In this document: positions 1 to 64,000 of the stretch, one piece after another | How the letters are laid out: each line of letters starts with the position of its first letter | How positions within the stretch are numbered: position 1 is the stretch's first letter | Source: an uncultured Mycoplasmatota bacterium | GTDB taxonomy: Bacteria; Bacillota_I; Bacilli_A; RF39; UBA660 | Assembly (NCBI GenBank): GCA_947426265.1 | Contig: CANEDJ010000001.1 | Span: 17,310 to 81,309, forward strand | Reading direction: 5' to 3' | DNA length: 64,000 nucleotides | Program-made: the position numbers and the translations under genes | The notes under the pieces: generated by a model | What the model was told of the DNA's origin: nothing | Database searches by the model: none | What the model saw: the letters and a program-made list of their open reading frames with translations, nothing else

Positions 1-843
1 GAACAAATGGTACTTTCTTTTGTAAAATATCTATTATGTCCATCCCATAAAACGACTAATTTAGATTGTGGACAATGTACACAATGTCAAAAAATAGCTG
101 ATTTTAATTATATTGAATTAAAAATTGTAGAGCCAGATGGTCTTTGGATAAAGAAAGAGCAAATGGACGAGCTCCAAGAAGAATTTAGCAAAAAATCTTT
201 AGAAGGATTATATAAAATATATATTATTCATCAAGTAGAGCGACTAAATAAAGCAGCCGCTAATTCTTTGCTTAAATTTTTGGAGGAACCAGAGGCAGGG
301 ATTATAGCAATTTTAACAACAGGAAACATATTTCAAGTTTTAGAAACAATAAGAAGCCGCTGCCAAATCTTGTCTTTAACAAAAGAAAAAAAAGAGGAGA
401 TAGAAGAAACAACGATTTTGAGAGCAAAGATATATATTAAAAATAATATTTTTGAATTAGAACAAGAAGAGGAACAAGAAAAATATCATAATTTTATTCA
501 TAATGTAATTCATTTTATAGAATATGTTGAAAAAAAAGGAATTGATACATTGCTTTATACAAATAAATTATGGCACACAATGATAAAAGAAAAAGAGGAA
601 TTTTTATTAGCATTTGATATCATGATATTTTTTTATAATGATGTACTAAATATCAAATGTGGAAGAAATTTACATATTTTCTTTGATGAACAAACATTTA
701 TAAATGAATTAGCACTTAAAAATGAAATAGAACAAATATCTAAAAAAGTGAATATCATTATGGAATTGAAAAAGAAAATCAAAGTAAATATGAATAATAA
801 TCTTTTAATCGATAAATTAATATTAGAACTAACAAGGCGGTGA
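1..843 (+). CDS. holB: DNA polymerase III delta' subunit (clamp loader), 5'-truncated by window edge
   Basis: ORF runs into the window start. Has the clamp-loader sensor-2-like RSRCQIL motif. Sits directly upstream of ricT as in Bacillus. Confidence 0.65.
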   Translation, partial: EQMVLSFVKYLLCPSHKTTNLDCGQCTQCQKIADFNYIELKIVEPDGLWIKKEQMDELQEEFSKKSLEGLYKIYIIHQVERLNKAAANSLLKFLEEPEAGIIAILTTGNIFQVLETIRSRCQILSLTKEKKEEIEETTILRAKIYIKNNIFELEQEEEQEKYHNFIHNVIHFIEYVEKKGIDTLLYTNKLWHTMIKEKEEFLLAFDIMIFFYNDVLNIKCGRNLHIFFDEQTFINELALKNEIEQISKKVNIIMELKKKIKVNMNNNLLIDKLILELTRR

Positions 844-847
844 GAGA

Positions 848-1639
848 ATGATAGAAGTAGTAGGAATTTCATTTGAAGAAAAAGGTAGAATGTACTATTT
901 TTCACCAAATAATTTGAAACTAAAAAATAATATTACAGTAATAGTGGAAACAGACAAAGGAGAGCAGTTTGGAAAAGTAACAAAAGAAGCCTTTTCTATA
1001 GAAGAAAAAAAACTAATGTCTCCATTAAAAAACGTGGTTCGAATTGCCACCAAACAAGATTATTATGCAAATAAGAAAAACTTAAAAGATGCAGAAGAAG
1101 CACTCAAAAAATGTAGAGACTTAGCAATCAAAGAACATTTAAATATGCAGATTATAGATGCCCATTATACATTTGATAGAACACAACTTGTATTTCGTTT
1201 TTTAGCGGATGCGAGAGTTGATTTTAGAAATTTAGCAAAAGAGTTGGCTTCTATTTATAAAACTAGAATAGAATTACGGCAAGTGGGAGTACGTGACAAA
1301 GCAAAAGAAATTGGCGGAATCGGCCCATGTGGAAGACCTTTATGTTGCTCATGCTTTTTGAATGATTTTGAATCTGTTTCTATTAATATGGCAAAAAATC
1401 AAAATATCTCACTGAATCAAACAAAAATAAATGGTGCTTGTGGAAGATTATTATGTTGTTTAAAATATGAGGATGAAACCTATTCAGAATGTAGAAAGTG
1501 TTTACCTAAAATAGGAGAAATCATAGAGACAGAAGAAGGAAGAGGAAAAGTAGTGTCAGTTGATATTTTGAATAAAAAATATTCAGTGGAAATTTCAGGA
1601 ATTGGTGTAAGAGAAGAAGAAGTTTGTGGAAATCATTAA
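848..1639 (+). CDS. ricT: PSP1-domain regulator RicT (YaaT, stage 0 sporulation protein)
   Basis: Cys-rich CGRPLCC...CGRLLCC motifs typical of YaaT/PSP1. Synteny after holB. Confidence 0.75.
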   Translation: MIEVVGISFEEKGRMYYFSPNNLKLKNNITVIVETDKGEQFGKVTKEAFSIEEKKLMSPLKNVVRIATKQDYYANKKNLKDAEEALKKCRDLAIKEHLNMQIIDAHYTFDRTQLVFRFLADARVDFRNLAKELASIYKTRIELRQVGVRDKAKEIGGIGPCGRPLCCSCFLNDFESVSINMAKNQNISLNQTKINGACGRLLCCLKYEDETYSECRKCLPKIGEIIETEEGRGKVVSVDILNKKYSVEISGIGVREEEVCGNH

Positions 1640-2339
1640 TTATGTATTGGGTTATGAAAATTTAAAGATTATTCAAGATAGTGATAGTTTTCGATTTTCA
1701 ATTGATTCAATATTATTACCAAACTTTGTAACCATAAATAAAAATGTAAAAAAAATATTAGATATAGGAACAGGAAATGCACCAATCCCTCTTATTTTAT
1801 CGACAAAAACAGAAGCACAGATAATTGGAATAGAAATTCAAAAGAAGAGTGCTGAACTAGCTAGGAAATCAGTAGTATTAAATAATTTGGAAAATCAAAT
1901 TCAAATTATAGAGGATGATATTAGAAGTTATTCATTTGAAACAGACCAATATGATGTGATTACTTGTAATCCCCCTTTTTTTAAAGTATGCGAAAATTCT
2001 CATTTTAATGAAAAAGATGAGAAAACAATAGCACGTCATGAAGTAACATTAACTTTAGAAGATGTTTTAAGAGTAGCTCGAAAGTTATTAAAAAATGGTG
2101 GCGTTATCGCTTTGGTTCATAGACCTGAACGCTTGGTTGATATTTTAGTAGAAATGAGAAAGAATAATATTGAACCTAAAAAAATTCAATATGTATATCC
2201 AAATGCAAAAGAAAGTAGTCACATCCTATTAATAGAAGGAAAAAAGAATGGTAATTCTGGATTGAAAATTCTTCCCCCTTTATATGTACACCATAAAGAT
2301 GGAAGCTATACAGAAGAAGTAATGAAGTATTTTTCATAA
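1626..2339 (+). CDS. YabB-like SAM-dependent methyltransferase (tRNA adenine-N6 methyltransferase family)
   Basis: DIGTGNA SAM-binding motif and NPPF catalytic motif. Overlaps ricT 3' end by 14 nt. Confidence 0.6.
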   Translation: MEIINYVLGYENLKIIQDSDSFRFSIDSILLPNFVTINKNVKKILDIGTGNAPIPLILSTKTEAQIIGIEIQKKSAELARKSVVLNNLENQIQIIEDDIRSYSFETDQYDVITCNPPFFKVCENSHFNEKDEKTIARHEVTLTLEDVLRVARKLLKNGGVIALVHRPERLVDILVEMRKNNIEPKKIQYVYPNAKESSHILLIEGKKNGNSGLKILPPLYVHHKDGSYTEEVMKYFS

Positions 2340-2353
2340 GTGAGGTGAGAAAA

Positions 2354-3205
2354 ATGTCACAGAAAAGTTATGATAATAGTCCAACCTTATATTTGATTCC
2401 AACTCCTATTGGGAACATGGACGATATTACACTTAGAACGATTAAAATATTACAGTTTGTAGATGTTATATTTTCAGAAGATACAAGAGTAACAGGACAA
2501 TTATTAAAAAGTTTAAATATAAAAAAGCCTTTAATCGCAAATCATGAACATAATGAAAGACAAAATAGTGAGAAGTTAATACAATTTTTAAAAGAAGGAA
2601 AAAATGTTGGACTAGCGAGTGATAGAGGAACTCCTATTATTAGTGACCCTGGATATGCTTTATCAAAAATAGCAATAGAAGCAGGATATAATGTAGTATC
2701 TCTTCCAGGAGCAACAGCTCTTATTCCAGCCCTCACTTCATCTGGGATAGAACCAAATCCATTTTTGTTTTATGGATTTTTAAGCAGTAAAGAAAGTAAA
2801 AGAAAAAAAGAACTCGAAAATTTAAAAGATTTTCCTTATACATTGATTTTTTATGAAGCACCACATCGAATAAAAGATACTCTTCAAAATATATCTCATA
2901 TTTTTGGAGAACGAAATATCAGCATTTCAAGAGAAATAACAAAAAAATTTGAAGAAGTTTATCGTGGAACGATTAGTGAGGTGTTACTAGAAATAGAAGA
3001 TGCCAAAGGAGAAATGGTATTAGTAGTTACTGGAAATCATGATGAAAAAAATTATGATTCTTTATCTATTATAGACCATGTTAATATTTATTTAACACAA
3101 GGTTATAATACAAAAGAAGCAATAAAAAAAGTAGCGAAAGATAGAAATGTAAAAACGAGTGAAATATATAATGAGTATCATGGGATAAAGCAGGTGGACT
3201 TATGA
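2354..3205 (+). CDS. rsmI: 16S rRNA (cytidine1402-2'-O)-methyltransferase RsmI
   Basis: LYLIPTPIGN and FSEDTR motifs of the tetrapyrrole-methylase-fold RsmI family. ATG at 2354 follows GAGGTGAG. Confidence 0.8.
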   Translation: MSQKSYDNSPTLYLIPTPIGNMDDITLRTIKILQFVDVIFSEDTRVTGQLLKSLNIKKPLIANHEHNERQNSEKLIQFLKEGKNVGLASDRGTPIISDPGYALSKIAIEAGYNVVSLPGATALIPALTSSGIEPNPFLFYGFLSSKESKRKKELENLKDFPYTLIFYEAPHRIKDTLQNISHIFGERNISISREITKKFEEVYRGTISEVLLEIEDAKGEMVLVVTGNHDEKNYDSLSIIDHVNIYLTQGYNTKEAIKKVAKDRNVKTSEIYNEYHGIKQVDL

Positions 3206-3762
3206 AAATGATAGTAGGATTAGGAAATCCAGGAAAAGAATATGAAAATACACGACACAATGTTGGCTTTATGGCAATTGATAAAATTGCTTTAAAAAAT
3301 CATGTTACCTTGAACTCAAAAAAAGGAAATGGGATTTATACAATTTTTGAAAAAGAAGATGAAAAAATATTATTATTAAAACCGCTTACCTATATGAACC
3401 TATCTGGGGAAGCTGTGAAAGCATTGATGCAATATTATAAAATAGCAGTATCAGATATATTAATCATCAGTGATGATTTAGATATGCCAACTGGGAAAAT
3501 TAAGTTGAAATATAAAGGAAGCTCAGGGGGCCATAATGGACTAAAAAACATAGAACAACATTTAAAAACACAAGAATATAAAAGACTAAAAATAGGAATT
3601 TCAAATAATAAAAATTATGATACAAAAGATTATGTATTAGGAAGATTTTCAATAGAAGAAAAGGAAAAAATAGATAGTGTACTAAATACAGTAATTGATA
3701 TTTTTGACGATTTCTGTATAAATTCTTTTGAAAACGTCATGAATAAATATAATAAAAAATAG
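3202..3762 (+). CDS. pth: peptidyl-tRNA hydrolase
   Basis: MIVGLGNPG...YENTRHNVGF N-terminus. 4-nt overlap with rsmI stop. Confidence 0.9.
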   Translation: MKMIVGLGNPGKEYENTRHNVGFMAIDKIALKNHVTLNSKKGNGIYTIFEKEDEKILLLKPLTYMNLSGEAVKALMQYYKIAVSDILIISDDLDMPTGKIKLKYKGSSGGHNGLKNIEQHLKTQEYKRLKIGISNNKNYDTKDYVLGRFSIEEKEKIDSVLNTVIDIFDDFCINSFENVMNKYNKK

Positions 3763-3808
3763 TTGTGATACAAATGTGTCACTTTTTTGGCGTATAGGAG
3801 GCAATTAT

Positions 3809-6800
3809 ATGAAACTTTTTCATTCCTTGTTCCCAAATGTTCAAACATCTGGAGAAATTACAGGATTAACCCAAGAATTAAAAATGATATATTTATATCA
3901 ATTGTGGAATCTAAAAAAAAGAAATATTTTACTTGTAGCCAATAGTTTGTATGAAGCAAATAGGTGTTATCAAAGATTAAGTAAATATACAGAAGAAGTA
4001 TATTTTTTTCCAATGGATGATTTTCTTACGAGTGAAGCCTTGGCTATTAGTCCAGAATTTAAAGTAACAAGATTAGAAACATTAAATCATTTCATATCAA
4101 AAAATAATGGAATTATTGTAACCAATTTAATGGGTTTTTTACGTTTTCTTCCCTCTAAAGAAACATATAAAAAGGCCAGAATAAAAATGCATGTTCATGA
4201 CCAAATTGATATGCATCAAGTGATAGAACAATTATTAAGACTTGGATATATCAAGGAAACGATTGTCAATAAAACAGGAGAAATTGCGATAAGAGGTTTT
4301 GTTTTAGACATATTTCCATTAGGAGCAAGTCATCCAATTCGAATCGAACTGTGGGGAGATGAAATTGATTCTATTAGAGAATTTGATGTTGATAGCCAGC
4401 TAACCATTACAGAAATAGAAGAAATCGAGATAACTTCAAATACAGAGTTTTTAATCGATGAGATTTTAGATATAGAACCAAAACAAAGAGAATTGGGAAA
4501 TTATATACAGCCTTCAATGCTATTGGACTTTGTAGAAAGTCCTATATTGGTGTTTGAAAATTATGAAGATGTTAAGAGAGGTTATCAAACATTATCAGAA
4601 GAAATATTTGAATATCAAAATAATAATCATGAAAAATATCCTTATATGCATTCTTTAGAAAATATAAAAGCAAATGATATATTATATTTAAACAACTTTG
4701 ATAATCAAATCAATGGAGAAAATAAAAGAGAACAATTTCACTCACAGGAGCTAGAAATATTACATGGAGCAAGCGAGAAAGTAAAAGCAGAAATATTAAA
4801 ATATAGAAAGAAAACAATTATTATTTGTGTATCGAATCGTTATCAAGTTAATAAATTACTAGAAGAATGGAATGATATTTCAATTGCTTTTACTTCAATA
4901 AATGAAATAGTAGAGAATGCGATTAATATAGTAATCTATCCAATAACGCAGGGATTTCTATTTAAAGAGTATGTGGTTATTAGTGAACGAGAATTATTTG
5001 CGAAACAAGATTATTCTAGTAAATATAAAAGTAACTTTAAAATAGGAACAAAAATAAAAAATTTATCCAGTCTAGAAGAAGGAGACTATGTAGTTCATGT
5101 CGCCCATGGAATTGGAAAATATTGTGGATTAAAAACATTAGTAAAAAATGGTTTTAAAAAAGATTATTTGAATATTGAATATAAAGATGGCGACCATTTA
5201 TATGTACCAGTAGAAAAGATAGAATTTATTCATAAATATTCATCTAAAGATACAGCAATGCCAAAACTGAGTAAATTAGGCGGAACAGAATGGCAGAAGA
5301 AAAAATTAAAGGCAAGAGAACGAGCGGAAAGTATCGCAGGAGAGTTATTAGAACTTTATTCTTCAAGAGAATCCATAGAAGGTTTTGCATTTGAAGAAGA
5401 TTCAAAAGAACAATTGGAATTTGAAAAAGAATTTCCATATCAAGAAACATTAGACCAAATAAAAGTATCTACAGAAATCAAAAAGGATATGGAAAAACCA
5501 CATCCTATGGATAGACTACTATGTGGAGATGTTGGTTATGGAAAAACAGAAGTAGCATTTCGTGCCATTTTTAAAGCAATTCATTCAGGAAAACAAGTAG
5601 CATTTCTTTGTCCAACGACCATATTATCAGGGCAACATTATAGAAATGCAATAGAACGCTATCAAAATTATCCGTTTAATATTTGTCTTCTAAATCGATT
5701 CGTCAAGCCAAAACAATTGAAAGAAAATTTAAAGAAAATAGAAGAAGGAAAAATAGATTTGGTCATAGGGACACATCGTTTATTAAGTGATGATGTAAAA
5801 TTTAAAGATTTGGGATTATTGGTCATTGATGAAGAACAGAGGTTTGGAGTAAAACATAAAGAAAAGATAAAGCAGTACAAAAATAATATTGATGTATTAA
5901 CTTTATCAGCAACTCCAATTCCAAGAACCCTTCAAATGTCAATCGCTGGGATTAGAAGTATGTCTTTAATAGAAACACCTCCAGTAAATCGTTATCCTGT
6001 TCAGACTTATGTATTAGCAGAAAATGCGCAAATGATAAAAGATGCTGTTTATAAAGAATTAGGGAGAAATGGACAAGTTTTTATCTTATATAATCATATT
6101 GAAAGTATGGAAAGAAAAGAGCAAGAAATAAAACAATTGATACCAGAGGCTAGAATAATCAGTGTGCATGGTCAGATGGATAAAAATGATATGGAAGATA
6201 AAATTCTGGATTTTATAAATCAAAAGTATGACATTTTATTATGTACAACAATTATTGAAACAGGAATTGATATGCCAAATGTGAATACATTAATCATTTT
6301 AGAAGCAGATTACTTTGGCTTATCACAACTTTATCAAATTAGAGGAAGAGTAGGAAGAAGTAATAAAATTGCTTATTGTTATTTGATGTATACTCCAGGA
6401 AAAAGTTTGTCTGAAATAGCAACCAAACGATTAACAGTCATTAAAGATTTTACAGAATTAGGAAGTGGATTTTCAATTGCCATGAGAGATTTATCAATAC
6501 GTGGAGCAGGGGACGTATTAGGGAGTGAACAAGCTGGCTTTATTGATACTGTAGGAATAGATTTGTTTTTAGAAATGTTAAACGAAGCAGTAGAAAAGAA
6601 AAAGGGAAATATAATTGAAGAAAAGAAAGAAGAAGAACAACCATTACTAGATGTAGAAACAGCAATAGATAATGATTATGTTTCAGATACTGAATTAAAA
6701 ATTGAAATTCATCAAAAAGTAAATCAAATTAATTCAAAAGAAAAACTTTTGGAAGTTAAAAAAGAAATAGAAGATAGATTTGGTAAAATTTCTGATTCAT

Positions 6801-7087
6801 TAGAAATTTATATGTATGAACAGTGGTTTGAAAAATTAGCTCATCAATTAGATATAGAAAATGTGAAGCAAACAAAAAATTCTATTGAATTAATTTTGAA
6901 TCCTAAAAAAATGAAATTAATAGATGGAGAAAAATTATTTTTAAAAGCTTCTGAATTGTCAAGGTCAATTCGTTTTAGTAGTCGTTTTTCAAGATTAGTA
7001 ATCACTTTAGATATTGTTCATTTGGATAAACATTATATTTATTATTTAATAGAACTTTTAGAAATTTTAGAAAAATGCCAATCGTAA
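3809..7087 (+). CDS. mfd: transcription-repair coupling factor Mfd
   Basis: About 1090 aa. Superfamily 2 helicase motifs (GDVGYGKTEVA, DEEQRFG), a TRG-like region and a C-terminal D7-like domain. ATG at 3809 after AGGAGG at 3796. Confidence 0.9.
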   Translation: MKLFHSLFPNVQTSGEITGLTQELKMIYLYQLWNLKKRNILLVANSLYEANRCYQRLSKYTEEVYFFPMDDFLTSEALAISPEFKVTRLETLNHFISKNNGIIVTNLMGFLRFLPSKETYKKARIKMHVHDQIDMHQVIEQLLRLGYIKETIVNKTGEIAIRGFVLDIFPLGASHPIRIELWGDEIDSIREFDVDSQLTITEIEEIEITSNTEFLIDEILDIEPKQRELGNYIQPSMLLDFVESPILVFENYEDVKRGYQTLSEEIFEYQNNNHEKYPYMHSLENIKANDILYLNNFDNQINGENKREQFHSQELEILHGASEKVKAEILKYRKKTIIICVSNRYQVNKLLEEWNDISIAFTSINEIVENAINIVIYPITQGFLFKEYVVISERELFAKQDYSSKYKSNFKIGTKIKNLSSLEEGDYVVHVAHGIGKYCGLKTLVKNGFKKDYLNIEYKDGDHLYVPVEKIEFIHKYSSKDTAMPKLSKLGGTEWQKKKLKARERAESIAGELLELYSSRESIEGFAFEEDSKEQLEFEKEFPYQETLDQIKVSTEIKKDMEKPHPMDRLLCGDVGYGKTEVAFRAIFKAIHSGKQVAFLCPTTILSGQHYRNAIERYQNYPFNICLLNRFVKPKQLKENLKKIEEGKIDLVIGTHRLLSDDVKFKDLGLLVIDEEQRFGVKHKEKIKQYKNNIDVLTLSATPIPRTLQMSIAGIRSMSLIETPPVNRYPVQTYVLAENAQMIKDAVYKELGRNGQVFILYNHIESMERKEQEIKQLIPEARIISVHGQMDKNDMEDKILDFINQKYDILLCTTIIETGIDMPNVNTLIILEADYFGLSQLYQIRGRVGRSNKIAYCYLMYTPGKSLSEIATKRLTVIKDFTELGSGFSIAMRDLSIRGAGDVLGSEQAGFIDTVGIDLFLEMLNEAVEKKKGNIIEEKKEEEQPLLDVETAIDNDYVSDTELKIEIHQKVNQINSKEKLLEVKKEIEDRFGKISDSLEIYMYEQWFEKLAHQLDIENVKQTKNSIELILNPKKMKLIDGEKLFLKASELSRSIRFSSRFSRLVITLDIVHLDKHYIYYLIELLEILEKCQS

Positions 7088-7168
7088 TTTTATGAAAATG
7101 TTACTATTTAAAGTTAAATAATATAGAAATATGTATATTTATATTTTTCTTCTAAAATGAAAGAATTA

Positions 7169-7177
7169 TGATATAAT
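7169..7177 (+). promoter_or_regulatory. extended -10 element TGaTATAAT upstream of lipoprotein gene
   Basis: TG at 7169-7170 and TATAAT at 7172-7177. No strong -35. Confidence 0.35.
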
Positions 7178-7221
7178 AGTGATAACAAACTGTTATAGTT
7201 GGTTTAGTAAGGAGTGAAAAA

Positions 7222-7752
7222 ATGAAAAAACTACTACAAATGGGATTGTGCTGTTTATGCTGTGTTGGATTTTTATGTGGATGTGATAGTAATGACACTG
7301 ATACAAAAAATCCTGGTAAAGACAATAACCAAGAAACGGAGAATAAGGATAAAGAAAAAGAAAAATACGCCTTGGGAAAAGCTTTTAAGTTTGATGATTT
7401 AGAAATTACAATTGGAAGCGAATTTACATATGCAATTGTTGACAATAAATATTCTGACCATCATCAAAAAGAAGTTATTAAAATTCCTGTAACTGTGAAA
7501 AATTTATCAGAAGAAACTCATGGATTAAATATGTTTTACTATGATTTTTATGGTTCTAAGGGAACTGAGCTAGATTCAGTATCTGCTTATTTCTCAGAAG
7601 ATAGTGTAGATTTTGCTGGAGATTTAAGAACAGACGCATCATATACAAAGTATTTCTATGTATTATATGATGGAGATGGAACATATACAATTGAATTTAA
7701 TGATTTTAGTGAAAAAATCAGTATTGATTTTGAAGTAAAAAAAGCACAATAA
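7222..7752 (+). CDS. lipoprotein, DUF4352-like
   Basis: Signal peptide with lipobox LCGC. Asp/Lys-rich linker and a beta-rich C-terminal domain. Confidence 0.5.
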   Translation: MKKLLQMGLCCLCCVGFLCGCDSNDTDTKNPGKDNNQETENKDKEKEKYALGKAFKFDDLEITIGSEFTYAIVDNKYSDHHQKEVIKIPVTVKNLSEETHGLNMFYYDFYGSKGTELDSVSAYFSEDSVDFAGDLRTDASYTKYFYVLYDGDGTYTIEFNDFSEKISIDFEVKKAQ

Positions 7753-7754
7753 AG

Positions 7755-7786
7755 AAAAAAGTTGGATTTTCCAACTTTTTATTTTG
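7755..7786. terminator. bidirectional rho-independent terminator between convergent genes
   Basis: Stem aaaagttgga/tccaactttt with A-run upstream and T-run downstream. Overlaps the stop codon of the minus-strand pyrophosphatase gene. Confidence 0.55.
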
Positions 7787-9401
7787 CTTCATATTGTGCC
7801 ATAATATTTGGAACAACTTGTTTTTTACGAGAAACAATATTTGGTAAATAAGTTCCCTCTTGAATGGTTCTAAGTCCATATGCAGAACGAAGTAAACTAG
7901 CTCCTTCATTACTATATAAAATATAAGAACCATTTTCAATAATATCAGTTATAAATAGAGCTGTAAAATAATAATCATTCTCCATAGAAACTTGGTTTAA
8001 TAAATCAACATAAGCATCTTTGTTAGATAAAATTTCTTCAGCATTGGTTGTTGTAATTTGACCAATTCCCATTTTTCTATCCCCTAATGGAAAAATTTTA
8101 AAGTCTGTATAAAGGACTTCATAAGGTGTTTTTCCTTTTATACTAGAACCAGCTTTTAACATATTAATTCCATATTCTTTATAATCTATTCCTATTAAAT
8201 TACTTAATTCAGTAACAACACTTCTATCAAGATCTGTTGTTGTAGGTGATTTTAAAATAAGCGTATCAGATAAAATTCCAGATAACATTAATCCTGCCAT
8301 TTGTTTTGGAATTGGAATTAGATTTTCATTGTAAAGCTGATATATAATTGTATTTGTACTACCTACTGGCATATTTCTAAAGTTAATAGGCATAGATGTT
8401 CCAATTGTTCCAATATTATGGTGGTCTATAATTTCCATAATTTCCGCTTCTTCTAAACCAACAACACTTTGGTCATAAGAATTATGGTCAACTAAAATAA
8501 CTTTGTGACGTTTTACTTCGTTTGCATCTGAAAGTCTTAACATTCCTAAACATTTTTCATCCCTATTGATAACAGGATAATAGCTATATTTCGTTTGATT
8601 AGCTATAGAAATAAATTCCTTGACATCATCTAATTCTTGAATGCACAAAACATTTTTAACAGATACAATTTCACTTGCATATTTACATAAATTAAAAATT
8701 CTGGTTACTTTAAATGTGTCATAATCGGTTTTAATGATATTAACCTTATTTGCTTTTGCAATTTCAACATGTTCAGGTTTAATATTAGAACCTCCTGTTA
8801 AAATAATTAAACGAGCCTTATTGTTGACTGCATATTCAATAACGCTATGTCGATCTCCCATAATAACAATACTAGAGCGGTCTATTTTTATTGTTTCAAT
8901 AATTGTTGTACTTTTATATGATGCAACAAAAGCTTCCCCTTCTATTTCTTCATCAAAACGAGTAAGTGCAGTTCCATTTAAAACTTCTAAAATATTATCA
9001 TAAGAAGCTTTTAAATGATGTAATTCATTGGATAATTGGTCTTCTGCGATATCACCCATACTCAGAATTCCAACTAAATGTTGTGCTTCATCAACAACTG
9101 GAATTTTGTGAATTTTTGCATTTGTCATTGCCAAGAATCCTTGATAGACAGAAGTTTTATCTGTGATGAAATATTTTTTTGAATAATTTAAATCTTTGAC
9201 TTTTACTTTTACATCGTTTAGATATTTTGGGATATCCACTTTAAAATAATCTAACGCATATTTTGTTTCATTGTTTATTTCACTTAATACGACAGGTACT
9301 GCATTTATTCCTAATTGGTTTTTTAAGTAAGAAAGGGTAATCGCTGCGGTGACACTGTCAGTATCTGGTCTTCTATGACCAAAAACGTAAACTTTTTCCA
9401 T
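7779..9401 (-). CDS. ppaC: family II (DHH/DHHA2) inorganic pyrophosphatase with inserted CBS domains
   Basis: N-terminal FGHRRPDTDS DHH motif, a central CBS pair, and a C-terminal DHHA2 region. AAGGAGGAG RBS 6 nt before the ATG. Confidence 0.7.
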   Translation of the reverse strand: MEKVYVFGHRRPDTDSVTAAITLSYLKNQLGINAVPVVLSEINNETKYALDYFKVDIPKYLNDVKVKVKDLNYSKKYFITDKTSVYQGFLAMTNAKIHKIPVVDEAQHLVGILSMGDIAEDQLSNELHHLKASYDNILEVLNGTALTRFDEEIEGEAFVASYKSTTIIETIKIDRSSIVIMGDRHSVIEYAVNNKARLIILTGGSNIKPEHVEIAKANKVNIIKTDYDTFKVTRIFNLCKYASEIVSVKNVLCIQELDDVKEFISIANQTKYSYYPVINRDEKCLGMLRLSDANEVKRHKVILVDHNSYDQSVVGLEEAEIMEIIDHHNIGTIGTSMPINFRNMPVGSTNTIIYQLYNENLIPIPKQMAGLMLSGILSDTLILKSPTTTDLDRSVVTELSNLIGIDYKEYGINMLKAGSSIKGKTPYEVLYTDFKIFPLGDRKMGIGQITTTNAEEILSNKDAYVDLLNQVSMENDYYFTALFITDIIENGSYILYSNEGASLLRSAYGLRTIQEGTYLPNIVSRKKQVVPNIMAQYEAK

Positions 9402-9506
9402 AAACTCCTCCTTAAAATCCGTATATACGATTATACCATATTTTTGAAAAAGTGTCGTATAAAATTGTTATTTCATCACAAAATATGGTTAGAAAGTGAG
9501 GGAAAT

Positions 9507-10034
9507 ATGAAAGCAACTGGTGTTGTAAGAAGAATTGATGAATTAGGTAGAATTGTGATACCAAAAGAGATCAGGAAAACATTACGTATTAAAGAGGGTG
9601 AAAATCTAGAAATTTATATAGATAATGAATCCATTATATTAAAAAAATATTCTTCTATTCATAGTTTAGATGAATTTGCCCAAAAACTAACAGATACAAT
9701 TTCTAATTTACTAAAGAAAAATATAATAATTACAGATAGTGATAGTATAGTCGCTATATCAGGAGAACTGAAAAAGAAATATTTGGGACAGAAAATAAGT
9801 GATGAATTAGAAACGATAATAAAGAAAAGAAGTCAAATATTGGAAAAAAACATAAAATCAATTAAAATATCGGAAATAGAAGAAACTGGGAGTTATACAT
9901 ATGCCCCTATTATAGCAAATGGAGATGCCTTAGGGATTGTACTCATATTATCAAAAACAGAAACGTTGTCTGAAGCAGAAGAACAAATAGTTAAAATAGT
10001 TGCTAATTTTCTAGCGAAACATCTTGAACAATAA
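9507..10034 (+). CDS. spoVT: SpoVT/AbrB-family transcriptional regulator (AbrB-N swapped-hairpin plus GAF-like C-terminal domain)
   Basis: MKATGVVRRIDELGRIVIPKEIRKTL N-terminus. 176 aa matches SpoVT rather than the 94-aa AbrB. Confidence 0.65.
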   Translation: MKATGVVRRIDELGRIVIPKEIRKTLRIKEGENLEIYIDNESIILKKYSSIHSLDEFAQKLTDTISNLLKKNIIITDSDSIVAISGELKKKYLGQKISDELETIIKKRSQILEKNIKSIKISEIEETGSYTYAPIIANGDALGIVLILSKTETLSEAEEQIVKIVANFLAKHLEQ

Positions 10035-10065
10035 TAGAAAACATGATATAATGACCTCGTTTTAA

Positions 10066-10307
10066 AAACTTTGAAAGAGAGAATACTAGCAATTATTCAA
10101 AGAGAACTTACATTTGGTGAAAGTAGGTAATAGGAACTAGTACGAATGGCTCTGGAGTTGTTTATCTGAATTTTTTAGGATAAACCGCGATTTGCGTTAC
10201 AAAAGCAAGGTAAAATAAGTATGTGTAGTTCTTACAAGAAAAGCTTATTTTATAAAAAAAGGTGGTACCACGTTATCCCACGTCCTTTTATTTGGACGTG
10301 TTTTTTT
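10066..10307 (+). ncRNA. T-box leader (probable Met specifier) with intrinsic terminator/antiterminator
   Basis: AGAGAGA and AGTA stem I elements. Candidate AUG-G specifier at 10146-10149. T-box sequence aaaaaaGGTGGTACCACG at 10255-10272. Terminator cacgtcc/ggacgtg plus T7 at 10279-10307. Confidence 0.6.
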
Positions 10308-10363
10308 CTTTTTTGAAAGATTTTTAAGACGAATTTCGTATAATAAAAGTGGAGGTATGATGA

Positions 10364-10855
10364 ATGGCAAGATATTTTGAAAAAATTAGTTGGGAACAAT
10401 GGAAAAAAGATATCGGGAATAATAGAGAAGTTTACGAGAATCATGAGCTTCCAAAACGTCAAACAAAATTTAGCGCAGGCTATGATTTTAAAAGTCCTAT
10501 TGATGTTATTTTACATCCAGGCGATGTAAAGAAAATTCCAACAGGTGTAAAAATAGCGATGAATGAAGATGAAATGCTAATGCTTGTTGTAAGAGGTTCG
10601 GTAGGATTTAAATACAATGTGCGAATGACGAATCAAGTTGGAATATTTGAAAGTGATTATTTTAATAATATATCTAATGAAGGACATGCATGGATCAGTC
10701 TTCAAAATCATAGCAATGAAGATTTTATAATAAAAGTGGGAGATCGAATTGGACAAGGAATTTTTACAAAATTTTTGATGGTTGATAACGAAGAAGCGAT
10801 AGAAACGGAAAGACAAGGTGGATTTGGTAGTACCAATAAGGAGGAAAGAAAATGA
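10364..10855 (+). CDS. dut: dUTP diphosphatase (trimeric dUTPase)
   Basis: All five dUTPase motifs are present: SAGYDF, RGSVG, GIFESDY, DRIGQGIF, RQGGFGSTNK. GGAGG RBS. Confidence 0.8.
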   Translation: MARYFEKISWEQWKKDIGNNREVYENHELPKRQTKFSAGYDFKSPIDVILHPGDVKKIPTGVKIAMNEDEMLMLVVRGSVGFKYNVRMTNQVGIFESDYFNNISNEGHAWISLQNHSNEDFIIKVGDRIGQGIFTKFLMVDNEEAIETERQGGFGSTNKEERK

Positions 10856-12429
10856 AAGAAAAATTTTATATATCAACGGCAATTGCTTATACATCAGGAA
10901 AACCCCATATAGGAAATACTTATGAGATTGTGTTAGCAGATGCGATCGCACGCTTTAAAAGATTAATGGGATATGATGTTTATTTCCAAACTGGAACAGA
11001 TGAACATGGTGAAAAAATAGAAATAAAAGCCAAAGAAGCAGGAAAAAAACCTCAGGAATTTGTTGATGAAATTGCACTTGAAGTACGCAGAATTTGGGAT
11101 GTTATGAATACTAGTTATGATTGTTTTATGAGAACAACCAACCCAACGCACGAAGAGTGTGTAAAAAAAATCTTTAAACGTCTTTATGAACAGGGTGATA
11201 TTTATAAAGATGAATATGAAGGACTATACTGTACACCTTGTGAATCATTTTTTACTGAAACGCAGTTGATAGATGGAAAATGTCCAGATTGTGGAAGAGA
11301 TGTTCATAAAATGAAAGAGGAAGCTTATTTCTTGAAATTAAGCAAATATAGTAAACAATTGGAAGAATATATAGAAACCCATCCACATTTCATTGAACCA
11401 GAAAGCCGAAAAAATGAAATGATCAATAACTTTATTAAACCAGGTTTACAGGATTTATGTGTTTCTAGAACGTCGTTTACATGGGGAGTTCCAGTAGAAT
11501 TTGACCCAGGGCATATTGTGTATGTTTGGATAGATGCATTAAGTAATTATATTACTATGTTAGGATATAATCCAGAAGGGGAAAGCAGTGAGCGTTTTCA
11601 TAAATATTGGCCAGCAGATTTGCATTTAATTGGAAAGGACATTTTAAGATTTCATACAATTTATTGGCCTATTATTTTAATGGCTTTAGATTTACCACTT
11701 CCACATCAAGTATTTGGTCATCCTTGGTTACTTTGCGGAAATGATAAAATGAGCAAATCAAAAGGAAATATTATTTATGCTGATGATTTGGTTAGTCTAT
11801 TTGGAACAGATGCAGTTAGATATTATTTGTTGCACGAAATCCCATTTGCAAGTGATGGAACATTTACTTATGAACTATTAATTGAAAGAATTAATTCTGA
11901 TTTGGCAAATATTTTGGGAAATCTAGTAAATCGTACTATTTCAATGTCTAAGAAATATTTTGATGGAATGGTAAAAGAACCAGTAGCACCAGAAGCAATA
12001 GATCAAGAATTAATAAATATTGTAAGTAATGCTCCAAAAAGAGTAGAAGAAAAAATGAATGAATATCGTGTAGCAGACGCAATTGATGAAGTATTTGAAA
12101 TTTTTAGAAGAAGTAATAAATATATAGATGAAACAATGCCATGGGCACTTGCAAAAGATTCAGAGAAACAGAGTCGCTTAGCAACAGTACTTTATAACTT
12201 ATTGGAAGCCATTCGTTCTGGAGCCGTATTGTTACAAGCTTTCTTACCAGAAACAGCAGATGCAATATTCAAACAATTAAATACAGAAAATCGATTTATA
12301 GAATCCTTAAAAGAATTTAATGGTTTAGATGTTGGAATTAAGCTGAATGAGCCTTCCCCTTTATTTGCACGTATTGATAAAGATAAAAAATTGTTAGAAA
12401 TAGAAGAATATAATAGAAATAAGATGTAA
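10852..12429 (+). CDS. metG: methionine--tRNA ligase (short form without C-terminal tRNA-binding domain)
   Basis: HIGN (HIGH) motif, KMSKS motif and a zinc knuckle CTPC...CPDC. 4-nt overlap with dut. Confidence 0.9.
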   Translation: MKEKFYISTAIAYTSGKPHIGNTYEIVLADAIARFKRLMGYDVYFQTGTDEHGEKIEIKAKEAGKKPQEFVDEIALEVRRIWDVMNTSYDCFMRTTNPTHEECVKKIFKRLYEQGDIYKDEYEGLYCTPCESFFTETQLIDGKCPDCGRDVHKMKEEAYFLKLSKYSKQLEEYIETHPHFIEPESRKNEMINNFIKPGLQDLCVSRTSFTWGVPVEFDPGHIVYVWIDALSNYITMLGYNPEGESSERFHKYWPADLHLIGKDILRFHTIYWPIILMALDLPLPHQVFGHPWLLCGNDKMSKSKGNIIYADDLVSLFGTDAVRYYLLHEIPFASDGTFTYELLIERINSDLANILGNLVNRTISMSKKYFDGMVKEPVAPEAIDQELINIVSNAPKRVEEKMNEYRVADAIDEVFEIFRRSNKYIDETMPWALAKDSEKQSRLATVLYNLLEAIRSGAVLLQAFLPETADAIFKQLNTENRFIESLKEFNGLDVGIKLNEPSPLFARIDKDKKLLEIEEYNRNKM

Positions 12430-12530
12430 ATAGTTGTAAATTGTCGAACAAAAAAGTTACTATTTAGTTGCTTTTATTATTTTAAACATGCTATAGTTAT
12501 AGTGTTGTTTAAAAAATAGAGGGAGAAAAT

Positions 12531-12698
12531 ATGACTACTAAGAATAAAGATATGAAGTGGGTTGTATTAGGTTTCATCGCTGTTTCATTGTTAGTTTTTG
12601 GTAGTATTGTAGTAGAGAAAAATATAGTAGACATGATTTACTTAACTTGTGTTTTAGTATATTTTGTCCGTTATATTTTTATAAAAGTGAGAAGTTGA
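12531..12698 (+). CDS. small hydrophobic protein (55 aa, single TM), not in the ORF track
   Basis: ATG preceded by AGGGAGAAAAT. Hydrophobic core VVLGFIAVSLLVFGSIVV. Fills the metG-tatD gap. Confidence 0.35.
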   Translation: MTTKNKDMKWVVLGFIAVSLLVFGSIVVEKNIVDMIYLTCVLVYFVRYIFIKVRS

Positions 12699-12738
12699 AA
12701 ATCATATCGATTAATGGTATGATTTTTTTGGTGATAAT

Positions 12739-13497
12739 ATGATGATAGATACGCATTGCCATTTGTGCAAAGAAGATTATGAGAATATAGAATTCATTGT
12801 TAATAATATGGGGCATAATAGAATGATAGCAGCAGGAGTCAATGATACAACAAATCAAGAAGTATTAGAACTAATAAAAGAGTATCCCACTGTTTATGGA
12901 GCCATAGGTATTCACCCAACAGAAGTAGGAATTAGTAGTCAAAGTTCCTTAGAATGGATTGAGGACAATTTAAAAGAAGATAAAATAGTTGCCATTGGAG
13001 AAATTGGTTTAGACTATCATTATGGAATAGAAGAAAAAGAAAAGCAGATGCAATTCTTTAAAAAACAACTTGATCTAGCTAGAAAATATAATAAACCAGT
13101 AGTGATACATAGTAGAGATGCTATTGAAGATACCTATAATATCATGAAAGAATATAAAGGTGTAAAAATGGTATTGCATTGCTATAGTGGCAGTGTAGAA
13201 ATGGCAAAACGTTTTTTGGAATTAGATGTTTACTTTGGAGTAGGAGGAGTACTGACATTTAAAAATAGCCGAATTTTAAAAGATGTGGTATCTTTTTTAC
13301 CACTAGACCATATATTATTAGAAACAGATAGTCCTTATTTGGCTCCAGAACCATTTAGAGGTTCAAAAAATGAGCCAAAGAATGTCCTATTAGTCGCTGA
13401 AACTTTAGCTTCAATAAAAGGAATCTCTGTAGAAGAAGTAATAGATATTACAACTAAGAATGCATTTTCTAGATTTGACTTGAATAAATCTCTATGA
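12739..13497 (+). CDS. tatD: TatD-family metal-dependent DNase
   Basis: IDTHCHL metal-binding start. About 250 aa TIM-barrel hydrolase pattern. Synteny after metG. Confidence 0.85.
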   Translation: MMIDTHCHLCKEDYENIEFIVNNMGHNRMIAAGVNDTTNQEVLELIKEYPTVYGAIGIHPTEVGISSQSSLEWIEDNLKEDKIVAIGEIGLDYHYGIEEKEKQMQFFKKQLDLARKYNKPVVIHSRDAIEDTYNIMKEYKGVKMVLHCYSGSVEMAKRFLELDVYFGVGGVLTFKNSRILKDVVSFLPLDHILLETDSPYLAPEPFRGSKNEPKNVLLVAETLASIKGISVEEVIDITTKNAFSRFDLNKSL

Positions 13498-13536
13498 TAA
13501 TATGATAGTAGGGGAATAACATAAGAGGTGAATCAT

Positions 13537-14235
13537 ATGAATATTGCCATTCTAACTACAATTGGAAAATGGGCGAGTTGTTTGTTAATTGGATTTGTTT
13601 CTATTTTTAGTGGTTCTGTGATAAAAAAAGAATTATTAGAAGCAACAAATGTGAATGAAAATAAAAGTTATAGTGCTTTGAATGAAACAATTCCTTATGA
13701 AACAAAAGTTGTATACAATTCAAAGACTCCTTCAACAATTAAAAAAGTACTAGTATCAGGTGAAGTAGGGATTACTACAATAAAAGAAAATGATGAGAAA
13801 GTAATTGTGAAAGAGCCAGTAACAGAAATCATAGAACAAGGAACAGGAGCAGCAGGAGAATATGTCGGTCGAATTACTGGTTATGGTCCTGATTGTCCTG
13901 GTTGTAGTAGTACAGGAACTGTTGCTTGCCATACTGAAAATCGAGGAAAGCATAGTTTAATAACGAATGGAATTTATTATGAAGATAAAGAATATGGAAA
14001 AGTAAGAATACTATCAGCAGCATCAGCATTTCCATGTGGAACTATAATAAAAGTAGATAATGGGAAAATAGAACCATTTTATGGCGTTGTTTTAGATCGT
14101 GGTGGATCAATGAATAGTGCTTGGAAAAATGGAACTGTTTGGATAGATTTAGCCTATGCTTCATCAGCAGATGCAATAGCAGGAGGCATCACTGGAAGAA
14201 ATATAAAATTTAGTGTACAAAGATGGGGATTTTAA
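13537..14235 (+). CDS. 3D-domain (MltA-like) cell-wall protein, YabE-like
   Basis: N-terminal TM anchor. C-terminal 3D domain with conserved Asp residues (GVVLDRGGS...WIDLAY). Syntenic with Bacillus yabE. Confidence 0.6.
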   Translation: MNIAILTTIGKWASCLLIGFVSIFSGSVIKKELLEATNVNENKSYSALNETIPYETKVVYNSKTPSTIKKVLVSGEVGITTIKENDEKVIVKEPVTEIIEQGTGAAGEYVGRITGYGPDCPGCSSTGTVACHTENRGKHSLITNGIYYEDKEYGKVRILSAASAFPCGTIIKVDNGKIEPFYGVVLDRGGSMNSAWKNGTVWIDLAYASSADAIAGGITGRNIKFSVQRWGF

Positions 14236-14302
14236 CCCTCTTTTTTGTTGAAAAAAGAAAGAAAAGTAGTTATAATAAATAAAACGACGATTGGAGGAAC
14301 TT

Positions 14303-15154
14303 ATGGAATATTCACCGAAAAAACTTTCTGATATTTTAGAAAGGCATGGATTTAATTTTAAAAAAAGTTTTGGCCAGAACTTTATTGTAGATGAAAATAT
14401 TATTGATGCTATTATATATAAATCAAAAATAACTCCAAATACTTTGGTTTTAGAAATTGGACCAGGAGCAGGAGCCCTTACTTATAAGTTAAGTGAAGTG
14501 GCTAAAAATGTATTATGTTTTGAGATCGATACAAAATTAAAACCAGTGTTGGAAGAACTATTAAAAGAAAAACAAAATGTAGAAATCGTGTTTGAGGATT
14601 TTTTAACCGCTAATGTAAAAGAAAAACTTTCTTCTTACACATATGAGACCTTATATGTAGTAGCAAATTTACCTTATTATATAACAACTCCAATTATTAT
14701 GAAGTTAATAGAAGAAAAAATTCCAGTTAGTAAAATTGTTATCATGGTCCAAAAAGAAGTTGGAGATAGATTTAAAGCATCTCCAGGAACGAAAGATTAT
14801 AGTTCTTTATCTATCTTTTTAAATTATTATTTTGAAGTGAAAAAATTAATGGATGTTAGTAAACATGTATTTATTCCAAAACCAAATGTGGATAGTATTA
14901 TTATCGAAATGAAAAAGAAGAAAACTCAAAGGCAAGTGATAGATGAGGAATATTTTTTTAAATTGATCAGAGATAGTTTTAAACAAAAAAGAAAAACGAT
15001 AAAAAATAATTTAAAAGAGTATCCACTAGAGATTATTGAGCAAGTATTAAAAAAGAATGGTTTTGACTTAAGTGTAAGAGCAGAGCAATTATCACTTGAT
15101 ATATTTATTGATATAGCAAATAGCGTTAGTAAAGGTGTGTGTAGTAATGATTAA
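14303..15154 (+). CDS. rsmA: 16S rRNA (adenine1518/1519-N6)-dimethyltransferase RsmA/KsgA
   Basis: FGQNFI motif, LEIGPGAGALT SAM site and NLPY motif. Confidence 0.85.
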   Translation: MEYSPKKLSDILERHGFNFKKSFGQNFIVDENIIDAIIYKSKITPNTLVLEIGPGAGALTYKLSEVAKNVLCFEIDTKLKPVLEELLKEKQNVEIVFEDFLTANVKEKLSSYTYETLYVVANLPYYITTPIIMKLIEEKIPVSKIVIMVQKEVGDRFKASPGTKDYSSLSIFLNYYFEVKKLMDVSKHVFIPKPNVDSIIIEMKKKKTQRQVIDEEYFFKLIRDSFKQKRKTIKNNLKEYPLEIIEQVLKKNGFDLSVRAEQLSLDIFIDIANSVSKGVCSND

Positions 15155-15797
15155 TAAAAAATGGGATGTTATGTTGGAACAAGAATTTAAAAAGGACTAT
15201 TTTAAGAAATTAGGTGTATTTATTAGAGATGAATATCAACATAGAATTGTATATCCAGAATATAAAAATATATTTAATGCTTTGAGATATACAGATTATG
15301 ATGAAGTAAAAGTAGTTATTTTAGGACAAGATCCTTATCATGGAGAAAGAGAAGCTCATGGACTGTCTTTTTCTGTACAAGAAGGTGTTCCAATGCCGCC
15401 TTCTTTGCAAAATATTTTTAAAGAATTGGAAGATGATATTGGGGTAAAACGAAGTTGTAGTGATTTAACTGACTGGGCCAAAAAGGGAGTATTATTATTA
15501 AACTCTATTATGACTGTTGTAAAAGATAGACCATTATCGCATAAAGAAAAAGGATGGGAAATATTTACAGATAATATTATAAGGATGCTTAGTGAGAGAG
15601 AGGAACCTATTGTTTTCATTTTGTGGGGAAGTTATGCAAGAAGTAAAAAAGTACTGATTACAAACCCAAAACATAAAATAATAGAGAGTGTCCATCCTTC
15701 ACCATTATCTGCATATCGAGGCTTTTTTGGAAGTAAACCCTTTTCTAAGACAAATGAATTTTTAGAGAATATGTATGGAAAAGGGATTGATTGGTAA
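15147..15797 (+). CDS. ung: uracil-DNA glycosylase
   Basis: VILGQDPYHG water-activating loop and HPSPLSA motif. Start overlaps rsmA end. Confidence 0.85.
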   Translation: MINKKWDVMLEQEFKKDYFKKLGVFIRDEYQHRIVYPEYKNIFNALRYTDYDEVKVVILGQDPYHGEREAHGLSFSVQEGVPMPPSLQNIFKELEDDIGVKRSCSDLTDWAKKGVLLLNSIMTVVKDRPLSHKEKGWEIFTDNIIRMLSEREEPIVFILWGSYARSKKVLITNPKHKIIESVHPSPLSAYRGFFGSKPFSKTNEFLENMYGKGIDW

Positions 15798-17098
15798 TGA
15801 TTGAAGAAACAATCAGAAAATTAAAGATTGACTCAAAGGAACCAATTGTAATCGCAGTATCAGGCGGCCCAGACTCTATGGCGTTGCTATCTTTATTAGA
15901 CTCTTATTTTGAGAATATCATATGTGCCCATGTACATCATAATACAGGAAGAATAGGGCAAGATGAAGATGAAAAATTTGTAAAAGATTACTGTAAAAAA
16001 CATCATTATACTTTTGAAAGTATGAAAATTGAAGATTATGACAAAAACAATTTTCATAATCAGGCACATAAAATAAGGTATCATTTTTTTGAAATAATTA
16101 TGAAAAGGTATCATAGTCATTACCTTTTTACAGCGCATCATGGAGATGATTTGATAGAAACGATGTTATTTAGAATGATGAGAGGTTCCACTATAGATGC
16201 ATTACATGGTTTTTCAGAAATTTCAAAAAAAAATGATTATACAATAGTTAGACCTTTACTAAAATATACAAAAGAAGAATTGCTAAAATATAATGCTCAA
16301 AATAATATTCCATATCAAATAGATAGCTCAAATGATAAAGACGTTTATACAAGAAATCGAATTCGGAAAAATATATTGCCTTTTTTAAAAAAAGAGCATA
16401 GAAATGTACATTTAAAGTTTTTAAAGTTAAGTCAAGAATTAGAGCAAATGGAACGCTTTATCCAAAAGGAAGCAGAAAAAGAAAAGAAAGTTCGTTTTTG
16501 TAGTAATATATTAGATGTTTCTTGTTGGAATCGTTTAGAAAAGATTATTGCCAAGCGAATATTGCAACTTATATTGAGTGATATATATAAAGAGAAGCAA
16601 GAATTATTAGAAACAATTCATATTGAGTTATTAGAAAATTTAATTATGAACGCAAAATCAGGCACAAAGTTAATATTTCCAAACAATTTAGTGATAAAAA
16701 AAGAATATCGCAAAATATTATTTGGAGAACAAAAAGGGACTTCTTATGAGATGATCTTAGAACATGATATCAGACTTCCAAATGGGCATGAAATAAGGTT
16801 CGTGAAGGAAGAAGAGTCAGACTCAAATTTTGTTTGCCGGTTAAAAAAAGAAGAGATAGAATTTCCACTTTTCGTAAGAACAAGGAAAGAACATGATAAA
16901 ATGGAAGTAAAGGGATTAAACGGAAGTAAAAAAATAAAAGAAATTTTTATAAATTCTAAAGTACCAGAACATACTAGAATATCATATCCGATTGTTACAG
17001 ATAAAACAGGAAAAATAGTCTGGCTTCCTGGAGTGAAAAAATCGAAATTTGATAAAACAAAAGAAGAAAAATATGATATAATACTTAGGTACTATTAA
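15797..17098 (+). CDS. tilS: tRNA(Ile)-lysidine synthetase
   Basis: PP-loop SGGPDS. Synteny before ftsH. Confidence 0.8.
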   Translation: MIEETIRKLKIDSKEPIVIAVSGGPDSMALLSLLDSYFENIICAHVHHNTGRIGQDEDEKFVKDYCKKHHYTFESMKIEDYDKNNFHNQAHKIRYHFFEIIMKRYHSHYLFTAHHGDDLIETMLFRMMRGSTIDALHGFSEISKKNDYTIVRPLLKYTKEELLKYNAQNNIPYQIDSSNDKDVYTRNRIRKNILPFLKKEHRNVHLKFLKLSQELEQMERFIQKEAEKEKKVRFCSNILDVSCWNRLEKIIAKRILQLILSDIYKEKQELLETIHIELLENLIMNAKSGTKLIFPNNLVIKKEYRKILFGEQKGTSYEMILEHDIRLPNGHEIRFVKEEESDSNFVCRLKKEEIEFPLFVRTRKEHDKMEVKGLNGSKKIKEIFINSKVPEHTRISYPIVTDKTGKIVWLPGVKKSKFDKTKEEKYDIILRYY

Positions 17099-17114
17099 GG
17101 AGGGAAAAGATTAA

Positions 17115-19109
17115 ATGAATAAAAAAGCTGTGAAAAGAGGGTTAGTACCATATTTGTTTTTATTTCTAGTCATAGCTAGTGTCATGTATTTTTTCAATAT
17201 AATTAATCAAAAAGTAAATAATATTACGTATGATAAATTTATAGAAGCAGCAGAAAAGGGAGACGTAACAGAAATCAAGGTGATTCCTAGAAGTAGTGCT
17301 TATGTTTATGAGATTCGAGGAAAGCTGAAAGATTATAATGAAAATGAAACCTTTATATTAAAGCTGCCACTAGCAGAAGAATCAATGACAAAATTAATGG
17401 ATTTAGAAGCAGAACATAAATTTAAGTTAGAGACAATCAGTGATCCTGATTCTAATAAAATTGTATTGTTCTTAATTAATATTGTGCCAATGTTGATTTT
17501 ATTAGGCGGAGCCTTTTTCATAATCACAAGACAAATGGGAAGTGCTAATAAATCAATGGATTTTGGAAAAAGTAGAGCACGGTTATCAGAAAATAATAAA
17601 AAAGTTACATTTAAAGATGTTGCTGGATTAGATGAAGAAAAAGAGGAAGTTGCAGAATTAATAGATTTCTTAAAAAGCCCTAAAAAATTTCAATCATTAG
17701 GTGCCAGAATTCCGAAGGGGGTTTTATTAGTGGGGCCTCCAGGAACAGGAAAGACTTTGTTAGCGCGTGCAGTAGCAGGAGAAGCAAATGTGCCATTTTA
17801 CTATATTAGTGGTAGTGAATTTGTAGAATTATTTGTTGGTGTAGGAGCAAGTCGTGTAAGAGATATGTTTAAGCAGGCAAAACAAAGCGCTCCATGTTTA
17901 ATTTTTATTGATGAAATAGATGCTGTAGGACGTCAAAGAGGTGCAGGATTAGGTGGCGGACATGATGAAAGAGAGCAAACCTTAAATCAGTTGTTAACGG
18001 AGATGGATGGTTTTGGAGCAAATGAAGGAATTATTATTATAGCAGCAACAAATCGCCCAGATGTTTTGGATCCAGCTTTACTTCGTCCTGGAAGATTTGA
18101 TAGACAAGTGACAGTTAATCTGCCTGATATAAAAGGAAGAGAAGAAATATTGAAAGTTCATGCAAGAGGAAAAACGTTCAGTAAAGCAGTAGAACTTTCC
18201 AATATTGCCAAAAGAACAGTTGGATTTAGTGGAGCTGATTTAGAAAATTTACTAAATGAAGCAGCTTTGCTTGCAGTTAGAAGAAATAAAAAAGCAATTA
18301 GTATGACAGAAATTGATGAAGCTCATGACCGTGTATTGATGGGACCAGCTAAAAAAAGTCATAAATATACAGAGCATGAAAAGAAAGTGGTTGCTTACCA
18401 TGAAGCAGGGCATGCCGTTTTAGGATTATGCTTAGATGGAGCAAATGAAGTTCAGAAAATAACGATTGTTCCACGTGGATCAGCAGGTGGATATAATTTA
18501 ATGTTACCAAAAGAAGAAACTTATTTACAAACCAAGAGTGAGTTATTAGGAATGATTAGTGGACTACTTGGAGGGCGTGTAGCAGAAGAATTTATTTTTC
18601 ATGAAGTGACTACTGGGGCACATAATGATTTTGAAAAAGCGACAAAAATTGCTCGTGCTATGGTAACAGAATATGGTATGAGTGAATTAGGACCAGTTCA
18701 ATTCGAGCATCAAGAATCTAGTGTCTTTTTGGGAAGGGATTATAATAAAAGTAAGAATTTCTCAAGTCAAGTTGCATTTGAAATTGATCAAGAACAGAGA
18801 AAGATTATTCATGAATGTTATGAAAAAGCAAAATCTGTTATTTATGAAAATAAAAAGCTATTAGATTTAATAGCAACAACATTGTTAGAATATGAAACAA
18901 TAACAAAAGAACAAATTGAATATCTTGTAAAAAATGGCTGTATGCCTGATGATGATAAAGAAATAGATGAAAGTGAATTTAAAGAAGCTAGTCTGAAAGA
19001 TTTATCGTTAAAAGAATTACAAGAAATAGCAAAAGAAAAAGGACTTGAAGACATAGATAATTTAACAAAAGAAGAATTAGCAGAAAAGTTAGAAGGATTA
19101 GAAAAATAA
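17115..19109 (+). CDS. ftsH: ATP-dependent zinc metalloprotease FtsH
   Basis: Two TM segments. Walker [12 protein letters not shown] region and HEAGHA zinc site. Confidence 0.95.
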
Positions 19110-19316
19110 TCTTTCTTTTTTTTATAAAAATAATAACAGAAAGATTTAATAATTTATTGAATTATATTGTTTAAAAAAGAAGAGATAATGTGTATAAATA
19201 AAGGTATCAATAAGTTTGGGAAATATCTTTTTAGATTTTTCAAAAATTAAGATAGCTATCGATAAATATTTATGATAAAATATGATATAGAACGTAATTA
19301 GGAAATGGTGATGTAA

Positions 19317-20102
19317 ATGGGAAAAATAATAGCCTTAGTTAATCAAAAAGGAGGCGTAGGAAAAACAACTTCAAGTATTAATTTAGCAGCCTCTTTAGGT
19401 GCTTTAAGAGAAAAGGTATTATTAGTTGATTTAGATCCCCAAGGAAATGCAACAACTGGGGTCGGAATTGATAAGGGAGAAGTAAAGAAAAATGTTTATA
19501 ATCTAATGATAGATGATGCAGAATTAAATGAAGTAATCATTAAAACGAAATTTAAAAATCTTTATATTATCCCATCTAATATTGTATTAGCAGGAGCCAA
19601 TCCAGAACTATTACAAAGAAGTATAGTAGAACCAGGATTTCAAAAAAATGCGCAATTGAAAAAATATTTAGATGAGGCAAAATCTATGTTTGATTATGTT
19701 ATTATTGACTGTCCACCATCTTTAGAAACCTTGACATTAAATGCTTTGACTGCTTCAGACTCAGTTATAATTCCTGTACAGTGTGAATTTTTTGCCCTAG
19801 AGGGAATTATGCAGTTATTAAATACAATTATGCTAGCACAAAAAAATCTGAATCCAACATTGGATATAGAAGGCGTATTATTAACTATGTTAGACAATCG
19901 TACTAATTTAGGATTAGAAGTAGTAGAGGATATCAAAAGCTATTTTAAAGAACGAGTTTATGATACTATTATTCCTAGACTAGTTCGTTTATCAGAAGCT
20001 CCAAGTCATGGGAAACCAATTATTGCTTATGATCCAAATAGTCGAGGAACAGAAGCATATCTTAATTTAGCAAAGGAGGTATTAGAAAGAAATGGAAAAT
20101 AG
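19317..20102 (+). CDS. soj: chromosome partitioning ATPase ParA/Soj
   Basis: Deviant Walker A KGGVGKTT. 253-aa ParA family. Followed by parB with an 11-nt overlap. Confidence 0.85.
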   Translation: MGKIIALVNQKGGVGKTTSSINLAASLGALREKVLLVDLDPQGNATTGVGIDKGEVKKNVYNLMIDDAELNEVIIKTKFKNLYIIPSNIVLAGANPELLQRSIVEPGFQKNAQLKKYLDEAKSMFDYVIIDCPPSLETLTLNALTASDSVIIPVQCEFFALEGIMQLLNTIMLAQKNLNPTLDIEGVLLTMLDNRTNLGLEVVEDIKSYFKERVYDTIIPRLVRLSEAPSHGKPIIAYDPNSRGTEAYLNLAKEVLERNGK

Positions 20103-20967
20103 AAGAGCATTGGGTAGAGGTCTTGAACAACTTTTCAATAGTGATAATTTAGATATTGAAAGTATGGAAAGACAAATTTATGAGACAACTTCAAAAGAAG
20201 AAATTATGGAACTTGATATTTCTGAACTTCGTCCAAATCCATATCAGCCTCGTAAAGTATTTAAAGATGAAAGTTTAGCAGAACTTGCTAATTCAATTAA
20301 AGAACATGGTGTGTTCCAACCTATTATTGTTAAAAAAAGCATTAAAGGTTATGAAATCGTAGCTGGAGAAAGAAGATATCGTGCTAGCAAAATGGCTGGA
20401 TTAGATAAAATTCCAGCAATCATTAGACAATTTACAGATGAGCAAATGATGGAAATAGCTCTTTTAGAAAATCTACAAAGAGAAAATTTAAGTGCGATAG
20501 AGGAAGCTGAAGCATATAGAAGAATGATAGAAAGCTTAGATATTACGCAAGAAGAATTATCAAGAAGAATAGGAAAAAGTAGAAGCCATATTACAAATAT
20601 CTTAGGATTATTAAGATTACCAAAAGAAGTTCAAACAGAAGTAGCGAATGGAACGATTAGTATGGGACATGCTAGAGTATTAAGTAAATTAGAATCTGAG
20701 GAACGAATTATTGAACTTGCGCACCAAATTATTGAAGAAAAATTGCCAGTTCGAGAAATAGAATCAATAGCTTCAGATAAGAGTGTAGAAAAAAAAGTAA
20801 AAATTCATAGGCAAAAAGAAAGTAATAATGACTATAAATATGTAGAAGATTTATTGAGAGAAAAATTAGATACAAAAGTAAAAATAAAAGATAAAAAAGT
20901 AGAAATACATTTTAGTAACGTTGCAGATTTGAATAGAATTTTAGAAATTTTAAATGTAAAGGAGTAA
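20092..20967 (+). CDS. spo0J: chromosome partitioning protein ParB/Spo0J
   Basis: GERRYRAS arginine-rich ParB box and an HTH region. Confidence 0.85.
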   Translation: MENRRALGRGLEQLFNSDNLDIESMERQIYETTSKEEIMELDISELRPNPYQPRKVFKDESLAELANSIKEHGVFQPIIVKKSIKGYEIVAGERRYRASKMAGLDKIPAIIRQFTDEQMMEIALLENLQRENLSAIEEAEAYRRMIESLDITQEELSRRIGKSRSHITNILGLLRLPKEVQTEVANGTISMGHARVLSKLESEERIIELAHQIIEEKLPVREIESIASDKSVEKKVKIHRQKESNNDYKYVEDLLREKLDTKVKIKDKKVEIHFSNVADLNRILEILNVKE

Positions 20968-20970
20968 TGT

Positions 20971-21777
20971 ATGGAAACTTTAAAAGAGGCTCTATTGATC
21001 AAAGAAGTTATAGAACCTTCATTAATTATTCTTTGTAGTGTTCTAATTTATATATTTATTGGAAAAATAATAAAGCGTTTTTCTAAAATGCCAGTGAAGC
21101 GATTGGATCACAAAAAACGACAAACCATATTGACCGTATTGAAAAGTATTATAAAATATATTATTTTATCAATTGATATTCTATTAATATTAAATGTGTA
21201 TGGGATTGATACAAAAGCTATATTAGCCTCATTTGGGGTAATAGGAGCAGTATTAGGACTTGCTATGCAAGATCTATTAAAAGATATTATTGCAGGTATT
21301 TCTATTTTATTTGAAGACCAATTCCGGGTAGGAGATTGGATTGAAGTGGGTGGCTTTAAAGGAGAAGTTATTTCTTTAGGTCTAAAAACCACAAGAATAA
21401 AAGCATATACAGGGGAAACAAAGATTATTTCTAATCGAACATTAACAGAAGTAACTAATTTTAATATGCATAGTTCTATGGCGATTGTTGATGTACAAGT
21501 AGCTTATGAATCTAATCTTCAGAAAGTTGAAAAAGTATTATCTACTGTTTGTGTAGAGGAACAAGAGAAAATTCCTATGTTAAAAGGGAAAATAGAATTG
21601 TTAGGAGTCCAATCTTTAGGAGAAAATGGAATAGTATATCGAATTGTTGCTCCTTGTAAAGCAATGGAACAATATGGTGTAGAGAGATTGCTTAGAAAGG
21701 CAATAAAACTAGCATTGGATAAGAATCATATTATAATTCCTTATCTACAGGTGGTGATACATAATGAAAGAATATAA
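20971..21777 (+). CDS. small-conductance mechanosensitive channel (MscS family)
   Basis: Three TM helices followed by the MscS beta domain (GDWIEVGGFKGEVISLGLKTTRI). Confidence 0.7.
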   Translation: METLKEALLIKEVIEPSLIILCSVLIYIFIGKIIKRFSKMPVKRLDHKKRQTILTVLKSIIKYIILSIDILLILNVYGIDTKAILASFGVIGAVLGLAMQDLLKDIIAGISILFEDQFRVGDWIEVGGFKGEVISLGLKTTRIKAYTGETKIISNRTLTEVTNFNMHSSMAIVDVQVAYESNLQKVEKVLSTVCVEEQEKIPMLKGKIELLGVQSLGENGIVYRIVAPCKAMEQYGVERLLRKAIKLALDKNHIIIPYLQVVIHNERI

Positions 21778-21946
21778 AGTAGGAAGTATTGTAATTATGA
21801 AAAAAGGTCATCCATGTGGTACCAACGAATGGGAAATTACTAGAGTTGGCGCTGATATTAAAATAAAATGTAATGGATGTGGAAGATGCATTATGCTTCC
21901 AAGAATAGAATTTAATAAAAAAATGAAAAAAGTAGTCAGTGAGTAG
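21764..21946 (+). CDS. DUF951 family small protein
   Basis: 60 aa with a conserved HPCG...CxxC pattern. Occupies the origin-region position it has in Bacilli. Confidence 0.55.
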   Translation: MKEYKVGSIVIMKKGHPCGTNEWEITRVGADIKIKCNGCGRCIMLPRIEFNKKMKKVVSE

Positions 21947-21954
21947 GAGGAACT

Positions 21955-23469
21955 ATGAAGAAAAAAAATAAAAAGAAATTTATGCTAGGGCCAGTAATAA
22001 CGATCATTTTATTAACTTTTTTAATTATGTTTTTAAGCTCTATCTTTGCTATTGTAGGAATACAAGGTCATAAAACAGCTATTGTAAATGGGACTTTAGA
22101 ATCTTCTCTTGTAACTGTAAAAAATATTTTTACAGTAGAAGGAATAAAATATATTTTTAGCAATATTGTTATTAATTTTCGTTCCTTTGAACCACTAGTA
22201 CTCATTATTATGTCTTTTATTGCAGTTGGTATTGGAGATTCAAGTGGGTTATTCAAAGCTATTTTTTCGCCTTTTAAAAAATTAAATGCAACAACAACAA
22301 CTTTTATAATTTTTTTGCTTGGTATAATTTCTTCTATTATTGGAGAATATAGTTATATTATTTTAATTCCTTTAGTAAGTGCCATGTACAAGTATTTAGG
22401 GAAGAATCAAATGCTTGGAGTGTTAACTATATTTTTAGGAATTACATTAGGATATGGTACAGGAATTTATTATAATTTTAATGCTTATCAATTAGGCCAA
22501 TTAACACAAGCAGCAGCAACAATCGATGTAGACAAAAATTATCAATTTCAATTATTATCAAATATTTATATTATGTTAGCAAGTACAATTATTTTGGCTT
22601 TTGTTGGTAGTTTATTAATTCATAAATTTCTAGAGCCAAAATTTAAGAAGCCAATGGAGGAAGATGATGATTTGATCATATCAAAAAAAGCTTTAATGGC
22701 AAGCAACTTTCTTTTCTTTCTCATGATTGCCATAAGCATATATATGATAATTCCAGGATTTCCTGGATCAGGATTATTATTAGATAACACACAGGAAACT
22801 TATATAGCAAAATTATTTAGTGAAACTGCACCGTTTAGAGATGGTATCATGTTTATATTTTTAATCATTGCAATGCTCTGTGGTGGAGTATATGGATATT
22901 TTTCTGGAAATATTAAAAATACTCATGAATACAGTTTTAACTTGTCAAAAAGTTTTGATAATATTGGATATGTATTTGTATTAATGTTTTTTACATCCGT
23001 AATGACAGGTATATTAGAATGGACAAATTTAGGAGAAGTGATTGCAACAAATATTATAGAGGTATTAAGTTCTTTTCAGTTCTCTGGAATTCCCTTGATT
23101 ATTAGTTTTATGATAGCAATTATATTAATGAGTATCTTAATTCCATCCAATGTTACAAAATGGAGTTTGGCATCGCCTATTATTATTCCACTGTTCATGA
23201 GAGCGAATATTACTCCAGATTTTACTCAATTTATATTTAAAGTATCTGATGGAATAGGAAAAGCAATGACACCATTATTTATTTATTTCATTGTTATGAT
23301 TGCTTTTTTACAAAAAGATAATAAAACAAGTGAAGAAGTAACAATATTTGGAACTATGAAATTGATCATGCCTATTACATTAATGATAACAGGTTTATGG
23401 ATTTTGATTCTAATATGTTGGTATATGGCAGGCTTACCACTAGGAATAAGTGGCTATTCAACACTTTAA
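21955..23469 (+). CDS. polytopic membrane transporter, AbgT/MtrF-like family
   Basis: 504 aa with at least 12 TM helices. Resembles the AbgT pattern (FRSFEPLVLIIMSFIAVGIGDSSGL). Family call is tentative. Confidence 0.45.
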   Translation: MKKKNKKKFMLGPVITIILLTFLIMFLSSIFAIVGIQGHKTAIVNGTLESSLVTVKNIFTVEGIKYIFSNIVINFRSFEPLVLIIMSFIAVGIGDSSGLFKAIFSPFKKLNATTTTFIIFLLGIISSIIGEYSYIILIPLVSAMYKYLGKNQMLGVLTIFLGITLGYGTGIYYNFNAYQLGQLTQAAATIDVDKNYQFQLLSNIYIMLASTIILAFVGSLLIHKFLEPKFKKPMEEDDDLIISKKALMASNFLFFLMIAISIYMIIPGFPGSGLLLDNTQETYIAKLFSETAPFRDGIMFIFLIIAMLCGGVYGYFSGNIKNTHEYSFNLSKSFDNIGYVFVLMFFTSVMTGILEWTNLGEVIATNIIEVLSSFQFSGIPLIISFMIAIILMSILIPSNVTKWSLASPIIIPLFMRANITPDFTQFIFKVSDGIGKAMTPLFIYFIVMIAFLQKDNKTSEEVTIFGTMKLIMPITLMITGLWILILICWYMAGLPLGISGYSTL

Positions 23470-23547
23470 TCAGTTCAATATGAGCTGATTTTTCTTTGAT
23501 AATAAAGTAATATATAGTATAATAGTTTGTAGGAAAGAGGTATAAAT

Positions 23548-24648
23548 ATGAGTTTAACAGCAGGAATTGTAGGATTACCAAATGTAGGAAAATCAACTTT
23601 ATTTAATGCAATTACAAAAAAGAACATTTTAGCGGCTAACTATCCATTTGCGACAATTGATCCAAACGTTGGCGTTGTGACAGTCCCAGATACACGATTA
23701 GAATTTCTTCAAAATCTATATGTGCCTGATAGCTTGGTTCCAACAGCTTTTGAATTTACAGATATAGCAGGGTTAGTAAAGGGAGCTTCGAATGGAGAAG
23801 GATTAGGTAACAAATTTTTATCTCATATTAGAGAGGTAGATGCTATTGTAGAAGTTGTGAGATGTTTTAGTGATTCCAATATTATTCATGTTGAAAATAG
23901 TGTAGATCCGATTCGCGATATTGAAATTATTAATGTAGAACTTTTGCTTGCAGATTTAGAAGTAATAGATAATCGAATTGGAAGAATAGGAAAAAAAGCA
24001 GGCATGTCAAAAGATAAGGAAACGATTGCAGAATATAATTTATTAAATAGAATAAAAGAACAATTGGAAAAGAATGAACCAGTTCGAAAAATGGAATTTA
24101 CAGAAGAAGAAAATAAAATTTTAAGACCATTTAATTTATTGACTGGAAAACCAATCATTTATATGGCAAACATTAGTGAAAAAGATTTAGCTGCAGAAGA
24201 TAATGAATATGTAAAACAGGTAAAAGAATATGCAAGAAAAGAAGGATCTGAAGTTATTACAGTAAGTGCTAAAGTAGAATCTGAATTAAGCGAATTGGAA
24301 GAAGAAGAAAAAAAAGAATTCCTAAAAGAATTAGGAATAGAGGAAAGTGGTCTAGATCAACTTATTAAAGCTACTTATTCTTTATTAGGTTTAGCTACGT
24401 ATTTTACAGCAGGAAGTGATGAATGTAGAGCTTGGACTTTTAAAAAAGGAATGAAAGCACCAGAGTGTGCGGGAATTATTCACAGTGATTTTGAGCGAGG
24501 CTTTATTAGAGCTGAAATTATGAGCTATGAAGACTTAAAAGCATGTGGAAGTGAAAAAGCGGTAAGAGAAGCAGGGAAGATGCGTTTAGAGGGCAAGGAA
24601 TATATAATGCAAGATGGAGATATCTGCCATTTTAGATTTAATGTATAA
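23548..24648 (+). CDS. ychF: ribosome-binding ATPase YchF
   Basis: G1 motif GIVGLPNVGKSTLFNA and a TGS-like C-terminus. Confidence 0.9.
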   Translation: MSLTAGIVGLPNVGKSTLFNAITKKNILAANYPFATIDPNVGVVTVPDTRLEFLQNLYVPDSLVPTAFEFTDIAGLVKGASNGEGLGNKFLSHIREVDAIVEVVRCFSDSNIIHVENSVDPIRDIEIINVELLLADLEVIDNRIGRIGKKAGMSKDKETIAEYNLLNRIKEQLEKNEPVRKMEFTEEENKILRPFNLLTGKPIIYMANISEKDLAAEDNEYVKQVKEYARKEGSEVITVSAKVESELSELEEEEKKEFLKELGIEESGLDQLIKATYSLLGLATYFTAGSDECRAWTFKKGMKAPECAGIIHSDFERGFIRAEIMSYEDLKACGSEKAVREAGKMRLEGKEYIMQDGDICHFRFNV

Positions 24649-24706
24649 GAAGTTTTCATTTAGAAGCTTCTTTTTTCATAGAATAAAAGTGAAGTCTTTA
24701 CAAATG

Positions 24707-24735
24707 TGTTCCTTTTTGTTATAATCTATAGCGAG
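24707..24735 (+). promoter_or_regulatory. sigma-A-type promoter for rpsF-ssb-rpsR
   Basis: -35 TTTACA at 24707-24712, 17-nt spacer, then extended -10 TGtTATAAT at 24727-24735. Confidence 0.5.
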
Positions 24736-24791
24736 TATTAATTTACTCCTTGCTTTATTAAAAGCCAATAGACCATAAGGAGGTGTGGAAA

Positions 24792-25082
24792 ATGAGAAAC
24801 TATGAAATTATGTTTATTGTTAGACCAACATTAGGAGAAGATGAAATTAAGAAAGTTGTAGAAAACTTTGCTAGTATTTTGACTTCTAATGGAGCTAAAG
24901 TTATTGAAACAAAAGAAATGGGTCAACGTGAATTAGCTTATGAAATCAAAAATTTTAAAAGCGGTTACTACTTTGTTTTTGATGTAGAAGCAAATGATGA
25001 TAAAGCGATTAAAGAATTTGATCGTTTATCACTTATCAGCAATGATATTGTTCGTCATTTGATTACAAAAATTGAAAAGTAG
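24792..25082 (+). CDS. rpsF: 30S ribosomal protein S6
   Basis: [13 protein letters not shown]-terminus. AAGGAGGTG RBS. Confidence 0.9.
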
Positions 25083-25096
25083 AAAAGAGGTATTAT

Positions 25097-25561
25097 ATGA
25101 ATCGTGTTGTACTTATCGGAAGATTAACAGGAAAGCCAGAATTACGTTATACAGGATCAAATTTACCTTATGCACGTTTTTCGTTAGCTGTTAATAGAAG
25201 TTTTAGTAATGCGCAAGGTCAAAGAGATACAGACTTTATCAATATTATCGTTTGGAGAAAGCAAGCAGAAAATGTGTGCAATTTCTTGGACAAAGGAAGT
25301 CTTGTATCTGTAGAAGGTAGAATACAAACAGGAAGTTATGATGATAAAGATGGAAATAAGCGTTATACAACAGATGTTGTAGCAGATGCTGTTCAATTTT
25401 TAGAGTCAAAATCACAAAGTCAAAATAGGAGTTCAAATAGTTCAAATGAACCAACTCCATATGACTATCAAAGCGAGCCAATGAATGATATCAATATAGA
25501 TAATGATCCATTTGCAGACTTTGGAGATAGTGTTTCAATTGATGATAACTTCTTAGACTAA
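25097..25561 (+). CDS. ssb: single-stranded DNA-binding protein
   Basis: OB fold with [19 protein letters not shown] start. Acidic C-terminal tail DDNFLD. Confidence 0.85.
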
Positions 25562-25575
25562 AAGGAGGAAAAAAC

Positions 25576-25794
25576 ATGGCTGAATTTTATAGAAAAAAGA
25601 AAAAGATCTGTCAAATGTGTGCTGGAAAAAGCGTAGATTATAAAGATGCAGAAATTATAAAAAAATATATTAGTAATGATAAAGGCAAAATATTACCAAG
25701 AAGAATTACAGGAGCATGCGCAAAACATCAAAGACATATTGCTAATGAAGTTAAAAAAGCACGTTTTATGGGTTTAATACCTTTTGTAAAATAG
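25576..25794 (+). CDS. rpsR: 30S ribosomal protein S18
   Basis: KILPRRITG and AKHQRHIA motifs. Confidence 0.9.
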
Positions 25795-25817
25795 ACCAAT
25801 TTGGTCTTTTTGTTTTT
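25794..25817 (+). terminator. rho-independent terminator after rpsR
   Basis: Stem agacca/tggtct with T-rich tail. Confidence 0.6.
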
Positions 25818-25837
25818 GGAAAAATATTTACTAAAGA

Positions 25838-25868
25838 AAAGAACATATTTCGTAAGTATGTTCTTTTT
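25838..25868. terminator. second hairpin, likely terminator of the minus-strand gpsA
   Basis: Stem aagaacata/tatgttctt abutting the gpsA stop codon. Confidence 0.4.
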
Positions 25869-26841
25869 AATCTTTTTCAATCAAAAATTGTTTTAATGTT
25901 TCAGGATCTTTTCCGTTTTCTACAATGTCAAAAATCAAATCAATAATGGGCATATCTACATTTTGGTCTTTTGTAAGTTGATAAATAGACTTTAAAGTAT
26001 AGAGCCCTTCAATTGTAGTAGAACATTTGTAATCTTCAATTTCATCTTTTGGTATTTTTTTCCCAATCAGTTGTCCAAAAGAAAAGTTTCTTGATTTAGG
26101 ACTTGTACAGGTAAGAAGTAAATCCCCAAAACCAGCAAAAGAAAGAATTGTTTTTTTATCTCCACCAAGTTTATATATTAATTTTTTAATATCATGTAGA
26201 GATTCTGTAATAAACATAGCTTTAGTTGATTCAGGTAATTGCATTCCATCTAATATTCCAGCTGCAATTGCAATCACATTTTTAATAGATCCACAGATTT
26301 CGATCCCTTTTATATCTTCTGTTACTCTAAACTTAAAGTATTCATTTTGAAACGCTTGAATAATGATAGAAGCCGTATCACTATTTGTTGTTCCTAAAGA
26401 AAGTCCAATTGGTATTTTTTTTACAATGTCAATCGCGAAAGATGGACCAGAAATAACTGCTAACTTATTTGTATTTATATATTTTTTTATAACATCATCG
26501 ACAAATAAACAGGTATCATTTTCAATTCCTTTGCTAGCAATGCATAAGTGTTGATGAGGTTTTAAAATGGAAGTCAATTCTTTTGCAACATCGTCTACAA
26601 AAGCAGCTGGTACAGCAATTACAATTAATTCTTTATCTAGGATAGCTTCTTTCATATTGGTTGTAAAAGAAATATCCACAGGAATTGTGTAGTTTGGTAA
26701 TTTTGAACTTGTTCTTTTTTTATCTAATTCTTCTATTTCTGTGGGAAACTTTGACCACATTGTCACTTCATTTTTATTATATTCTAAAACACTTGCAAGA
26801 GCGATTCCATAAGCTCCAGTACCTAGGACAGCAATTTTCAC
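25867..26841 (-). CDS. gpsA: NAD(P)H-dependent glycerol-3-phosphate dehydrogenase
   Basis: Rossmann IAVLGTGAYGIALA motif. GTG start at 26841 with GGAGG 7 nt upstream. The TTG at 26865 lacks an RBS. Confidence 0.85.
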   Translation of the reverse strand: MKIAVLGTGAYGIALASVLEYNKNEVTMWSKFPTEIEELDKKRTSSKLPNYTIPVDISFTTNMKEAILDKELIVIAVPAAFVDDVAKELTSILKPHQHLCIASKGIENDTCLFVDDVIKKYINTNKLAVISGPSFAIDIVKKIPIGLSLGTTNSDTASIIIQAFQNEYFKFRVTEDIKGIEICGSIKNVIAIAAGILDGMQLPESTKAMFITESLHDIKKLIYKLGGDKKTILSFAGFGDLLLTCTSPKSRNFSFGQLIGKKIPKDEIEDYKCSTTIEGLYTLKSIYQLTKDQNVDMPIIDLIFDIVENGKDPETLKQFLIEKD

Positions 26842-27051
26842 GCAAATTCCTCCTTTATCATTCAACCATATTATAGCACATTTTTTATAAATAAAAAATA
26901 ATACATTACCGAAGTTTCTTCTCTCTAAAAAGCAATTGATGAAAAGCAGAGGTCTAATTATTTTAAAAAAGGATAAAATTTACTGTAGCAAAGAAAACAA
27001 CAATATGATAGAATAGTAAACAATTATTATGTCATGGGAAGGGTGTTTTGT

Positions 27052-29313
27052 ATGAGAAATGTGATTTCTACTCCATTTGGGAATTTTGAGGTGAAGCAAA
27101 ATAACGAGCCATTAGAATTTAATTGCATAATTAAAAATTATTCATCAAATAAATCTCCGGCCTTAATTCGTCTATATGTAGTAGAAGTGGAAACCAAAGG
27201 ACAAGACTCTCTAATTTGTGGATTTGAAAAGCCTATTTTTGAGAAGCTGAGTAAAGATGAACATTCAACGACATTATTTGTAGAAAATGATACTTTAGTA
27301 TTAGGATTATGTAGTCTAAATCCGAATAAACAGACTTATATCATGACAACCAATGATGAATATGGTTTTACATATAAAACAGAAAATAAAATAACTTTAA
27401 TTCTTTGTTGTATAGAAAAAGATAAATTTAAAGATGCGAAAAAAGTGATAGAAAAAGCAATCAAAAGCGAAATAGAAGCGACTATGAATATAAAGATTAA
27501 AAAAGAAAAAAAACCAAGTAAATCAATAGTTACGATTTTTCTATTTGGTTTACTATCGTTGGTTTATGTAGCATTTGCATTCCTTTTTATGAAATATAAA
27601 ATAATTAGTAACGAAGCTTTAAAAAAGATAGGTATTGGAATTTTAGGAGTTTTATTGACATCTTTTGCGCTTGCTAATTTATCAGGTTCAAAAGAACAAA
27701 GAGAAAAGAAAAAAACAACATTTTTGATATCATTACTGTTACTAGCGATAATATTAATAGCAATGGGACTAACAACATATATAATATTAACTAGAATTGG
27801 CATTGTTAAAAATGAAATGGTTCTAGGAATAGGTCTTACTATTGTAGCGCTAGCAATCTTGTGCTTGTTTGTGTCAGAATATAAAATAGAAAGAAATAGT
27901 CAGAGTCAAATTGTAAAAAAAAAGAATGTCAATGAAATAGAAGGGTTGAATAGAAAAACGGAACAATTAAATCCATTTGTTTTAAATTTTTCTATTATGT
28001 TTCCAAGGAGTTTAAAAGAAAGTTGGATAAGCTTAGTAGACAAACTTCAAATACAAGAAATGAAAGCAAGTGAGCAAGTAACAACTTATCAATTATCAGG
28101 AGAAATGGTAAAACTTTTTAATCATATAGAATTAGAAGAATTGGATATGGCGGATTTAACAGAAACAGAGAAATTAATGCTATATTGTGTTTATACAAGA
28201 CATAAAAATGGTTATATCAGAGAGAAATATGTAAAAAAAATATTAGAGATGGAATTATCTGAGTGGGAGTTCCCATTTTTGTTAAAATTGAGTGGAGAAT
28301 ATATATATGAAATTTTAATGATCATTTATAATTGTTTACAAAATAAAGATAATCAAAAATTGAAAGAATTTGCGAAAAATAATAAAGAATTATTATGTGA
28401 AGAATATGCAAGAATGCTTAAATATTGGAATCAATTTTATAGAACTAAAAAAATAAGATTTCATAATTATATAGGAAAAAAACTATTTTATGAATGCTAT
28501 GGTTATACTAGAAAATATGAAAAGAAGAGATACCAGTGTGCATGTTGTGAAAAGAAAACTATATTTGGATATTTAATTCATTATTATAATGAACCATGTC
28601 CAGTTTGTTATTGGCAAAATAATGGTTTTCAAAATAGTAATTTAGAACAGGAAGGAATAAACGGAATAACACTTAAAAAAGCAAAGGAAAATTATCAACA
28701 AATAGGAGCTATAAAAGAAGAGTATGTATCTCTTGTTAGAAAGGCAACGGAAAAAGAAATAATTAAACCAAATGTAGATCAGATTTTAAAACTGTTGAGA
28801 CTAACTCTTGTTCAAGAAGGATTCGTAAGAAAAGAAGAAGGAATATATGAAAAGAAAAATCAGAGTTTTAAAATTACTTATCATGATGGCTATTTATTAA
28901 TAGAAAAGGCGAAAAGTACAAAAGATATAAAAGAAAATATTTGGGAAAAAATAGGAAGTGTGAAAATTGAACTGGATAATCAATCTTTTGTAAAGAAAGT
29001 AGTGACAATTCTAAAAAAATCACAAGAAAAGAAAAAAACAATCAGATTAAAAAAAGCTGAAAAAGAAAAAGTGGTAGAAGAAGAGATAAATGCTTGGAAT
29101 CCACTAGGGTTAATTAAGAATGATAGTCCAAAAGGAGAATATCAATTAGAAATAAAAAAAATTACAACGAAGTTAAGTAAACTAAAATCAGAAAAAGAAT
29201 TACAAGAACATATTGAACAAGTATTTCAAAAATTATTTGGAGAAGACCTTTTTATTGATAAGAAAAAAGAAATAGAAAAAATTGCAAATAAAATTTGGAA
29301 AAAGGTAAAATGA
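27052..29313 (+). CDS. large multi-domain membrane protein: N-terminal soluble domain, about 4 TM helices, Cys-rich CPCC-like zinc ribbon, DUF1871-like C-terminus
   Basis: TM segments at about 27520-27880. C..CC...CPVCYWQNNGFQ motif at about 28530-28720. C-terminal AWNPLGLIKNDSPKGEYQLEIKKI region at about 29090-29290. Confidence 0.45.
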   Translation: MRNVISTPFGNFEVKQNNEPLEFNCIIKNYSSNKSPALIRLYVVEVETKGQDSLICGFEKPIFEKLSKDEHSTTLFVENDTLVLGLCSLNPNKQTYIMTTNDEYGFTYKTENKITLILCCIEKDKFKDAKKVIEKAIKSEIEATMNIKIKKEKKPSKSIVTIFLFGLLSLVYVAFAFLFMKYKIISNEALKKIGIGILGVLLTSFALANLSGSKEQREKKKTTFLISLLLLAIILIAMGLTTYIILTRIGIVKNEMVLGIGLTIVALAILCLFVSEYKIERNSQSQIVKKKNVNEIEGLNRKTEQLNPFVLNFSIMFPRSLKESWISLVDKLQIQEMKASEQVTTYQLSGEMVKLFNHIELEELDMADLTETEKLMLYCVYTRHKNGYIREKYVKKILEMELSEWEFPFLLKLSGEYIYEILMIIYNCLQNKDNQKLKEFAKNNKELLCEEYARMLKYWNQFYRTKKIRFHNYIGKKLFYECYGYTRKYEKKRYQCACCEKKTIFGYLIHYYNEPCPVCYWQNNGFQNSNLEQEGINGITLKKAKENYQQIGAIKEEYVSLVRKATEKEIIKPNVDQILKLLRLTLVQEGFVRKEEGIYEKKNQSFKITYHDGYLLIEKAKSTKDIKENIWEKIGSVKIELDNQSFVKKVVTILKKSQEKKKTIRLKKAEKEKVVEEEINAWNPLGLIKNDSPKGEYQLEIKKITTKLSKLKSEKELQEHIEQVFQKLFGEDLFIDKKKEIEKIANKIWKKVK

Positions 29314-29317
29314 AACA

Positions 29318-29342
29318 GAAAAGTACAAAAGTGCTTTTTTTA
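29318..29342 (+). terminator. rho-independent terminator after the large membrane protein
   Basis: Stem gaaaagtac/gtgctttt (one G-U pair) followed by T-run. Confidence 0.45.
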
Positions 29343-29396
29343 TTTTGCATGATAGAAATTTGATACAAAAAAATATCAAAAAATCATAAAAAAGTG

Positions 29397-29425
29397 TTGC
29401 AATTCATACAATTATCGTGTATACT
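29397..29425 (+). promoter_or_regulatory. strong sigma-A-type promoter of the S10 operon
   Basis: -35 TTGCAA at 29397-29402, 17-nt spacer, -10 TATACT at 29420-29425. About 135 nt of leader before rpsJ. Confidence 0.55.
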
Positions 29426-29559
29426 TTTGAATGTGTGGCATGCATTGATGTGTGAGGTTGCTGATACGCCCGGTTAAGTTGTAAAATAATTTAAAAGGGA
29501 ATTCGGGTTTTTACACGGAGCAAGTCTATACTGGATATAGGCGAGAGGAGGATATAAAT

Positions 29560-29868
29560 ATGTCTAAGACAAAAGTTCGCATCAAATTGAAAGCATTTGA
29601 ACACAAGAGTTTAGATACAGCTTGTGCAAAAATTGTAGAAACTGTAAAAAGAACTGGTGGAGAAGTAAGTGGTCCAATTCCACTTCCAACAGAAGTAGAA
29701 AAAATCACTATTTTAAGAGCTGTTCACAAATATAAAGATTCTCGTGAACAATTTGAAAAGAGAACACACAAAAGACTTATTGATATCAATAATCCAAGTA
29801 AGGAGACTATTGAGGCTTTAACTCATTTAGATATCCCAAGTGGTGTTGATATTCAGATCAAATTATAA
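29560..29868 (+). CDS. rpsJ: 30S ribosomal protein S10
   Basis: Conserved S10 sequence. GAGAGGAGG RBS. Confidence 0.95.
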
Positions 29869-29883
29869 TTAGGAGGAAAAGTT

Positions 29884-30651
29884 ATGAAAAAAGGAATCTT
29901 AGGTCGTAAAATTGGAATGACTCAAGTATTTACACAATCAGGCAAATTGATTCCAGTAACTGTTGTATCTGTAGAACCAAATGTGGTAACACAAATTAAG
30001 ACTATGGAAAATGATGGTTACGAAGCAATTCAACTTGGATTTGATACAAAGAGAGAAAAGTTAGCGACAAAAGCTTCTATTGGTCATACCAATAAAGCAA
30101 ATACTACACCTAAGCGCTTCTTTAGAGAAATTAGAGGTGTAGATATAAACAACTATTCTTTAGGGCAAGAAGTAAAAGTAGATACTTTCGTTGAAGGAGA
30201 AGTTGTTGATGTTACAGGAGTAACAAAAGGAAAAGGTTTCCAAGGTGTTATTAAACGTCACGGACAAAGTCGTGGGCCTATGGGACACGGATCACATTAT
30301 CATAGAAAACCAGGTTCAATGGGAACTATGAGACCAATGCGTGTATTCAAAGGTAAAAAATTACCAGGACATATGGGACAATTGACAGTGACAATTCAAA
30401 ACTTAGAAGTTGTAGCTGTTGATTTAGAAAATAATGTAATTTTAATCAAAGGTAATGTTCCAGGAGCTAAAAATTCATTAGTAATTATTGAATCAGCTGT
30501 AAAAAATCCTGATAAAGTAAACGCAAGAGAAGAATTGATTTCTTACGTTACAGAAAAAACACCTGAGAATCCAGAAAGCACAGAAGTAGAAGCAACTGTA
30601 GAAACTGAATCAGAAACAGTTACAGAAGAAACTACTGAAGTGACTGAGTAA
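29884..30651 (+). CDS. rplC: 50S ribosomal protein L3 with about 45-aa acidic Glu/Thr-rich C-terminal extension
   Basis: L3 core (about 1-205) followed by the tail [33 protein letters not shown]. Confidence 0.9.
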
Positions 30652-30662
30652 GGAGGAATAGT

Positions 30663-31286
30663 ATGGAAAAATTATCTGTATTAAATATAAAAGGTGAAAA
30701 AGTTAAAGATATTACCTTAAACGAAACAGTATGGGGTATTACTCCAAACGATGCTGTATTATATGATGCAATTACATTAACAAGAAATGCTTTAAGACAA
30801 GGTACTGCAGACACTAAAACTCGTAGTGAAGTAAGTGGTGGAGGTAGAAAACCATGGAAGCAAAAGGGTACAGGACGCGCTAGACAAGGAAGTACTCGTG
30901 CACCTCATTGGATTAAAGGTGGAATTGTATTTGGACCACATCCAAGAAGCTATAGTAAGAAAATGAACAGAAAAGAAAGAAGATTGGCTTTAAAATCTGC
31001 TCTATCTTATAAAGTAATTGATAAAGAATTAACAATTGTAGATAGCTTTATCGCAGAAACAAACAAAACAAAAGATATGAAAAATATCTTAGCAAATTTA
31101 AAAGCAGAAGGTAAAACATTAATTGTAGTAGAAGAATTAAATGACAATGTTATTTTGGGAACTCGTAATTTATCAAATATTGTTTTACTTGAAGCATCTG
31201 AAATCAACACATTAGATATTGTTGCAGCAGATAAAATGATTATTACTGAGGCAGCAGTAAAAGCAATTGAGGAGGTGCTTGTATAA
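30663..31286 (+). CDS. rplD: 50S ribosomal protein L4
   Basis: Conserved L4 sequence. S10 operon order. Confidence 0.9.
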
Positions 31287-31561
31287 TGAATTATAGAAGT
31301 ATTATAAAAGCTCCAATTATAACTGAAAAAAGTGCTGAATTAGCAGAACACAATACTTATGTATTTAGTGTTGATACAAAAGCAAATAAAACAGCAATTA
31401 AGCAAGCAATAGAAAACATTTTCAATGTAAAAGTAGAAAGCGTTAATACAATTAACGTAAAACCAAAGAAAAAAAGAGTTGGTCGTTATGTAGGTAAGAC
31501 TAACAGAGTAAAAAAAGCAATTGTTAAATTAAAAGAAGGAAGTTCAATTGAACTTAACTAA
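31286..31561 (+). CDS. rplW: 50S ribosomal protein L23
   Basis: Conserved L23. Its ATG overlaps the rplD stop by 1 nt. Confidence 0.9.
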
Positions 31562-31581
31562 CGAATTAGGAGGACACATAT

Positions 31582-32412
31582 ATGGCGATTAAAACATATA
31601 AACCAATGACCAATGGTACTCGTGGGATGTCAAAATTAATCAACGATGAAATTACAAAGACAACTCCAGAAAAATCATTAGTTGTTACATTAAAGAAAAA
31701 TGGTGGTCGTAACAACCAAGGTAGAATTACAGTTAGACACCGCGGTGGTGGAGCAAAAAGAAAATACCGTATCATTGATTTCAAAAGAAACAAAGATGGT
31801 GTTATTGGAACAGTTGCTTCTATCGAATATGACCCAAACAGAACAGCTAACATTGCTTTAATTAAATATGCCGATGGAGAAAAAAGATATATTATCGCTC
31901 CAAAAGGATTAAAAGTTGGAATGAAAGTAGAAAGTGGAGAAAATGCAGATATCAAAGTTGGTAATGCATTACCATTAGCAAATATTCCAGAAGGTACAAT
32001 GGTTCATAATATTGAATTAAAACCTGGAAAAGGTGGAGAACTTGCTCGTTCAGCTGGATCTTCAGTTCAAATATTAGGACGTGAAGGAAGATATACATTG
32101 CTTCGATTAACAAGCGGAGAAGTACGTAAGGTATTAAGTACTTGTAAAGCAACTATCGGAGAAGTAGGAAATGCAGATCATGAATTAGTAAAGATTGGTA
32201 AAGCAGGTCGTAAAAGACATATGGGTATCCGTCCAACTGTTCGTGGTTCTGTTATGAACCCTAATGACCACCCTCATGGTGGAGGAGAAGGACGTGCGCC
32301 AATCGGACGTAAGGGACCAGTTACTCCATGGGGTAAACCAGCATTAGGATATAAGACAAGAGACAGCAAAAAAGCTTCAAATAAGTTAATTGTTCGTCGT
32401 CGTAACAAATAG
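31582..32412 (+). CDS. rplB: 50S ribosomal protein L2
   Basis: Conserved L2, including HPHGGGEG. Confidence 0.95.
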
Positions 32413-32428
32413 TGAAAGGATGGTTTAA

Positions 32429-32701
32429 ATGGCTAGAAGTTTAAAAAAGGGACCTTTCGTTGATAAAAGTTTAATGAATAAGGTTAAAAAAGTAAATGAA
32501 TCTGGAAAAAAAGAAGTAATTAAAACATGGTCACGCCGTTCAACAATTTATCCTGAATTTATTGGACACACATTTGCTGTTCATAATGGTAAAGAATTTA
32601 TTCCTGTTTATGTAACAGAAGACATGGTAGGACATAAATTAGGAGAGTTTGCTTTAACTCGTAAATTTGGCGGACATGGTGACGACAAAGGTAAAAAATA
32701 G
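32429..32701 (+). CDS. rpsS: 30S ribosomal protein S19
   Basis: Conserved S19. Confidence 0.95.
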
Positions 32702-32721
32702 CAGGCGAAGGGAGGACTAAA

Positions 32722-33057
32722 ATGGAAGCAAAAGCGATTGCAAAGGGAGTAAGAATCCCAGCTCGTAAAGCTCGTTTAGTGATCGATTTAGTACGTGGTA
32801 AAGACGTAATCGAAGCTGATAAAATTTTAAATAACATGAATAAAGAAGCTGCAAGAATAATACGTAAAGTATTAACTTCTGCAGTAGCAAATGCTGAAAA
32901 CAACTTAGGTTTAGATAAAGAAAAATTAGTTGTAAAAGAAGCATATGTAAATGAAGGAGCTACAATGAAAAGAATGAGATTTGGTTCTCGTGGACATGTA
33001 GATCCAATCAAAAAAAGAACAAGTCATATTACAGTTATTGTAAGTGAGAAAAATTAA
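32722..33057 (+). CDS. rplV: 50S ribosomal protein L22
   Basis: Conserved L22. Confidence 0.9.
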   Translation: MEAKAIAKGVRIPARKARLVIDLVRGKDVIEADKILNNMNKEAARIIRKVLTSAVANAENNLGLDKEKLVVKEAYVNEGATMKRMRFGSRGHVDPIKKRTSHITVIVSEKN

Positions 33058-33074
33058 GCAAAGGAGGGTAACTG

Positions 33075-33755
33075 ATGGGTCAAAAAGTTAGTCCAGTCGG
33101 ACTTAGAATGGGAATCAATAAAACTTGGGAATCTAAGTGGTATGCAGATAACAAAGATTTTGCTAAGTTTTTAAATAATGATGTACAGATTCGCGCATAT
33201 TTATCTAAAAGATTAAAAGACGCAGCAGTTTCAAGTATTCTTATCGAAAGAACCGCTAAAAAGACAGACGTAATTATTAACACTGCAAAACCTGGTGTTG
33301 TTATTGGTCATGGCGGAGATGAAATTGAAAAAATAAAAAAAGAATTATCAAAATTAGTAAAAGAAGAGATTCAAATTTCAATTATGGAAATTAAGAATCC
33401 AGATGTAGATGCAGCACTTGTTGCAGAAAATATTGCACATCAAATCGAAGGCCGTGTTTCATTCAGAATTGCGCAAAAAAGAGCGATTCGTAATGCAATG
33501 AAAGCTGGGGCAAAAGGAATTAAAACTTCTGTATCAGGTCGTTTAGGTGGAGCTGATATGGCAAGAACAGAAGGATATACAGAAGGTAACATTCCACTTC
33601 ATACTTTAAGAGCAGATATTGATTATGCTCATAAAGAAGCTGATACAACTTATGGAAAAATCGGTGTAAAAGTATGGATTTACAAAGGAGAAATACTTCC
33701 TGGTGCAAAAAATAAGGGAGGTAATGAAAATGGCAGTCATTCCAAAAAGAACTAA
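33075..33755 (+). CDS. rpsC: 30S ribosomal protein S3
   Basis: KH domain plus the S3 C-terminal domain. Confidence 0.95.
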
Positions 33756-34164
33756 ATATCGTAGACCTCATCGTTTAAGATATGATGGAGTTACGAAAGG
33801 AAATAAAGAACTTCATTTTGGTGAATATGGATTAATGGCAATGGAGGGAACTTGGATTACACAACAACAAATTGAATCTGCTCGTGTTGCTATGACTCGT
33901 TATATGAAGCGTGGAGGAAAAGTATGGATTAACATATTCCCACACTTATCATTAACTAAAATCCCATTAGAAACTCGTATGGGTAAAGGTAAAGGTCAAC
34001 CAGAAGCTTGGGTTGCAGTAGTAAAAAAAGGAAAAATCATGTTTGAAATTGGAGGCGTTAGTGAAGAAACAGCTCGCGAAGCATTAAGACTTGCTATGCA
34101 TAAACTTCCAATTAAATGTAAATTTGTAAAAAAAGAAGAAAGTGGTGAGGCTAATGAAAAATAG
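33730..34164 (+). CDS. rplP: 50S ribosomal protein L16
   Basis: [15 protein letters not shown] start after AAGGGAGGT. Overlaps the rpsC 3' end. Confidence 0.9.
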
Positions 34165-34345
34165 TGAAATTAGAGCAATGTCTAATGAAGAAATTTTGAA
34201 AAAGATTGAAGAATCTAATGAAGAATTATTTAATTTGCGTTTTAGCCAAGCTACTGGAAATTTAGAAAAACCATCAAGAATTAGAGAACTTAGAAAATTA
34301 GTAGCACGTATGAAAACGATTCTTCGTGAACGTGAAGGTAAATAG
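34154..34345 (+). CDS. rpmC: 50S ribosomal protein L29
   Basis: [30 protein letters not shown]. Confidence 0.85.
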
Positions 34346-34356
34346 GGAGGTAACGT

Positions 34357-34617
34357 ATGAAAGAAAATAAAGCTCGTGAATTAGTTGGTAAAGTAGTTAG
34401 CGACAAGAACGACAAAACAATTACTGTTTTAGTTGAAACTTATAAAACTGACCCATTATACAAAAAACGTGTTAAATATTCTAAAAAATTTACTGCACAT
34501 GATGAAAAAAATGAAGCAAAAACTGGAGATACTGTACGTATTGCAGAAACTAGACCACTATCTAGAACAAAACGTTTCCGTTTAGTTGAAATAGTAGAAA
34601 AAGCAGTTATCTTATAA
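34357..34617 (+). CDS. rpsQ: 30S ribosomal protein S17
   Basis: Conserved S17 OB fold. Confidence 0.9.
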
Positions 34618-34647
34618 TAGCTGTAACGGATAAAGGAGGATTCATAT

Positions 34648-35016
34648 ATGATTCAACAAGAAAGCCGTTTAAAAGTTGCTGATAACTCAGGTGCACGTGA
34701 ACTTTTAGTCATTCGTGTATTAGGTGGAAGCAAAGTTAAAACTGGTAATATTGGTGATATAGTTGTTGGAACTATTAAAAAAGCAACTCCTAATGGTACA
34801 GTTGGACGTGGTAAGGTAGTGAAAGCTGTAATCGTTAGAAGTAAATTTGGTCTAAGAAGAGAAGATGGTTCTTATATTAAATTTGATGATAATGCTTGCG
34901 TTATTATTAAAGATGATAAGAGCCCAGTTGGAACTCGTGTATTTGGACCAGTAGCACGTGAATTACGTGAAAAAGATTTTATGAAGATTGTATCACTTGC
35001 AAAAGAAGTGCTATAG
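34648..35016 (+). CDS. rplN: 50S ribosomal protein L14
   Basis: [19 protein letters not shown]. Confidence 0.95.
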
Positions 35017-35032
35017 TTTGGAGGGAAAAAGC

Positions 35033-35341
35033 ATGAACTTGAAAACTGGAGATAAAGTAGTAGTCATTGCTGGTTCTAATAAAGGAAAAGAAGGAACTAT
35101 TACAAAAATTCTTCGTGACGAAAATAAAGTAATCATCGAAGGCGTAAATGTTCGTAAAAAGCATATCAAACCTCAAGGTGGAAATGCTGGAAGTATTGTA
35201 GAAATGGAAGCACCAATTCATGCTTCAAACGTTATGATACTAGATCCTAAAGCAAAAAAAGGAACTAGAATTGGACACACAGTAAATAAAGAAGGAAAGA
35301 AAGTTAGAGTTTGCAAAAAATCTAATGAAGTCCTTGACTAA
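35033..35341 (+). CDS. rplX: 50S ribosomal protein L24
   Basis: KOW motif GDKVVVIAGSNKGKEG. ATG after GGAGGG. Confidence 0.9.
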   Translation: MNLKTGDKVVVIAGSNKGKEGTITKILRDENKVIIEGVNVRKKHIKPQGGNAGSIVEMEAPIHASNVMILDPKAKKGTRIGHTVNKEGKKVRVCKKSNEVLD

Positions 35342-35359
35342 TTGGAAGGAGGGTTAAGA

Positions 35360-35899
35360 GTGAACCGCCTAAAAGAAAAATATTTAAATGAAATCGTACC
35401 AAGTTTAAGAGAAAAATATAATTACACAAGTATTATGGAAGTTCCAAAGTTAGATAAAATTGTAGTAAATATGGGAGTTGGAGATGCTGCACATAACAGT
35501 AAAATGTTAGAGGCTGCTATAGCAGATTTAGAAGCAATTACAGGACAAAAACCAGTTGCTACAACAGCAAAAAAAGCGATTGCTGGATTTAAGTTAAGAG
35601 AAGGTCAAGCAATTGGATGTAAAGTAACATTACGTGGAGAAAATATGTATAACTTCTTAGACAAATTAATTAGTATTACATTACCACGTGTACGTGACTT
35701 TAGAGGAATTTCAAACAAATCATTTGATGGAAGAGGTAATTATACATTAGGATTAACTGAACAATTAATTTTCTCAGAAATCGAATACGATAACGTTGTA
35801 AAAGTTCGTGGTATGGATATTGTATTTGTAACAACAGCTCGTACTAACGAAGAAGCACATGACTTATTAAAAGGTTTCGGAATGCCTTTTAAGAAATAG
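35360..35899 (+). CDS. rplE: 50S ribosomal protein L5
   Basis: GTG start gives MNRLKEKY, after GGAAGGAGGG. Confidence 0.9.
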
Positions 35900-35914
35900 T
35901 TATAGGAGGATATT

Positions 35915-36100
35915 ATGGCTAAAAAAAGTATGATAGTAAAAGCTAGTCGTAAACCAAAGTACAAAGTAAGAGAATATACACGTTGTCAAAGATGTGGAAG
36001 ACCTCATGCCGTACTTAGAAAATATGGGATTTGCCGTATTTGTTTTAGAGAATTAGCTTATAAAGGACAAATACCAGGGGTTACTAAATCTAGCTGGTAG
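35915..36100 (+). CDS. rpsN: 30S ribosomal protein S14 type Z (zinc-binding, 61 aa)
   Basis: CQRCGR...CRIC zinc ribbon. Short Z-type length. Confidence 0.9.
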
Positions 36101-36117
36101 TAGATGGGAGGATATAT

Positions 36118-36513
36118 ATGGTAACAGATCCAATCGCAGATATGCTTACAAGAATACGTAATGCCAATCAAATGCGATACAAAGAAGTTGAAGTACCCGC
36201 TTCAAAAATGAAAACTGAAATTGCTAGAATCTTAAAAGAAACTGGATTTATCAGTGATTACAAAGTAGCAAAAGTTGATAAATTTGATGTTATTACATTA
36301 GATTTAAAATATGGAGATAAAAAAGAGCGCGTTATTACTGGACTTAAAAGAATTTCTAAACCAGGATTACGTGTATATGCTAAAGCAGAAGAAATCCCAA
36401 GTGTATTAAATGGACTTGGAATTGCCATCATTTCTACTTCAAAAGGAATTATGACTGATAAAGAAGCTAGAGAGAAATCATTAGGTGGAGAAGTTTTAGC
36501 TTATATTTGGTAG
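36118..36513 (+). CDS. rpsH: 30S ribosomal protein S8
   Basis: Conserved S8. Confidence 0.95.
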
Positions 36514-36531
36514 AAAGTTAGGAGGATTATT

Positions 36532-37062
36532 ATGAGTCGTATAGGAAATAGAATATTAACTATACCAGAAAACGTTACAGTATCAAAAGATGGTAATGTT
36601 GTTACAGTAAAAGGTCCTAAAGGTGAACTTTCTACTGAAATTAACAACCACATTGACATTAAAGTAGATGGAAATGAATTAACAGTTACAAGAGAAAATG
36701 ATAATTATAAAAGTTTTCATGGTACTGCAAACGCAAACATTAGTAATATGATTGAAGGAGTAACTAACGGATTCAAAAAAGATTTAGAATCTCTTGGTGT
36801 AGGATATCGTTTTGCTTTAAAAGGAAAAGACTTGGTAGTAACTGCTGGGTATTCTCATCCTGTAGAAGTAAAAGTTCCAGAAGGAATCACATTAGAGTGT
36901 CCAAGTAATACAGAACTTACAATCAAAGGAATTGACAAATGTTTAGTTGGTGAATTTGCTGCTAATGTTAGAAAAATAAGAGAACCAGAACCTTATAAGG
37001 GGAAAGGTATTCGTTATAAAGATGAAATTGTTCGTCGTAAAGAAGGAAAGAAAGCATCTTAA
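36532..37062 (+). CDS. rplF: 50S ribosomal protein L6
   Basis: Conserved L6. Confidence 0.95.
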   Translation: MSRIGNRILTIPENVTVSKDGNVVTVKGPKGELSTEINNHIDIKVDGNELTVTRENDNYKSFHGTANANISNMIEGVTNGFKKDLESLGVGYRFALKGKDLVVTAGYSHPVEVKVPEGITLECPSNTELTIKGIDKCLVGEFAANVRKIREPEPYKGKGIRYKDEIVRRKEGKKAS

Positions 37063-37091
37063 TATTTAAATAGTAAAGGAGAGTAATACTT

Positions 37092-37454
37092 ATGATTAAA
37101 AAAGTATCTCGTAACGATGTACGTAAAGCTAGACATGCACGTGTAAGATCTAAAGTAGCAGGAACAGTAAATACACCAAGATTAAATGTGTTTAGATCTA
37201 ACGGAAACATTTTTGCACAAATCATCGATGATGAAGCATCTGTTACATTAGTAAGTGCATCTTCTATCGATAAAGAGTTGAAACTAAAAAATGGTGGAAA
37301 CGTTGAAGCTGCAACTAAAGTAGGAGAATTACTTGCCAAAAGAGCAAAAGATGCAAAAATAAAAACTGTAGTTTTTGATAGAGGTGGATACCTATATCAT
37401 GGTCGTGTAAAGGCTTTAGCTGAAGCTGCTCGCGAAAATGGATTAGAATTCTAA
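37092..37454 (+). CDS. rplR: 50S ribosomal protein L18
   Basis: Conserved L18. Confidence 0.9.
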
Positions 37455-37468
37455 AAGGAGGAAAACAC

Positions 37469-37972
37469 ATGGAAAATAGAAGAAGAGAACCAAGACCAAA
37501 ACAATTCGAAGAAGAAGTAATTAATATTGGTCGTGTTACAAAAGTAACAAAAGGTGGTCGTCATTTCCGTTTCTCTGCTACTGTTGCTGTAGGAGATAGA
37601 AAAGGCCAAGTTGGACTTGGAACTGGAAAAGCTAACGAAGTACCAGATGCTATTAAAAAAGCTGTTGCAGCAGCTACTAAAAATGTGTCAAGAGTATCTA
37701 TCGTTGATGGAACTATCCCTCATGAAGCAATTGGTGTAAGAGGAGCTAGTAGAGTTATGTTAAAACCTGCTTCAAAAGGTACTGGAGTAAAAGCTGGTGG
37801 ACCTGTTAGAGCAGTATTAGAACTTGCTGGTGTAAAAGATATCTTATCAAAATCTCTTGGATCAAATACAAAAATCAATATGGCATATGCAACCCTTAAT
37901 GCACTTAAATCACAAAGAACAATAGAAGAAGTAGCACGTTTACGTGGTAAAAAAGTAGAGGAGATCAGATAG
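37469..37972 (+). CDS. rpsE: 30S ribosomal protein S5
   Basis: Conserved S5. Followed 2 nt later by rplO, with no rpmD between them. Confidence 0.95.
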
Positions 37973-37973
37973 T

Positions 37974-38417
37974 ATGAAATTACATACAATGTATCCAAAT
38001 GAAGGCGCAACAAAAAAGCGTAAAATTGTTGGTCGTGGAACAAGCAGTGGACATGGAAAAACTGCTGGAAAAGGACATAAGGGACAAAATGCAAGAAGTG
38101 GTGGAGGAGTAAGACCAGGATTTGAAGGTGGACAATTACCTTTATTCCGTCGCTTACCAAAAAGAGGTTTTACAAATGCCAGATTTAAAACAGAATATGC
38201 TGTTATTAATTTAAGTGATTTAAACAAATTTGAAGATGGAGCAGTGATTACTCCAGAACTTCTAAAAGAGATGGGACTAATTAAGAATCAATTAGATGGA
38301 ATTAAAGTATTAGGTAATGGTACATTAGAGAAAAAAGTAAATGTAAAAGCACATAAATTCTCTACTGTAGCAAAAGAACAAATAGAAAAATTAGGTGGAA
38401 AAGCAGAGGTGATCTAA
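37974..38417 (+). CDS. rplO: 50S ribosomal protein L15
   Basis: Gly/Arg-rich [19 protein letters not shown]. Confidence 0.95.
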
Positions 38418-38418
38418 A

Positions 38419-39690
38419 ATGTTTGCAACAATGAAGCAAATATTTAATCCCAAGAATAAAGACTTAAGAAAGAGAATTTATTTTACTTTCTTCTGTTTAT
38501 TTATTTTTAAACTAGGAACAACTATTATCGTTCCGGGAGTAAACTCATCTGCATTTGATGCCGGAAAGTTAGGGTTCTTAGAACTCATTAATGCAATGGG
38601 TGGAGGAGCAATGGAAAAATTTTCTATCTTCTCATTAGGTGTAATGCCTTACATTACAGCATCTATTGTTATTCAATTATTACAAATGGATATTATTCCT
38701 TATTTGGCAGAACTTTCTAAACAAGGTGGAACAGGAAGAGCAAAATTAAATCAAATTACAAGAGTAGTAGGAATTGCATTAGCATTCTTTCAAGGATATT
38801 TATTTTCTTTCTCTGTAATCAAAGGTGGGACTCCAATTGATTATATGGAATTTGCTCTTATTTTAACAGCAGGAACTGCGTTCTTACTTTGGTTAGGAGA
38901 TCAAATTACTGCAAAAGGAATAGGAAATGGAATTTCATTAATTATTATGGCTGGTATTATTGCAAGTCTTCCAACAATGTTCGTAAGTGCTTGGCAAAGT
39001 TTGATTGTAACAACTAGTACGCAAGCATTAACTTTAGGAATTGTAAAATTTGCGCTTTTAGTAATTGTCTATTTAGCAATTGTGATTGGAGTAGTATTTG
39101 AACAAAGTGCGGAAAGAAGAGTGCCAATTCAATACGCTAATCGTTCAGTGAATAGTGTTGGAGCAAAAAATAGTTATATTCCATTTAAACTTAATTCAGC
39201 TGGTGTAGTACCTGTCATTTTCGCATCTGCATTACTTTCAATACCTGCAATAATTGCACAGTTTGTGAAAAAAGATGGATTTACATTATTTGTAAATAAA
39301 TGGCTAACGATGAGTAGTGGTACAGGACTTATCTTGTATATTCTATTAATTATCGGTTTTGCGTATTTTTATACATATTTACAATTAAAACCAAAAGAAT
39401 TAGCTGAAAATTTAAACAAAAATGGTGGTTTTATTCCAGGAGTACGTCCAGGAACTGATACTGAGAAATATGTAAGTGGAGTTTTAAATAAAATTACAAT
39501 TGTAGGTGCTATCTTTTTAGCAATAATAGCAGGACTTCCACTTGTGTTCGGTTCTATATCTAGTTTACCAACGAGTGTGCAACTAGGAGGGACAGGACTT
39601 TTAATTGTAGTAGGAGTAGCGCTTGAAACTTATAAGCAAATGGAAAGTCAGTTAGTAAGCCGCCAGTATAAGAGAGGAAGAAGAAGATAA
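38419..39690 (+). CDS. secY: preprotein translocase subunit SecY
   Basis: 10-TM protein with conserved SecY plug and hinge sequences. Confidence 0.95.
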   Translation: MFATMKQIFNPKNKDLRKRIYFTFFCLFIFKLGTTIIVPGVNSSAFDAGKLGFLELINAMGGGAMEKFSIFSLGVMPYITASIVIQLLQMDIIPYLAELSKQGGTGRAKLNQITRVVGIALAFFQGYLFSFSVIKGGTPIDYMEFALILTAGTAFLLWLGDQITAKGIGNGISLIIMAGIIASLPTMFVSAWQSLIVTTSTQALTLGIVKFALLVIVYLAIVIGVVFEQSAERRVPIQYANRSVNSVGAKNSYIPFKLNSAGVVPVIFASALLSIPAIIAQFVKKDGFTLFVNKWLTMSSGTGLILYILLIIGFAYFYTYLQLKPKELAENLNKNGGFIPGVRPGTDTEKYVSGVLNKITIVGAIFLAIIAGLPLVFGSISSLPTSVQLGGTGLLIVVGVALETYKQMESQLVSRQYKRGRRR

Positions 39691-39691
39691 T

Positions 39692-40357
39692 ATGGAAAGC
39701 ATTATCTTTATAGCTCCTCCAGCAGCAGGAAAAGGTACACAAGCAAATATGCTTTGTGAAGTTTATCAAATTCCTCATATTTCTACTGGAGATCTTCTTC
39801 GTGAAGCATCTCTAGTAGAAGATGAAAGAGGAAAGTATATAAAAAAACAAATTAGCAGTGGAGCTTTTGTGAGTGATGATATTATTCTAGAATTATTAGA
39901 AGAACGATTACAACAAAAAGACTGCAACCATGGTTATATCTTAGATGGTTTTCCTAGAAATATAGAGCAGGCAATTGCTTATGAAAATATTTTGAAAAAA
40001 CTAAATAAGAAATTAGGAATTGTAATTTATTTAGATGTCAAAAAAGAACTTGCTTGCAAGAGAATTGAAGGTCGAGTAATTTGTCCTCTTTGTGGTTCTG
40101 TCTATAATACTATTATAGAAGAAGCGCAACCAAAAGAAGAGGGAATTTGTGATCATTGTGGAAATAAACTTGTAAAAAGAGCTGATGACAATAGTGAAAC
40201 ATTTGGAGTACGTTATGATACTTATTTAGAAAAAACACAACCTTTGATTGACTACTATGAGAGTAAAAATGTATTATATCGTGTTTCTAGTGTTAATAGT
40301 AAAGATGAAACTTTTAAAGAAATCTCTTCTTTCTTGGAAGGAAGTAGTAAACTATGA
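39692..40357 (+). CDS. adk: adenylate kinase (zinc-binding lid)
   Basis: P-loop APPAAGKGTQ. LID CPLCG...CDHCG. Confidence 0.9.
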   Translation: MESIIFIAPPAAGKGTQANMLCEVYQIPHISTGDLLREASLVEDERGKYIKKQISSGAFVSDDIILELLEERLQQKDCNHGYILDGFPRNIEQAIAYENILKKLNKKLGIVIYLDVKKELACKRIEGRVICPLCGSVYNTIIEEAQPKEEGICDHCGNKLVKRADDNSETFGVRYDTYLEKTQPLIDYYESKNVLYRVSSVNSKDETFKEISSFLEGSSKL

Positions 40358-41100
40358 TTCCTATAAAAAGCGAAAGAGAAATAGAGCTCCTTAAAATAGC
40401 TGGAGAGATAACAGGTGATACCCATAATTATTTAAAACCATTTATTAAACCAGGTATTACAACAAAAGAGCTAGATACGCTTGCTTATGATTATATAATA
40501 AGCAGAGGGGCAACTCCCTCATTTAAAAATTATGATGGTTTTCCAGGAAGTATTTGTACTTCTATCAATGATGAAGTCGTACATGGCATTCCAGGAAATC
40601 GAAAACTAAAAAATGGTGACATAATTTCTATCGATATCGGAGCATGTTACAAAGGTTATCATGGAGACTCTGCTTGGACTTATCCAGTAGGAAAAATAGA
40701 TAACGATTTGAAGAAACTTCTAGAACAAACAGAAGAATCCTTGTTTGCAGGATTGGCTGTGATAAAAGAAGGAGCACATGTTGGGGATATTGGGAACGCC
40801 GTAAGTGAAGTTGCAAATAAGTATCACTTAGGGGTAGTAAGAGAATTAGTTGGTCATGGGGTTGGTAGTGATGTCCATGAAGAACCAGATGTACCAAACT
40901 ATGGAAAAAAGAATACTGGACCTATCTTGAAAGAAGGAATGGTCATTGCTGTAGAGCCAATGTTGAATCTAGGAACACCGCATATTTTCTTAGAAGATGA
41001 TGATTGGACAATTATTACAGCAGATGGAAAACCTTCTGCACACTTTGAACATACTGTTCTAGTTACCAAAGATGGGTATCAAATTTTGACAAAGAGGTGA
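40354..41100 (+). CDS. map: methionine aminopeptidase type I
   Basis: Conserved metal ligands of the pita-bread fold. 4-nt overlap with adk. Confidence 0.9.
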   Translation: MIPIKSEREIELLKIAGEITGDTHNYLKPFIKPGITTKELDTLAYDYIISRGATPSFKNYDGFPGSICTSINDEVVHGIPGNRKLKNGDIISIDIGACYKGYHGDSAWTYPVGKIDNDLKKLLEQTEESLFAGLAVIKEGAHVGDIGNAVSEVANKYHLGVVRELVGHGVGSDVHEEPDVPNYGKKNTGPILKEGMVIAVEPMLNLGTPHIFLEDDDWTIITADGKPSAHFEHTVLVTKDGYQILTKR

Positions 41101-41104
41101 TTAG

Positions 41105-41320
41105 ATGGCAAAAACAGATGTAATCGAAGTTGAGGGTAAAGTATTAGAAGTATTACCAGGCGGAAAATTCAGAGTGGAATTAGAGAATAAACATATTATA
41201 ATTGCCCACGTTTCTGGTAAAATCCGAATGAATTATATTCGCATTTTAGCAGGTGATAAAGTCACTGTGGAAATGTCACCATATGATTTAACATGTGGGC
41301 GCATAACCTATAGAAAGTAG
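41105..41320 (+). CDS. infA: translation initiation factor IF-1
   Basis: [28 protein letters not shown]. Confidence 0.95.
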
Positions 41321-41331
41321 GAGGGATTTAG

Positions 41332-41445
41332 ATGAAAGTAAGACCATCAGTAAAAAAAATGTGCGAAAATTGCAAAATTATTAAACGTAAAGGAAAAGTG
41401 CAAGTAATTTGTACAAATCCAAAACATAAACAAAGACAAGGGTAA
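41332..41445 (+). CDS. rpmJ: 50S ribosomal protein L36 (37 aa), not in the ORF track
   Basis: [37 protein letters not shown] after GGAGGG. Confidence 0.85.
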
Positions 41446-41460
41446 TATAGGAGGTGTTTT

Positions 41461-41826
41461 ATGGCACGTATTAAAGGTGTAGATATACCAAATAATAAAA
41501 GAATTGAAATTGCTTTAACTTATATTTATGGTGTCGGAAGAAGCTTATCTAATACAATTTTAAAAGAAGCTAAAATCGATGTTGATAAAAAAGCAGGAGA
41601 TTTAACCAATGATGAATTAGTTGTTATTCGTGATGTTTTAAACAAATATCAAACAGAAGGTGACTTACGTCGTGAAGTTAACATGAATATTAAAACAAAG
41701 ATGGAAATCAATTCTTACGAAGGAACTCGTCATAAAAAAGGGTTGCCAGTAAGAGGACAAAGAACAAACCGTAATGCAAGAACTCGTAAGGGTAAAGGAA
41801 AAGTAGTTGCAAATAAGAAAAAATAA
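41461..41826 (+). CDS. rpsM: 30S ribosomal protein S13
   Basis: [26 protein letters not shown]. Confidence 0.95.
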
Positions 41827-41853
41827 TGCAAACGAATAAAGGAGGTTATATAC

Positions 41854-42237
41854 ATGGCTTATAAACCAAGAAAACGTAAAGTGAAAAAGAATGTGCCAGA
41901 AGGTAAAGCTTTTATTCATTCAACATTCAATAACACAATTGTAACAATTAGTGATAAAGATGGAAATGCAATTAGCTGGGCTTCAGCTGGAACATTAGGA
42001 TTCAAAGGAAGTAAAAAATCAACTCCATTTGCAGCAGGAATGTCTGCAGAAGCAGCAGGAAAAGCAGCTGTAGAAATGGGTATGAAAAAGGTTGAAGTTT
42101 TCGTAAAAGGATTAGGTTCTGGAAGAGAAACAGCAATTCGTTCATTACAAACTGCTGGATTAGAGATTACTTCAATTTCTGATGTAACACCTATTCCACA
42201 TAATGGATGTCGTCCACCAAAACGTCCACGTGGATAA
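41854..42237 (+). CDS. rpsK: 30S ribosomal protein S11
   Basis: Conserved S11. Confidence 0.95.
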
Positions 42238-42254
42238 TGAAAGGGAGTGATTAA

Positions 42255-43202
42255 GTGTTAAACTTTGAAAAACCAATTTATAAAATAACAGAATATGTTG
42301 AAAATAATAATTTTGGAAAATTTGAATTAGAACCTTTAGAAAGAGGATTTGGAACAACAATTGGTAATGCACTTAGAAGAGTTATGCTTTCTAGTATGCC
42401 AGGAAGTGCTATTGTAGCAGTTAAAATTGATGGAGTTATGCATGAATTTCAATCAATGGATGGAGTAGTAGAAGATGTAACAACAATCGTATTAAATCTT
42501 AAAAACGTAGTAGTAAAAAATCACTCTAATGAAGATAAAGTACTACATTTGTCAGTAAATGAAGAAAGAGTCGTTACTGCCGCAGATATTGAAGCAGATG
42601 CAGATATTGAAATCATTAATCCAGATCAAGTAATAGCAACATTATCAAAGGGTGGAAAACTTGATATGGAAATGATAATAGCAAATGGACGTGGTTATGT
42701 TCCATCAAATGAGAATAAAAAGTATGTAGAAGGTAATATAGGATATATTCCTATTGACGCTCTTTATTCACCTATTGAAAGAATTAGCTATGATGTAGAT
42801 AATGCTCGTGTTGGACAAGATGCAAGTTATGATAAATTAATTATGAATGTAACAACTAATGGTTCTGTCCGCCCAGAAGAAGCAATGGCACTAGGAGCAA
42901 AAATATTGATTGAACACTTAAATATTATTACTGATTTAAGCGAAATCGCAGACGTTACAGGAATTATGAATGCAAAACAAGAGGATAGTAAACTTAAAAA
43001 GTTAGAAACATCTATTGATGATCTAGATTTCTCTGTTCGTGCATACAACTGTTTGAAGAGAGCTGGAGTTAATACTTTGGGTGATTTAACAGAAAAATCA
43101 GAATTAGAAATGATGAAGATTCGTAATCTAGGAAAAAAATCTTTAAAAGAAGTTATGGATAAAATTAAAGATATGGGACTTAGATTCCGTGATGAAGATT
43201 AA
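42255..43202 (+). CDS. rpoA: DNA-directed RNA polymerase alpha subunit
   Basis: N-terminal dimerisation domain and alpha-CTD. GTG start after AAGGGAGTGA. Confidence 0.9.
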
Positions 43203-43219
43203 TAGTTAGGAGGAATAAT

Positions 43220-43576
43220 ATGGCTTATAGAAAATTAGGACGTACTAATAAACATAGAAGAAGCATGCTTGCTAACCTAACAAAAGACCTAATCATGAAT
43301 GAAAGCATTAAAACAACAGAACCTAGAGCCAAAGAAGTTCGTAAGTTTGTTGATAAAATGATTACATATGGTAAAGATGGTTCATTAGTTGCAAGAAGAA
43401 AAGCATTAGCATTCTTACAAAATGATAATACTTCTGTAAAGAAAGTATTTGATGTTTTAGCCCCTCGTTATACGAATCGTAACGGTGGATATACAAGAAT
43501 TTTAAAATTAGGAGAACGTAGAGGAGACGATGCGTTAGAAGTAATTTTAGAATTAGTTGAGGAAGATGCAAAATAA
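43220..43576 (+). CDS. rplQ: 50S ribosomal protein L17
   Basis: Conserved L17. Confidence 0.95.
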
Positions 43577-43587
43577 GCATCTTTTTT
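43564..43587 (+). terminator. weak rho-independent terminator at rplQ end
   Basis: 5-bp stem gatgc/gcatc followed by T6. Short stem. Confidence 0.35.
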
Positions 43588-43641
43588 GTGTGTAAAAAAT
43601 CTTTCTTATGATATAATATTGAATAGAATAGGGGTGCAGAA

Positions 43642-45078
43642 ATGAAAAATAAGGCAGTAGTGATTTTAAAATTTATGACAACTCTAGTGATTATTTTAAT
43701 TGGTGTTGTAATATGGTTATTTCTAAACCAGCGGGAAGAGGAGAAAAAAATTCCAGTAAAAGAGCCAGAAATCAAAGAAGAAAATTTAGATATTAATAGT
43801 GAATTGATTAAAAATCTTCCTTATCCAAATATGAATACTGGATGTAATAAAATAGATGATCTGGGAAGATATGATGAAAAACAATTGAAAATAGAAGATA
43901 TAGAACTTTCTGAAAAGATTGATACTGCATATAAAAAATTATCTACATCATCTAGTAATATTGTATCATCAGATGATATGAGACAATATGTCAAAAGTTA
44001 TTGGAGTGAAATAGAAGAATATAAAGATTTCAGTTTTTCATTTAATGATACCAATTATACATATGATGAAGAGGAGAAAACTTATCATGTTGAAGCAAGT
44101 GAAAGTACTAGTTGTGAAGAAACTAATTATATGAAGCGCTTTCAGCCGATTATTTTAACTGCAACAAAGAAAGAAAAGCAAATTATAGTAGATTATGTGC
44201 TTCTTTATTATATTGAAGACTCTAGCAATGGAAAAGAAGTTGTTTACCATATTTATCAAGATAAAGAGTTTACAATTTATCTTGAAACAGTGTCAGAAAC
44301 ACAAGAAAAGTTGAATAAAAGTGCTTCAAAATATCAAGAAAAATTAGAACATTATACTTTTGTATTTAATGAAGGACAAAGTGGAAATTATTATTTTGTA
44401 GAAGGTAATAAGAAAAATGTAGTGAATGGTCTTAAAGAAGTAGAAAATTTAGAAGAAAAACTTAAAGATGTAAACATATTAACATTAGATAATGATTGTA
44501 TTGAGTTTACAGAAGAACATATATATCAAAAGGATAAATTTTCAATAGAGAGTTTAAACACATCAGATCGTTTATTAATGGCACTTTCTTATGCATATAA
44601 AAATGAGCTTCTTGAAAAAGAGGATCAAGAAATCGATGACAAAATGGAGTATTCATTTACAAAAAAAGAAATAGAAAATATTTACAAAAATTTTTGGGGA
44701 GAAGAATTGAAATCAGAATTAGAAGAATTCGAGAAAATTAATTTTAAAGGGATTATAGATGGAGATCAATATCGTTTTATTGTGGATTTAGAAGAAAAGT
44801 TCTGTCCAACAAATAGAAAATATGTGGAAACGAAACTTGAACATGCGTATGAAAAGGAAGATACTCTTTATTTAGATTATAAAATCCGTTTTATAGATAA
44901 AAAAGGAAATCGTATGGATATTTATCAAAGCAAAGATTATAATATGCCTATAAAAAAGAACGTTGGAGCTATAAATATTTATGAAGAATATTGGGATCTA
45001 GAGTATGTTACTTATCGATATGTTTATAAGAAACAGGATGATGGAAAATATTATTTTTTAGAAGGACTTTATATTTAA
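43642..45078 (+). CDS. hypothetical membrane-anchored protein (N-terminal TM, large acidic ectodomain)
   Basis: 478 aa with N-terminal hydrophobic VVILKFMTTLVIILIGVVIWLF. No recognisable catalytic motif. Preceded by extended -10 TGaTATAAT at 43609-43617. Confidence 0.45.
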   Translation: MKNKAVVILKFMTTLVIILIGVVIWLFLNQREEEKKIPVKEPEIKEENLDINSELIKNLPYPNMNTGCNKIDDLGRYDEKQLKIEDIELSEKIDTAYKKLSTSSSNIVSSDDMRQYVKSYWSEIEEYKDFSFSFNDTNYTYDEEEKTYHVEASESTSCEETNYMKRFQPIILTATKKEKQIIVDYVLLYYIEDSSNGKEVVYHIYQDKEFTIYLETVSETQEKLNKSASKYQEKLEHYTFVFNEGQSGNYYFVEGNKKNVVNGLKEVENLEEKLKDVNILTLDNDCIEFTEEHIYQKDKFSIESLNTSDRLLMALSYAYKNELLEKEDQEIDDKMEYSFTKKEIENIYKNFWGEELKSELEEFEKINFKGIIDGDQYRFIVDLEEKFCPTNRKYVETKLEHAYEKEDTLYLDYKIRFIDKKGNRMDIYQSKDYNMPIKKNVGAINIYEEYWDLEYVTYRYVYKKQDDGKYYFLEGLYI

Positions 45079-45102
45079 GACTACTTTTGTAGTCTTTTTT
45101 TT
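45078..45102 (+). terminator. rho-independent terminator
   Basis: Stem agactac/gtagtct, loop tttt, then T8. Confidence 0.6.
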
Positions 45103-45213
45103 GAAATCTGATTAACGAATTTAAGATATTAAAAAAAATCGTAGTACCAATTTTTTGTTTTGATGATTTGCTTTTCTATTTCAATCTTGGTATAGTTTGT
45201 CTGAGGTGATTAA

Positions 45214-45738
45214 ATGAGAGAAAAAGCGGAGAAGTTTTTTTTGAGTAATGTAAAAATTTTTGAATGTTTTTTGGAATGCTTGTGGAAAACTCCAATAAAA
45301 ATAAAAGAAAGGAAATTTTATCCACAGGAAAAGTACTTTATTATTGATTTTACAATGAATGAGTTTGAAGCAATTCGCATGAAAGGTATTATTGAGCAAA
45401 AAGGAGAAGATATAACTGTAAGGTCGAAATACACATTTCATAAGAATCAAGACTTTGATCATTATGAAACTTGTTTATTTTTATCTTTTTGTTATAAATG
45501 TCCAGAAGAATTAGAGTTATGTAATCAGTATGGACTATATAAAAAGGAAGGTATGAAAGAATTAAACTCTTCATTAACTATAAATCAAATTTATAATGAT
45601 CAAAAAGATAAGAATTTATTGGGTGATAATCAAATATTTATATTTAACATGAAACGTGTAAAAGAACATTGCAGTGATAAAAAATTAGATCAACTATTAC
45701 AAGATTTTGATAAAGCTATTAAAAATATCTATTCTTGA
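45214..45738 (+). CDS. hypothetical protein (Cys/His-containing, 174 aa)
   Basis: ATG after GAGGTGA. No recognisable domain. Confidence 0.4.
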   Translation: MREKAEKFFLSNVKIFECFLECLWKTPIKIKERKFYPQEKYFIIDFTMNEFEAIRMKGIIEQKGEDITVRSKYTFHKNQDFDHYETCLFLSFCYKCPEELELCNQYGLYKKEGMKELNSSLTINQIYNDQKDKNLLGDNQIFIFNMKRVKEHCSDKKLDQLLQDFDKAIKNIYS

Positions 45739-45797
45739 TGGTGATGTCCTTTCTTGCTTTATAAAGATATTTATATTATAATTTAGTTGGTGATAAT

Positions 45798-46136
45798 ATG
45801 AACTTTAAAAATAAAGACATGTTTGGGAATCAAGTATTTAGAAAGCAAGTTAATCTTAATCAAAATCCTTCTTTACAGAATTCTGTTTCAAATTTAAAAG
45901 CAATGTCTGTAGATCCAACAAAGAAGAATGAAGTTCTTAGTTCTTTAAATCGTTTTCAAAAGCAAATGAGTTCAAATGATTATAATGAAATTTTATCGAA
46001 TGTGAAAAGTTTAAAAAGTGAAAAAGTTATTGGTGAAAATAGTCCTTTAGAATCAAAAAAAGAAATTAATGAACAAGATTATCAAAGAACAATTTCAGAT
46101 TTAAAACGATTAGAACATGAAGTGAGGTTTAAATAA
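45798..46136 (+). CDS. hypothetical protein (112 aa, Ser/Asn/Lys-rich)
   Basis: ORF with upstream GGTGA. Ends 1 nt before the next gene. Confidence 0.4.
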   Translation: MNFKNKDMFGNQVFRKQVNLNQNPSLQNSVSNLKAMSVDPTKKNEVLSSLNRFQKQMSSNDYNEILSNVKSLKSEKVIGENSPLESKKEINEQDYQRTISDLKRLEHEVRFK

Positions 46137-46137
46137 C

Positions 46138-47013
46138 ATGATGAGAATTAGTAATGAATGGAATGAATTTAAATGTTTAGATGCAGGAAATGGAGAAAAG
46201 TTGGAGAGTTGGAATGGTATTATTTTAAGACGGCCAGATCCACAAGCCATTTGGACTGTTAATAAGGATATTGATATATGGAAAAAAGTAGATGGACAGT
46301 ATTTTAGAAGTAATAAAGGTGGAGGAGAATGGAAATTTTTTAAAAAACTCCCAGAGTATTGGACTGTTACTTATAAAGGTTTAATGTTTAAGATTAGTCC
46401 TACGAATTTTAAGCATACTGGTTTATTTCCAGAACAGGCTGTAAATTGGGATTTTATGATAGATAAGATAAAAAATAGTAATCGTAAAATTAAGGTTCTC
46501 AATTTATTTGCGTATACGGGTGGAGCTACAATGGCCTGCTCAAAGGCTGGAGCAGATGTAGTTCATGTAGATGCTTCAAAAGGTATGACAGAATGGGCAA
46601 AAGAAAATATGAGATTATCAGGTTTAGAAAATAATTTTATTCGTTTTATTGTAGATGATTGTTTAAAATTTGTGGAAAGAGAATATCGTCGTGGAAACAA
46701 GTATGATGCGATTGTTATGGATCCACCTAGCTATGGCAGAGGACCAAATGGTGAAGTTTGGAAATTCGAAGATAGTATTTATACTTTGATTAATGCTTGT
46801 ATTAAAATTTTAAGTGATAAACCTTTATTTGTCTTAATTAATTCTTATACAACTGGAATATCGAGTATTGTTTTAGAAAATATATTGAAGACAACTTTAT
46901 TACCTCTTTATCCAAATGGTGAAGTAGATGCAGGAGAAGTCGGATTACCAGTAGAAAGAAATAACCTGATATTGCCTTGTGGAATATATGGAAGATGGCA
47001 AAGTAATGATTGA
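46138..47013 (+). CDS. class I SAM-dependent methyltransferase (RlmI/RlmK-like fold, YbaJ-like position)
   Basis: LNLFAYTGGATMA SAM site and DPPSYG motif IV. Confidence 0.6.
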   Translation: MMRISNEWNEFKCLDAGNGEKLESWNGIILRRPDPQAIWTVNKDIDIWKKVDGQYFRSNKGGGEWKFFKKLPEYWTVTYKGLMFKISPTNFKHTGLFPEQAVNWDFMIDKIKNSNRKIKVLNLFAYTGGATMACSKAGADVVHVDASKGMTEWAKENMRLSGLENNFIRFIVDDCLKFVEREYRRGNKYDAIVMDPPSYGRGPNGEVWKFEDSIYTLINACIKILSDKPLFVLINSYTTGISSIVLENILKTTLLPLYPNGEVDAGEVGLPVERNNLILPCGIYGRWQSND

Positions 47014-47662
47014 TATCATTTATGAAGACAACCATGTGTTGGTTGTAGAGAAGCCAGTTAATATATTAGTACAGGCAGATGATACACATGATAAAGATTT
47101 ATTATCTATTTTAAAAGAAGATATAAAAAAACGTTATCAAAAACCAGGAAATGTATACTTAGGATTGGTTCATCGATTAGATAGACCTGTAGGAGGAATT
47201 ATGGTGTTTGCGAAGACAAGCAAAGCAGCTTCGCGCTTATCCGAACAAGTAAGGAATCACCAAATTCAAAAAAAATATTATGCAATAGTAGAAGGAAATT
47301 TAGATAAAAAGCAGGGCACTTTACGTGATTATTTGAAAAAAAATGAAAAACTAAATAAAGTGTTTATCGATCGTTCTGGAAAAGAATCTATTTTAAATTA
47401 TTTAGTAGTGGATAGTAAAGAAAATTATAGTCTTGTAGATATTGATTTGAAAACGGGTAGAAGTCATCAAATAAGAGTACAATTTTCTAGTAGAAATCAT
47501 CCTCTTTATGGTGATCAGAAATATAATAAAAATAGTAAAATAGGAGAACAGATTGCACTTTATGCCTATGAATTATCATTTTATCATCCAATAACAAAAG
47601 ATAAAATGACATTTAACAAAAAACCATCTAGAACTTTTCCATGGAGTTTATTTCAGATTTAG
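47006..47662 (+). CDS. RluA-family pseudouridine synthase (no S4 domain)
   Basis: Catalytic HRLDRPVGGIMVFAKT motif. Start ambiguous among 46979, 46988 and 47006. Translationally coupled to the methyltransferase. Confidence 0.65.
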   Translation: MIDIIYEDNHVLVVEKPVNILVQADDTHDKDLLSILKEDIKKRYQKPGNVYLGLVHRLDRPVGGIMVFAKTSKAASRLSEQVRNHQIQKKYYAIVEGNLDKKQGTLRDYLKKNEKLNKVFIDRSGKESILNYLVVDSKENYSLVDIDLKTGRSHQIRVQFSSRNHPLYGDQKYNKNSKIGEQIALYAYELSFYHPITKDKMTFNKKPSRTFPWSLFQI

Positions 47663-47743
47663 AAAATAAACTCTTTTTTTATTAAAAACATATTTTATGT
47701 ATAGAATCTCTCATTATTTACATATATTTTGATAGGTGATATA

Positions 47744-48403
47744 ATGACGAAATATAAAACTGGAATGATCGTTTTATTGCTTTTATGTCTTTGTAGCTTT
47801 CATTTTGTAAAAGCAGAAGAACAACCGAAGGCATTAAAAAATAAAATTATTTATTTAGATCCAGGGCATGGAGGAGCAGATCCAGGAGCCCTTTATAAAA
47901 AAATAGAAGAACAAGCGATTAATTTAAAAATTGCCAATAAGTTAAAACAAAAACTGGAGAGTGCTGGAGTAACCGTATATCTGACACGAGATGGAGATTA
48001 TGATTTATCAGTTCCATATGCTATTAATAGAAAGCGTAGTGATCTATCAAGGAGAGCTAATATTATAAATCGTTCTAATTGCGATTTATATTTATCAATT
48101 CATTTGAATGCAGAAACATCTAGTAGTTGGCATGGGGCAGAAGCATATTATGATGATGTAAATTCTGAAAATGAGAAAATTGCTAAAATAATGCAAGATG
48201 AATTTAGGAAAAGTCTAGACTCCAAACGGAATTATAAAAAAACGGATTCTATGTATTTGCATAAGCGAATTGAACGTCCAGGAGTTCTTTTAGAAGTCGG
48301 ATTTTTGAGTAACCCTAATGATCGATATTTATTAACACAAGATTGGTATCAAGATAAAGTAGCAAATTCAATTTTAAACGGAATCATTAAATATTTTTCT
48401 TAA
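47744..48403 (+). CDS. cwlD: N-acetylmuramoyl-L-alanine amidase (Amidase_3), CwlD-like
   Basis: Signal/TM segment. IIYLDPGHGGADPGA, YLTRDGD and SIHLNA zinc-site motifs. CwlD-like length. Confidence 0.6.
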   Translation: MTKYKTGMIVLLLLCLCSFHFVKAEEQPKALKNKIIYLDPGHGGADPGALYKKIEEQAINLKIANKLKQKLESAGVTVYLTRDGDYDLSVPYAINRKRSDLSRRANIINRSNCDLYLSIHLNAETSSSWHGAEAYYDDVNSENEKIAKIMQDEFRKSLDSKRNYKKTDSMYLHKRIERPGVLLEVGFLSNPNDRYLLTQDWYQDKVANSILNGIIKYFS

Positions 48404-48595
48404 ATTAAAGATATATGTAAGTGATTATTAAAAAATGTATTATTAATATTTAGTTTTTCTAATTACTTTTTTCTTTTATAAAAACTGAAATTTTGATGTA
48501 TAAAAATCATAAAAAAAGCAATTATAATAAGAGGAAAATTTTAGAAAATCACACGAAAATACCATAAAAAAAACATATTTATTTCATAAATAGTA

Positions 48596-48604
48596 TGATA
48601 TAAT
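48596..48604 (+). promoter_or_regulatory. extended -10 TGaTATAAT upstream of Abi gene
   Basis: TG at 48596-48597 and TATAAT at 48599-48604, 17 nt upstream of the RBS. Confidence 0.35.
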
Positions 48605-48621
48605 GAATACTAGGTGGTAAT

Positions 48622-49554
48622 ATGGGCGGCAAGATATTTAAAACCTTAGATGAACAAATAGAAATCTTAAAATCAAAAGGGTTGATAGTTGAAGACTTAG
48701 ATAAAGCAAAAGAGATTTTATTCCGTGAAAATTACTTTTTTATTAGTGGATATAGACACCTGTTTATGCGCACAGTGAAAGAAAGTAGATTTATTGAAGG
48801 AACGACTTTTGATGAGCTTTATGCAATGTTTTTGTTTGACAGAAAAATACGAAATATTATGTTCAAATATTTATTAATAATTGAAAATAATATCAAATCA
48901 ATCATCAGTTACACTTTGTCAAAAAAATATGGTTTTAAAGAAAAAGATTATTTGGACCCTAAAAATTTTACGCAAGATAATTTAAGAGTGAGACAAGTAC
49001 ATGATGTTCTAAATAAAATGAAAAGGCAAATAAGAGTAAATGGAAAACAACATGCTGCTACTATGCATTACCTTAGCAATTATGGTTATATACCAATGTG
49101 GATTTTAGTAAAAGTATTGTCATTTGGAATTGTTTCTGAATTATATTGTATACTAAAAGCAGAAGATCAAGAAACAATAGCAGATATATATGGTATTGAT
49201 ATTGAATCTTTAACGATATATTTAGCTCTTCTTTCAAATTTTAGAAATTTATGTGCTCATGAAGATATTTTATATGACCATAGGACCCAAAGAGTAATTC
49301 CAGATAATAAGTATCATCATATGTTAGATATCAGTCAAACAAAAGATGAATATGATTTTGGAAAAAATGATCTATATGCGCTTATTATTATCATGAAGCA
49401 AATGCTTAGAGAAGAAGAATTTCGAGAATTGATATATGAATTAGGTTATGAAATTGATATACTAGATGGTAAAGTAGAAGTATTACCATTAAACACAATT
49501 TTAAATAAAATAGGTTTTCCAGATAATTGGAGAGATATTGTTGATATGGATTAA
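48622..49554 (+). CDS. Abi_2 family abortive-infection protein (AbiD/AbiF-like)
   Basis: N-terminal LDEQIEILKSKGLIVED...YFFISGYRHLF characteristic of Abi_2. About 310 aa. Confidence 0.65.
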   Translation: MGGKIFKTLDEQIEILKSKGLIVEDLDKAKEILFRENYFFISGYRHLFMRTVKESRFIEGTTFDELYAMFLFDRKIRNIMFKYLLIIENNIKSIISYTLSKKYGFKEKDYLDPKNFTQDNLRVRQVHDVLNKMKRQIRVNGKQHAATMHYLSNYGYIPMWILVKVLSFGIVSELYCILKAEDQETIADIYGIDIESLTIYLALLSNFRNLCAHEDILYDHRTQRVIPDNKYHHMLDISQTKDEYDFGKNDLYALIIIMKQMLREEEFRELIYELGYEIDILDGKVEVLPLNTILNKIGFPDNWRDIVDMD

Positions 49555-49563
49555 GGAGGAAAA

Positions 49564-50652
49564 ATGAAGCAAAAAATAATTTATATAGTTACCATTATAT
49601 TGTCAATTTTTATAGGTGTTTCTGGAACTTTAGTAACCATTCGATTTTTTCCTGTAAAAACTGAAACAATAGAAAAGTCTGTAAAAACAGTTTCGATTAC
49701 AGAAGCAGATTCAATAAAAGAAGCTGTTTATAAAATTTATGATGCAGTAGTAGTGGTAGAGTCTTATAGAAATGGAAGGCAGACAGGAAGTGGTAGTGGC
49801 TTTATTTATAAGAAAAGTGATCAGGAAGGATTTGTTATAACAAATCATCATGTGATAGAGGGAGCGACTTCTATAAAGGTTGTTAATATGGAGGGAGAAA
49901 CTGTAGATGCAAAGGTTTTAGGAAGTGATGAGTATGCAGATATAGCAGTTCTTTCTATGAATATTAGCGGAGTTTTGGCTGTTGCAGAAATTGGAGAAAG
50001 TAGTAAATTAGAGTTAGGAGATACGTTATTTACAGTTGGAACACCAGTTGGAAATGCTTATAGAGGAACGGTTACAAAAGGAATCTTATCTGGAAAAGAT
50101 AGAACTGTTTCAGTTGAATCTTCAAGTGGGAATGGTAGTTATATGATGTCAGTATTGCAGACTGATGCAGCAATAAATCCAGGTAATAGTGGGGGACCAC
50201 TGGTAAATATTAATGGAGAAGTAATTGGTGTAAATTCTTTAAAATTAGTAGAAGATGAGATTGAAGGCATGGGTTTTGCAATTCCAATTGAATTGGTAAT
50301 GGCTTCTGTCGAAAAATTAGAGAAGGGCGAAAAAATTGAACGTCCAGTAGTTGGTGTCAGTTTACTTGATGTAAGTAATTCTTATGCATTATATAGAAAT
50401 AAAATTACATTACATAAAAGTATTACATATGGAGCTGTCATTGTAAATGTAGAAGCAAATTCGGTAGCAGAAAAGGCTGGGTTGCAACAAGGTGACGTTA
50501 TTTTAAAAGTAAATGATGATAAAATTGAAGATGTTGCACATTTTAGGTATAATTTGTATAAATATAGCATTGGGGATAAAATAAAAGTAATTTATAACAG
50601 AAATGGAGAGGAAAAGGAAACTACCTTGACATTAAATCAAAAAGCAGAGTAA
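49564..50652 (+). CDS. htrA: HtrA/DegP-family serine protease with N-terminal TM anchor and C-terminal PDZ
   Basis: Catalytic triad context HHV, GNSGGPLVN, and a PDZ GAVIVNVEANSVAEKAGLQQGD. Starts 10 nt after the Abi stop. Confidence 0.8.
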   Translation: MKQKIIYIVTIILSIFIGVSGTLVTIRFFPVKTETIEKSVKTVSITEADSIKEAVYKIYDAVVVVESYRNGRQTGSGSGFIYKKSDQEGFVITNHHVIEGATSIKVVNMEGETVDAKVLGSDEYADIAVLSMNISGVLAVAEIGESSKLELGDTLFTVGTPVGNAYRGTVTKGILSGKDRTVSVESSSGNGSYMMSVLQTDAAINPGNSGGPLVNINGEVIGVNSLKLVEDEIEGMGFAIPIELVMASVEKLEKGEKIERPVVGVSLLDVSNSYALYRNKITLHKSITYGAVIVNVEANSVAEKAGLQQGDVILKVNDDKIEDVAHFRYNLYKYSIGDKIKVIYNRNGEEKETTLTLNQKAE

Positions 50653-50728
50653 AAGCTCTGCTTTTTAGATTTACTTCTTTTTACTTTTTTGTTATAATAA
50701 AAATAATAATAGAGGATTGGTGAAATTC

Positions 50729-52498
50729 ATGGAGCGAGAGGATTATTTAAAAGAACAGATAGAAACTTATATTGATCGTTTAGACTTATTAGGCATGCAA
50801 GAAGCGATCGATCAAAAGCGTGTTAAAGAAGCTGTTGATGAACTAGAAAAGTTAGCTACTGAATATATAAGTTTATTAGATGAAAGACTTGAAAGTCAAA
50901 TTCAAGGAATAGAAAAGAGATTTGTAGTTACTTTAGAAGAAGAATTAGAAAAAAGAAAACAAATTTGCGATGTTGTAAATAAAAGATTTGAAGAAATTGT
51001 ATCAATATTTTCAGATATAGAGAAAATAAGCGTTGCATCAGACCTTTGGTCACATATTAGTACTGTGATAGAAGCTTCAAAAAAACAAGTCCATGAATAT
51101 GAGAGCGATATTAAGTTAGTTGAAGAACAATTCATAAAAATAAATCAAGCAGAAAAAAAAGAAGCTAGTTTGAATGAAAATCGTAGAAAAGCTTATTTGA
51201 AGAAAACAGATTTAAGAAATAGACAAGTATCATTTGAATTTTTAAATGATGAAATTTTAGAAGTCTATCGTTCACTTTTAATTGAAGGAAATGCAGAGCA
51301 ATTAGATTTTTCAAATATACAAGCCAAAGAAAAGGCATTAAAAAAGCGTCAAAATCAATTGTTAGAAAATTTAGAGTTAGCACGTAATACCAAAGATGCT
51401 GAGGGTTATATAAAAGTTTATGAGGGACGTGTCAGAGAAAATCGATTAGAACTAGATAAAGTATCAGAGCAAACTTTTCTTCATTTGTTAAGAAGGATAA
51501 TGGATGCTCCAGTAGATAGCTATGAATCCTTAGCAAGTAGGACAAAAACAGTACAAGGAATGGTAAAATCTAGAATTTCTCAAGTAGAGCAATTGTATCA
51601 AGAAGGAATAGTGGAAAAGGAAGAATATACGACTCTAGCTTCAAGGATTGATCATAGTAGAATATATAGTCAATTGTCAGATTTGAAAGAATTAGACAGA
51701 AATGAAGCCTTTATAAGTTCAACTGAAGAACAATTAGAGCATACAAGAGATCATATAAAAGGAAAAGAAGAACTAGAATTAATATTTGCAGAACGTGCTA
51801 AGGAAAGAGGAAGAGTTGCAATTGTACCAGAGCCAATAGATCAGCCATCTTTATTAGATAATGGCGGAGAGGCAGAAATATTATTTGCAGATGAAGATGG
51901 ATTTGATGGTTATGAAGACTTAACCTCAAAACAAGTAAAGAAAGATAAAAAAAGAAGACGCCAAGTAATATCTATTGAGCCTGCAAAGAAAAGTTTATTG
52001 GAAAAATTGGGAAAAGCAATTGGAAATATTTCAAAAGGAATAAAAGACAAAATTATAGAATTGACGAAAAAGCCTACTAAGTATAATCCAGTAATAGGAG
52101 ACCAGATTGAGTTAAAAGAAAATGCAGCTATTTATGCTAATCCTTTAGATCTACCAGAAAAGAAAGATAAAAAAGAAGCAAAAGAATTAGGTTTAACTGG
52201 AACTAAATTATTTGTAGCAAGAGGTGTAATTTTAGATTATACGGGGACTCCGATTCATATTACAACAGATTATGGAGCAGATTTAGAAGCAATAGCTAAA
52301 AATATGAACTTAAAAGAGGGAACATATAGTATCGCTTTAAGCTGTTCACTAGGAGATTCAGAAGGAAAATTTATTGCTTTAACTGATGATAAATTAAATC
52401 CAGATATTGAAAAAGGCTGGATTAGCGCAGTGGATATGAATATAATCATTCTAAATTCATTAAGTGCCGCAAAGGAAAAGGGAGGAATGAAAAAATGA
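50729..52498 (+). CDS. hypothetical long coiled-coil protein with globular C-terminal domain
   Basis: About 590 aa. The first 330 aa have heptad-like Glu/Lys/Leu periodicity. Basic KKDKKRRRQ patch. No TM. Confidence 0.45.
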   Translation: MEREDYLKEQIETYIDRLDLLGMQEAIDQKRVKEAVDELEKLATEYISLLDERLESQIQGIEKRFVVTLEEELEKRKQICDVVNKRFEEIVSIFSDIEKISVASDLWSHISTVIEASKKQVHEYESDIKLVEEQFIKINQAEKKEASLNENRRKAYLKKTDLRNRQVSFEFLNDEILEVYRSLLIEGNAEQLDFSNIQAKEKALKKRQNQLLENLELARNTKDAEGYIKVYEGRVRENRLELDKVSEQTFLHLLRRIMDAPVDSYESLASRTKTVQGMVKSRISQVEQLYQEGIVEKEEYTTLASRIDHSRIYSQLSDLKELDRNEAFISSTEEQLEHTRDHIKGKEELELIFAERAKERGRVAIVPEPIDQPSLLDNGGEAEILFADEDGFDGYEDLTSKQVKKDKKRRRQVISIEPAKKSLLEKLGKAIGNISKGIKDKIIELTKKPTKYNPVIGDQIELKENAAIYANPLDLPEKKDKKEAKELGLTGTKLFVARGVILDYTGTPIHITTDYGADLEAIAKNMNLKEGTYSIALSCSLGDSEGKFIALTDDKLNPDIEKGWISAVDMNIIILNSLSAAKEKGGMKK

Positions 52499-52755
52499 TG
52501 AATATTGAACTTCATACCGTTCTAACCTTAGATGATAATGAGAAATATATTGTAGTTGCAAGAGCCGAACATGATGGAAATGCATATGATTATTTACTTC
52601 AGTTATCTGCAGATGGGGAAGATGTAACAGAGCAGGTGGCTGTAGTAAAAGAGGAAAAAGAAGATAATCGTTTATATATTGTAGAAGTAAATGACAAAAA
52701 TGAATTAGATAAATTAGCACCTTTATTTTGCAAGCAATTAGAAGAATTACAATAA
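52495..52755 (+). CDS. DUF1292-family small acidic protein
   Basis: 86 aa with VLTLDDNEKYIVV...YDYLLQL pattern. 4-nt overlap with the upstream gene. Confidence 0.5.
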   Translation: MMNIELHTVLTLDDNEKYIVVARAEHDGNAYDYLLQLSADGEDVTEQVAVVKEEKEDNRLYIVEVNDKNELDKLAPLFCKQLEELQ

Positions 52756-52788
52756 AAAACCTTTAGTAAAAAGTCTAAAGGTTTTTCT
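52755..52788. terminator. bidirectional terminator between convergent genes
   Basis: 12-bp stem aaaaacctttag/ctaaaggttttt with 8-nt loop. Confidence 0.6.
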
Positions 52789-53215
52789 AATATATTTCAT
52801 GACAAGTACCTGCAGCGGGTCTATAAAAGCAATGATTTTTATATCTTCCAGCATTTTCTTGATCCCACCAAGTTGCTTTACAAGCAGCTCCACTACTTGG
52901 TGCGTAAAACCAAAGGGCGTGTGTTGCAGGATGATAGTATTCTCCTTTTAAAACTCTATCTGCTAAATTTTTCTCTTGAGTTGTTGGATTACTAAAAAAC
53001 AAGGGACTATTTTTTCCTTCAAAGCCGCCTGGAGTTTGATAAATCATTTTTGATATGGTTGTGATATCTTTAAAAGTAAGGCAATTGCCCAAGACCCTAT
53101 TTACACCAACATTTCCTACCATAAGCATTCCCAGATTACCTTCGCCAACTGCTTCAGCACGCATGAGCCTTGCGAGTAAATCTCTTTCTTTTGTAGTATA
53201 TTTTATTACTCCCAT
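52787..53215 (-). CDS. cwlJ: cell wall hydrolase, SleB/CwlJ family (Hydrolase_2)
   Basis: 142 aa (CwlJ length). LLARLMRAEAVGEG and GAACKATWWD motifs of spore cortex-lytic enzymes. Confidence 0.7.
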   Translation of the reverse strand: MGVIKYTTKERDLLARLMRAEAVGEGNLGMLMVGNVGVNRVLGNCLTFKDITTISKMIYQTPGGFEGKNSPLFFSNPTTQEKNLADRVLKGEYYHPATHALWFYAPSSGAACKATWWDQENAGRYKNHCFYRPAAGTCHEIY

Positions 53216-53320
53216 ATAATCACCTAATTTACTATATGCTTTCTTTACATAATATCTACAATTGTATCTGTATTTTGCAAAAATATTACCTATAATTGTT
53301 ATGAATTTATAAGATGATTC

Positions 53321-53349
53321 TTGTACTTTGTAATAATTTATGATATACT
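53321..53349 (+). promoter_or_regulatory. promoter for tRNA-Trp
   Basis: -35 TTGTAC at 53321-53326, 17-nt spacer, then extended -10 TGaTATACT at 53341-53349. tRNA begins 19 nt downstream. Confidence 0.5.
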
Positions 53350-53367
53350 TTATTTGTATTTTGATTT

Positions 53368-53441
53368 AGGGGTATAGTTCAATGGTAGAATAACGGTCTC
53401 CAAAACCGCTGATGTGGGTTCAACTCCTGCTACCCCTGCCA
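53368..53441 (+). tRNA. trnW: tRNA-Trp (anticodon CCA), CCA 3' end encoded
   Basis: Folded by hand into a cloverleaf. Acceptor AGGGGTA/TACCCCT, D-arm GTTC-AATGGTA-GAAT, anticodon loop CTCCAAA, T-arm GTGGG-TTCAACT-CCTGC, discriminator G. Confidence 0.75.
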
Positions 53442-53492
53442 AATGTAAATAAACTCTAAATTTTAGAGTTTTTAATATATGATAAGAAAGAA

Positions 53493-53852
53493 ATGATTAA
53501 GATGGATAATGATTTTGTATATTTATCAAGTCATCAAGGATTTGCTCTAGTTGATAAAATTAGTGAACTAAAAGAAAATCCATATTTTAGAGATGAAATT
53601 GCCGAAAGTTTTATAAAAGAAGTCTATACAAGGGCTACAGAAATAACCGTTAATAGTCTCAACACTGGAACTAATATATTGTCAAAATTACGAAAAAATG
53701 GCAATAAAATTAAAATCTCAAAAAGTAAATTTGAATATATAACAAGATTAACTGGAATAGATGTTTTTGATGAAGAAACTATTAATCAATTTATATCTAA
53801 AGTAAATAAGGCTAATCCTGAAACTGAACAAACTAACTTAAGAAGAAGATAA
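53493..53852 (+). CDS. hypothetical protein (119 aa)
   Basis: ORF immediately downstream of tRNA-Trp. No recognisable domain. Weak RBS. Confidence 0.35.
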   Translation: MIKMDNDFVYLSSHQGFALVDKISELKENPYFRDEIAESFIKEVYTRATEITVNSLNTGTNILSKLRKNGNKIKISKSKFEYITRLTGIDVFDEETINQFISKVNKANPETEQTNLRRR

Positions 53853-53973
53853 TAAAAGTAACATTCATACAACAAATAAAATTTGGAAACTCGTTCAGTT
53901 TCCGTGCCATTTGAGAATAAGGCGAACTCCATCTTCGTATTTAAAGGTGGTGTCGCTATTAATATAGCAATTA

Positions 53974-54000
53974 AAAGAGTGCCAAAGTGGGCACTTTTTT
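53974..54000 (+). terminator. rho-independent terminator
   Basis: Stem agtgcc/ggcact followed by T6. Confidence 0.5.
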
Positions 54001-54029
54001 CCATTTTATGGTATAATTAAGGTATGAAG

Positions 54030-54732
54030 GAAATGGTAGAAGTAATTCGAATAGATTAGTTTCTAATATATAATGAAACTGAATTTGTGACAAGGAATTA
54101 CTCATAAAGCATATGAGGAACTTAATTTGTCCGATGTACAATTAGAAACTTTTATAGAAAGATTAATTATTGATATAAATGCTCTAACATATGAGGACTT
54201 AGAAAAATAGTTTTTGCACAATTAAAAAATGAGTTTTCTTGTAATGACGAACTCTTAGAATTATATTTTATAAAGGCTGGGAGTATAATAAAAGAGTTGG
54301 CTGTAAAAGATGATGTAAATGACAGAAAAATAAGCAAAAAAGTTTTTTAAAGTTAATATCAGATGTTAATAAAACCTTAGATAGTTGGTATGTTAGCAAG
54401 ATTGGTATAGAGAAATATTGTAAATTAATGAGAAAAAAATATCTCAAATGTATGGTAATAGAGAAATTATGACATCTATCATTAGATATTTGAATAGCTT
54501 AGGATGTAAGACTTCTACTGATAAAGAGTTCAATAAAAGTAGTATAGGAAGAATATTAAACAATAAAAAGTATATAGGAGTTTATTTACATAGAGATATA
54601 GAAACCCCAGATGGAATACCTAGAATAATAGAAGATGAATTGTTTGGGAAAGTTCAACAGGAGCTAACCAGGAACGGTTTGGTGTCTGCTAGAAATAGAG
54701 CAAATTTTATTAAAAGAAATAAAAAATTATAA
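54030..54732 (+). pseudogene. decayed large serine recombinase gene (frameshifted fragments; longest piece 54448..54732 retains recombinase-domain similarity)
   Basis: The 94-aa fragment IIRYLNSLGCKTSTDKEFNKSSIGRILNNKKYIGVY...IIEDELFGKVQQEL matches the recombinase domain that follows the resolvase domain in large serine recombinases. Upstream 400 bp holds several short out-of-frame ORF pieces and no intact N-terminal catalytic domain. Confidence 0.4.
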
Positions 54733-54889
54733 TTATATAGAGAATGGAACAGAAATAGTTACAACTGATAAAAATATATTTATTTTTAATTATGATTTGA
54801 CAATATTTTTGAGTGTATAAATAAAAAAATGTGCTACAGTTTAAAAATGTATTATTGAGATAAATAATTATAGCAAAGGAAGTGAGATC

Positions 54890-55231
54890 ATGAATCATGA
54901 AATGAGATTACATGAAGGACCATTTAATAGAATTAATAGTGGAATAAAAACGATAGAGTATCGATTAAATGATGAAAAAAGAAGACAAATTAAGGTAAAT
55001 GACACAATTACTTTTTATAAAAGACCTGAAGAAGTAGAAACAATTAAGGTAAAAGTTGTAGAGTTAAGATATTATGATACTTTACTAGATATGTATGCAG
55101 ATACTTTTAAAAGTTATTTAAATGAAATATATGAATCTCCACAGGCAGTAGTAGATGATACTTCCTACTATACAGAGGAAGAAGTAAAAAAATATGGTTG
55201 TGTAGCAATCTTTTTTGTGAGAATCGGATAA
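54890..55231 (+). CDS. ASCH-domain protein (YqfB-like PUA-fold)
   Basis: 113 aa. F..INSGIKTIEYR...IKVNDTITFY pattern plus C-terminal YGCVAIFFVRI, resembling the ASCH/YqfB architecture. Confidence 0.55.
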   Translation: MNHEMRLHEGPFNRINSGIKTIEYRLNDEKRRQIKVNDTITFYKRPEEVETIKVKVVELRYYDTLLDMYADTFKSYLNEIYESPQAVVDDTSYYTEEEVKKYGCVAIFFVRIG

Positions 55232-55233
55232 AT

Positions 55234-55713
55234 ATGGTTACAATTATTAATTATGATAGAAAATATGCAGAAGAAATAGATAAACTAGATCAAGAATATT
55301 GGGGAATCTGCGAAACTACTAATGTATCAGATGAAATAAGAGACCAGGATATTGTGAAACTTGCAAAGTTAGAAGATTATATTGTAGGCATTATACATTT
55401 TAAACCAATAGGAGATTTAATAGACGCTTATCATCTTTTAGTAAAGCCAGAGAATCAGGGACAAGGAATTGGCAACCTTTTGATGAAAGAAGCCTTAAAA
55501 GAAACTTTAAAAAATGATTTTAAAACAGTAATCGCTCATGCTGTAGAATTTGAAGGAAATATAAATGCAAAGAAAATATTGGAGACTAATGGATTTCAGG
55601 AACTTTATAGAGTAAAAAATTATTGGGAATCTTTATACCCGGGGAGTTATTGTAAACAATGTAATAGCTATCAATGTCATTGTGGAGTAGTTGTATATCG
55701 AAAGAACTTATAA
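55234..55713 (+). CDS. GNAT-family N-acetyltransferase (160 aa) with Cys-rich C-terminal tail
   Basis: Acetyl-CoA motif A QGQGIGNLLMKEAL. Starts 2 nt after the ASCH stop. Tail CKQCNSYQCHC. Confidence 0.7.
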   Translation: MVTIINYDRKYAEEIDKLDQEYWGICETTNVSDEIRDQDIVKLAKLEDYIVGIIHFKPIGDLIDAYHLLVKPENQGQGIGNLLMKEALKETLKNDFKTVIAHAVEFEGNINAKKILETNGFQELYRVKNYWESLYPGSYCKQCNSYQCHCGVVVYRKNL

Positions 55714-55750
55714 AAGTATAGGTTTTTTTATTTTATATAGAAACTTAATT

Positions 55751-55759
55751 TGGTATAAT
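55751..55759 (+). promoter_or_regulatory. extended -10 TGgTATAAT upstream of nucleotidase gene
   Basis: TG at 55751-55752 and TATAAT at 55754-55759. This excludes the ATG at 55758 as the start codon. Confidence 0.4.
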
Positions 55760-55781
55760 GAAATTGAAGAGGAGGATAAGA

Positions 55782-56297
55782 ATGGATAAAGAAATTAAAA
55801 ATATACTAAAATTAGTAGATGAAAATTTTTGGTACATGATTGATATTGATGGAGTTTGCATAGATACAGAAGAACGTATTGCTATTATAGCTCGTCAATT
55901 AGGATGGAAAAGAGCCTTAGAAACAATAAATTGGCATGAGCATATTTATTCTTCTAGGCAGATCAATCATAGTTTAGATGTATTAAGAGAAGTTCAAAAG
56001 AATTTAAAAAGAATTCAACTATTAACTACAAATCATAGTCCTCTTGAAAAGAAAGAGAAGATCTCTTTTATGAGAGAACAAGGCATAGAAATTCCAATTG
56101 TTTCAGTGCCACCAAAAGTATCAAAAGCATTAGTAGTTCCCCCATCATTTTATAATCGGAAAGTTGTATTGGTAGATGATAAGAAAGAAAATGTTATAGA
56201 TTGGAGAAATCATGGAGGAGTGGGAATTGTTTTTACAGAACAGGATAGTTCAACTCCAAAAGTAAAAAGTTTAGAATTTTTAAGATATGTAAAGTAG
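55782..56297 (+). CDS. HAD-superfamily 5'(3')-deoxyribonucleotidase-like protein (NT5C family)
   Basis: N-terminal YMIDIDGVCID (DxDG nucleophile motif) and C-terminal VLVDDKKENV. ATG after GAGGAGGA. Confidence 0.5.
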   Translation: MDKEIKNILKLVDENFWYMIDIDGVCIDTEERIAIIARQLGWKRALETINWHEHIYSSRQINHSLDVLREVQKNLKRIQLLTTNHSPLEKKEKISFMREQGIEIPIVSVPPKVSKALVVPPSFYNRKVVLVDDKKENVIDWRNHGGVGIVFTEQDSSTPKVKSLEFLRYVK

Positions 56298-56307
56298 GAG
56301 GTATTAT

Positions 56308-58371
56308 ATGTTAATCAAATCAAACGCAATAGATCGTTTATTAAGGGAAAATCCAGGCTTAGGAGAAAGACGTTTTGGATTGCCAGATATTGGTCTTAGA
56401 GTAGATGGTGAAAAGTTCAATCCGACAGTTCAAAGCATTGCTGATGCAATAGATTTTTATGGTTTCGAAGTGAGAGATGAAAATATAGCAACAATTCCTG
56501 ATATAGATTTAGGAAGTGGGAATCCAACAAAGTATCCCCCATTTCCTCTATCAATAGAAGAAATGAAAAAATCTTTAGATTCTCTTTCTATGTACAAATA
56601 TCCCTATACAGAAGGTGATGATAATATTAGAAAAATATTACTTGATTATATAGAAAAAGAAGGAATTATTAATACTTCACCATATGCTTATAAAGACGTG
56701 GATGAAAAAGGTTTATCTGTTCATAATGTTACTTTTTTGCCATCAACATCAATTGCATTTAATATGATTATTAATGTTATCTCAAAGCCAGGAGATGTTG
56801 TATTAGTAACAGGTCCGAATTATGGCTTATTCACAATTCGAGCAGAAAGGGCAGGAGCCGAAGTTGAAATATTAAATTTAGAAAAAGAAGATAATTGGCT
56901 AGTCAATCCAACAAAGTTGGCGAATAAAATAGATGAAATCAATGAGAGTTTACAAAAGGTTTATAATCGTAGAAAAGGATATGTTCCAAGAGTAGTGGCG
57001 TTTTTAAATGCGAACCCAAATAATCCAACTGGAAAAGTGATGGGAGAAAAAGATATCGATTTACTGAGAGCAATAGGACAAATCTGCTTGGAACGTGGTG
57101 TGTTTATAATTGATGATTTGGTATATCGTGATTTAACGTTTGATGAAAATAATCTTGCAAAACCAATCGCAACAATTCCAGGAATGTTCCGAAATACAAT
57201 CTCTTTGTTTGGACTTTCTAAAAGCTATGGAATGGCTAGTTTACGTGCTGGATTTGTAGTGGCAGATGAAATTATAATTAGAGAGTTAATAAATCGTATT
57301 TTCCAAGAAATGGATTCTTCTCCAGATATTGTAGGAAGAGCTTTAGCTGGTGCATTTAATACAAGCAAAGAAAGAGAACTTGTCTATCAGGAATACTTTC
57401 GTGATTTAAGAAATATCTATCAGTATAAATTTCATTTATTAAAGGCTCTGGTAAATGGAATTGAAAGCATTAAAGATAGTCCTTATTATGAAGAAGTAAG
57501 CTCCAAAATAGTATCTGAAGTAGAAAAAGAAAATTTAGAACAAGTCTTAAAGGGACTTCCTTATACGGATTTTCCAGAAAATTTAATACCAGAAGCTGGA
57601 TTTTTCGCTATTTTAGATTTTACAAGAATAAAAGGTATGAAATATCATGGGGATACAATCAATAGCGAAAAAGATTTATTAAAATTTTTCTATAAAACTT
57701 CTAGGACAAGATTTTTAGTCGGGCAATCAATTAGTTGGCCTTATGAAAATGAATTAGTGGGGAGGGTTACTTTTGCCCTAGAAGATGAACAAATTATTAG
57801 TGCACTTAAAAATATGAATTTAGCACTTTCAAAGCTTACAGTAAGAGAAGAATATATTATTAGAAAAAATGAGCTAAAAGATCAGGAGCAAATGGCTCAT
57901 ATTAAAGTCGATGGTTGGAGAACTGCATACGATAAAATTGTCGCATCAAAATATTTAAATGAATTAAATTATGAGGCTCAAACAGAACGTTATATACGTA
58001 GTTTTGAAGATTATAAAGATTTAGTATTGGTGGCAGTAGAAGGTAATGAAGTTTTAGGCTATTCTTGTTTTGATATTAAGAAATTCTATGAGAAATATGA
58101 TTCTGAATTGGTTAGTTTATATATTAAACCTGATCATAAAGGAAAAGGGATAGGAAGTGCATTATTCAAAGAAACGGTAAAAGAACTATTAAGTCGTGAT
58201 AGAAAAAATATGATAGTTTGGTGTTTTGCAGAAAATGAAAAAGCAATTCGTTTTTATGAAAAATTAGGTGGAAAAAATGTAGAAACGAAACAAGCTAAAA
58301 TAGGAGATAATTATTATAAAGAATATGGATTTTACTTTGATTTAGAAATGATAATGAAAGATCAATTCTAA
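56308..58371 (+). CDS. fusion protein: class I/II PLP-dependent aminotransferase (N, about 480 aa) plus GNAT acetyltransferase (C, about 170 aa)
   Basis: IDLGSGNP near the N-terminus. SKSYGMASLRAGF PLP-lysine motif. C-terminal YIKPDHKGKGIGSALF GNAT motif A. Confidence 0.65.
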   Translation: MLIKSNAIDRLLRENPGLGERRFGLPDIGLRVDGEKFNPTVQSIADAIDFYGFEVRDENIATIPDIDLGSGNPTKYPPFPLSIEEMKKSLDSLSMYKYPYTEGDDNIRKILLDYIEKEGIINTSPYAYKDVDEKGLSVHNVTFLPSTSIAFNMIINVISKPGDVVLVTGPNYGLFTIRAERAGAEVEILNLEKEDNWLVNPTKLANKIDEINESLQKVYNRRKGYVPRVVAFLNANPNNPTGKVMGEKDIDLLRAIGQICLERGVFIIDDLVYRDLTFDENNLAKPIATIPGMFRNTISLFGLSKSYGMASLRAGFVVADEIIIRELINRIFQEMDSSPDIVGRALAGAFNTSKERELVYQEYFRDLRNIYQYKFHLLKALVNGIESIKDSPYYEEVSSKIVSEVEKENLEQVLKGLPYTDFPENLIPEAGFFAILDFTRIKGMKYHGDTINSEKDLLKFFYKTSRTRFLVGQSISWPYENELVGRVTFALEDEQIISALKNMNLALSKLTVREEYIIRKNELKDQEQMAHIKVDGWRTAYDKIVASKYLNELNYEAQTERYIRSFEDYKDLVLVAVEGNEVLGYSCFDIKKFYEKYDSELVSLYIKPDHKGKGIGSALFKETVKELLSRDRKNMIVWCFAENEKAIRFYEKLGGKNVETKQAKIGDNYYKEYGFYFDLEMIMKDQF

Positions 58372-58383
58372 AAGGAGGTTAGT

Positions 58384-59433
58384 ATGACTTACTTAATATT
58401 TCAATCAGCGTTATCAATAGAGAATAATCAAATACAATCTTGGGCGCCCAAAAGGAATCCTAAAACAAATAATAAAAAATATTGGTGGGAAAATGTTGGA
58501 AAAATAAAAAAGGGAGATATTATATATTTCATTTCAGATGCATATTTATGTGCCAAAGGAAGAGCTATTATGGATGGTAAAGAAGTAGTACATCAAGATT
58601 ATTATACTGAACCTCACAATAATGATAGTTGGAGCGATGATGGATATGGAGTTATTAGTGAAGTTTTAGAAACTTATCAAACCAAACAAATAAAAATAAT
58701 ACAGGAAATGAAACAGAAAAATTATCAGATAGAAGCACAAGAGAAGGATCGTTTTCCCTTTTGTATTAGAACAGGCAGTTTTACCGCAAAACAAGGGGGA
58801 TATTGTTTTGAAATTCATTCAAAGCTGATTACATTTATAGAAGAATGTGTTATAAATGCAGGAAATAGAATAAAATGGGGAGAGAAATATAATCATCATA
58901 ATATATTAGATAAGAAACTTCCTAGTACATATGGAACAAGTGAAATATCTTCAAAAAAAATAAAAAAGGGAGAAAAAGGAGAAAAAGGAACTCAAAAATT
59001 TTTTGAAAATAAAGGATTTCTTACGGAACTTGTAGCAGAGGAGAAGCGAAATCCAGCAGATTTGGTCATTAGGAATAATGGCAAAGAATACATGATAGAG
59101 ATAAAGAATATAACTGTAGAATCGGCAGAAAAGTCTATTTATTTAAATGACTCACAGCTTCAAAATTTATATTTACAAAAGACTTATTTATGTTTATATT
59201 ATGGCTTAGAAGAAATGGTATTTTTATTAAATCCTCAGAAACAAAAAACAGTAATAAAAGAGCTTATAGAAAGTTTTGATAAAATTCGGGAAAATGTAAT
59301 TCACCAATATAGTGGAAAATTTTATGTAGATAATATTTCAGTTTTATTGACAGAGAAAATGATTGTAGAAAATTTTATCGATATTAGTAATTGGAATTTA
59401 AATCAAATAGAAGCCTATTTAAATAAAAAATAG
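58384..59433 (+). CDS. hypothetical two-domain protein: N-terminal PUA-like (EVE/ASCH-like?) domain plus C-terminal PD-(D/E)xK nuclease-like (DUF3883-like) domain
   Basis: N-terminal WAPKRNPKTNNKKYWWENVGKIKKGDIIYF. C-terminal GFLTELVAEEKRNPADLVIRNNGKEYMIEIK with D...E.K spacing. Tentative. Confidence 0.35.
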   Translation: MTYLIFQSALSIENNQIQSWAPKRNPKTNNKKYWWENVGKIKKGDIIYFISDAYLCAKGRAIMDGKEVVHQDYYTEPHNNDSWSDDGYGVISEVLETYQTKQIKIIQEMKQKNYQIEAQEKDRFPFCIRTGSFTAKQGGYCFEIHSKLITFIEECVINAGNRIKWGEKYNHHNILDKKLPSTYGTSEISSKKIKKGEKGEKGTQKFFENKGFLTELVAEEKRNPADLVIRNNGKEYMIEIKNITVESAEKSIYLNDSQLQNLYLQKTYLCLYYGLEEMVFLLNPQKQKTVIKELIESFDKIRENVIHQYSGKFYVDNISVLLTEKMIVENFIDISNWNLNQIEAYLNKK

Positions 59434-59445
59434 AAGTGTGAACTT

Positions 59446-59709
59446 CTATTTTACTTTAGGATCCTCAAATAATTGGTCAATCTGAATATTTAAGACTTGA
59501 CTAATATTCCATAAAACTGGAACACTTACCATTTGTTTCTCAGATTCTAAGGTTCCAATTAAACCTGTACTAACTCCAATCATTTCAGCTAAAGCTGCTT
59601 GCGTGATACGCTCTTTATGATTTAAGTTATATAAATTTCGATAATAGCGAACATTACTACCAACTAACCTTGCCAATTCTTCTTTATTGTTATCATTATA
59701 TAATTTCAT
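59446..59709 (-). CDS. XRE-family helix-turn-helix transcriptional regulator
   Basis: HTH ITQAALAEMIGVSTGLIGTLESEKQ. 87 aa. Confidence 0.75.
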   Translation of the reverse strand: MKLYNDNNKEELARLVGSNVRYYRNLYNLNHKERITQAALAEMIGVSTGLIGTLESEKQMVSVPVLWNISQVLNIQIDQLFEDPKVK

Positions 59710-59739
59710 ATTACCACCTGACTACTCACTGCTACCAAC

Positions 59740-59769
59740 ATTGTAACCTTTTAACTAGATTGTTACAAT
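59740..59769. promoter_or_regulatory. palindromic candidate operator in divergent promoter region
   Basis: Perfect 8-bp inverted repeat ATTGTAAC (59740-59747) and GTTACAAT (59762-59769) with 14-nt spacer. Lies between the XRE gene and a rightward promoter (-35 TTGTTA at 59787, -10 TATAAT at 59811). Confidence 0.45.
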
Positions 59770-59837
59770 TTAATATATATAATAAATTGTTAGATATACT
59801 AATAATAAGGTATAATATAAATGGAGGGAGCAGTAAA

Positions 59838-60023
59838 ATGAAAAAACAAATTGATATTCTTTATGTGAAAAAAGTGATAAAACCATTAGAAGAAGTAATT
59901 CATAAAGTGGAAGTATCTGATGAATTTTCACAACGAGACTTAGAAACTTTAAATCAATTATTATTAGAAAAATACCTAATTTTAGAACATATATTACAGG
60001 AAAATTCTTCTAATAGTCAATAG
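59838..60023 (+). CDS. small protein (61 aa), divergent from the XRE regulator; weak Spo0E-like motif
   Basis: ATG after GGAGGGAG. SQRDLETLNQLLLEKY loosely resembles the Spo0E family SQELDxLI motif. Confidence 0.35.
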   Translation: MKKQIDILYVKKVIKPLEEVIHKVEVSDEFSQRDLETLNQLLLEKYLILEHILQENSSNSQ

Positions 60024-60261
60024 AAAAATAAAAAGCAAGAACGTAAAATAACTATATTTAGAAAAGAGGAGAGATGTAAATAGGATAATAATAGAGATTT
60101 CTATTAAAAACATCAGGCTAATTGAAAAACAGGATATTTAAAAAGAATATCATTTGAAGAAAACCTCCATGAAAAGATTATAAACAAAATTAAATTTCTA
60201 AAAAATTGTGAATAAAATTTTACTTTTTTATCATAATAGGGATAAGAGAGGAGAATGTAAT

Positions 60262-60702
60262 TTGAGCGAAAGTAATCAAGAATTATTGCAGTATATTTAT
60301 AAAATAGCTGAGATGGGAAAATATTCTACAACAGAATTAGTAAAAGAATTACATGGGAAAGATAACAAAATTAAAGAAATATTAGATGATATTTTAAAAG
60401 AATACGAGAAATTTTATGAAAAGTCATTAAAATTATTTGATAAATTTAAAATACAAGAAAAAGAAGTAGGATTTATGTCAAAAATGAGTGCTAGTATTAG
60501 TATGAAAAAAGAAGTATTAGATGATAATAGTGATGCCAGCATGGCAGATATGCTTATAAAAGGACTTACTATGGGCAGTTTAGAAATGAGTAAAAAAATT
60601 GATCAATATGAGAAAAAAGCAGATGACAAAATACTAAATCTAGCAAAAGAACTTCATAAATTTCAAGAAAAACAAATTGATAATTTAAAAAAATATTTAT
60701 AG
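60262..60702 (+). CDS. hypothetical protein (about 146 aa from TTG; the ORF could extend to GTG at 60208)
   Basis: AGAGGAGA RBS 7 nt before TTG at 60262. Candidate promoter at 60206-60234 would overlap the GTG alternative. Confidence 0.3.
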   Translation: MSESNQELLQYIYKIAEMGKYSTTELVKELHGKDNKIKEILDDILKEYEKFYEKSLKLFDKFKIQEKEVGFMSKMSASISMKKEVLDDNSDASMADMLIKGLTMGSLEMSKKIDQYEKKADDKILNLAKELHKFQEKQIDNLKKYL

Positions 60703-60733
60703 CTATTTCAGGATAAGCAAATAGCTTTTTTTA
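60701..60733 (+). terminator. rho-independent terminator
   Basis: Stem agctattt/aaatagct with 10-nt loop, then T7. Confidence 0.6.
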
Positions 60734-60812
60734 TAAACAAATTGTTAGAATGCGTTGTTGTAATTTTTATAAAATTAAGATACAATAGACATCAGGAAAA
60801 GGAGGAAACTTC

Positions 60813-61385
60813 ATGATAGAAAGTTTTAAAAAATTGTTTTTGATGTCTATTTTATCTTCAATTTTCTTTATTATAGTTGGTTTATTTTTAATTATGAAAC
60901 CAGATACAACAATGGCAATTATTTCTTATGCTATTGGATCCTTAATCATGGTAAGTGGTACAATATTCTTAATTAAATATTTTACTAACAGAAATGGATA
61001 TACAATGCTTAGTGGAGAATTAATCTTAGGAGTTATTTGTGTTATTGTAGGAATATCGTTATTTTTAAATCCAAAAGCGTTAGCAAGTGTGATCCATTTT
61101 ATCCTTGGAATGTGGATTATTATTAGCAGTGTTACCAAAATCCAATATGCGTTTCAATTAAAAGCATATAATAACAAAGCTTGGATTCCTACAATGATAT
61201 TAGCAGCAATAACATTTATTTGGGGATTATTGTTATTATTTGATCCATTTGAAGGAGCTATGTTGATTACTCAGATTATTGGAATGTTTATTTTAGTGTA
61301 TGCAATTCTAGACTTGGTTGAAGTCTTCATTATTCGAAAAAATTTAAGAGATATTAAAGATGGAATTATTGAAATAATAAAATAG
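60813..61385 (+). CDS. DUF308 (HdeD-like) membrane protein
   Basis: Six TM helices with repeated GxxxIxxGI signature segments. AAGGAGGAA RBS. Confidence 0.55.
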   Translation: MIESFKKLFLMSILSSIFFIIVGLFLIMKPDTTMAIISYAIGSLIMVSGTIFLIKYFTNRNGYTMLSGELILGVICVIVGISLFLNPKALASVIHFILGMWIIISSVTKIQYAFQLKAYNNKAWIPTMILAAITFIWGLLLLFDPFEGAMLITQIIGMFILVYAILDLVEVFIIRKNLRDIKDGIIEIIK

Positions 61386-61410
61386 AAGATTTTGAAATCT
61401 TCTATTTTCT
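61383..61410. terminator. bidirectional terminator between convergent genes
   Basis: Stem tagaagatt/aatcttcta flanked by A-run and T-run. Confidence 0.5.
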
Positions 61411-62409
61411 ATTATTGATTGCTTTTTCAAATACAGGAAGCATTCCAATGCCATTTTCTCTATGAGGAGGCAATTGATAAATATCATGACCAGGGAACTC
61501 ATTTCCTTCAATTAAAAGCGGACCATGGTCAGAAATTGCAACATCCCATCCAACTAATCCCACTTGTGGAACCACTTTAGCTGCTTCTAATACTAAACTT
61601 TTTACGAGTTCCCATTCTGGAATTTGAAATCCTTGTATTGGAGTGTTAGTTTCTGGATGTATATCAAAAACTAAATTTTTTTTATTTACAGCTGGATAAA
61701 TAATTTTTCCTGTTTTTATATCAATAGGAGCAACCATACCACCAGCATTAAAATTATCCACTATTTTTCCACAGCCAATTCTAGAATAAGCAGCAATAAT
61801 TTTTGATTTATTATTTTTAAAAATGCTAATTACTCGAATTGTATTAATGGAAGAAGGATTTAAAGAACTCATTGTTTTTTCTTGAATAACAAGTTCTTCT
61901 ATTAAAAATAAATTTTGTTTCATTAAATATTGATAAAGATTTTTATCTTTCCACTCATTAATTTTGATTTTCTGCATATTATCTCCATGAGTTCCATTTA
62001 AAGGTTTTGCAAAAATTTCTTTTTTATTTTTTAAAAAATTATTGAATGCTTCCTGATTGCTTCCATTTAATAAAATCCAATCACGTTTGATATAATCCTT
62101 AAACATTTTATTAAATTCTTGTTTTTCTCTAAACAGGTAGGTATAGTTTTGATCATTATATTTTTTAATATAAGCATTATTAATTCCTCTGGTCAAGATT
62201 GTTTTTCGTTGATTTTTATTTAAATGATACATTTCAAACAGAAGATAATCTAAATATCCTGCTTGATACTTTAACCCACAATAAACAATATCAAAAAAAA
62301 TAAATAATTTGTTTTTTTTCGTTTTCTTTTTTACCTCGTTAATTGTAAGAAAAAATCGTTTATAGTCCATGCTAAAAATTCTTTTTATTAAATAACTTAG
62401 TTTTTTCAT
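61402..62409 (-). CDS. sugar-transfer-associated ATP-grasp family protein (alpha-L-glutamate ligase-like)
   Basis: 335 aa with the ATPgrasp_ST pattern (FDIHPETNTPIQGFQIPEW...WDVAISDHGPLLIEGN). Confidence 0.55.
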   Translation of the reverse strand: MKKLSYLIKRIFSMDYKRFFLTINEVKKKTKKNKLFIFFDIVYCGLKYQAGYLDYLLFEMYHLNKNQRKTILTRGINNAYIKKYNDQNYTYLFREKQEFNKMFKDYIKRDWILLNGSNQEAFNNFLKNKKEIFAKPLNGTHGDNMQKIKINEWKDKNLYQYLMKQNLFLIEELVIQEKTMSSLNPSSINTIRVISIFKNNKSKIIAAYSRIGCGKIVDNFNAGGMVAPIDIKTGKIIYPAVNKKNLVFDIHPETNTPIQGFQIPEWELVKSLVLEAAKVVPQVGLVGWDVAISDHGPLLIEGNEFPGHDIYQLPPHRENGIGMLPVFEKAINNRK

Positions 62410-62561
62410 CCTATCACCATTTTTATTTTAGCACATTTTCCTACATAATGTAATAGATAATAAAGTAGGATAATGAACAAAGAGTAAAAAATAAAGAATA
62501 GAATATCTCTTTTCAGTAATACTAATAATATGATATACTATTTTAGGATAGGAGTGTATTT

Positions 62562-63071
62562 ATGGAACTACTTATATTATGTATTAAGATTTTTTGCGCA
62601 AGAATTATGGATGTGTCACTTGGAACTGTAAGAACTGTATTAACTGTGAAAGGCAAAAAAGGATATGCAAGTTTAATCGGATTTGTCGAAGTTTTAATTT
62701 GGTTTATTATTGTACAGGAAGCAATGAATACAGAACTTACTAGCATTTTTATTGCGATCTCTTATGCAGGAGGATATGCGACAGGAACTTATATAGGAGG
62801 TTTTATTTCACAAAAATTTATTCCAGGAAATTTTGGGGTTCAAATTATTACAAGTATAAAAAAAGCTTCTATGATAGAAACTTTAAGAAAAGAAGGATAT
62901 GCAGTATCTGTAATTAATGTAAAAGGACAAGAAGAAGAAAAATTGATGCTATTTATTGAAATTGACAAAAAAAGATTTGTCCATTTACAGTCAATTGTCA
63001 AAGAACTAGACGATAAGGCATTTTTAGTAGTGAATGAAACAAAGATGGTTCAGAATGGATATTTTAAATAA
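62562..63071 (+). CDS. UPF0316 family membrane protein (DUF5698 plus DUF2179)
   Basis: Two N-terminal TM helices and a C-terminal DUF2179-like domain (SVINVKGQEEEKLMLFIEIDKKR). Confidence 0.5.
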   Translation: MELLILCIKIFCARIMDVSLGTVRTVLTVKGKKGYASLIGFVEVLIWFIIVQEAMNTELTSIFIAISYAGGYATGTYIGGFISQKFIPGNFGVQIITSIKKASMIETLRKEGYAVSVINVKGQEEEKLMLFIEIDKKRFVHLQSIVKELDDKAFLVVNETKMVQNGYFK

Positions 63072-63139
63072 AAAGTAATAAAATCATAAAATAAAAACCA
63101 AAAACCACTTTATACATACATTATAATGAGGTGTATTAT

Positions 63140-63601
63140 ATGTATAAAGTATATCAGGTATTACCAGGAGAAGAATTAAAAAGCATTGCAGAAAAATTGG
63201 ATATGGAATATCAAGTGTTATGCGAACTCAATGGATTTTTAGAAGGACACGAATTGAGAGCAGGAGAAAATCTAGTGATTCCAAATAATCAAGCAAATTT
63301 ATTTCAAAGTTATCGTGTGAAAGCTGGAGATAATTTATATGAAATCGGAAGACGTTACCAAACAAGTGCCAAAGATATTGCGCTTATTAATGGATTAGAA
63401 GAAGATGATTACATTTATCCAAATCAGGAATTGCTAATTCCAAGAGCAGGAGTACAAGTCTATATAACAGAAGAAGGAGATACATTAAAAAATGTATCTA
63501 AAAAATTTAAAACCACTGTAGAAAAATTAGTAATGGAAAATGAAAATATTTATTTGTTGCCCGAACAATTATTGGTTTTTAAAAGAGAGAATTTTTTATA
63601 A
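63140..63601 (+). CDS. LysM-repeat protein (3 LysM domains, no signal peptide)
   Basis: Three repeats of about 45 aa each, each ending in LVIP, LLIP or LLVF. ATG after AATGAGGTG. Confidence 0.7.
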   Translation: MYKVYQVLPGEELKSIAEKLDMEYQVLCELNGFLEGHELRAGENLVIPNNQANLFQSYRVKAGDNLYEIGRRYQTSAKDIALINGLEEDDYIYPNQELLIPRAGVQVYITEEGDTLKNVSKKFKTTVEKLVMENENIYLLPEQLLVFKRENFL

Positions 63602-63659
63602 AAACTCTTTTTTTTTGGATTCTTTTAGGTTATAATGAACTATAAGGGAAGTGAAATAA

Positions 63660-64000
63660 ATGAAAAAATTATTTGTATTCGTTATAATTGGTCTTTCTTT
63701 GCTTTTAACTGGATGCGGAAATAAGTTAAAAACTTATAAAGAAGTAGATTATAAAACTTTGATGAATATGTTTGAAGAAAAACAAAGTTTTATCCTATTC
63801 ATTGGTTCAACAGAATGTCAGCATTGCGATTTATATAAGGAAACATTAAATGAAGTTATTTCAAAATATCAAGTTAAAATTAGTTATATTGATATTTCAA
63901 AACTATCAATGGAAGAAAACGCAAAATTAAAAATATATGTAAATTATAATGGCACTCCAACTACTGCTTTTATTGAACAAGGAGAAGAAACTTCTATGTA
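63660..64000 (+). CDS. thioredoxin-fold lipoprotein (CxxC), 3'-truncated by window end
   Basis: Lipobox LLTGCG. CQHC redox motif in a thioredoxin-like context. AAGGGAAGTGA RBS. Confidence 0.5.
   Translation, partial: MKKLFVFVIIGLSLLLTGCGNKLKTYKEVDYKTLMNMFEEKQSFILFIGSTECQHCDLYKETLNEVISKYQVKISYIDISKLSMEENAKLKIYVNYNGTPTTAFIEQGEETSM

Follow-up and report, generated by a model that had tools for sequence, protein, structure and literature searches.

A conserved fusion of a long class I aminotransferase and a GNAT acetyltransferase in uncultured gut Bacilli

Pairs of separate aminotransferases and N-acetyltransferases are known from several pathways, among them EctB/EctA (ectoine), PatA/DapH (the acetylase DAP branch) and PhnW/PhnO. 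Their chemical logic, transamination plus acetyl-CoA-dependent N-acetylation on one carbon skeleton, resembles that proposed here for a single protein. They differ from it in that the aminotransferase belongs to class III or V or the acetyltransferase is not a GNAT, the partners are separate proteins, and homology to the fusion is at the superfamily level at most. The nearest solved structures of the aminotransferase half are class I (subgroup Ib-like) enzymes: Pyrococcus alanine aminotransferase (1xi9) and aromatic aminotransferase (AroAT, 1dju), E. coli AlaA (4cvq), B. subtilis BacF (6l1l), prephenate and aspartate aminotransferases (6f77, 5wmh) and human KAT I. Identity to these is only 16–21%. 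Unlike them, the fusion carries a conserved 65-aa N-terminal extension, three insertions that bring the module to about 510 aa, and a C-terminal GNAT domain.

For the acetyltransferase half, the closest solved protein is a putative acetyltransferase of Thermus thermophilus (1wk4/2cy2), which we take to be TTHA1209 and which is similar over the whole domain (aa 518–679, E 4.1e-20); a literature search under that locus tag returned nothing relevant. Two standalone GNATs (P0174 and P0190) are 49–54% identical to the fused domain. All three share its motif A and catalytic-region residues. In contrast to the fused domain they stand alone, although P0174 could itself be a piece of a fusion. Weak but consistent matches link the fused GNAT to PAT (phosphinothricin), ArsN1 (arsinothricin), YncA/MnaT and PaiA, GNATs that act on polyamines or on the alpha-amino group of free analogues of amino acids. 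Our searches found no paper describing an aminotransferase–GNAT fusion, and no curated family, structure or paper naming a substrate for either half.

The fusion studied here lies in a 64,000-nucleotide stretch of DNA from an uncultured Mycoplasmatota bacterium (the window; Table 1). The original prediction, made from the letters of this stretch, described an unusual protein encoded by one frame with neither an internal stop nor a frameshift, and this reading holds: an aminotransferase with its full set of catalytic residues and a GNAT occupy a single polypeptide. The modules are separated by about five residues. The linker begins where aminotransferase-only relatives end in the alignment and finishes at the first GNAT strand (aa 517–520) of an AlphaFold2 (AF2) model with pLDDT 91.5 and pTM 0.86, for which GNAT-less relatives had been added to the input alignment. 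It supersedes an earlier model built on a shallow alignment of 74–95% identity (pLDDT 72, active-site loop below 50).

Table 1. Features of the fusion gene and its surroundings (positions in the window)
Feature	Position	Strand	Details and basis
Fusion ORF, long class I aminotransferase + GNAT	56308..58371	+	687 aa, uninterrupted, ATG start
Ribosome-binding site AGGAGG	56296-56301	+	6 nt 5' of the fusion ATG, overlapping the stop codon of the upstream gene; read by eye
N-terminal extension, aa 1-65	56308..56502	+	Specific to the 'long aminotransferase' family
Aminotransferase core + C-terminal small domain, aa 66-511	56503..57840	+	Pfam, alignments
PLP-binding Lys305 codon (S304-K305 motif)	57220..57222	+	Invariance; alignment to Pyrococcus AroAT
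Interdomain linker TVREE, aa 512-516, very short	57841..57855	+	End of aminotransferase-only relatives; first GNAT strand
GNAT acetyltransferase domain, aa 517-684	57856..58359	+	Pfam, PDB match, AF2 strand/helix order
GNAT motif A loop K611-G-K-G614-I-G616, acetyl-CoA pyrophosphate-binding (predicted)	58138..58155	+	Profile, conservation
Upstream gene, HAD-type 5'(3')-deoxyribonucleotidase-like, 179 aa	55758..56297	+	Co-oriented, 10 nt from the fusion
Downstream lineage-specific ORFan, 349 aa	58384..59433	+	12 nt 3' of the fusion, own AAGGAGG, co-oriented
ASCH gene	54890..55231	+	Present as originally described
Standalone GNAT gene	55198..55713	+	Present as originally described
tRNA-Trp	53368-53441		

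An identical 687-aa protein occurs on 18 and 10 independent contigs (P0001 and P0004) and on further ones, dozens overall and from different sources, and the same full-length architecture is found in about 60 species-representative genomes of uncultured gut Bacilli with length and junction conserved. Because of this recurrence, a frameshift or an assembly or sequencing error joining two genes can be ruled out, with only the slightest residual probability. Three related loci have broken frames, two split (L059 and L060) and one shortened (L050); the two splits fall within the aminotransferase module, away from the domain boundary, which also argues against an artefactual junction.

The N-terminal half matches Pfam Aminotran_1_2 (PF00155) over aa 66–372 (E 7.9e-25; 88.2 bits against a cutoff of 19.7) and has the two-domain alpha/beta fold of a class I/II aminotransferase. 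The PLP-lysine motif quoted in the original prediction, SKSYGMASLRAGF, spans S304–F316. S304, K305 and R313, the phosphate-binding arginine eight residues on, are invariant in alignments of 30–56 sequences that include relatives of 33–53% identity, and S304-K305...R313 aligns with the SK...R of Pyrococcus AroAT. D270 (pyridine nitrogen), Y273 and N239 (O3') and Y172 (stacking on the PLP ring) are likewise invariant, as is R486 in GRVTFA, the predicted alpha-carboxylate-binding arginine, which pairs with the arginine of RISYA in 1dju. By these residues, the module is a predicted class I (fold type I) PLP aminotransferase, with all PLP and alpha-amino/alpha-keto acid binding residues in place. 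The aminotransferase dimer is obligate. The equivalent of Lys109 of Thermus aspartate aminotransferase is presumably Thr147, by hand alignment to the Thermus sequence. The N-terminal extension, missing in solved class I enzymes, has a median identity of 78%, and the family-specific insertions lie at about aa 119–138, 205–228 and 384–420.

None of the NCBIfam equivalog or subfamily cutoffs (AspAT, AlaAT, TyrAT, DapL/DapC, HisC, PatB C-S lyase, GntC) was reached by the module, nor did any of ten representatives of its family reach a cutoff. The top match was GntC, at 88 against 415 bits, and the rest scored at most 86 bits against cutoffs of 276–675. Aspartate 4-decarboxylase, considered as an identity for a module of about 510 aa, was rejected, with no such PDB or NCBIfam match among the matches listed. 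Lyase, decarboxylase and cyclodehydratase reactions are catalyzed by class I fold enzymes whose PLP residues are identical. This raises the possibility that the module carries out some other class I PLP chemistry (a PatB/MalY-type C-S beta-lyase, a decarboxylase or a GntC-like cyclodehydratase), with the GNAT acetylating or detoxifying its amine product or substrate. GntC is the best NCBIfam match for several family members as well as the fusion, and PatB, C-S lyases and the GntC cyclodehydratase score level with true transaminases. However, these matches reach about 20% of the cutoffs of their families, and the best structural matches are ordinary alanine, aspartate and aromatic transaminases; sequence alone does not discriminate here, and we consider this alternative improbable.

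The C-terminal half matches Pfam Acetyltransf_1 (PF00583) over aa 556–654 (E 2.2e-17; 63.8 bits against 20.7), so that the domain search proposed with the original prediction places both halves above cutoff. Three more GNAT models pass: Acetyltransf_7 (46.8 against 27), FR47 (44.2 against 22.1) and Acetyltransf_10 (37.7 against 23.6). The predicted motif A, YIKPDHKGKGIGSALF, is present at Y605–F620; G616 is invariant there and G614 nearly so. K611-G-K-G614-I-G616 matches the consensus (Q/R)-x-x-G-x-(G/A) with Lys rather than Gln or Arg in the first position. Tyr650 is invariant across relatives. The strand and helix order of the AF2 model at aa 517–684 fits the GNAT fold (a mixed beta-sheet with helices alpha1–alpha4), which, with the full-length match to 1wk4, gives the C-terminal region the fold support that the prediction called for. 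Among named GNAT families, no NCBIfam cutoff was reached for RimI (48.4 against 86.4 bits), ArsN1 (ArsN1a, 37.7 against 170), PAT (26 against 300), PaiA (30.8 against 250), MshD or AAC. In the JGI annotation, 'L-amino acid N-acyltransferase YncA' is the name of the C-terminal half.

We tentatively favor a self-contained bifunctional enzyme of gut Bacilli in which the aminotransferase would make an amine that the GNAT then N-acetylates, a reading that we rate slightly below an even chance. From a carbonyl compound the aminotransferase would make a primary amine; in the simplest case a 2-oxo acid, with a standard amino-acid donor, would give an L-amino acid. The rigidly joined GNAT would then N-acetylate this amine with acetyl-CoA. 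Acetylation would turn a reversible transamination irreversible, and the output would be an N-acetyl amino compound. We infer both the coupling and the order of the two reactions; transamination followed by N-acetylation is compatible with all findings. An N-acetyl-amino sugar or nucleoside, also suggested originally as a product, gained no support.

The two activities might instead not be sequential. The GNAT could acetylate proteins, at lysines or N termini, or could sense acetyl-CoA, regulating the aminotransferase or other proteins; or the aminotransferase could be a ligand sensor controlling the GNAT, as in cNMP- and ACT-type sensor-fused acetyltransferases and the aminotransferase-fold sensors of MocR. 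The invariance of the full catalytic set, Arg486 included, in what is the more conserved half of the protein points to an enzyme rather than a sensor, and the RimI score is below its cutoff. We therefore regard a regulatory pairing as unlikely.

It is also conceivable that the order is reversed, with an amino-keto acid, or a cyclic imine like tetrahydrodipicolinate, acetylated first by the GNAT and the aminotransferase then acting on the N-acetylated keto acid, as in the acetylase DAP branch and in acetylated arginine intermediates. N-acyl protection ahead of transamination is known pathway logic, as with ArgA/ArgD and with DapH/PatA of B. subtilis. LL-DAP and N-succinyl-DAP aminotransferases do appear among the weak NCBIfam and PDB matches. 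These DAP-type matches, however, fall far short of the cutoff, with about 84 of the required 507 bits, and are no better than those to AspAT, TyrAT or PatB. Among the conserved neighbors there is no deacetylase and no dap or arg gene, and the aminotransferase is retained in lineages that lack the GNAT. We find this order doubtful.

The favored route, amine formation followed by acetylation, can be viewed against the relatives of the module, which is a member of an uncharacterized 'long' (about 500 aa) branch of class I aminotransferases. GNAT-less members (P0122, P0124, P0273 and P0318; loci L063–L068 and L077–L086) are 33–53% identical to the fusion over aa 4–511 and share its N-terminal extension, insertions and invariant residues. 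Their hosts, like that of the fusion, are low-GC gut Bacilli. Unlike the fusion, they stop at about aa 511, and they are accompanied by two ATP-grasp proteins (a DcsG_N ligase whose gene overlaps that of the aminotransferase, and one of LAL type), an IDI-like NUDIX protein, an amino-acid ABC transporter and a LysR regulator. The overlap places an ATP-grasp amide ligase gene directly after the aminotransferase gene in translational coupling, and by analogy this would lend indirect support to a scheme of making an amine and then N-acylating it. Against the coupled enzyme, the analogy is drawn from more distant relatives and not from the subclades nearest to the fusion, which are without an ATP-grasp partner. 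NUDIX, NAD-salvage and ATP-grasp partners were looked for beside the fusion genes and none was found.

Other arrangements in the family include a NAD-salvage cluster around GNAT-less genes (as in L077), NUDIX–aminotransferase fusions (P0141 and P0152), a HAD–GNAT fusion (P0270), and operons of NUDIX/aminotransferase/ATP-grasp and aminotransferase/ATP-grasp/HAD genes. In L079 and L086, for example, the GNAT-less operon runs NUDIX, aminotransferase, DcsG_N ATP-grasp, LAL, ABC transporter. Because of these combinations, and of the HAD gene beside the fusion in the window, the family might be the core of an unrecognized small-molecule pathway in which an enzyme that cleaves phosphates or nucleotides (IDI-like NUDIX or HAD), the aminotransferase and an enzyme that acylates amines (ATP-grasp ligase or GNAT) act on one skeleton. 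The fusion would then make an N-acetylated amino metabolite that is new, derived perhaps from a precursor that is phosphorylated or linked to a nucleotide, or else tied to NAD salvage as in L077. We offer this as a long shot.

Searching for the fusion in other genomes, as first suggested, recovered it in over 120 clusters at 90% identity. Among 1.84 billion representatives it forms one cluster at 50% identity, and this restriction to one clade bears out the claim that it is unusual. The host samples are from human, mouse, chicken, rabbit and ruminant. dN/dS values of 0.02–0.14 over both halves indicate strong purifying selection, and on this measure and by their invariant site residues both halves look functional. 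The fusion has a single origin: the GNAT was acquired on one occasion and has since been lost two or more times. No replacement GNAT was found near the loci of loss inside the fusion clade, and so the aminotransferase works without it, a point against the coupled reading.

The original prediction placed the fusion, the standalone GNAT and the 'deacylase-like' ASCH gene together in one small acetylated-amine pathway. Both genes exist, on the same strand and close to the fusion, and YqfB-type ASCH proteins are N4-acylcytidine amidohydrolases (PMC6972931). However, none of 71 related loci, same species included, has a homologue of either, and synteny at the nucleotide level, both with L001 (same species, 97% nucleotide identity) and with its sister (L002), begins only at about 55694–55701, at the stop of the standalone GNAT. 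Both genes sit between the tRNA-Trp gene and this point, beside a 94-aa serine-recombinase fragment, and the two GNATs resemble each other over just 33 residues around motif A and are not close paralogues. The prediction of a real, rare fusion stands, whereas the pathway with these neighbors is not borne out and is now very improbable. The ASCH and standalone GNAT genes are cargo of a variable, strain-specific integrated segment that has probably decayed; a search of phage DNA with this segment (53442–55720) gave no match.

The fusion was also considered as mobile-island cargo. We reject this because relatives of 78–79% identity carry it at the same place, near Hydrolase_2 and tRNA-Trp; the order Hydrolase_2, tRNA-Trp, aminotransferase recurs in L072, L003 and L005, and only the intervening segment varies. 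Plasmid proteins matched the fusion only as distant aminotransferases of at most 26% identity, and PADLOC defense models gave a single spurious match (E 0.0045) for the fusion and its neighbors. The upstream HAD gene, whose likely true start is the ATG at 55782 behind an AGGAGG at 55770–55775, adjoins the fusion only in L001 and L002, with a 60% homologue 6.6 kb away in L042. The downstream ORFan is confined to this species group. A PDB sequence search with these two neighbors gave spurious low-complexity matches only, and permissive Pfam searches nothing usable. A promoter and terminator scan gave counts equal to the shuffled expectation in this AT-rich DNA; the signals used are hand-read ribosome-binding sites and one extended -10.

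The fusion is no surprise at the protein-family level, because both domains are ordinary. It is kept intact in dozens of gut Bacilli, independent of the ASCH and GNAT neighbors. If the two reactions are coupled, a single protein would offer widespread uncultured gut Bacilli a compact way of making an N-acetylated amine out of a keto compound. N-acetyl amino acids are common gut metabolites whose sources are poorly known, and a dedicated bacterial producer would be worth knowing. More widely, an uncharacterized family of aminotransferases of about 500 aa that has repeatedly recruited amide-forming and NUDIX or HAD partners is a target for enzymology.

The fusion is encoded by one uninterrupted ORF of 687 codons on the plus strand, opening with ATG. 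A ribosome-binding site, AGGAGG, ends six bases 5' of this codon and shares bases with the stop codon of the preceding gene. By Pfam, residues 66-372 match Aminotran_1_2 (E 7.9e-25) and residues ~549-665 match four GNAT models, all exceeding their curated cutoffs (Acetyltransf_1, E 2.2e-17), bearing out the single aminotransferase (AT) and GNAT ORF of the original prediction. Both motifs that it cited were found, at S304-F316 in the AT and Y605-F620 in the GNAT. The same fusion was sought in other genomes by scanning one genome per GTDB species, which gave 71 loci; about 60 of these encode it at full length, with 64-100% identity. More than 120 database clusters (90% identity) have the full-length two-domain architecture and are 74-100% identical to the fusion, and identical proteins are recorded on many independent contigs (n=18 for the database protein P0001, n=10 for P0004). 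The ORF is shortened at locus L050 (546 aa) and split at L059 (399+304 aa) and L060 (371+318 aa). Because both breaks fall within the AT module, away from the domain junction, the splits probably reflect frameshifts, errors or pseudogenes and not naturally separate genes. Given the identical proteins on many contigs and the roughly 60 complete copies, an artefactual fusion is barely conceivable. Strong purifying selection acts on both halves, as NG86 dN/dS values from nine species pairs show (AT, 0.03-0.12; GNAT, 0.02-0.14).

Every host of the fusion is a MAG from uncultured gut Bacilli of low GC, carrying the label Bacilli, 'Tenericutes' or Mycoplasmatota; Ca. Faecimonas, Coprovivens, Scybalousia, Faecenecus and Scatovivens are among them, and the samples came from human, mouse, chicken, rabbit and ruminant. 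Clustering at 50% identity (1.84 billion representatives) reduces the full-length fusion to essentially one cluster (P0121) plus fragments, and GNAT-less long ATs form ~40 clusters at 33-53% identity. AT-family proteins extended by extra N-terminal sequence have no GNAT; hence the fusion, though common within its own clade, is rare across known proteins. A neighbour-joining tree built on the AT module, without bootstrap, groups all fusions in a single clade that is sister to GNAT-less clades. Nested inside the fusion clade are three GNAT-less proteins of 70-79% identity (P0322, P0338 and P0341). No GNAT ORF or remnant lies near their genes, and in the loci searched tblastn with the GNAT domain gave no match at E <= 10. 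The simplest history, read from this tree and concordant identity levels, is that the GNAT was gained once and lost at least twice.

The fusion had also been predicted to share a pathway with the upstream ASCH and standalone GNAT genes. No homologue of either occurs in any of the 71 loci, and nucleotide synteny with L001 (same species, 97% nt) and L002 (83% nt) begins past the standalone GNAT stop, at ~55694-55701. The standalone and fused GNATs share just a 33-residue match around motif A. The fusion is independent of both genes, and the three-gene pathway is very improbable. The segment following tRNA-Trp, which holds the 119-aa ORF, the recombinase fragment, ASCH and GNAT, is absent from L001 and L002 and had no match in the phage collection; the corresponding site carries an intact 574-aa serine recombinase in L002 and a 1489-aa surface protein in L001. 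In locus L072 the order is cell-wall hydrolase, tRNA-Trp, variable genes and AT, and in L003 and L005 the same hydrolase lies upstream of the fusion; the fusion is therefore chromosomal and ancestral at its present position. ASCH and the standalone GNAT are cargo of a variable segment, probably a decayed integrated element at a tRNA hotspot. Because YqfB-type ASCH proteins deacylate N4-acylcytidine as N4-acylcytidine amidohydrolases (PMC6972931), the two may relate to nucleoside or RNA acetylation, independently of the fusion. They could make up an acetyl-cytidine 'eraser + writer' pair on the variable segment.

In this species, co-oriented genes flank the fusion at 10 nt and 12 nt, each with a strong ribosome-binding site. 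The upstream HAD gene likely has its true start at ATG 55782, preceded by AGGAGG (55770-55775) and, farther 5', by an extended -10-like sequence, TGGTATAAT (55751-55759). The downstream 349-aa ORFan has nothing in Pfam, PDB, PADLOC or PHROG, an insignificant N-terminal PUA match (E 0.17), and only four clusters, of 65-99% identity, among 5.8 billion proteins. It evolves far faster than the fusion (69% versus 94% identity on the same 171-kb contig). By eye, its C-terminal region (DLVIRNNGKEYMIEIKN) resembles a PD-(D/E)xK nuclease motif. Only L001 and L002 have these genes beside the fusion; L042 has a 60% HAD homologue 6.6 kb from its fusion, and neither gene is a family-wide partner. The fusion neighbourhood is unconserved, the commonest neighbour family being present in 15 of 68 loci; recurrent neighbours are ABC ATPases, a metal P-type ATPase with its ArsR regulator, TetR regulators and lipoproteins. 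Elsewhere in the window are an Abi_2 (abortive-infection-like) protein (48622-49554) adjoining, and upstream of, an HtrA-type protease, a 593-aa coiled-coil-rich protein without Pfam match (50717-52498), and a 'sugar-transfer associated ATP-grasp' gene on the minus strand (61402-62409).

Features of the fusion and its surroundings (window coordinates, or residues of the fusion where marked aa)
Feature	Position	Setting	Details
tRNA-Trp	53368..53441	upstream of ASCH/GNAT	
119-aa ORF		between tRNA-Trp and ASCH	in strain-specific segment
Large serine recombinase fragment, 94 aa	54448..54732		Pfam Recombinase E 9.2e-14; phrog_95 integrase
ASCH	54890..55231		phrog_19935 'RNA-binding protein' E 5e-19
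Standalone GNAT	55198..55713		TTG start listed, 34 nt inside ASCH gene
HAD-type 5'(3')-deoxyribonucleotidase-like gene	55758-56297	upstream of fusion	phrog_2643 E 4e-9; DIDGV motif
AT-GNAT fusion	56308..58371		
Interdomain linker	aa 512-516	within fusion	TVREE, ~five residues
349-aa ORFan	58384-59433	directly downstream of fusion	strong RBS

GNAT-less relatives align to fusion residues 4-511 and end there, thus the AT module comprises ~511 residues. This is ~110 residues longer than solved class I ATs, owing to a conserved 65-residue N-terminal extension and insertions at ~119-138, 205-228 and 384-420. Y172, N239, D269/D270, Y273, S304-K305, R313 and R486 are invariant in alignments of 30-56 sequences, down to 32% identity, and a HMMER alignment equates the catalytic residues with those of Pyrococcus AroAT. 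From these equivalences, Y172 would stack on the ring, K305 form the Schiff base, R313 bind phosphate and R486 bind the alpha-carboxylate. It seems unlikely that this module instead carries out the chemistry of a lyase, decarboxylase or cyclodehydratase. No NCBIfam equivalog was approached by the AT half, the GNAT half or ten other AT-family members. The GNAT domain opens with a beta-strand at aa 517-520 and carries motif A as K611-G-K-G614-I-G616; E600 and G616 are invariant, and G614, N643 and Y650 nearly so. It resembles a putative acetyltransferase of T. thermophilus (1wk4/2cy2) over the full domain length (E 4.1e-20), with weaker matches to YncA, PaiA, ArsN1 and RimI. We doubt that this GNAT is a regulatory or protein acetyltransferase, or the AT a sensor domain. 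With a shallow alignment AF2 gave a poor model; once GNAT-less relatives were added, the whole chain reached pLDDT 91.5 and pTM 0.86, suggesting a defined interdomain arrangement.

We tentatively favor, at somewhat less than an even chance, a self-contained bifunctional enzyme in which the AT makes an amine and the tethered GNAT N-acetylates it. The primary amine made by the AT module would in the simplest case be an L-amino acid derived from a 2-oxo acid; the GNAT would acetylate that amine with acetyl-CoA, and N-acetylation would pull the reversible transamination forward. Both the coupling of the reactions and their order we infer. R486 points to an alpha-amino or alpha-keto acid as one substrate, which could simply be the donor. 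The opposite order, with acetylation first and the AT then transaminating an N-acetyl keto acid, we consider rather improbable.

The partners of GNAT-less relatives bear on the bifunctional reading by analogy. In three subclades at 44-48% identity (P0273/P0335/P0332; P0318; P0124), a DcsG_N-type ATP-grasp ligase comes next after the AT, its start overlapping or abutting the AT stop. The usual operon runs LysR, IDI-like NUDIX, AT, DcsG_N ATP-grasp, L-amino-acid-ligase-type ATP-grasp and amino-acid ABC transporter; it recurs in L079-L082, L085 and L086 (about 2400-9500), and a variant in L083 (L083/L084) has AT, DcsG_N ATP-grasp and HAD phosphatase. The arrangement suggests an amino-acid or peptide pathway not described before. 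Related fusions also occur. P0141 and P0152 (668-669 aa) are NUDIX-AT proteins with an N-terminal domain that is a homologue of the NUDIX in the operon (27-31% identity, E 1e-19 to 5e-31), P0192 (1085 aa) joins a TPP enzyme to an AT (27% identity), and P0270 (413 aa) joins HAD (Hydrolase_3) to a GNAT, a standalone-type relative 38% identical to the fused one. In the closest GNAT-less clade (P0122, 53%), the AT lies inside an NAD-salvage cluster (L077, 1-9539; L078) of NAPRTase, NudE-like NUDIX, NadE, NadD, radical-SAM, AT, NAD kinase, ADP-ribosylglycohydrolase, CinA and NrtR-like regulator genes. NAPRTase, NUDIX or NadE also lie <=6 kb from the AT in L068 (1814-4521) and L064 (4798-5820). We know of no role for an aminotransferase in NAD salvage. 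A search near the fusion genes for NUDIX, ATP-grasp and NAD-salvage partners found none. Judging from the 44-48%-identity relatives, the AT of this family would typically pass its amine to an amide-forming enzyme, often beside a phosphate or pyrophosphate hydrolase, and the fused GNAT could fill that amide-forming role.

Neither the AT nor the GNAT domain is out of the ordinary within its huge superfamily, and the fusion architecture is already visible in public annotations under generic names (in JGI, 'aspartate/methionine/tyrosine aminotransferase / L-amino acid N-acyltransferase YncA'). We found no curated family, structure or paper describing an AT-GNAT fusion. The parent long-AT family is uncharacterised and, unusually, tends to recruit NUDIX, HAD, ATP-grasp or GNAT partners. 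There is a small chance that these enzymes belong to an unrecognised pathway of hydrolase, aminotransferase and N-acylase, by which gut Bacilli would make a novel N-acylated amino metabolite.

Follow-up and report, generated by a model that had tools for sequence, protein, structure and literature searches.

The window analysed here, a stretch of 64,000 nucleotides, encodes a 349-amino-acid protein that, judged from its sequence and a predicted structure, is probably a single-chain, NTP-independent, modification-dependent (type IV) restriction endonuclease. A predicted sensor of modified bases and a predicted nuclease are joined in one polypeptide, and no NTPase or other domain was detected, which is the arrangement of single-chain type IV enzymes. 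A sequence-only reading of this DNA had already suggested that a fusion of a reader with a nuclease acts here as a type IV restriction enzyme; the homology of the sensor and of the PD-(D/E)xK domain, their folds and the conservation of their key residues support that suggestion. Most likely the protein is a restriction enzyme directed against phage, of a type catalogued before.

The coding sequence is complete, running over positions 58384..59433 of the + strand (349 codons and a TAG stop) and encoding an EVE domain, a linker and a PD-(D/E)xK domain in that order. We found the open reading frame at the coordinates, on the strand and with the length originally claimed; the two peptides quoted from it are also present, WAPKRNPKTNNKKYWWENVGKIKKGDIIYF starting at residue 20 and ADLVIRNNGKEYMIEIK at residues 225-241, the latter with the D226-x12-E239-I-K241 arrangement as described. 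A canonical Shine-Dalgarno motif read from the sequence (AAGGAGG, 58372..58378, + strand) is placed 5 nt 5′ of the ATG and begins immediately after the stop codon of the upstream aminotransferase-GNAT gene (58369-58371), so that no space is left for a promoter of the gene's own; the distance from that stop to the ATG is 12 nt. A scan for promoter and terminator consensus sequences at the locus gave nothing above shuffled-sequence expectation. Homologues align over the full length of the protein at 32-99% identity, and pairwise Nei-Gojobori comparisons of four species-level lineages gave dN/dS values of 0.19-0.23 at dS values of 0.87-1.19, a ratio of about 0.2 that points to purifying selection. 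Given the Shine-Dalgarno motif, the full-length homologues and this ratio, the open reading frame is a genuine gene and not a chance one.

At its 3′ end the gene meets a convergent gene for an XRE regulator (59446-59709), and the TAG stops of both genes lie within a hairpin at 59427..59452 that has an 11-bp stem, a 4-nt loop (AAAAAUAGAAGU / ACUUCUAUUUU) and A- and T-tracts on either side. This hairpin was spotted by eye first, and its free energy and conservation were tested afterwards: the free energy is -11.2 kcal/mol on the + strand and -10.3 kcal/mol on the - strand (z = -2.9 and -2.8), and the four lineages compared have identical stem arms but differ in the loop. It is probably a bidirectional terminator common to the two genes. 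The GC content of the window is low, at about 29%.

Whole-protein scans against Pfam, NCBIfam, PADLOC and PDB sequences returned no significant match, the best, to Pfam PUA, having E=0.17 and 12.3 bits where the cut-off is 24.8. Within Pfam the protein matched neither EVE (PF01878) nor ASCH (PF04266), and PUA (PF01472) remained below its gathering threshold; the curated defence models of PADLOC-DB v2 yielded 0 families at E≤10, and a search of PHROGs yielded nothing significant. These whole-protein scans were uninformative, and the domain identities reported below came only from domain-specific profiles. A word-indexed search with the whole protein recovered four close relatives and no others, and an exhaustive HMMER search with a five-sequence profile recovered 21 proteins at E≤1e-3 from 1.84 billion cluster representatives. 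With so few matches in a collection of that size, the family in which an EVE domain is fused to an Hjc/NOV_C-like nuclease is very rare, and its distribution is patchy.

The N-terminal domain (residues ~1-160; 58384..58863, + strand) was identified as an EVE domain of the VcaM4I type and is predicted to be a base-flipping sensor of a modified base. It had been taken for a PUA-fold reader of 100 residues; the PUA-like fold holds and is of the EVE type, but the domain is about 160 residues long. A profile of this domain (A2, 11 sequences) matched chain 6yex_A among PDB sequences at E=3.9e-19 and 72 bits, aligning query residues 2-161 with chain residues 2-152, so that the sequence homology to the VcaM4I EVE domain is both significant and full-length; the predicted PUA-like pseudobarrel is closer to EVE proteins than to ASCH, YTH or strict PUA domains. 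Residues invariant in A2 are F6, W20-A21-P22, W35, D45, W83, G87, P125 and Y140. 6YEX is the structure of VcaM4I, prototype of the EVE-HNH modification-dependent restriction endonucleases and representative of a clade of EVE domains distant from the classical ones (PMC7897488). Its EVE domain flips 5mC/5hmC into a pocket formed mainly by P24, W82 and Y130, reads the base's Watson-Crick edge through T11 and E15 and through main-chain groups belonging to Q10 and W22, and uses Q128 as a wedge (PMC7897488).

We mapped these residues in a 128-sequence alignment that included nine members of the target family and 118 of the wider clade. The W20-A21-P22 motif (58441..58449, + strand) corresponds to VcaM4I W22-S23-P24, W83 (58630..58632, + strand) to W82 on one face of the aromatic cage, and Y140, the last residue of Q137-G-G-Y140 (58792..58803, + strand), to Y130 on the other face. 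All four residues of this hydrophobic cage are present in every family member (9/9 each), and the wider clade keeps them nearly as strictly: W20, whose VcaM4I counterpart offers its main-chain C=O to N4, in 118/118, and the stacking residues P22, W83 and Y140 in 116/118, 114/118 and 118/118, respectively. A further alignment (A4) gave similar counts (W20 60/60, P22 58/60, W83 57/60, Y140 60/60). The contacts to the cytosine Watson-Crick edge of the kind made by T11 and E15, in contrast, are not conserved among the nine family members. The column of T11, whose hydroxyl contacts the base edge, holds A9 in the target and A, E, D, K or G in the family, against 102 T and 9 S in the wider clade; the column of E15, whose carboxylate contacts N4, holds E13 in the target and is Glu in 4/9 of the family against 115/118 of the clade. 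In the wedge column the clade has Gln in 105/118 sequences and the family Gly in 8/9 (G138 in the target), with Q137 one position earlier. All family rows displayed carry Q-x-x-Y, placing the Gln three residues before the cage Tyr as opposed to two in VcaM4I (Q128-x-Y130), and relative to the VcaM4I clade the family has a 5-residue insertion in the wedge loop ahead of Q137-G-G-Y140. Q137 is a candidate for the DNA-intercalating wedge residue.

As the stacking residues are conserved but the T11/E15 contacts are not, and as the loop before Q137-G-G-Y140 carries an insertion, the family appears to have kept the base-flipping cage while reading the base edge differently. The recognised base may consequently not be that of VcaM4I, and a specificity for 5mC/5hmC should not be assumed where these contacts are unconserved and the wedge loop is remodelled. 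One may go further and postulate, from the retention of the stacking cage and a wedge Gln together with the loss of T11/E15 and the gain of the 5-residue insertion, that the pocket has been re-tuned to a base other than 5mC/5hmC, such as a modified derivative of thymine or uracil, a cytosine modified at N4 or a hypermodified base of greater bulk; we regard this as rather unlikely, though deserving of some weight.

Downstream of the EVE domain, a linker (residues ~161-183; 58864..58932, + strand) forms the least confident part of the structural model (pLDDT 66-79 over residues 160-190) and leads into the nuclease module (residues ~184-349; 58933..59430, + strand), which consists of a G-T-S lead-in, a PD-(D/E)xK core and a helical C-terminal extension. 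The module had been described as occupying the C-terminal third of the protein; the nuclease assignment stands on the fold and on invariant E/D/E/K residues, but the module makes up nearly the C-terminal half. Its Hjc/NOV_C-like core comprises a helix (186-210), strands at 213-216, 227-231, 234-242 and 251-253, a helix (256-263) and strands at 268-273 and 278-282, in keeping with a restriction-endonuclease-like alpha-beta-beta-beta-alpha-beta fold, and is followed by a family-specific helical extension of about 60 residues (287-346). The predicted active site is formed by E200 on the first helix (58981..58983, + strand), D226 as the predicted catalytic aspartate (59059..59061, + strand) and E239-I-K241 as the ExK of the motif (59098..59106, + strand).

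The E...D...(D/E)xK signature is kept among homologues, with all four residues invariant in the 18 sequences of the C-domain alignment (A3, 22-68% identity) and in 22/22 relatives of a larger set; conservation of D226, E239 and K241 was the check proposed at the outset for the nuclease assignment, and the three residues pass it without exception. G196 and N242 are likewise invariant in A3, and S257 and Y309 are nearly so. The A3 profile matches the archaeal Holliday-junction resolvase Hjc (1gef_A, E=0.0011), aligning E200, D226, E239 and K241 with E9, D33, E46 and K48, which we take to be the catalytic residues of Hjc. The resemblance to DUF3883 that had been remarked on holds for the order of the motifs, which is that of NOV_C, but not for formal membership: the target has no match to NOV_C/DUF3883 (PF13020) at E≤10 and does not reach the gathering threshold of 22.1 bits. 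When the A3 members were scanned one by one against Pfam, 6/18 gave sub-threshold NOV_C matches (best E=2.2e-4) and one gave an Hjc match, and hhalign of A3 against three true NOV_C domains from EVE-NOV_C proteins aligned 78 columns including every motif (probability 60%, E=8.7e-5), a match that supports distant kinship and not PF13020 membership. A word-indexed search with the C-domain profile found 7 proteins, 0 of them annotated. The module is thus best described as a rare and divergent nuclease, predicted to be of the Hjc/NOV_C-like PD-(D/E)xK type.

AlphaFold2 run with 5 close homologues only gave pLDDT values below 50 for residues 1-196. With an alignment of 74 rows, composed of full-length relatives and trimmed N- and C-domain pieces, the mean pLDDT was 87.9 with 0 residues below 50 and a pTM of 0.55; as the two domains are connected by a less confident linker, this pTM leaves their mutual orientation uncertain in the model. 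Foldseek ranked VcaM4I first (E=2.8e-6), followed by PD-(D/E)xK nucleases and EVE proteins, so that a PUA-like and a restriction-endonuclease-like fold, the two on which the original reading depended, are both predicted. In a viral fold library the matches were to RecU, Hjc, NOV_C and PD-(D/E)xK phage proteins, and the nearest structural relatives of the nuclease domain (Hjc, RecU, I-Ssp6803I and PvuII) are all DNA enzymes. These relatives bear on an alternative in which the protein senses and cuts modified RNA, for instance tRNA or phage transcripts, in place of DNA. The classical view of EVE and YTH domains as RNA readers would accommodate it, but with the nuclease resembling DNA enzymes throughout, and with VcaM4I, the closest solved relative of the sensor, binding DNA with a flipped 5mC/5hmC, we consider an RNA target quite improbable.

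The two halves of the protein also occur apart among the 21 HMMER matches. The C-terminal half (query ~172-347) lies behind unrelated N-termini in P0012-P0024, and the N-terminal half (query 3-159) is found in P0018, P0021 and P0023; of these, P0021 combines the same EVE module with a true NOV_C/DUF3883 C-terminus (PF13020, E=3.3e-21). A Pfam scan of the other N-termini that precede the nuclease module gave no match apart from a weak SAD_SRA hit in P0017 (E=0.0035), and the idea that an SRA sensor stands there ahead of the same nuclease was dropped when a profile of the N-termini matched no SRA structure. A search with the A2 profile retrieved 174 proteins, in none of which does any Pfam model cover the EVE module. 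Among them the module stands alone (~150 aa) or is fused to HNH_2 (PF13391, ~300 aa) in proteins often annotated as 'HNH endonuclease' or 'putative restriction endonuclease', and its further partners are HNH (PF01844), NOV_C (PF13020), an XRE HTH domain and unannotated regions. By these comparisons the VcaM4I-type EVE sensor appears to be a portable module, found alone or with HNH_2, HNH, NOV_C or the rare Hjc/NOV_C-like nuclease.

The variable stretch that contains the gene is downstream of a tRNA-Trp gene (53368-53441) and also holds a serine recombinase remnant (54448-54732); a search for repeats resembling att sites on either side of the island found only short, chance-level matches. The neighbours previously named are all present in the window: an ASCH gene (54890-55231), a GNAT gene (55198-55713), a second GNAT within a 687-aa aminotransferase-GNAT fusion directly upstream (56308-58371), and the convergent XRE gene. 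An AbiD gene is found in the window 9 kb upstream. The gene itself stands close behind a metabolic-looking operon and not in a classic defence island. No DNA methyltransferase gene is adjacent among the neighbours in the window or at related loci, and this orphan status, together with the patchy distribution of the family, fits a type IV enzyme. The window and three other lineages at 65-69% identity keep a block that consists of a ~175-183-aa protein of unknown function, the 687-aa aminotransferase-GNAT protein, the target, the convergent XRE gene and a 61-aa gene. Since the core genes around it (DUF308, ATP-grasp, SpoU, CdaA and YbbR) are conserved as well, the block appears to be a case of synteny by descent. 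The ASCH and GNAT pair occurs in only some of these four lineages. A fifth lineage (L017) carries the target and XRE genes at this locus as well, and upstream of the target it has an acyltransferase. Around members at 32-35% identity the neighbouring genes are unrelated to these: P0008 comes after a gene for a BglII-type endonuclease, P0005 has radical-SAM, NUDIX and UvrD-like genes nearby, and P0009 is flanked by genes for a sortase and an ABC transporter.

This variation bears on the suggestion, made when the neighbours were first noted, that the protein is tied to an acetyl mark. In its fullest form the target would act jointly with the upstream HAD-like gene, the aminotransferase-GNAT gene and the ASCH and GNAT pair to police an acetylated or otherwise GNAT-made mark on nucleic acid. 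Gaps of 10-12 nt between the genes suggest that the target is transcribed together with the 179-aa and 687-aa genes, the block is conserved in four lineages, EVE-GNAT fusions set a precedent for combining a PUA fold with a GNAT, and one ASCH protein is described as an N4-acetylcytidine amidohydrolase (PDB 9kyf). The linkage is confined, however, to lineages at 65-99% identity that have the whole neighbourhood in common, which indicates synteny by descent; the ASCH and GNAT pair is missing in the P0002 lineage, L017 has no aminotransferase-GNAT gene, the distant members have wholly different surroundings, and a NUDIX gene precedes the EVE-NOV_C relative P0021. Comparison thus does not support functional coupling to the GNAT and ASCH genes, and we hold a joint pathway to be highly unlikely.

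The XRE gene is retained beside the target in all five lineages at this locus, and the conserved terminator hairpin is common to both genes. One might therefore imagine that the protein acts as a toxin or in abortive infection, its nuclease being freed on infection from auto-inhibition by the EVE domain or linker, with XRE as regulator or antitoxin. Such a role has a very slim chance: the XRE gene is convergent and not co-transcribed, it is absent beside the distant members, and its matches to restriction-modification control-protein models are only at the level of a generic helix-turn-helix. The same orientation and the same generic matches led us to reject XRE as a control protein of a restriction-modification system.

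A very improbable alternative makes the protein a nuclease of DNA repair or recombination, akin to Hjc or RecU and directed by the EVE domain to damaged bases, with no role in defence. Holliday-junction resolvases rank among the C-domain's best matches in sequence and in structure, and an Ogt-type repair gene lies two genes downstream in some lineages. A housekeeping repair gene would hardly be so sparse and patchy (21 in 1.84 billion), however; the EVE module is otherwise partnered with HNH and NOV_C nucleases that are annotated as restriction endonucleases; and an in-frame stop is tolerated in one lineage, the L017 copy being split by a single TAG exactly at the linker.

Among known systems, the sensor of the target is closest to the EVE-HNH group of VcaM4I, TspA15I and CmeDI (6YEX, 6YJB, 6YKF and 6YMG), but these enzymes carry an HNH nuclease where the target has PD-(D/E)xK, identity to VcaM4I is only about 13-14%, the T11/E15 contacts are not conserved in the target's family, and the wedge loop of the target has 5 extra residues and a Gln displaced by one position. 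DUF3883/NOV_C, which is known to serve YenY4I and McaZI, both restriction enzymes, as catalytic domain and is also present in the EVE-NOV_C proteins P0021, P0072 and P0099, has the motif order of the target (G-x-x-x-E, D, (I/L)E(V/I)K, S-x-(N/S)-(E/Q)) and likewise sits C-terminal to a modification sensor, which in P0021 is the target's own EVE module; the target differs in adding the conserved G-T-S lead-in and the ~60-residue helical extension with its near-invariant Tyr (Y309). Hjc (1GEF, 2WCW) and RecU/PrfA are the best solved-structure matches of the catalytic core in sequence and fold, yet Hjc is a standalone protein of ~120 aa that reads DNA structure and has no base-sensor domain comparable to the target's EVE domain; the likeness is one of common catalytic fold, not of function.

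MspJI (SRA-PD-(D/E)xK) and PvuRts1I/AbaSI (PD-(D/E)xK-SRA) follow the same logic as the target, pairing a base-flipping sensor of the PUA superfamily with a PD-(D/E)xK nuclease, and cut at a distance from the modified cytosine; their sensor is SRA whereas that of the target is EVE, and no search showed sequence homology of the target to either. EVE-PD(D/E)XK fusions have been catalogued computationally as predicted type IV restriction endonucleases (Bell, Wolf and Koonin 2020, PMC7641849), a class with the domain architecture and predicted role of the target, although that census was seeded on classical EVE domains. In the literature found, the EVE enzymes described biochemically and structurally are EVE-HNH only. 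The target is therefore most likely a rare addition to a catalogued architecture and not a new kind of system; what seems distinctive about it is a sensor clade and a nuclease module that lie outside profile libraries, and a pocket in which the cytosine-edge contacts appear to have diverged.

The mechanism that we infer starts with the EVE domain (~1-160), which would bind double-stranded DNA and flip a modified pyrimidine, most plausibly a 5-substituted cytosine, out of the helix. The base would be held in the hydrophobic cage of P22, W83 and Y140, with the Gln-bearing loop (Q137) filling the gap left in the helix. In the PD-(D/E)xK domain (~184-349), E200, D226, E239 and K241 would hold a divalent metal and cut near the recognised base; a dimer would probably be needed for double-strand breaks. 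Under this proposal the host DNA does not carry the mark, so that no partner methyltransferase would be needed, and phage or plasmid DNA that does carry it would be attacked.

Because neither the sensor clade nor the nuclease module has a model in Pfam, NCBIfam or PADLOC, routine defence annotation misses such genes. Modification-dependent enzymes are of use as reagents to map modified bases, and with its altered pocket this one is of interest for its specificity; were the pocket indeed re-tuned, the protein would be a restriction enzyme whose modification specificity is new, on a nuclease module outside profile libraries. For the host genome the meaning is modest, another orphan restriction gene in a variable region beside a tRNA gene. 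For the family, the protein would, if confirmed, offer a first point of entry to the EVE-PD-(D/E)xK type IV restriction enzymes, an architecture so far predicted in censuses.

The stretch that follows the tRNA-Trp gene (window 53368-53441) is a hotspot of integration where mobile elements have left decayed remains, because in the window a large serine recombinase persists after the tRNA gene as a 94-aa fragment (54448-54732; PF07508; whole interval 53368-54732), and at the same place related genomes carry either serine recombinases that are intact or fragments of resolvase and rve genes (locus L002, 3387-6042; locus L008, 3256-3966). About 9 kb upstream of the restriction-like gene, an AbiD/Abi_2 abortive-infection gene (48622-49554; PADLOC AbiD, E=9.6e-62; Pfam Abi_2, E=3.5e-41) adjoins an HtrA-like protease gene; an AbiD/Abi_2 gene is also present in the related locus L001.

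Two sets of genes lie between the recombinase fragment and the restriction-like gene. The first comprises an ASCH-domain gene (54890-55231; PF04266, E=1.5e-9) and a small GNAT acetyltransferase gene (55198-55713), whose reading frames overlap by 34 nt, which suggests that the two are translationally coupled. There is precedent for pairing a PUA-fold protein with a GNAT in EVE-GNAT fusions, and N4-acetylcytidine amidohydrolase activity is known for an ASCH protein (PDB 9kyf). Both the window and L007-L009 carry the pair; in L006 there is a GNAT gene without the ASCH gene, and L001-L005 lack both. The second set is a conserved two-gene unit (55758-58371) whose members are spaced 10 nt apart. Its first gene encodes a 179-aa protein for which family searches gave no match; on visual inspection, a D-x-D-G-V motif at its start resembles that of HAD proteins. 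The product of the second gene, 687 aa long, joins a class I/II aminotransferase (PF00155) to a GNAT domain at the C-terminus. In four lineages this unit has the same orientation as the restriction-like gene and is tightly packed against it, and it is missing from L017, the fifth lineage with the restriction-like gene.

The restriction-like gene itself differs among lineages at its 3' end and in its linker. Ahead of the terminator hairpin, the poly-A run of the window lineage is one A shorter than in L001, L006 and L007 (window 59421-59433; alignment A7), which places a TAG in frame, so that the final residues of the other lineages (I-E-V, or K) are lost; in L001, L006 and L007 the coding sequence includes the hairpin's 5' arm. 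In L017 the orthologue (2827-3900) is interrupted where the linker between the domains carries one in-frame TAG, yielding a 174-aa EVE reading frame (P0006) and a 172-aa nuclease reading frame (P0010). Every motif residue is intact, and the TAG represents either a nonsense mutation of recent origin or a functional split where the two domains meet.

Among more distant homologs, a NUDIX hydrolase gene ends 4 nt before the start of P0021, the EVE-NOV_C relative, and the full-length family member P0005 has nearby a NUDIX gene, a UvrD-like helicase gene and a pair of radical-SAM genes; the NUDIX association may be recurrent among these loci (L018/L019, 5605-7044; L012, 6606-7010). The rare nuclease module also occurs in P0016, P0017, P0019, P0022 and P0143, where it follows a conserved N-terminal region, ~250 aa long and fused to it, with invariant R-G-x-F, W-I and P-I-Y-x-F motifs. 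One member gave a weak Pfam SAD_SRA match in this region (E=0.0035), but SRA kinship was not confirmed when PDB sequences were searched with a profile. The EVE-module family, for its part, includes a large subgroup of 273-293 aa proteins (P0077-P0105), in which a small N-terminal domain (MK..G..V.H..FG.G.V) is followed by an Ala/Glu/Lys-rich linker and a C-terminal EVE domain. No nuclease is recognisable in these proteins, which may read modified DNA without cutting it.
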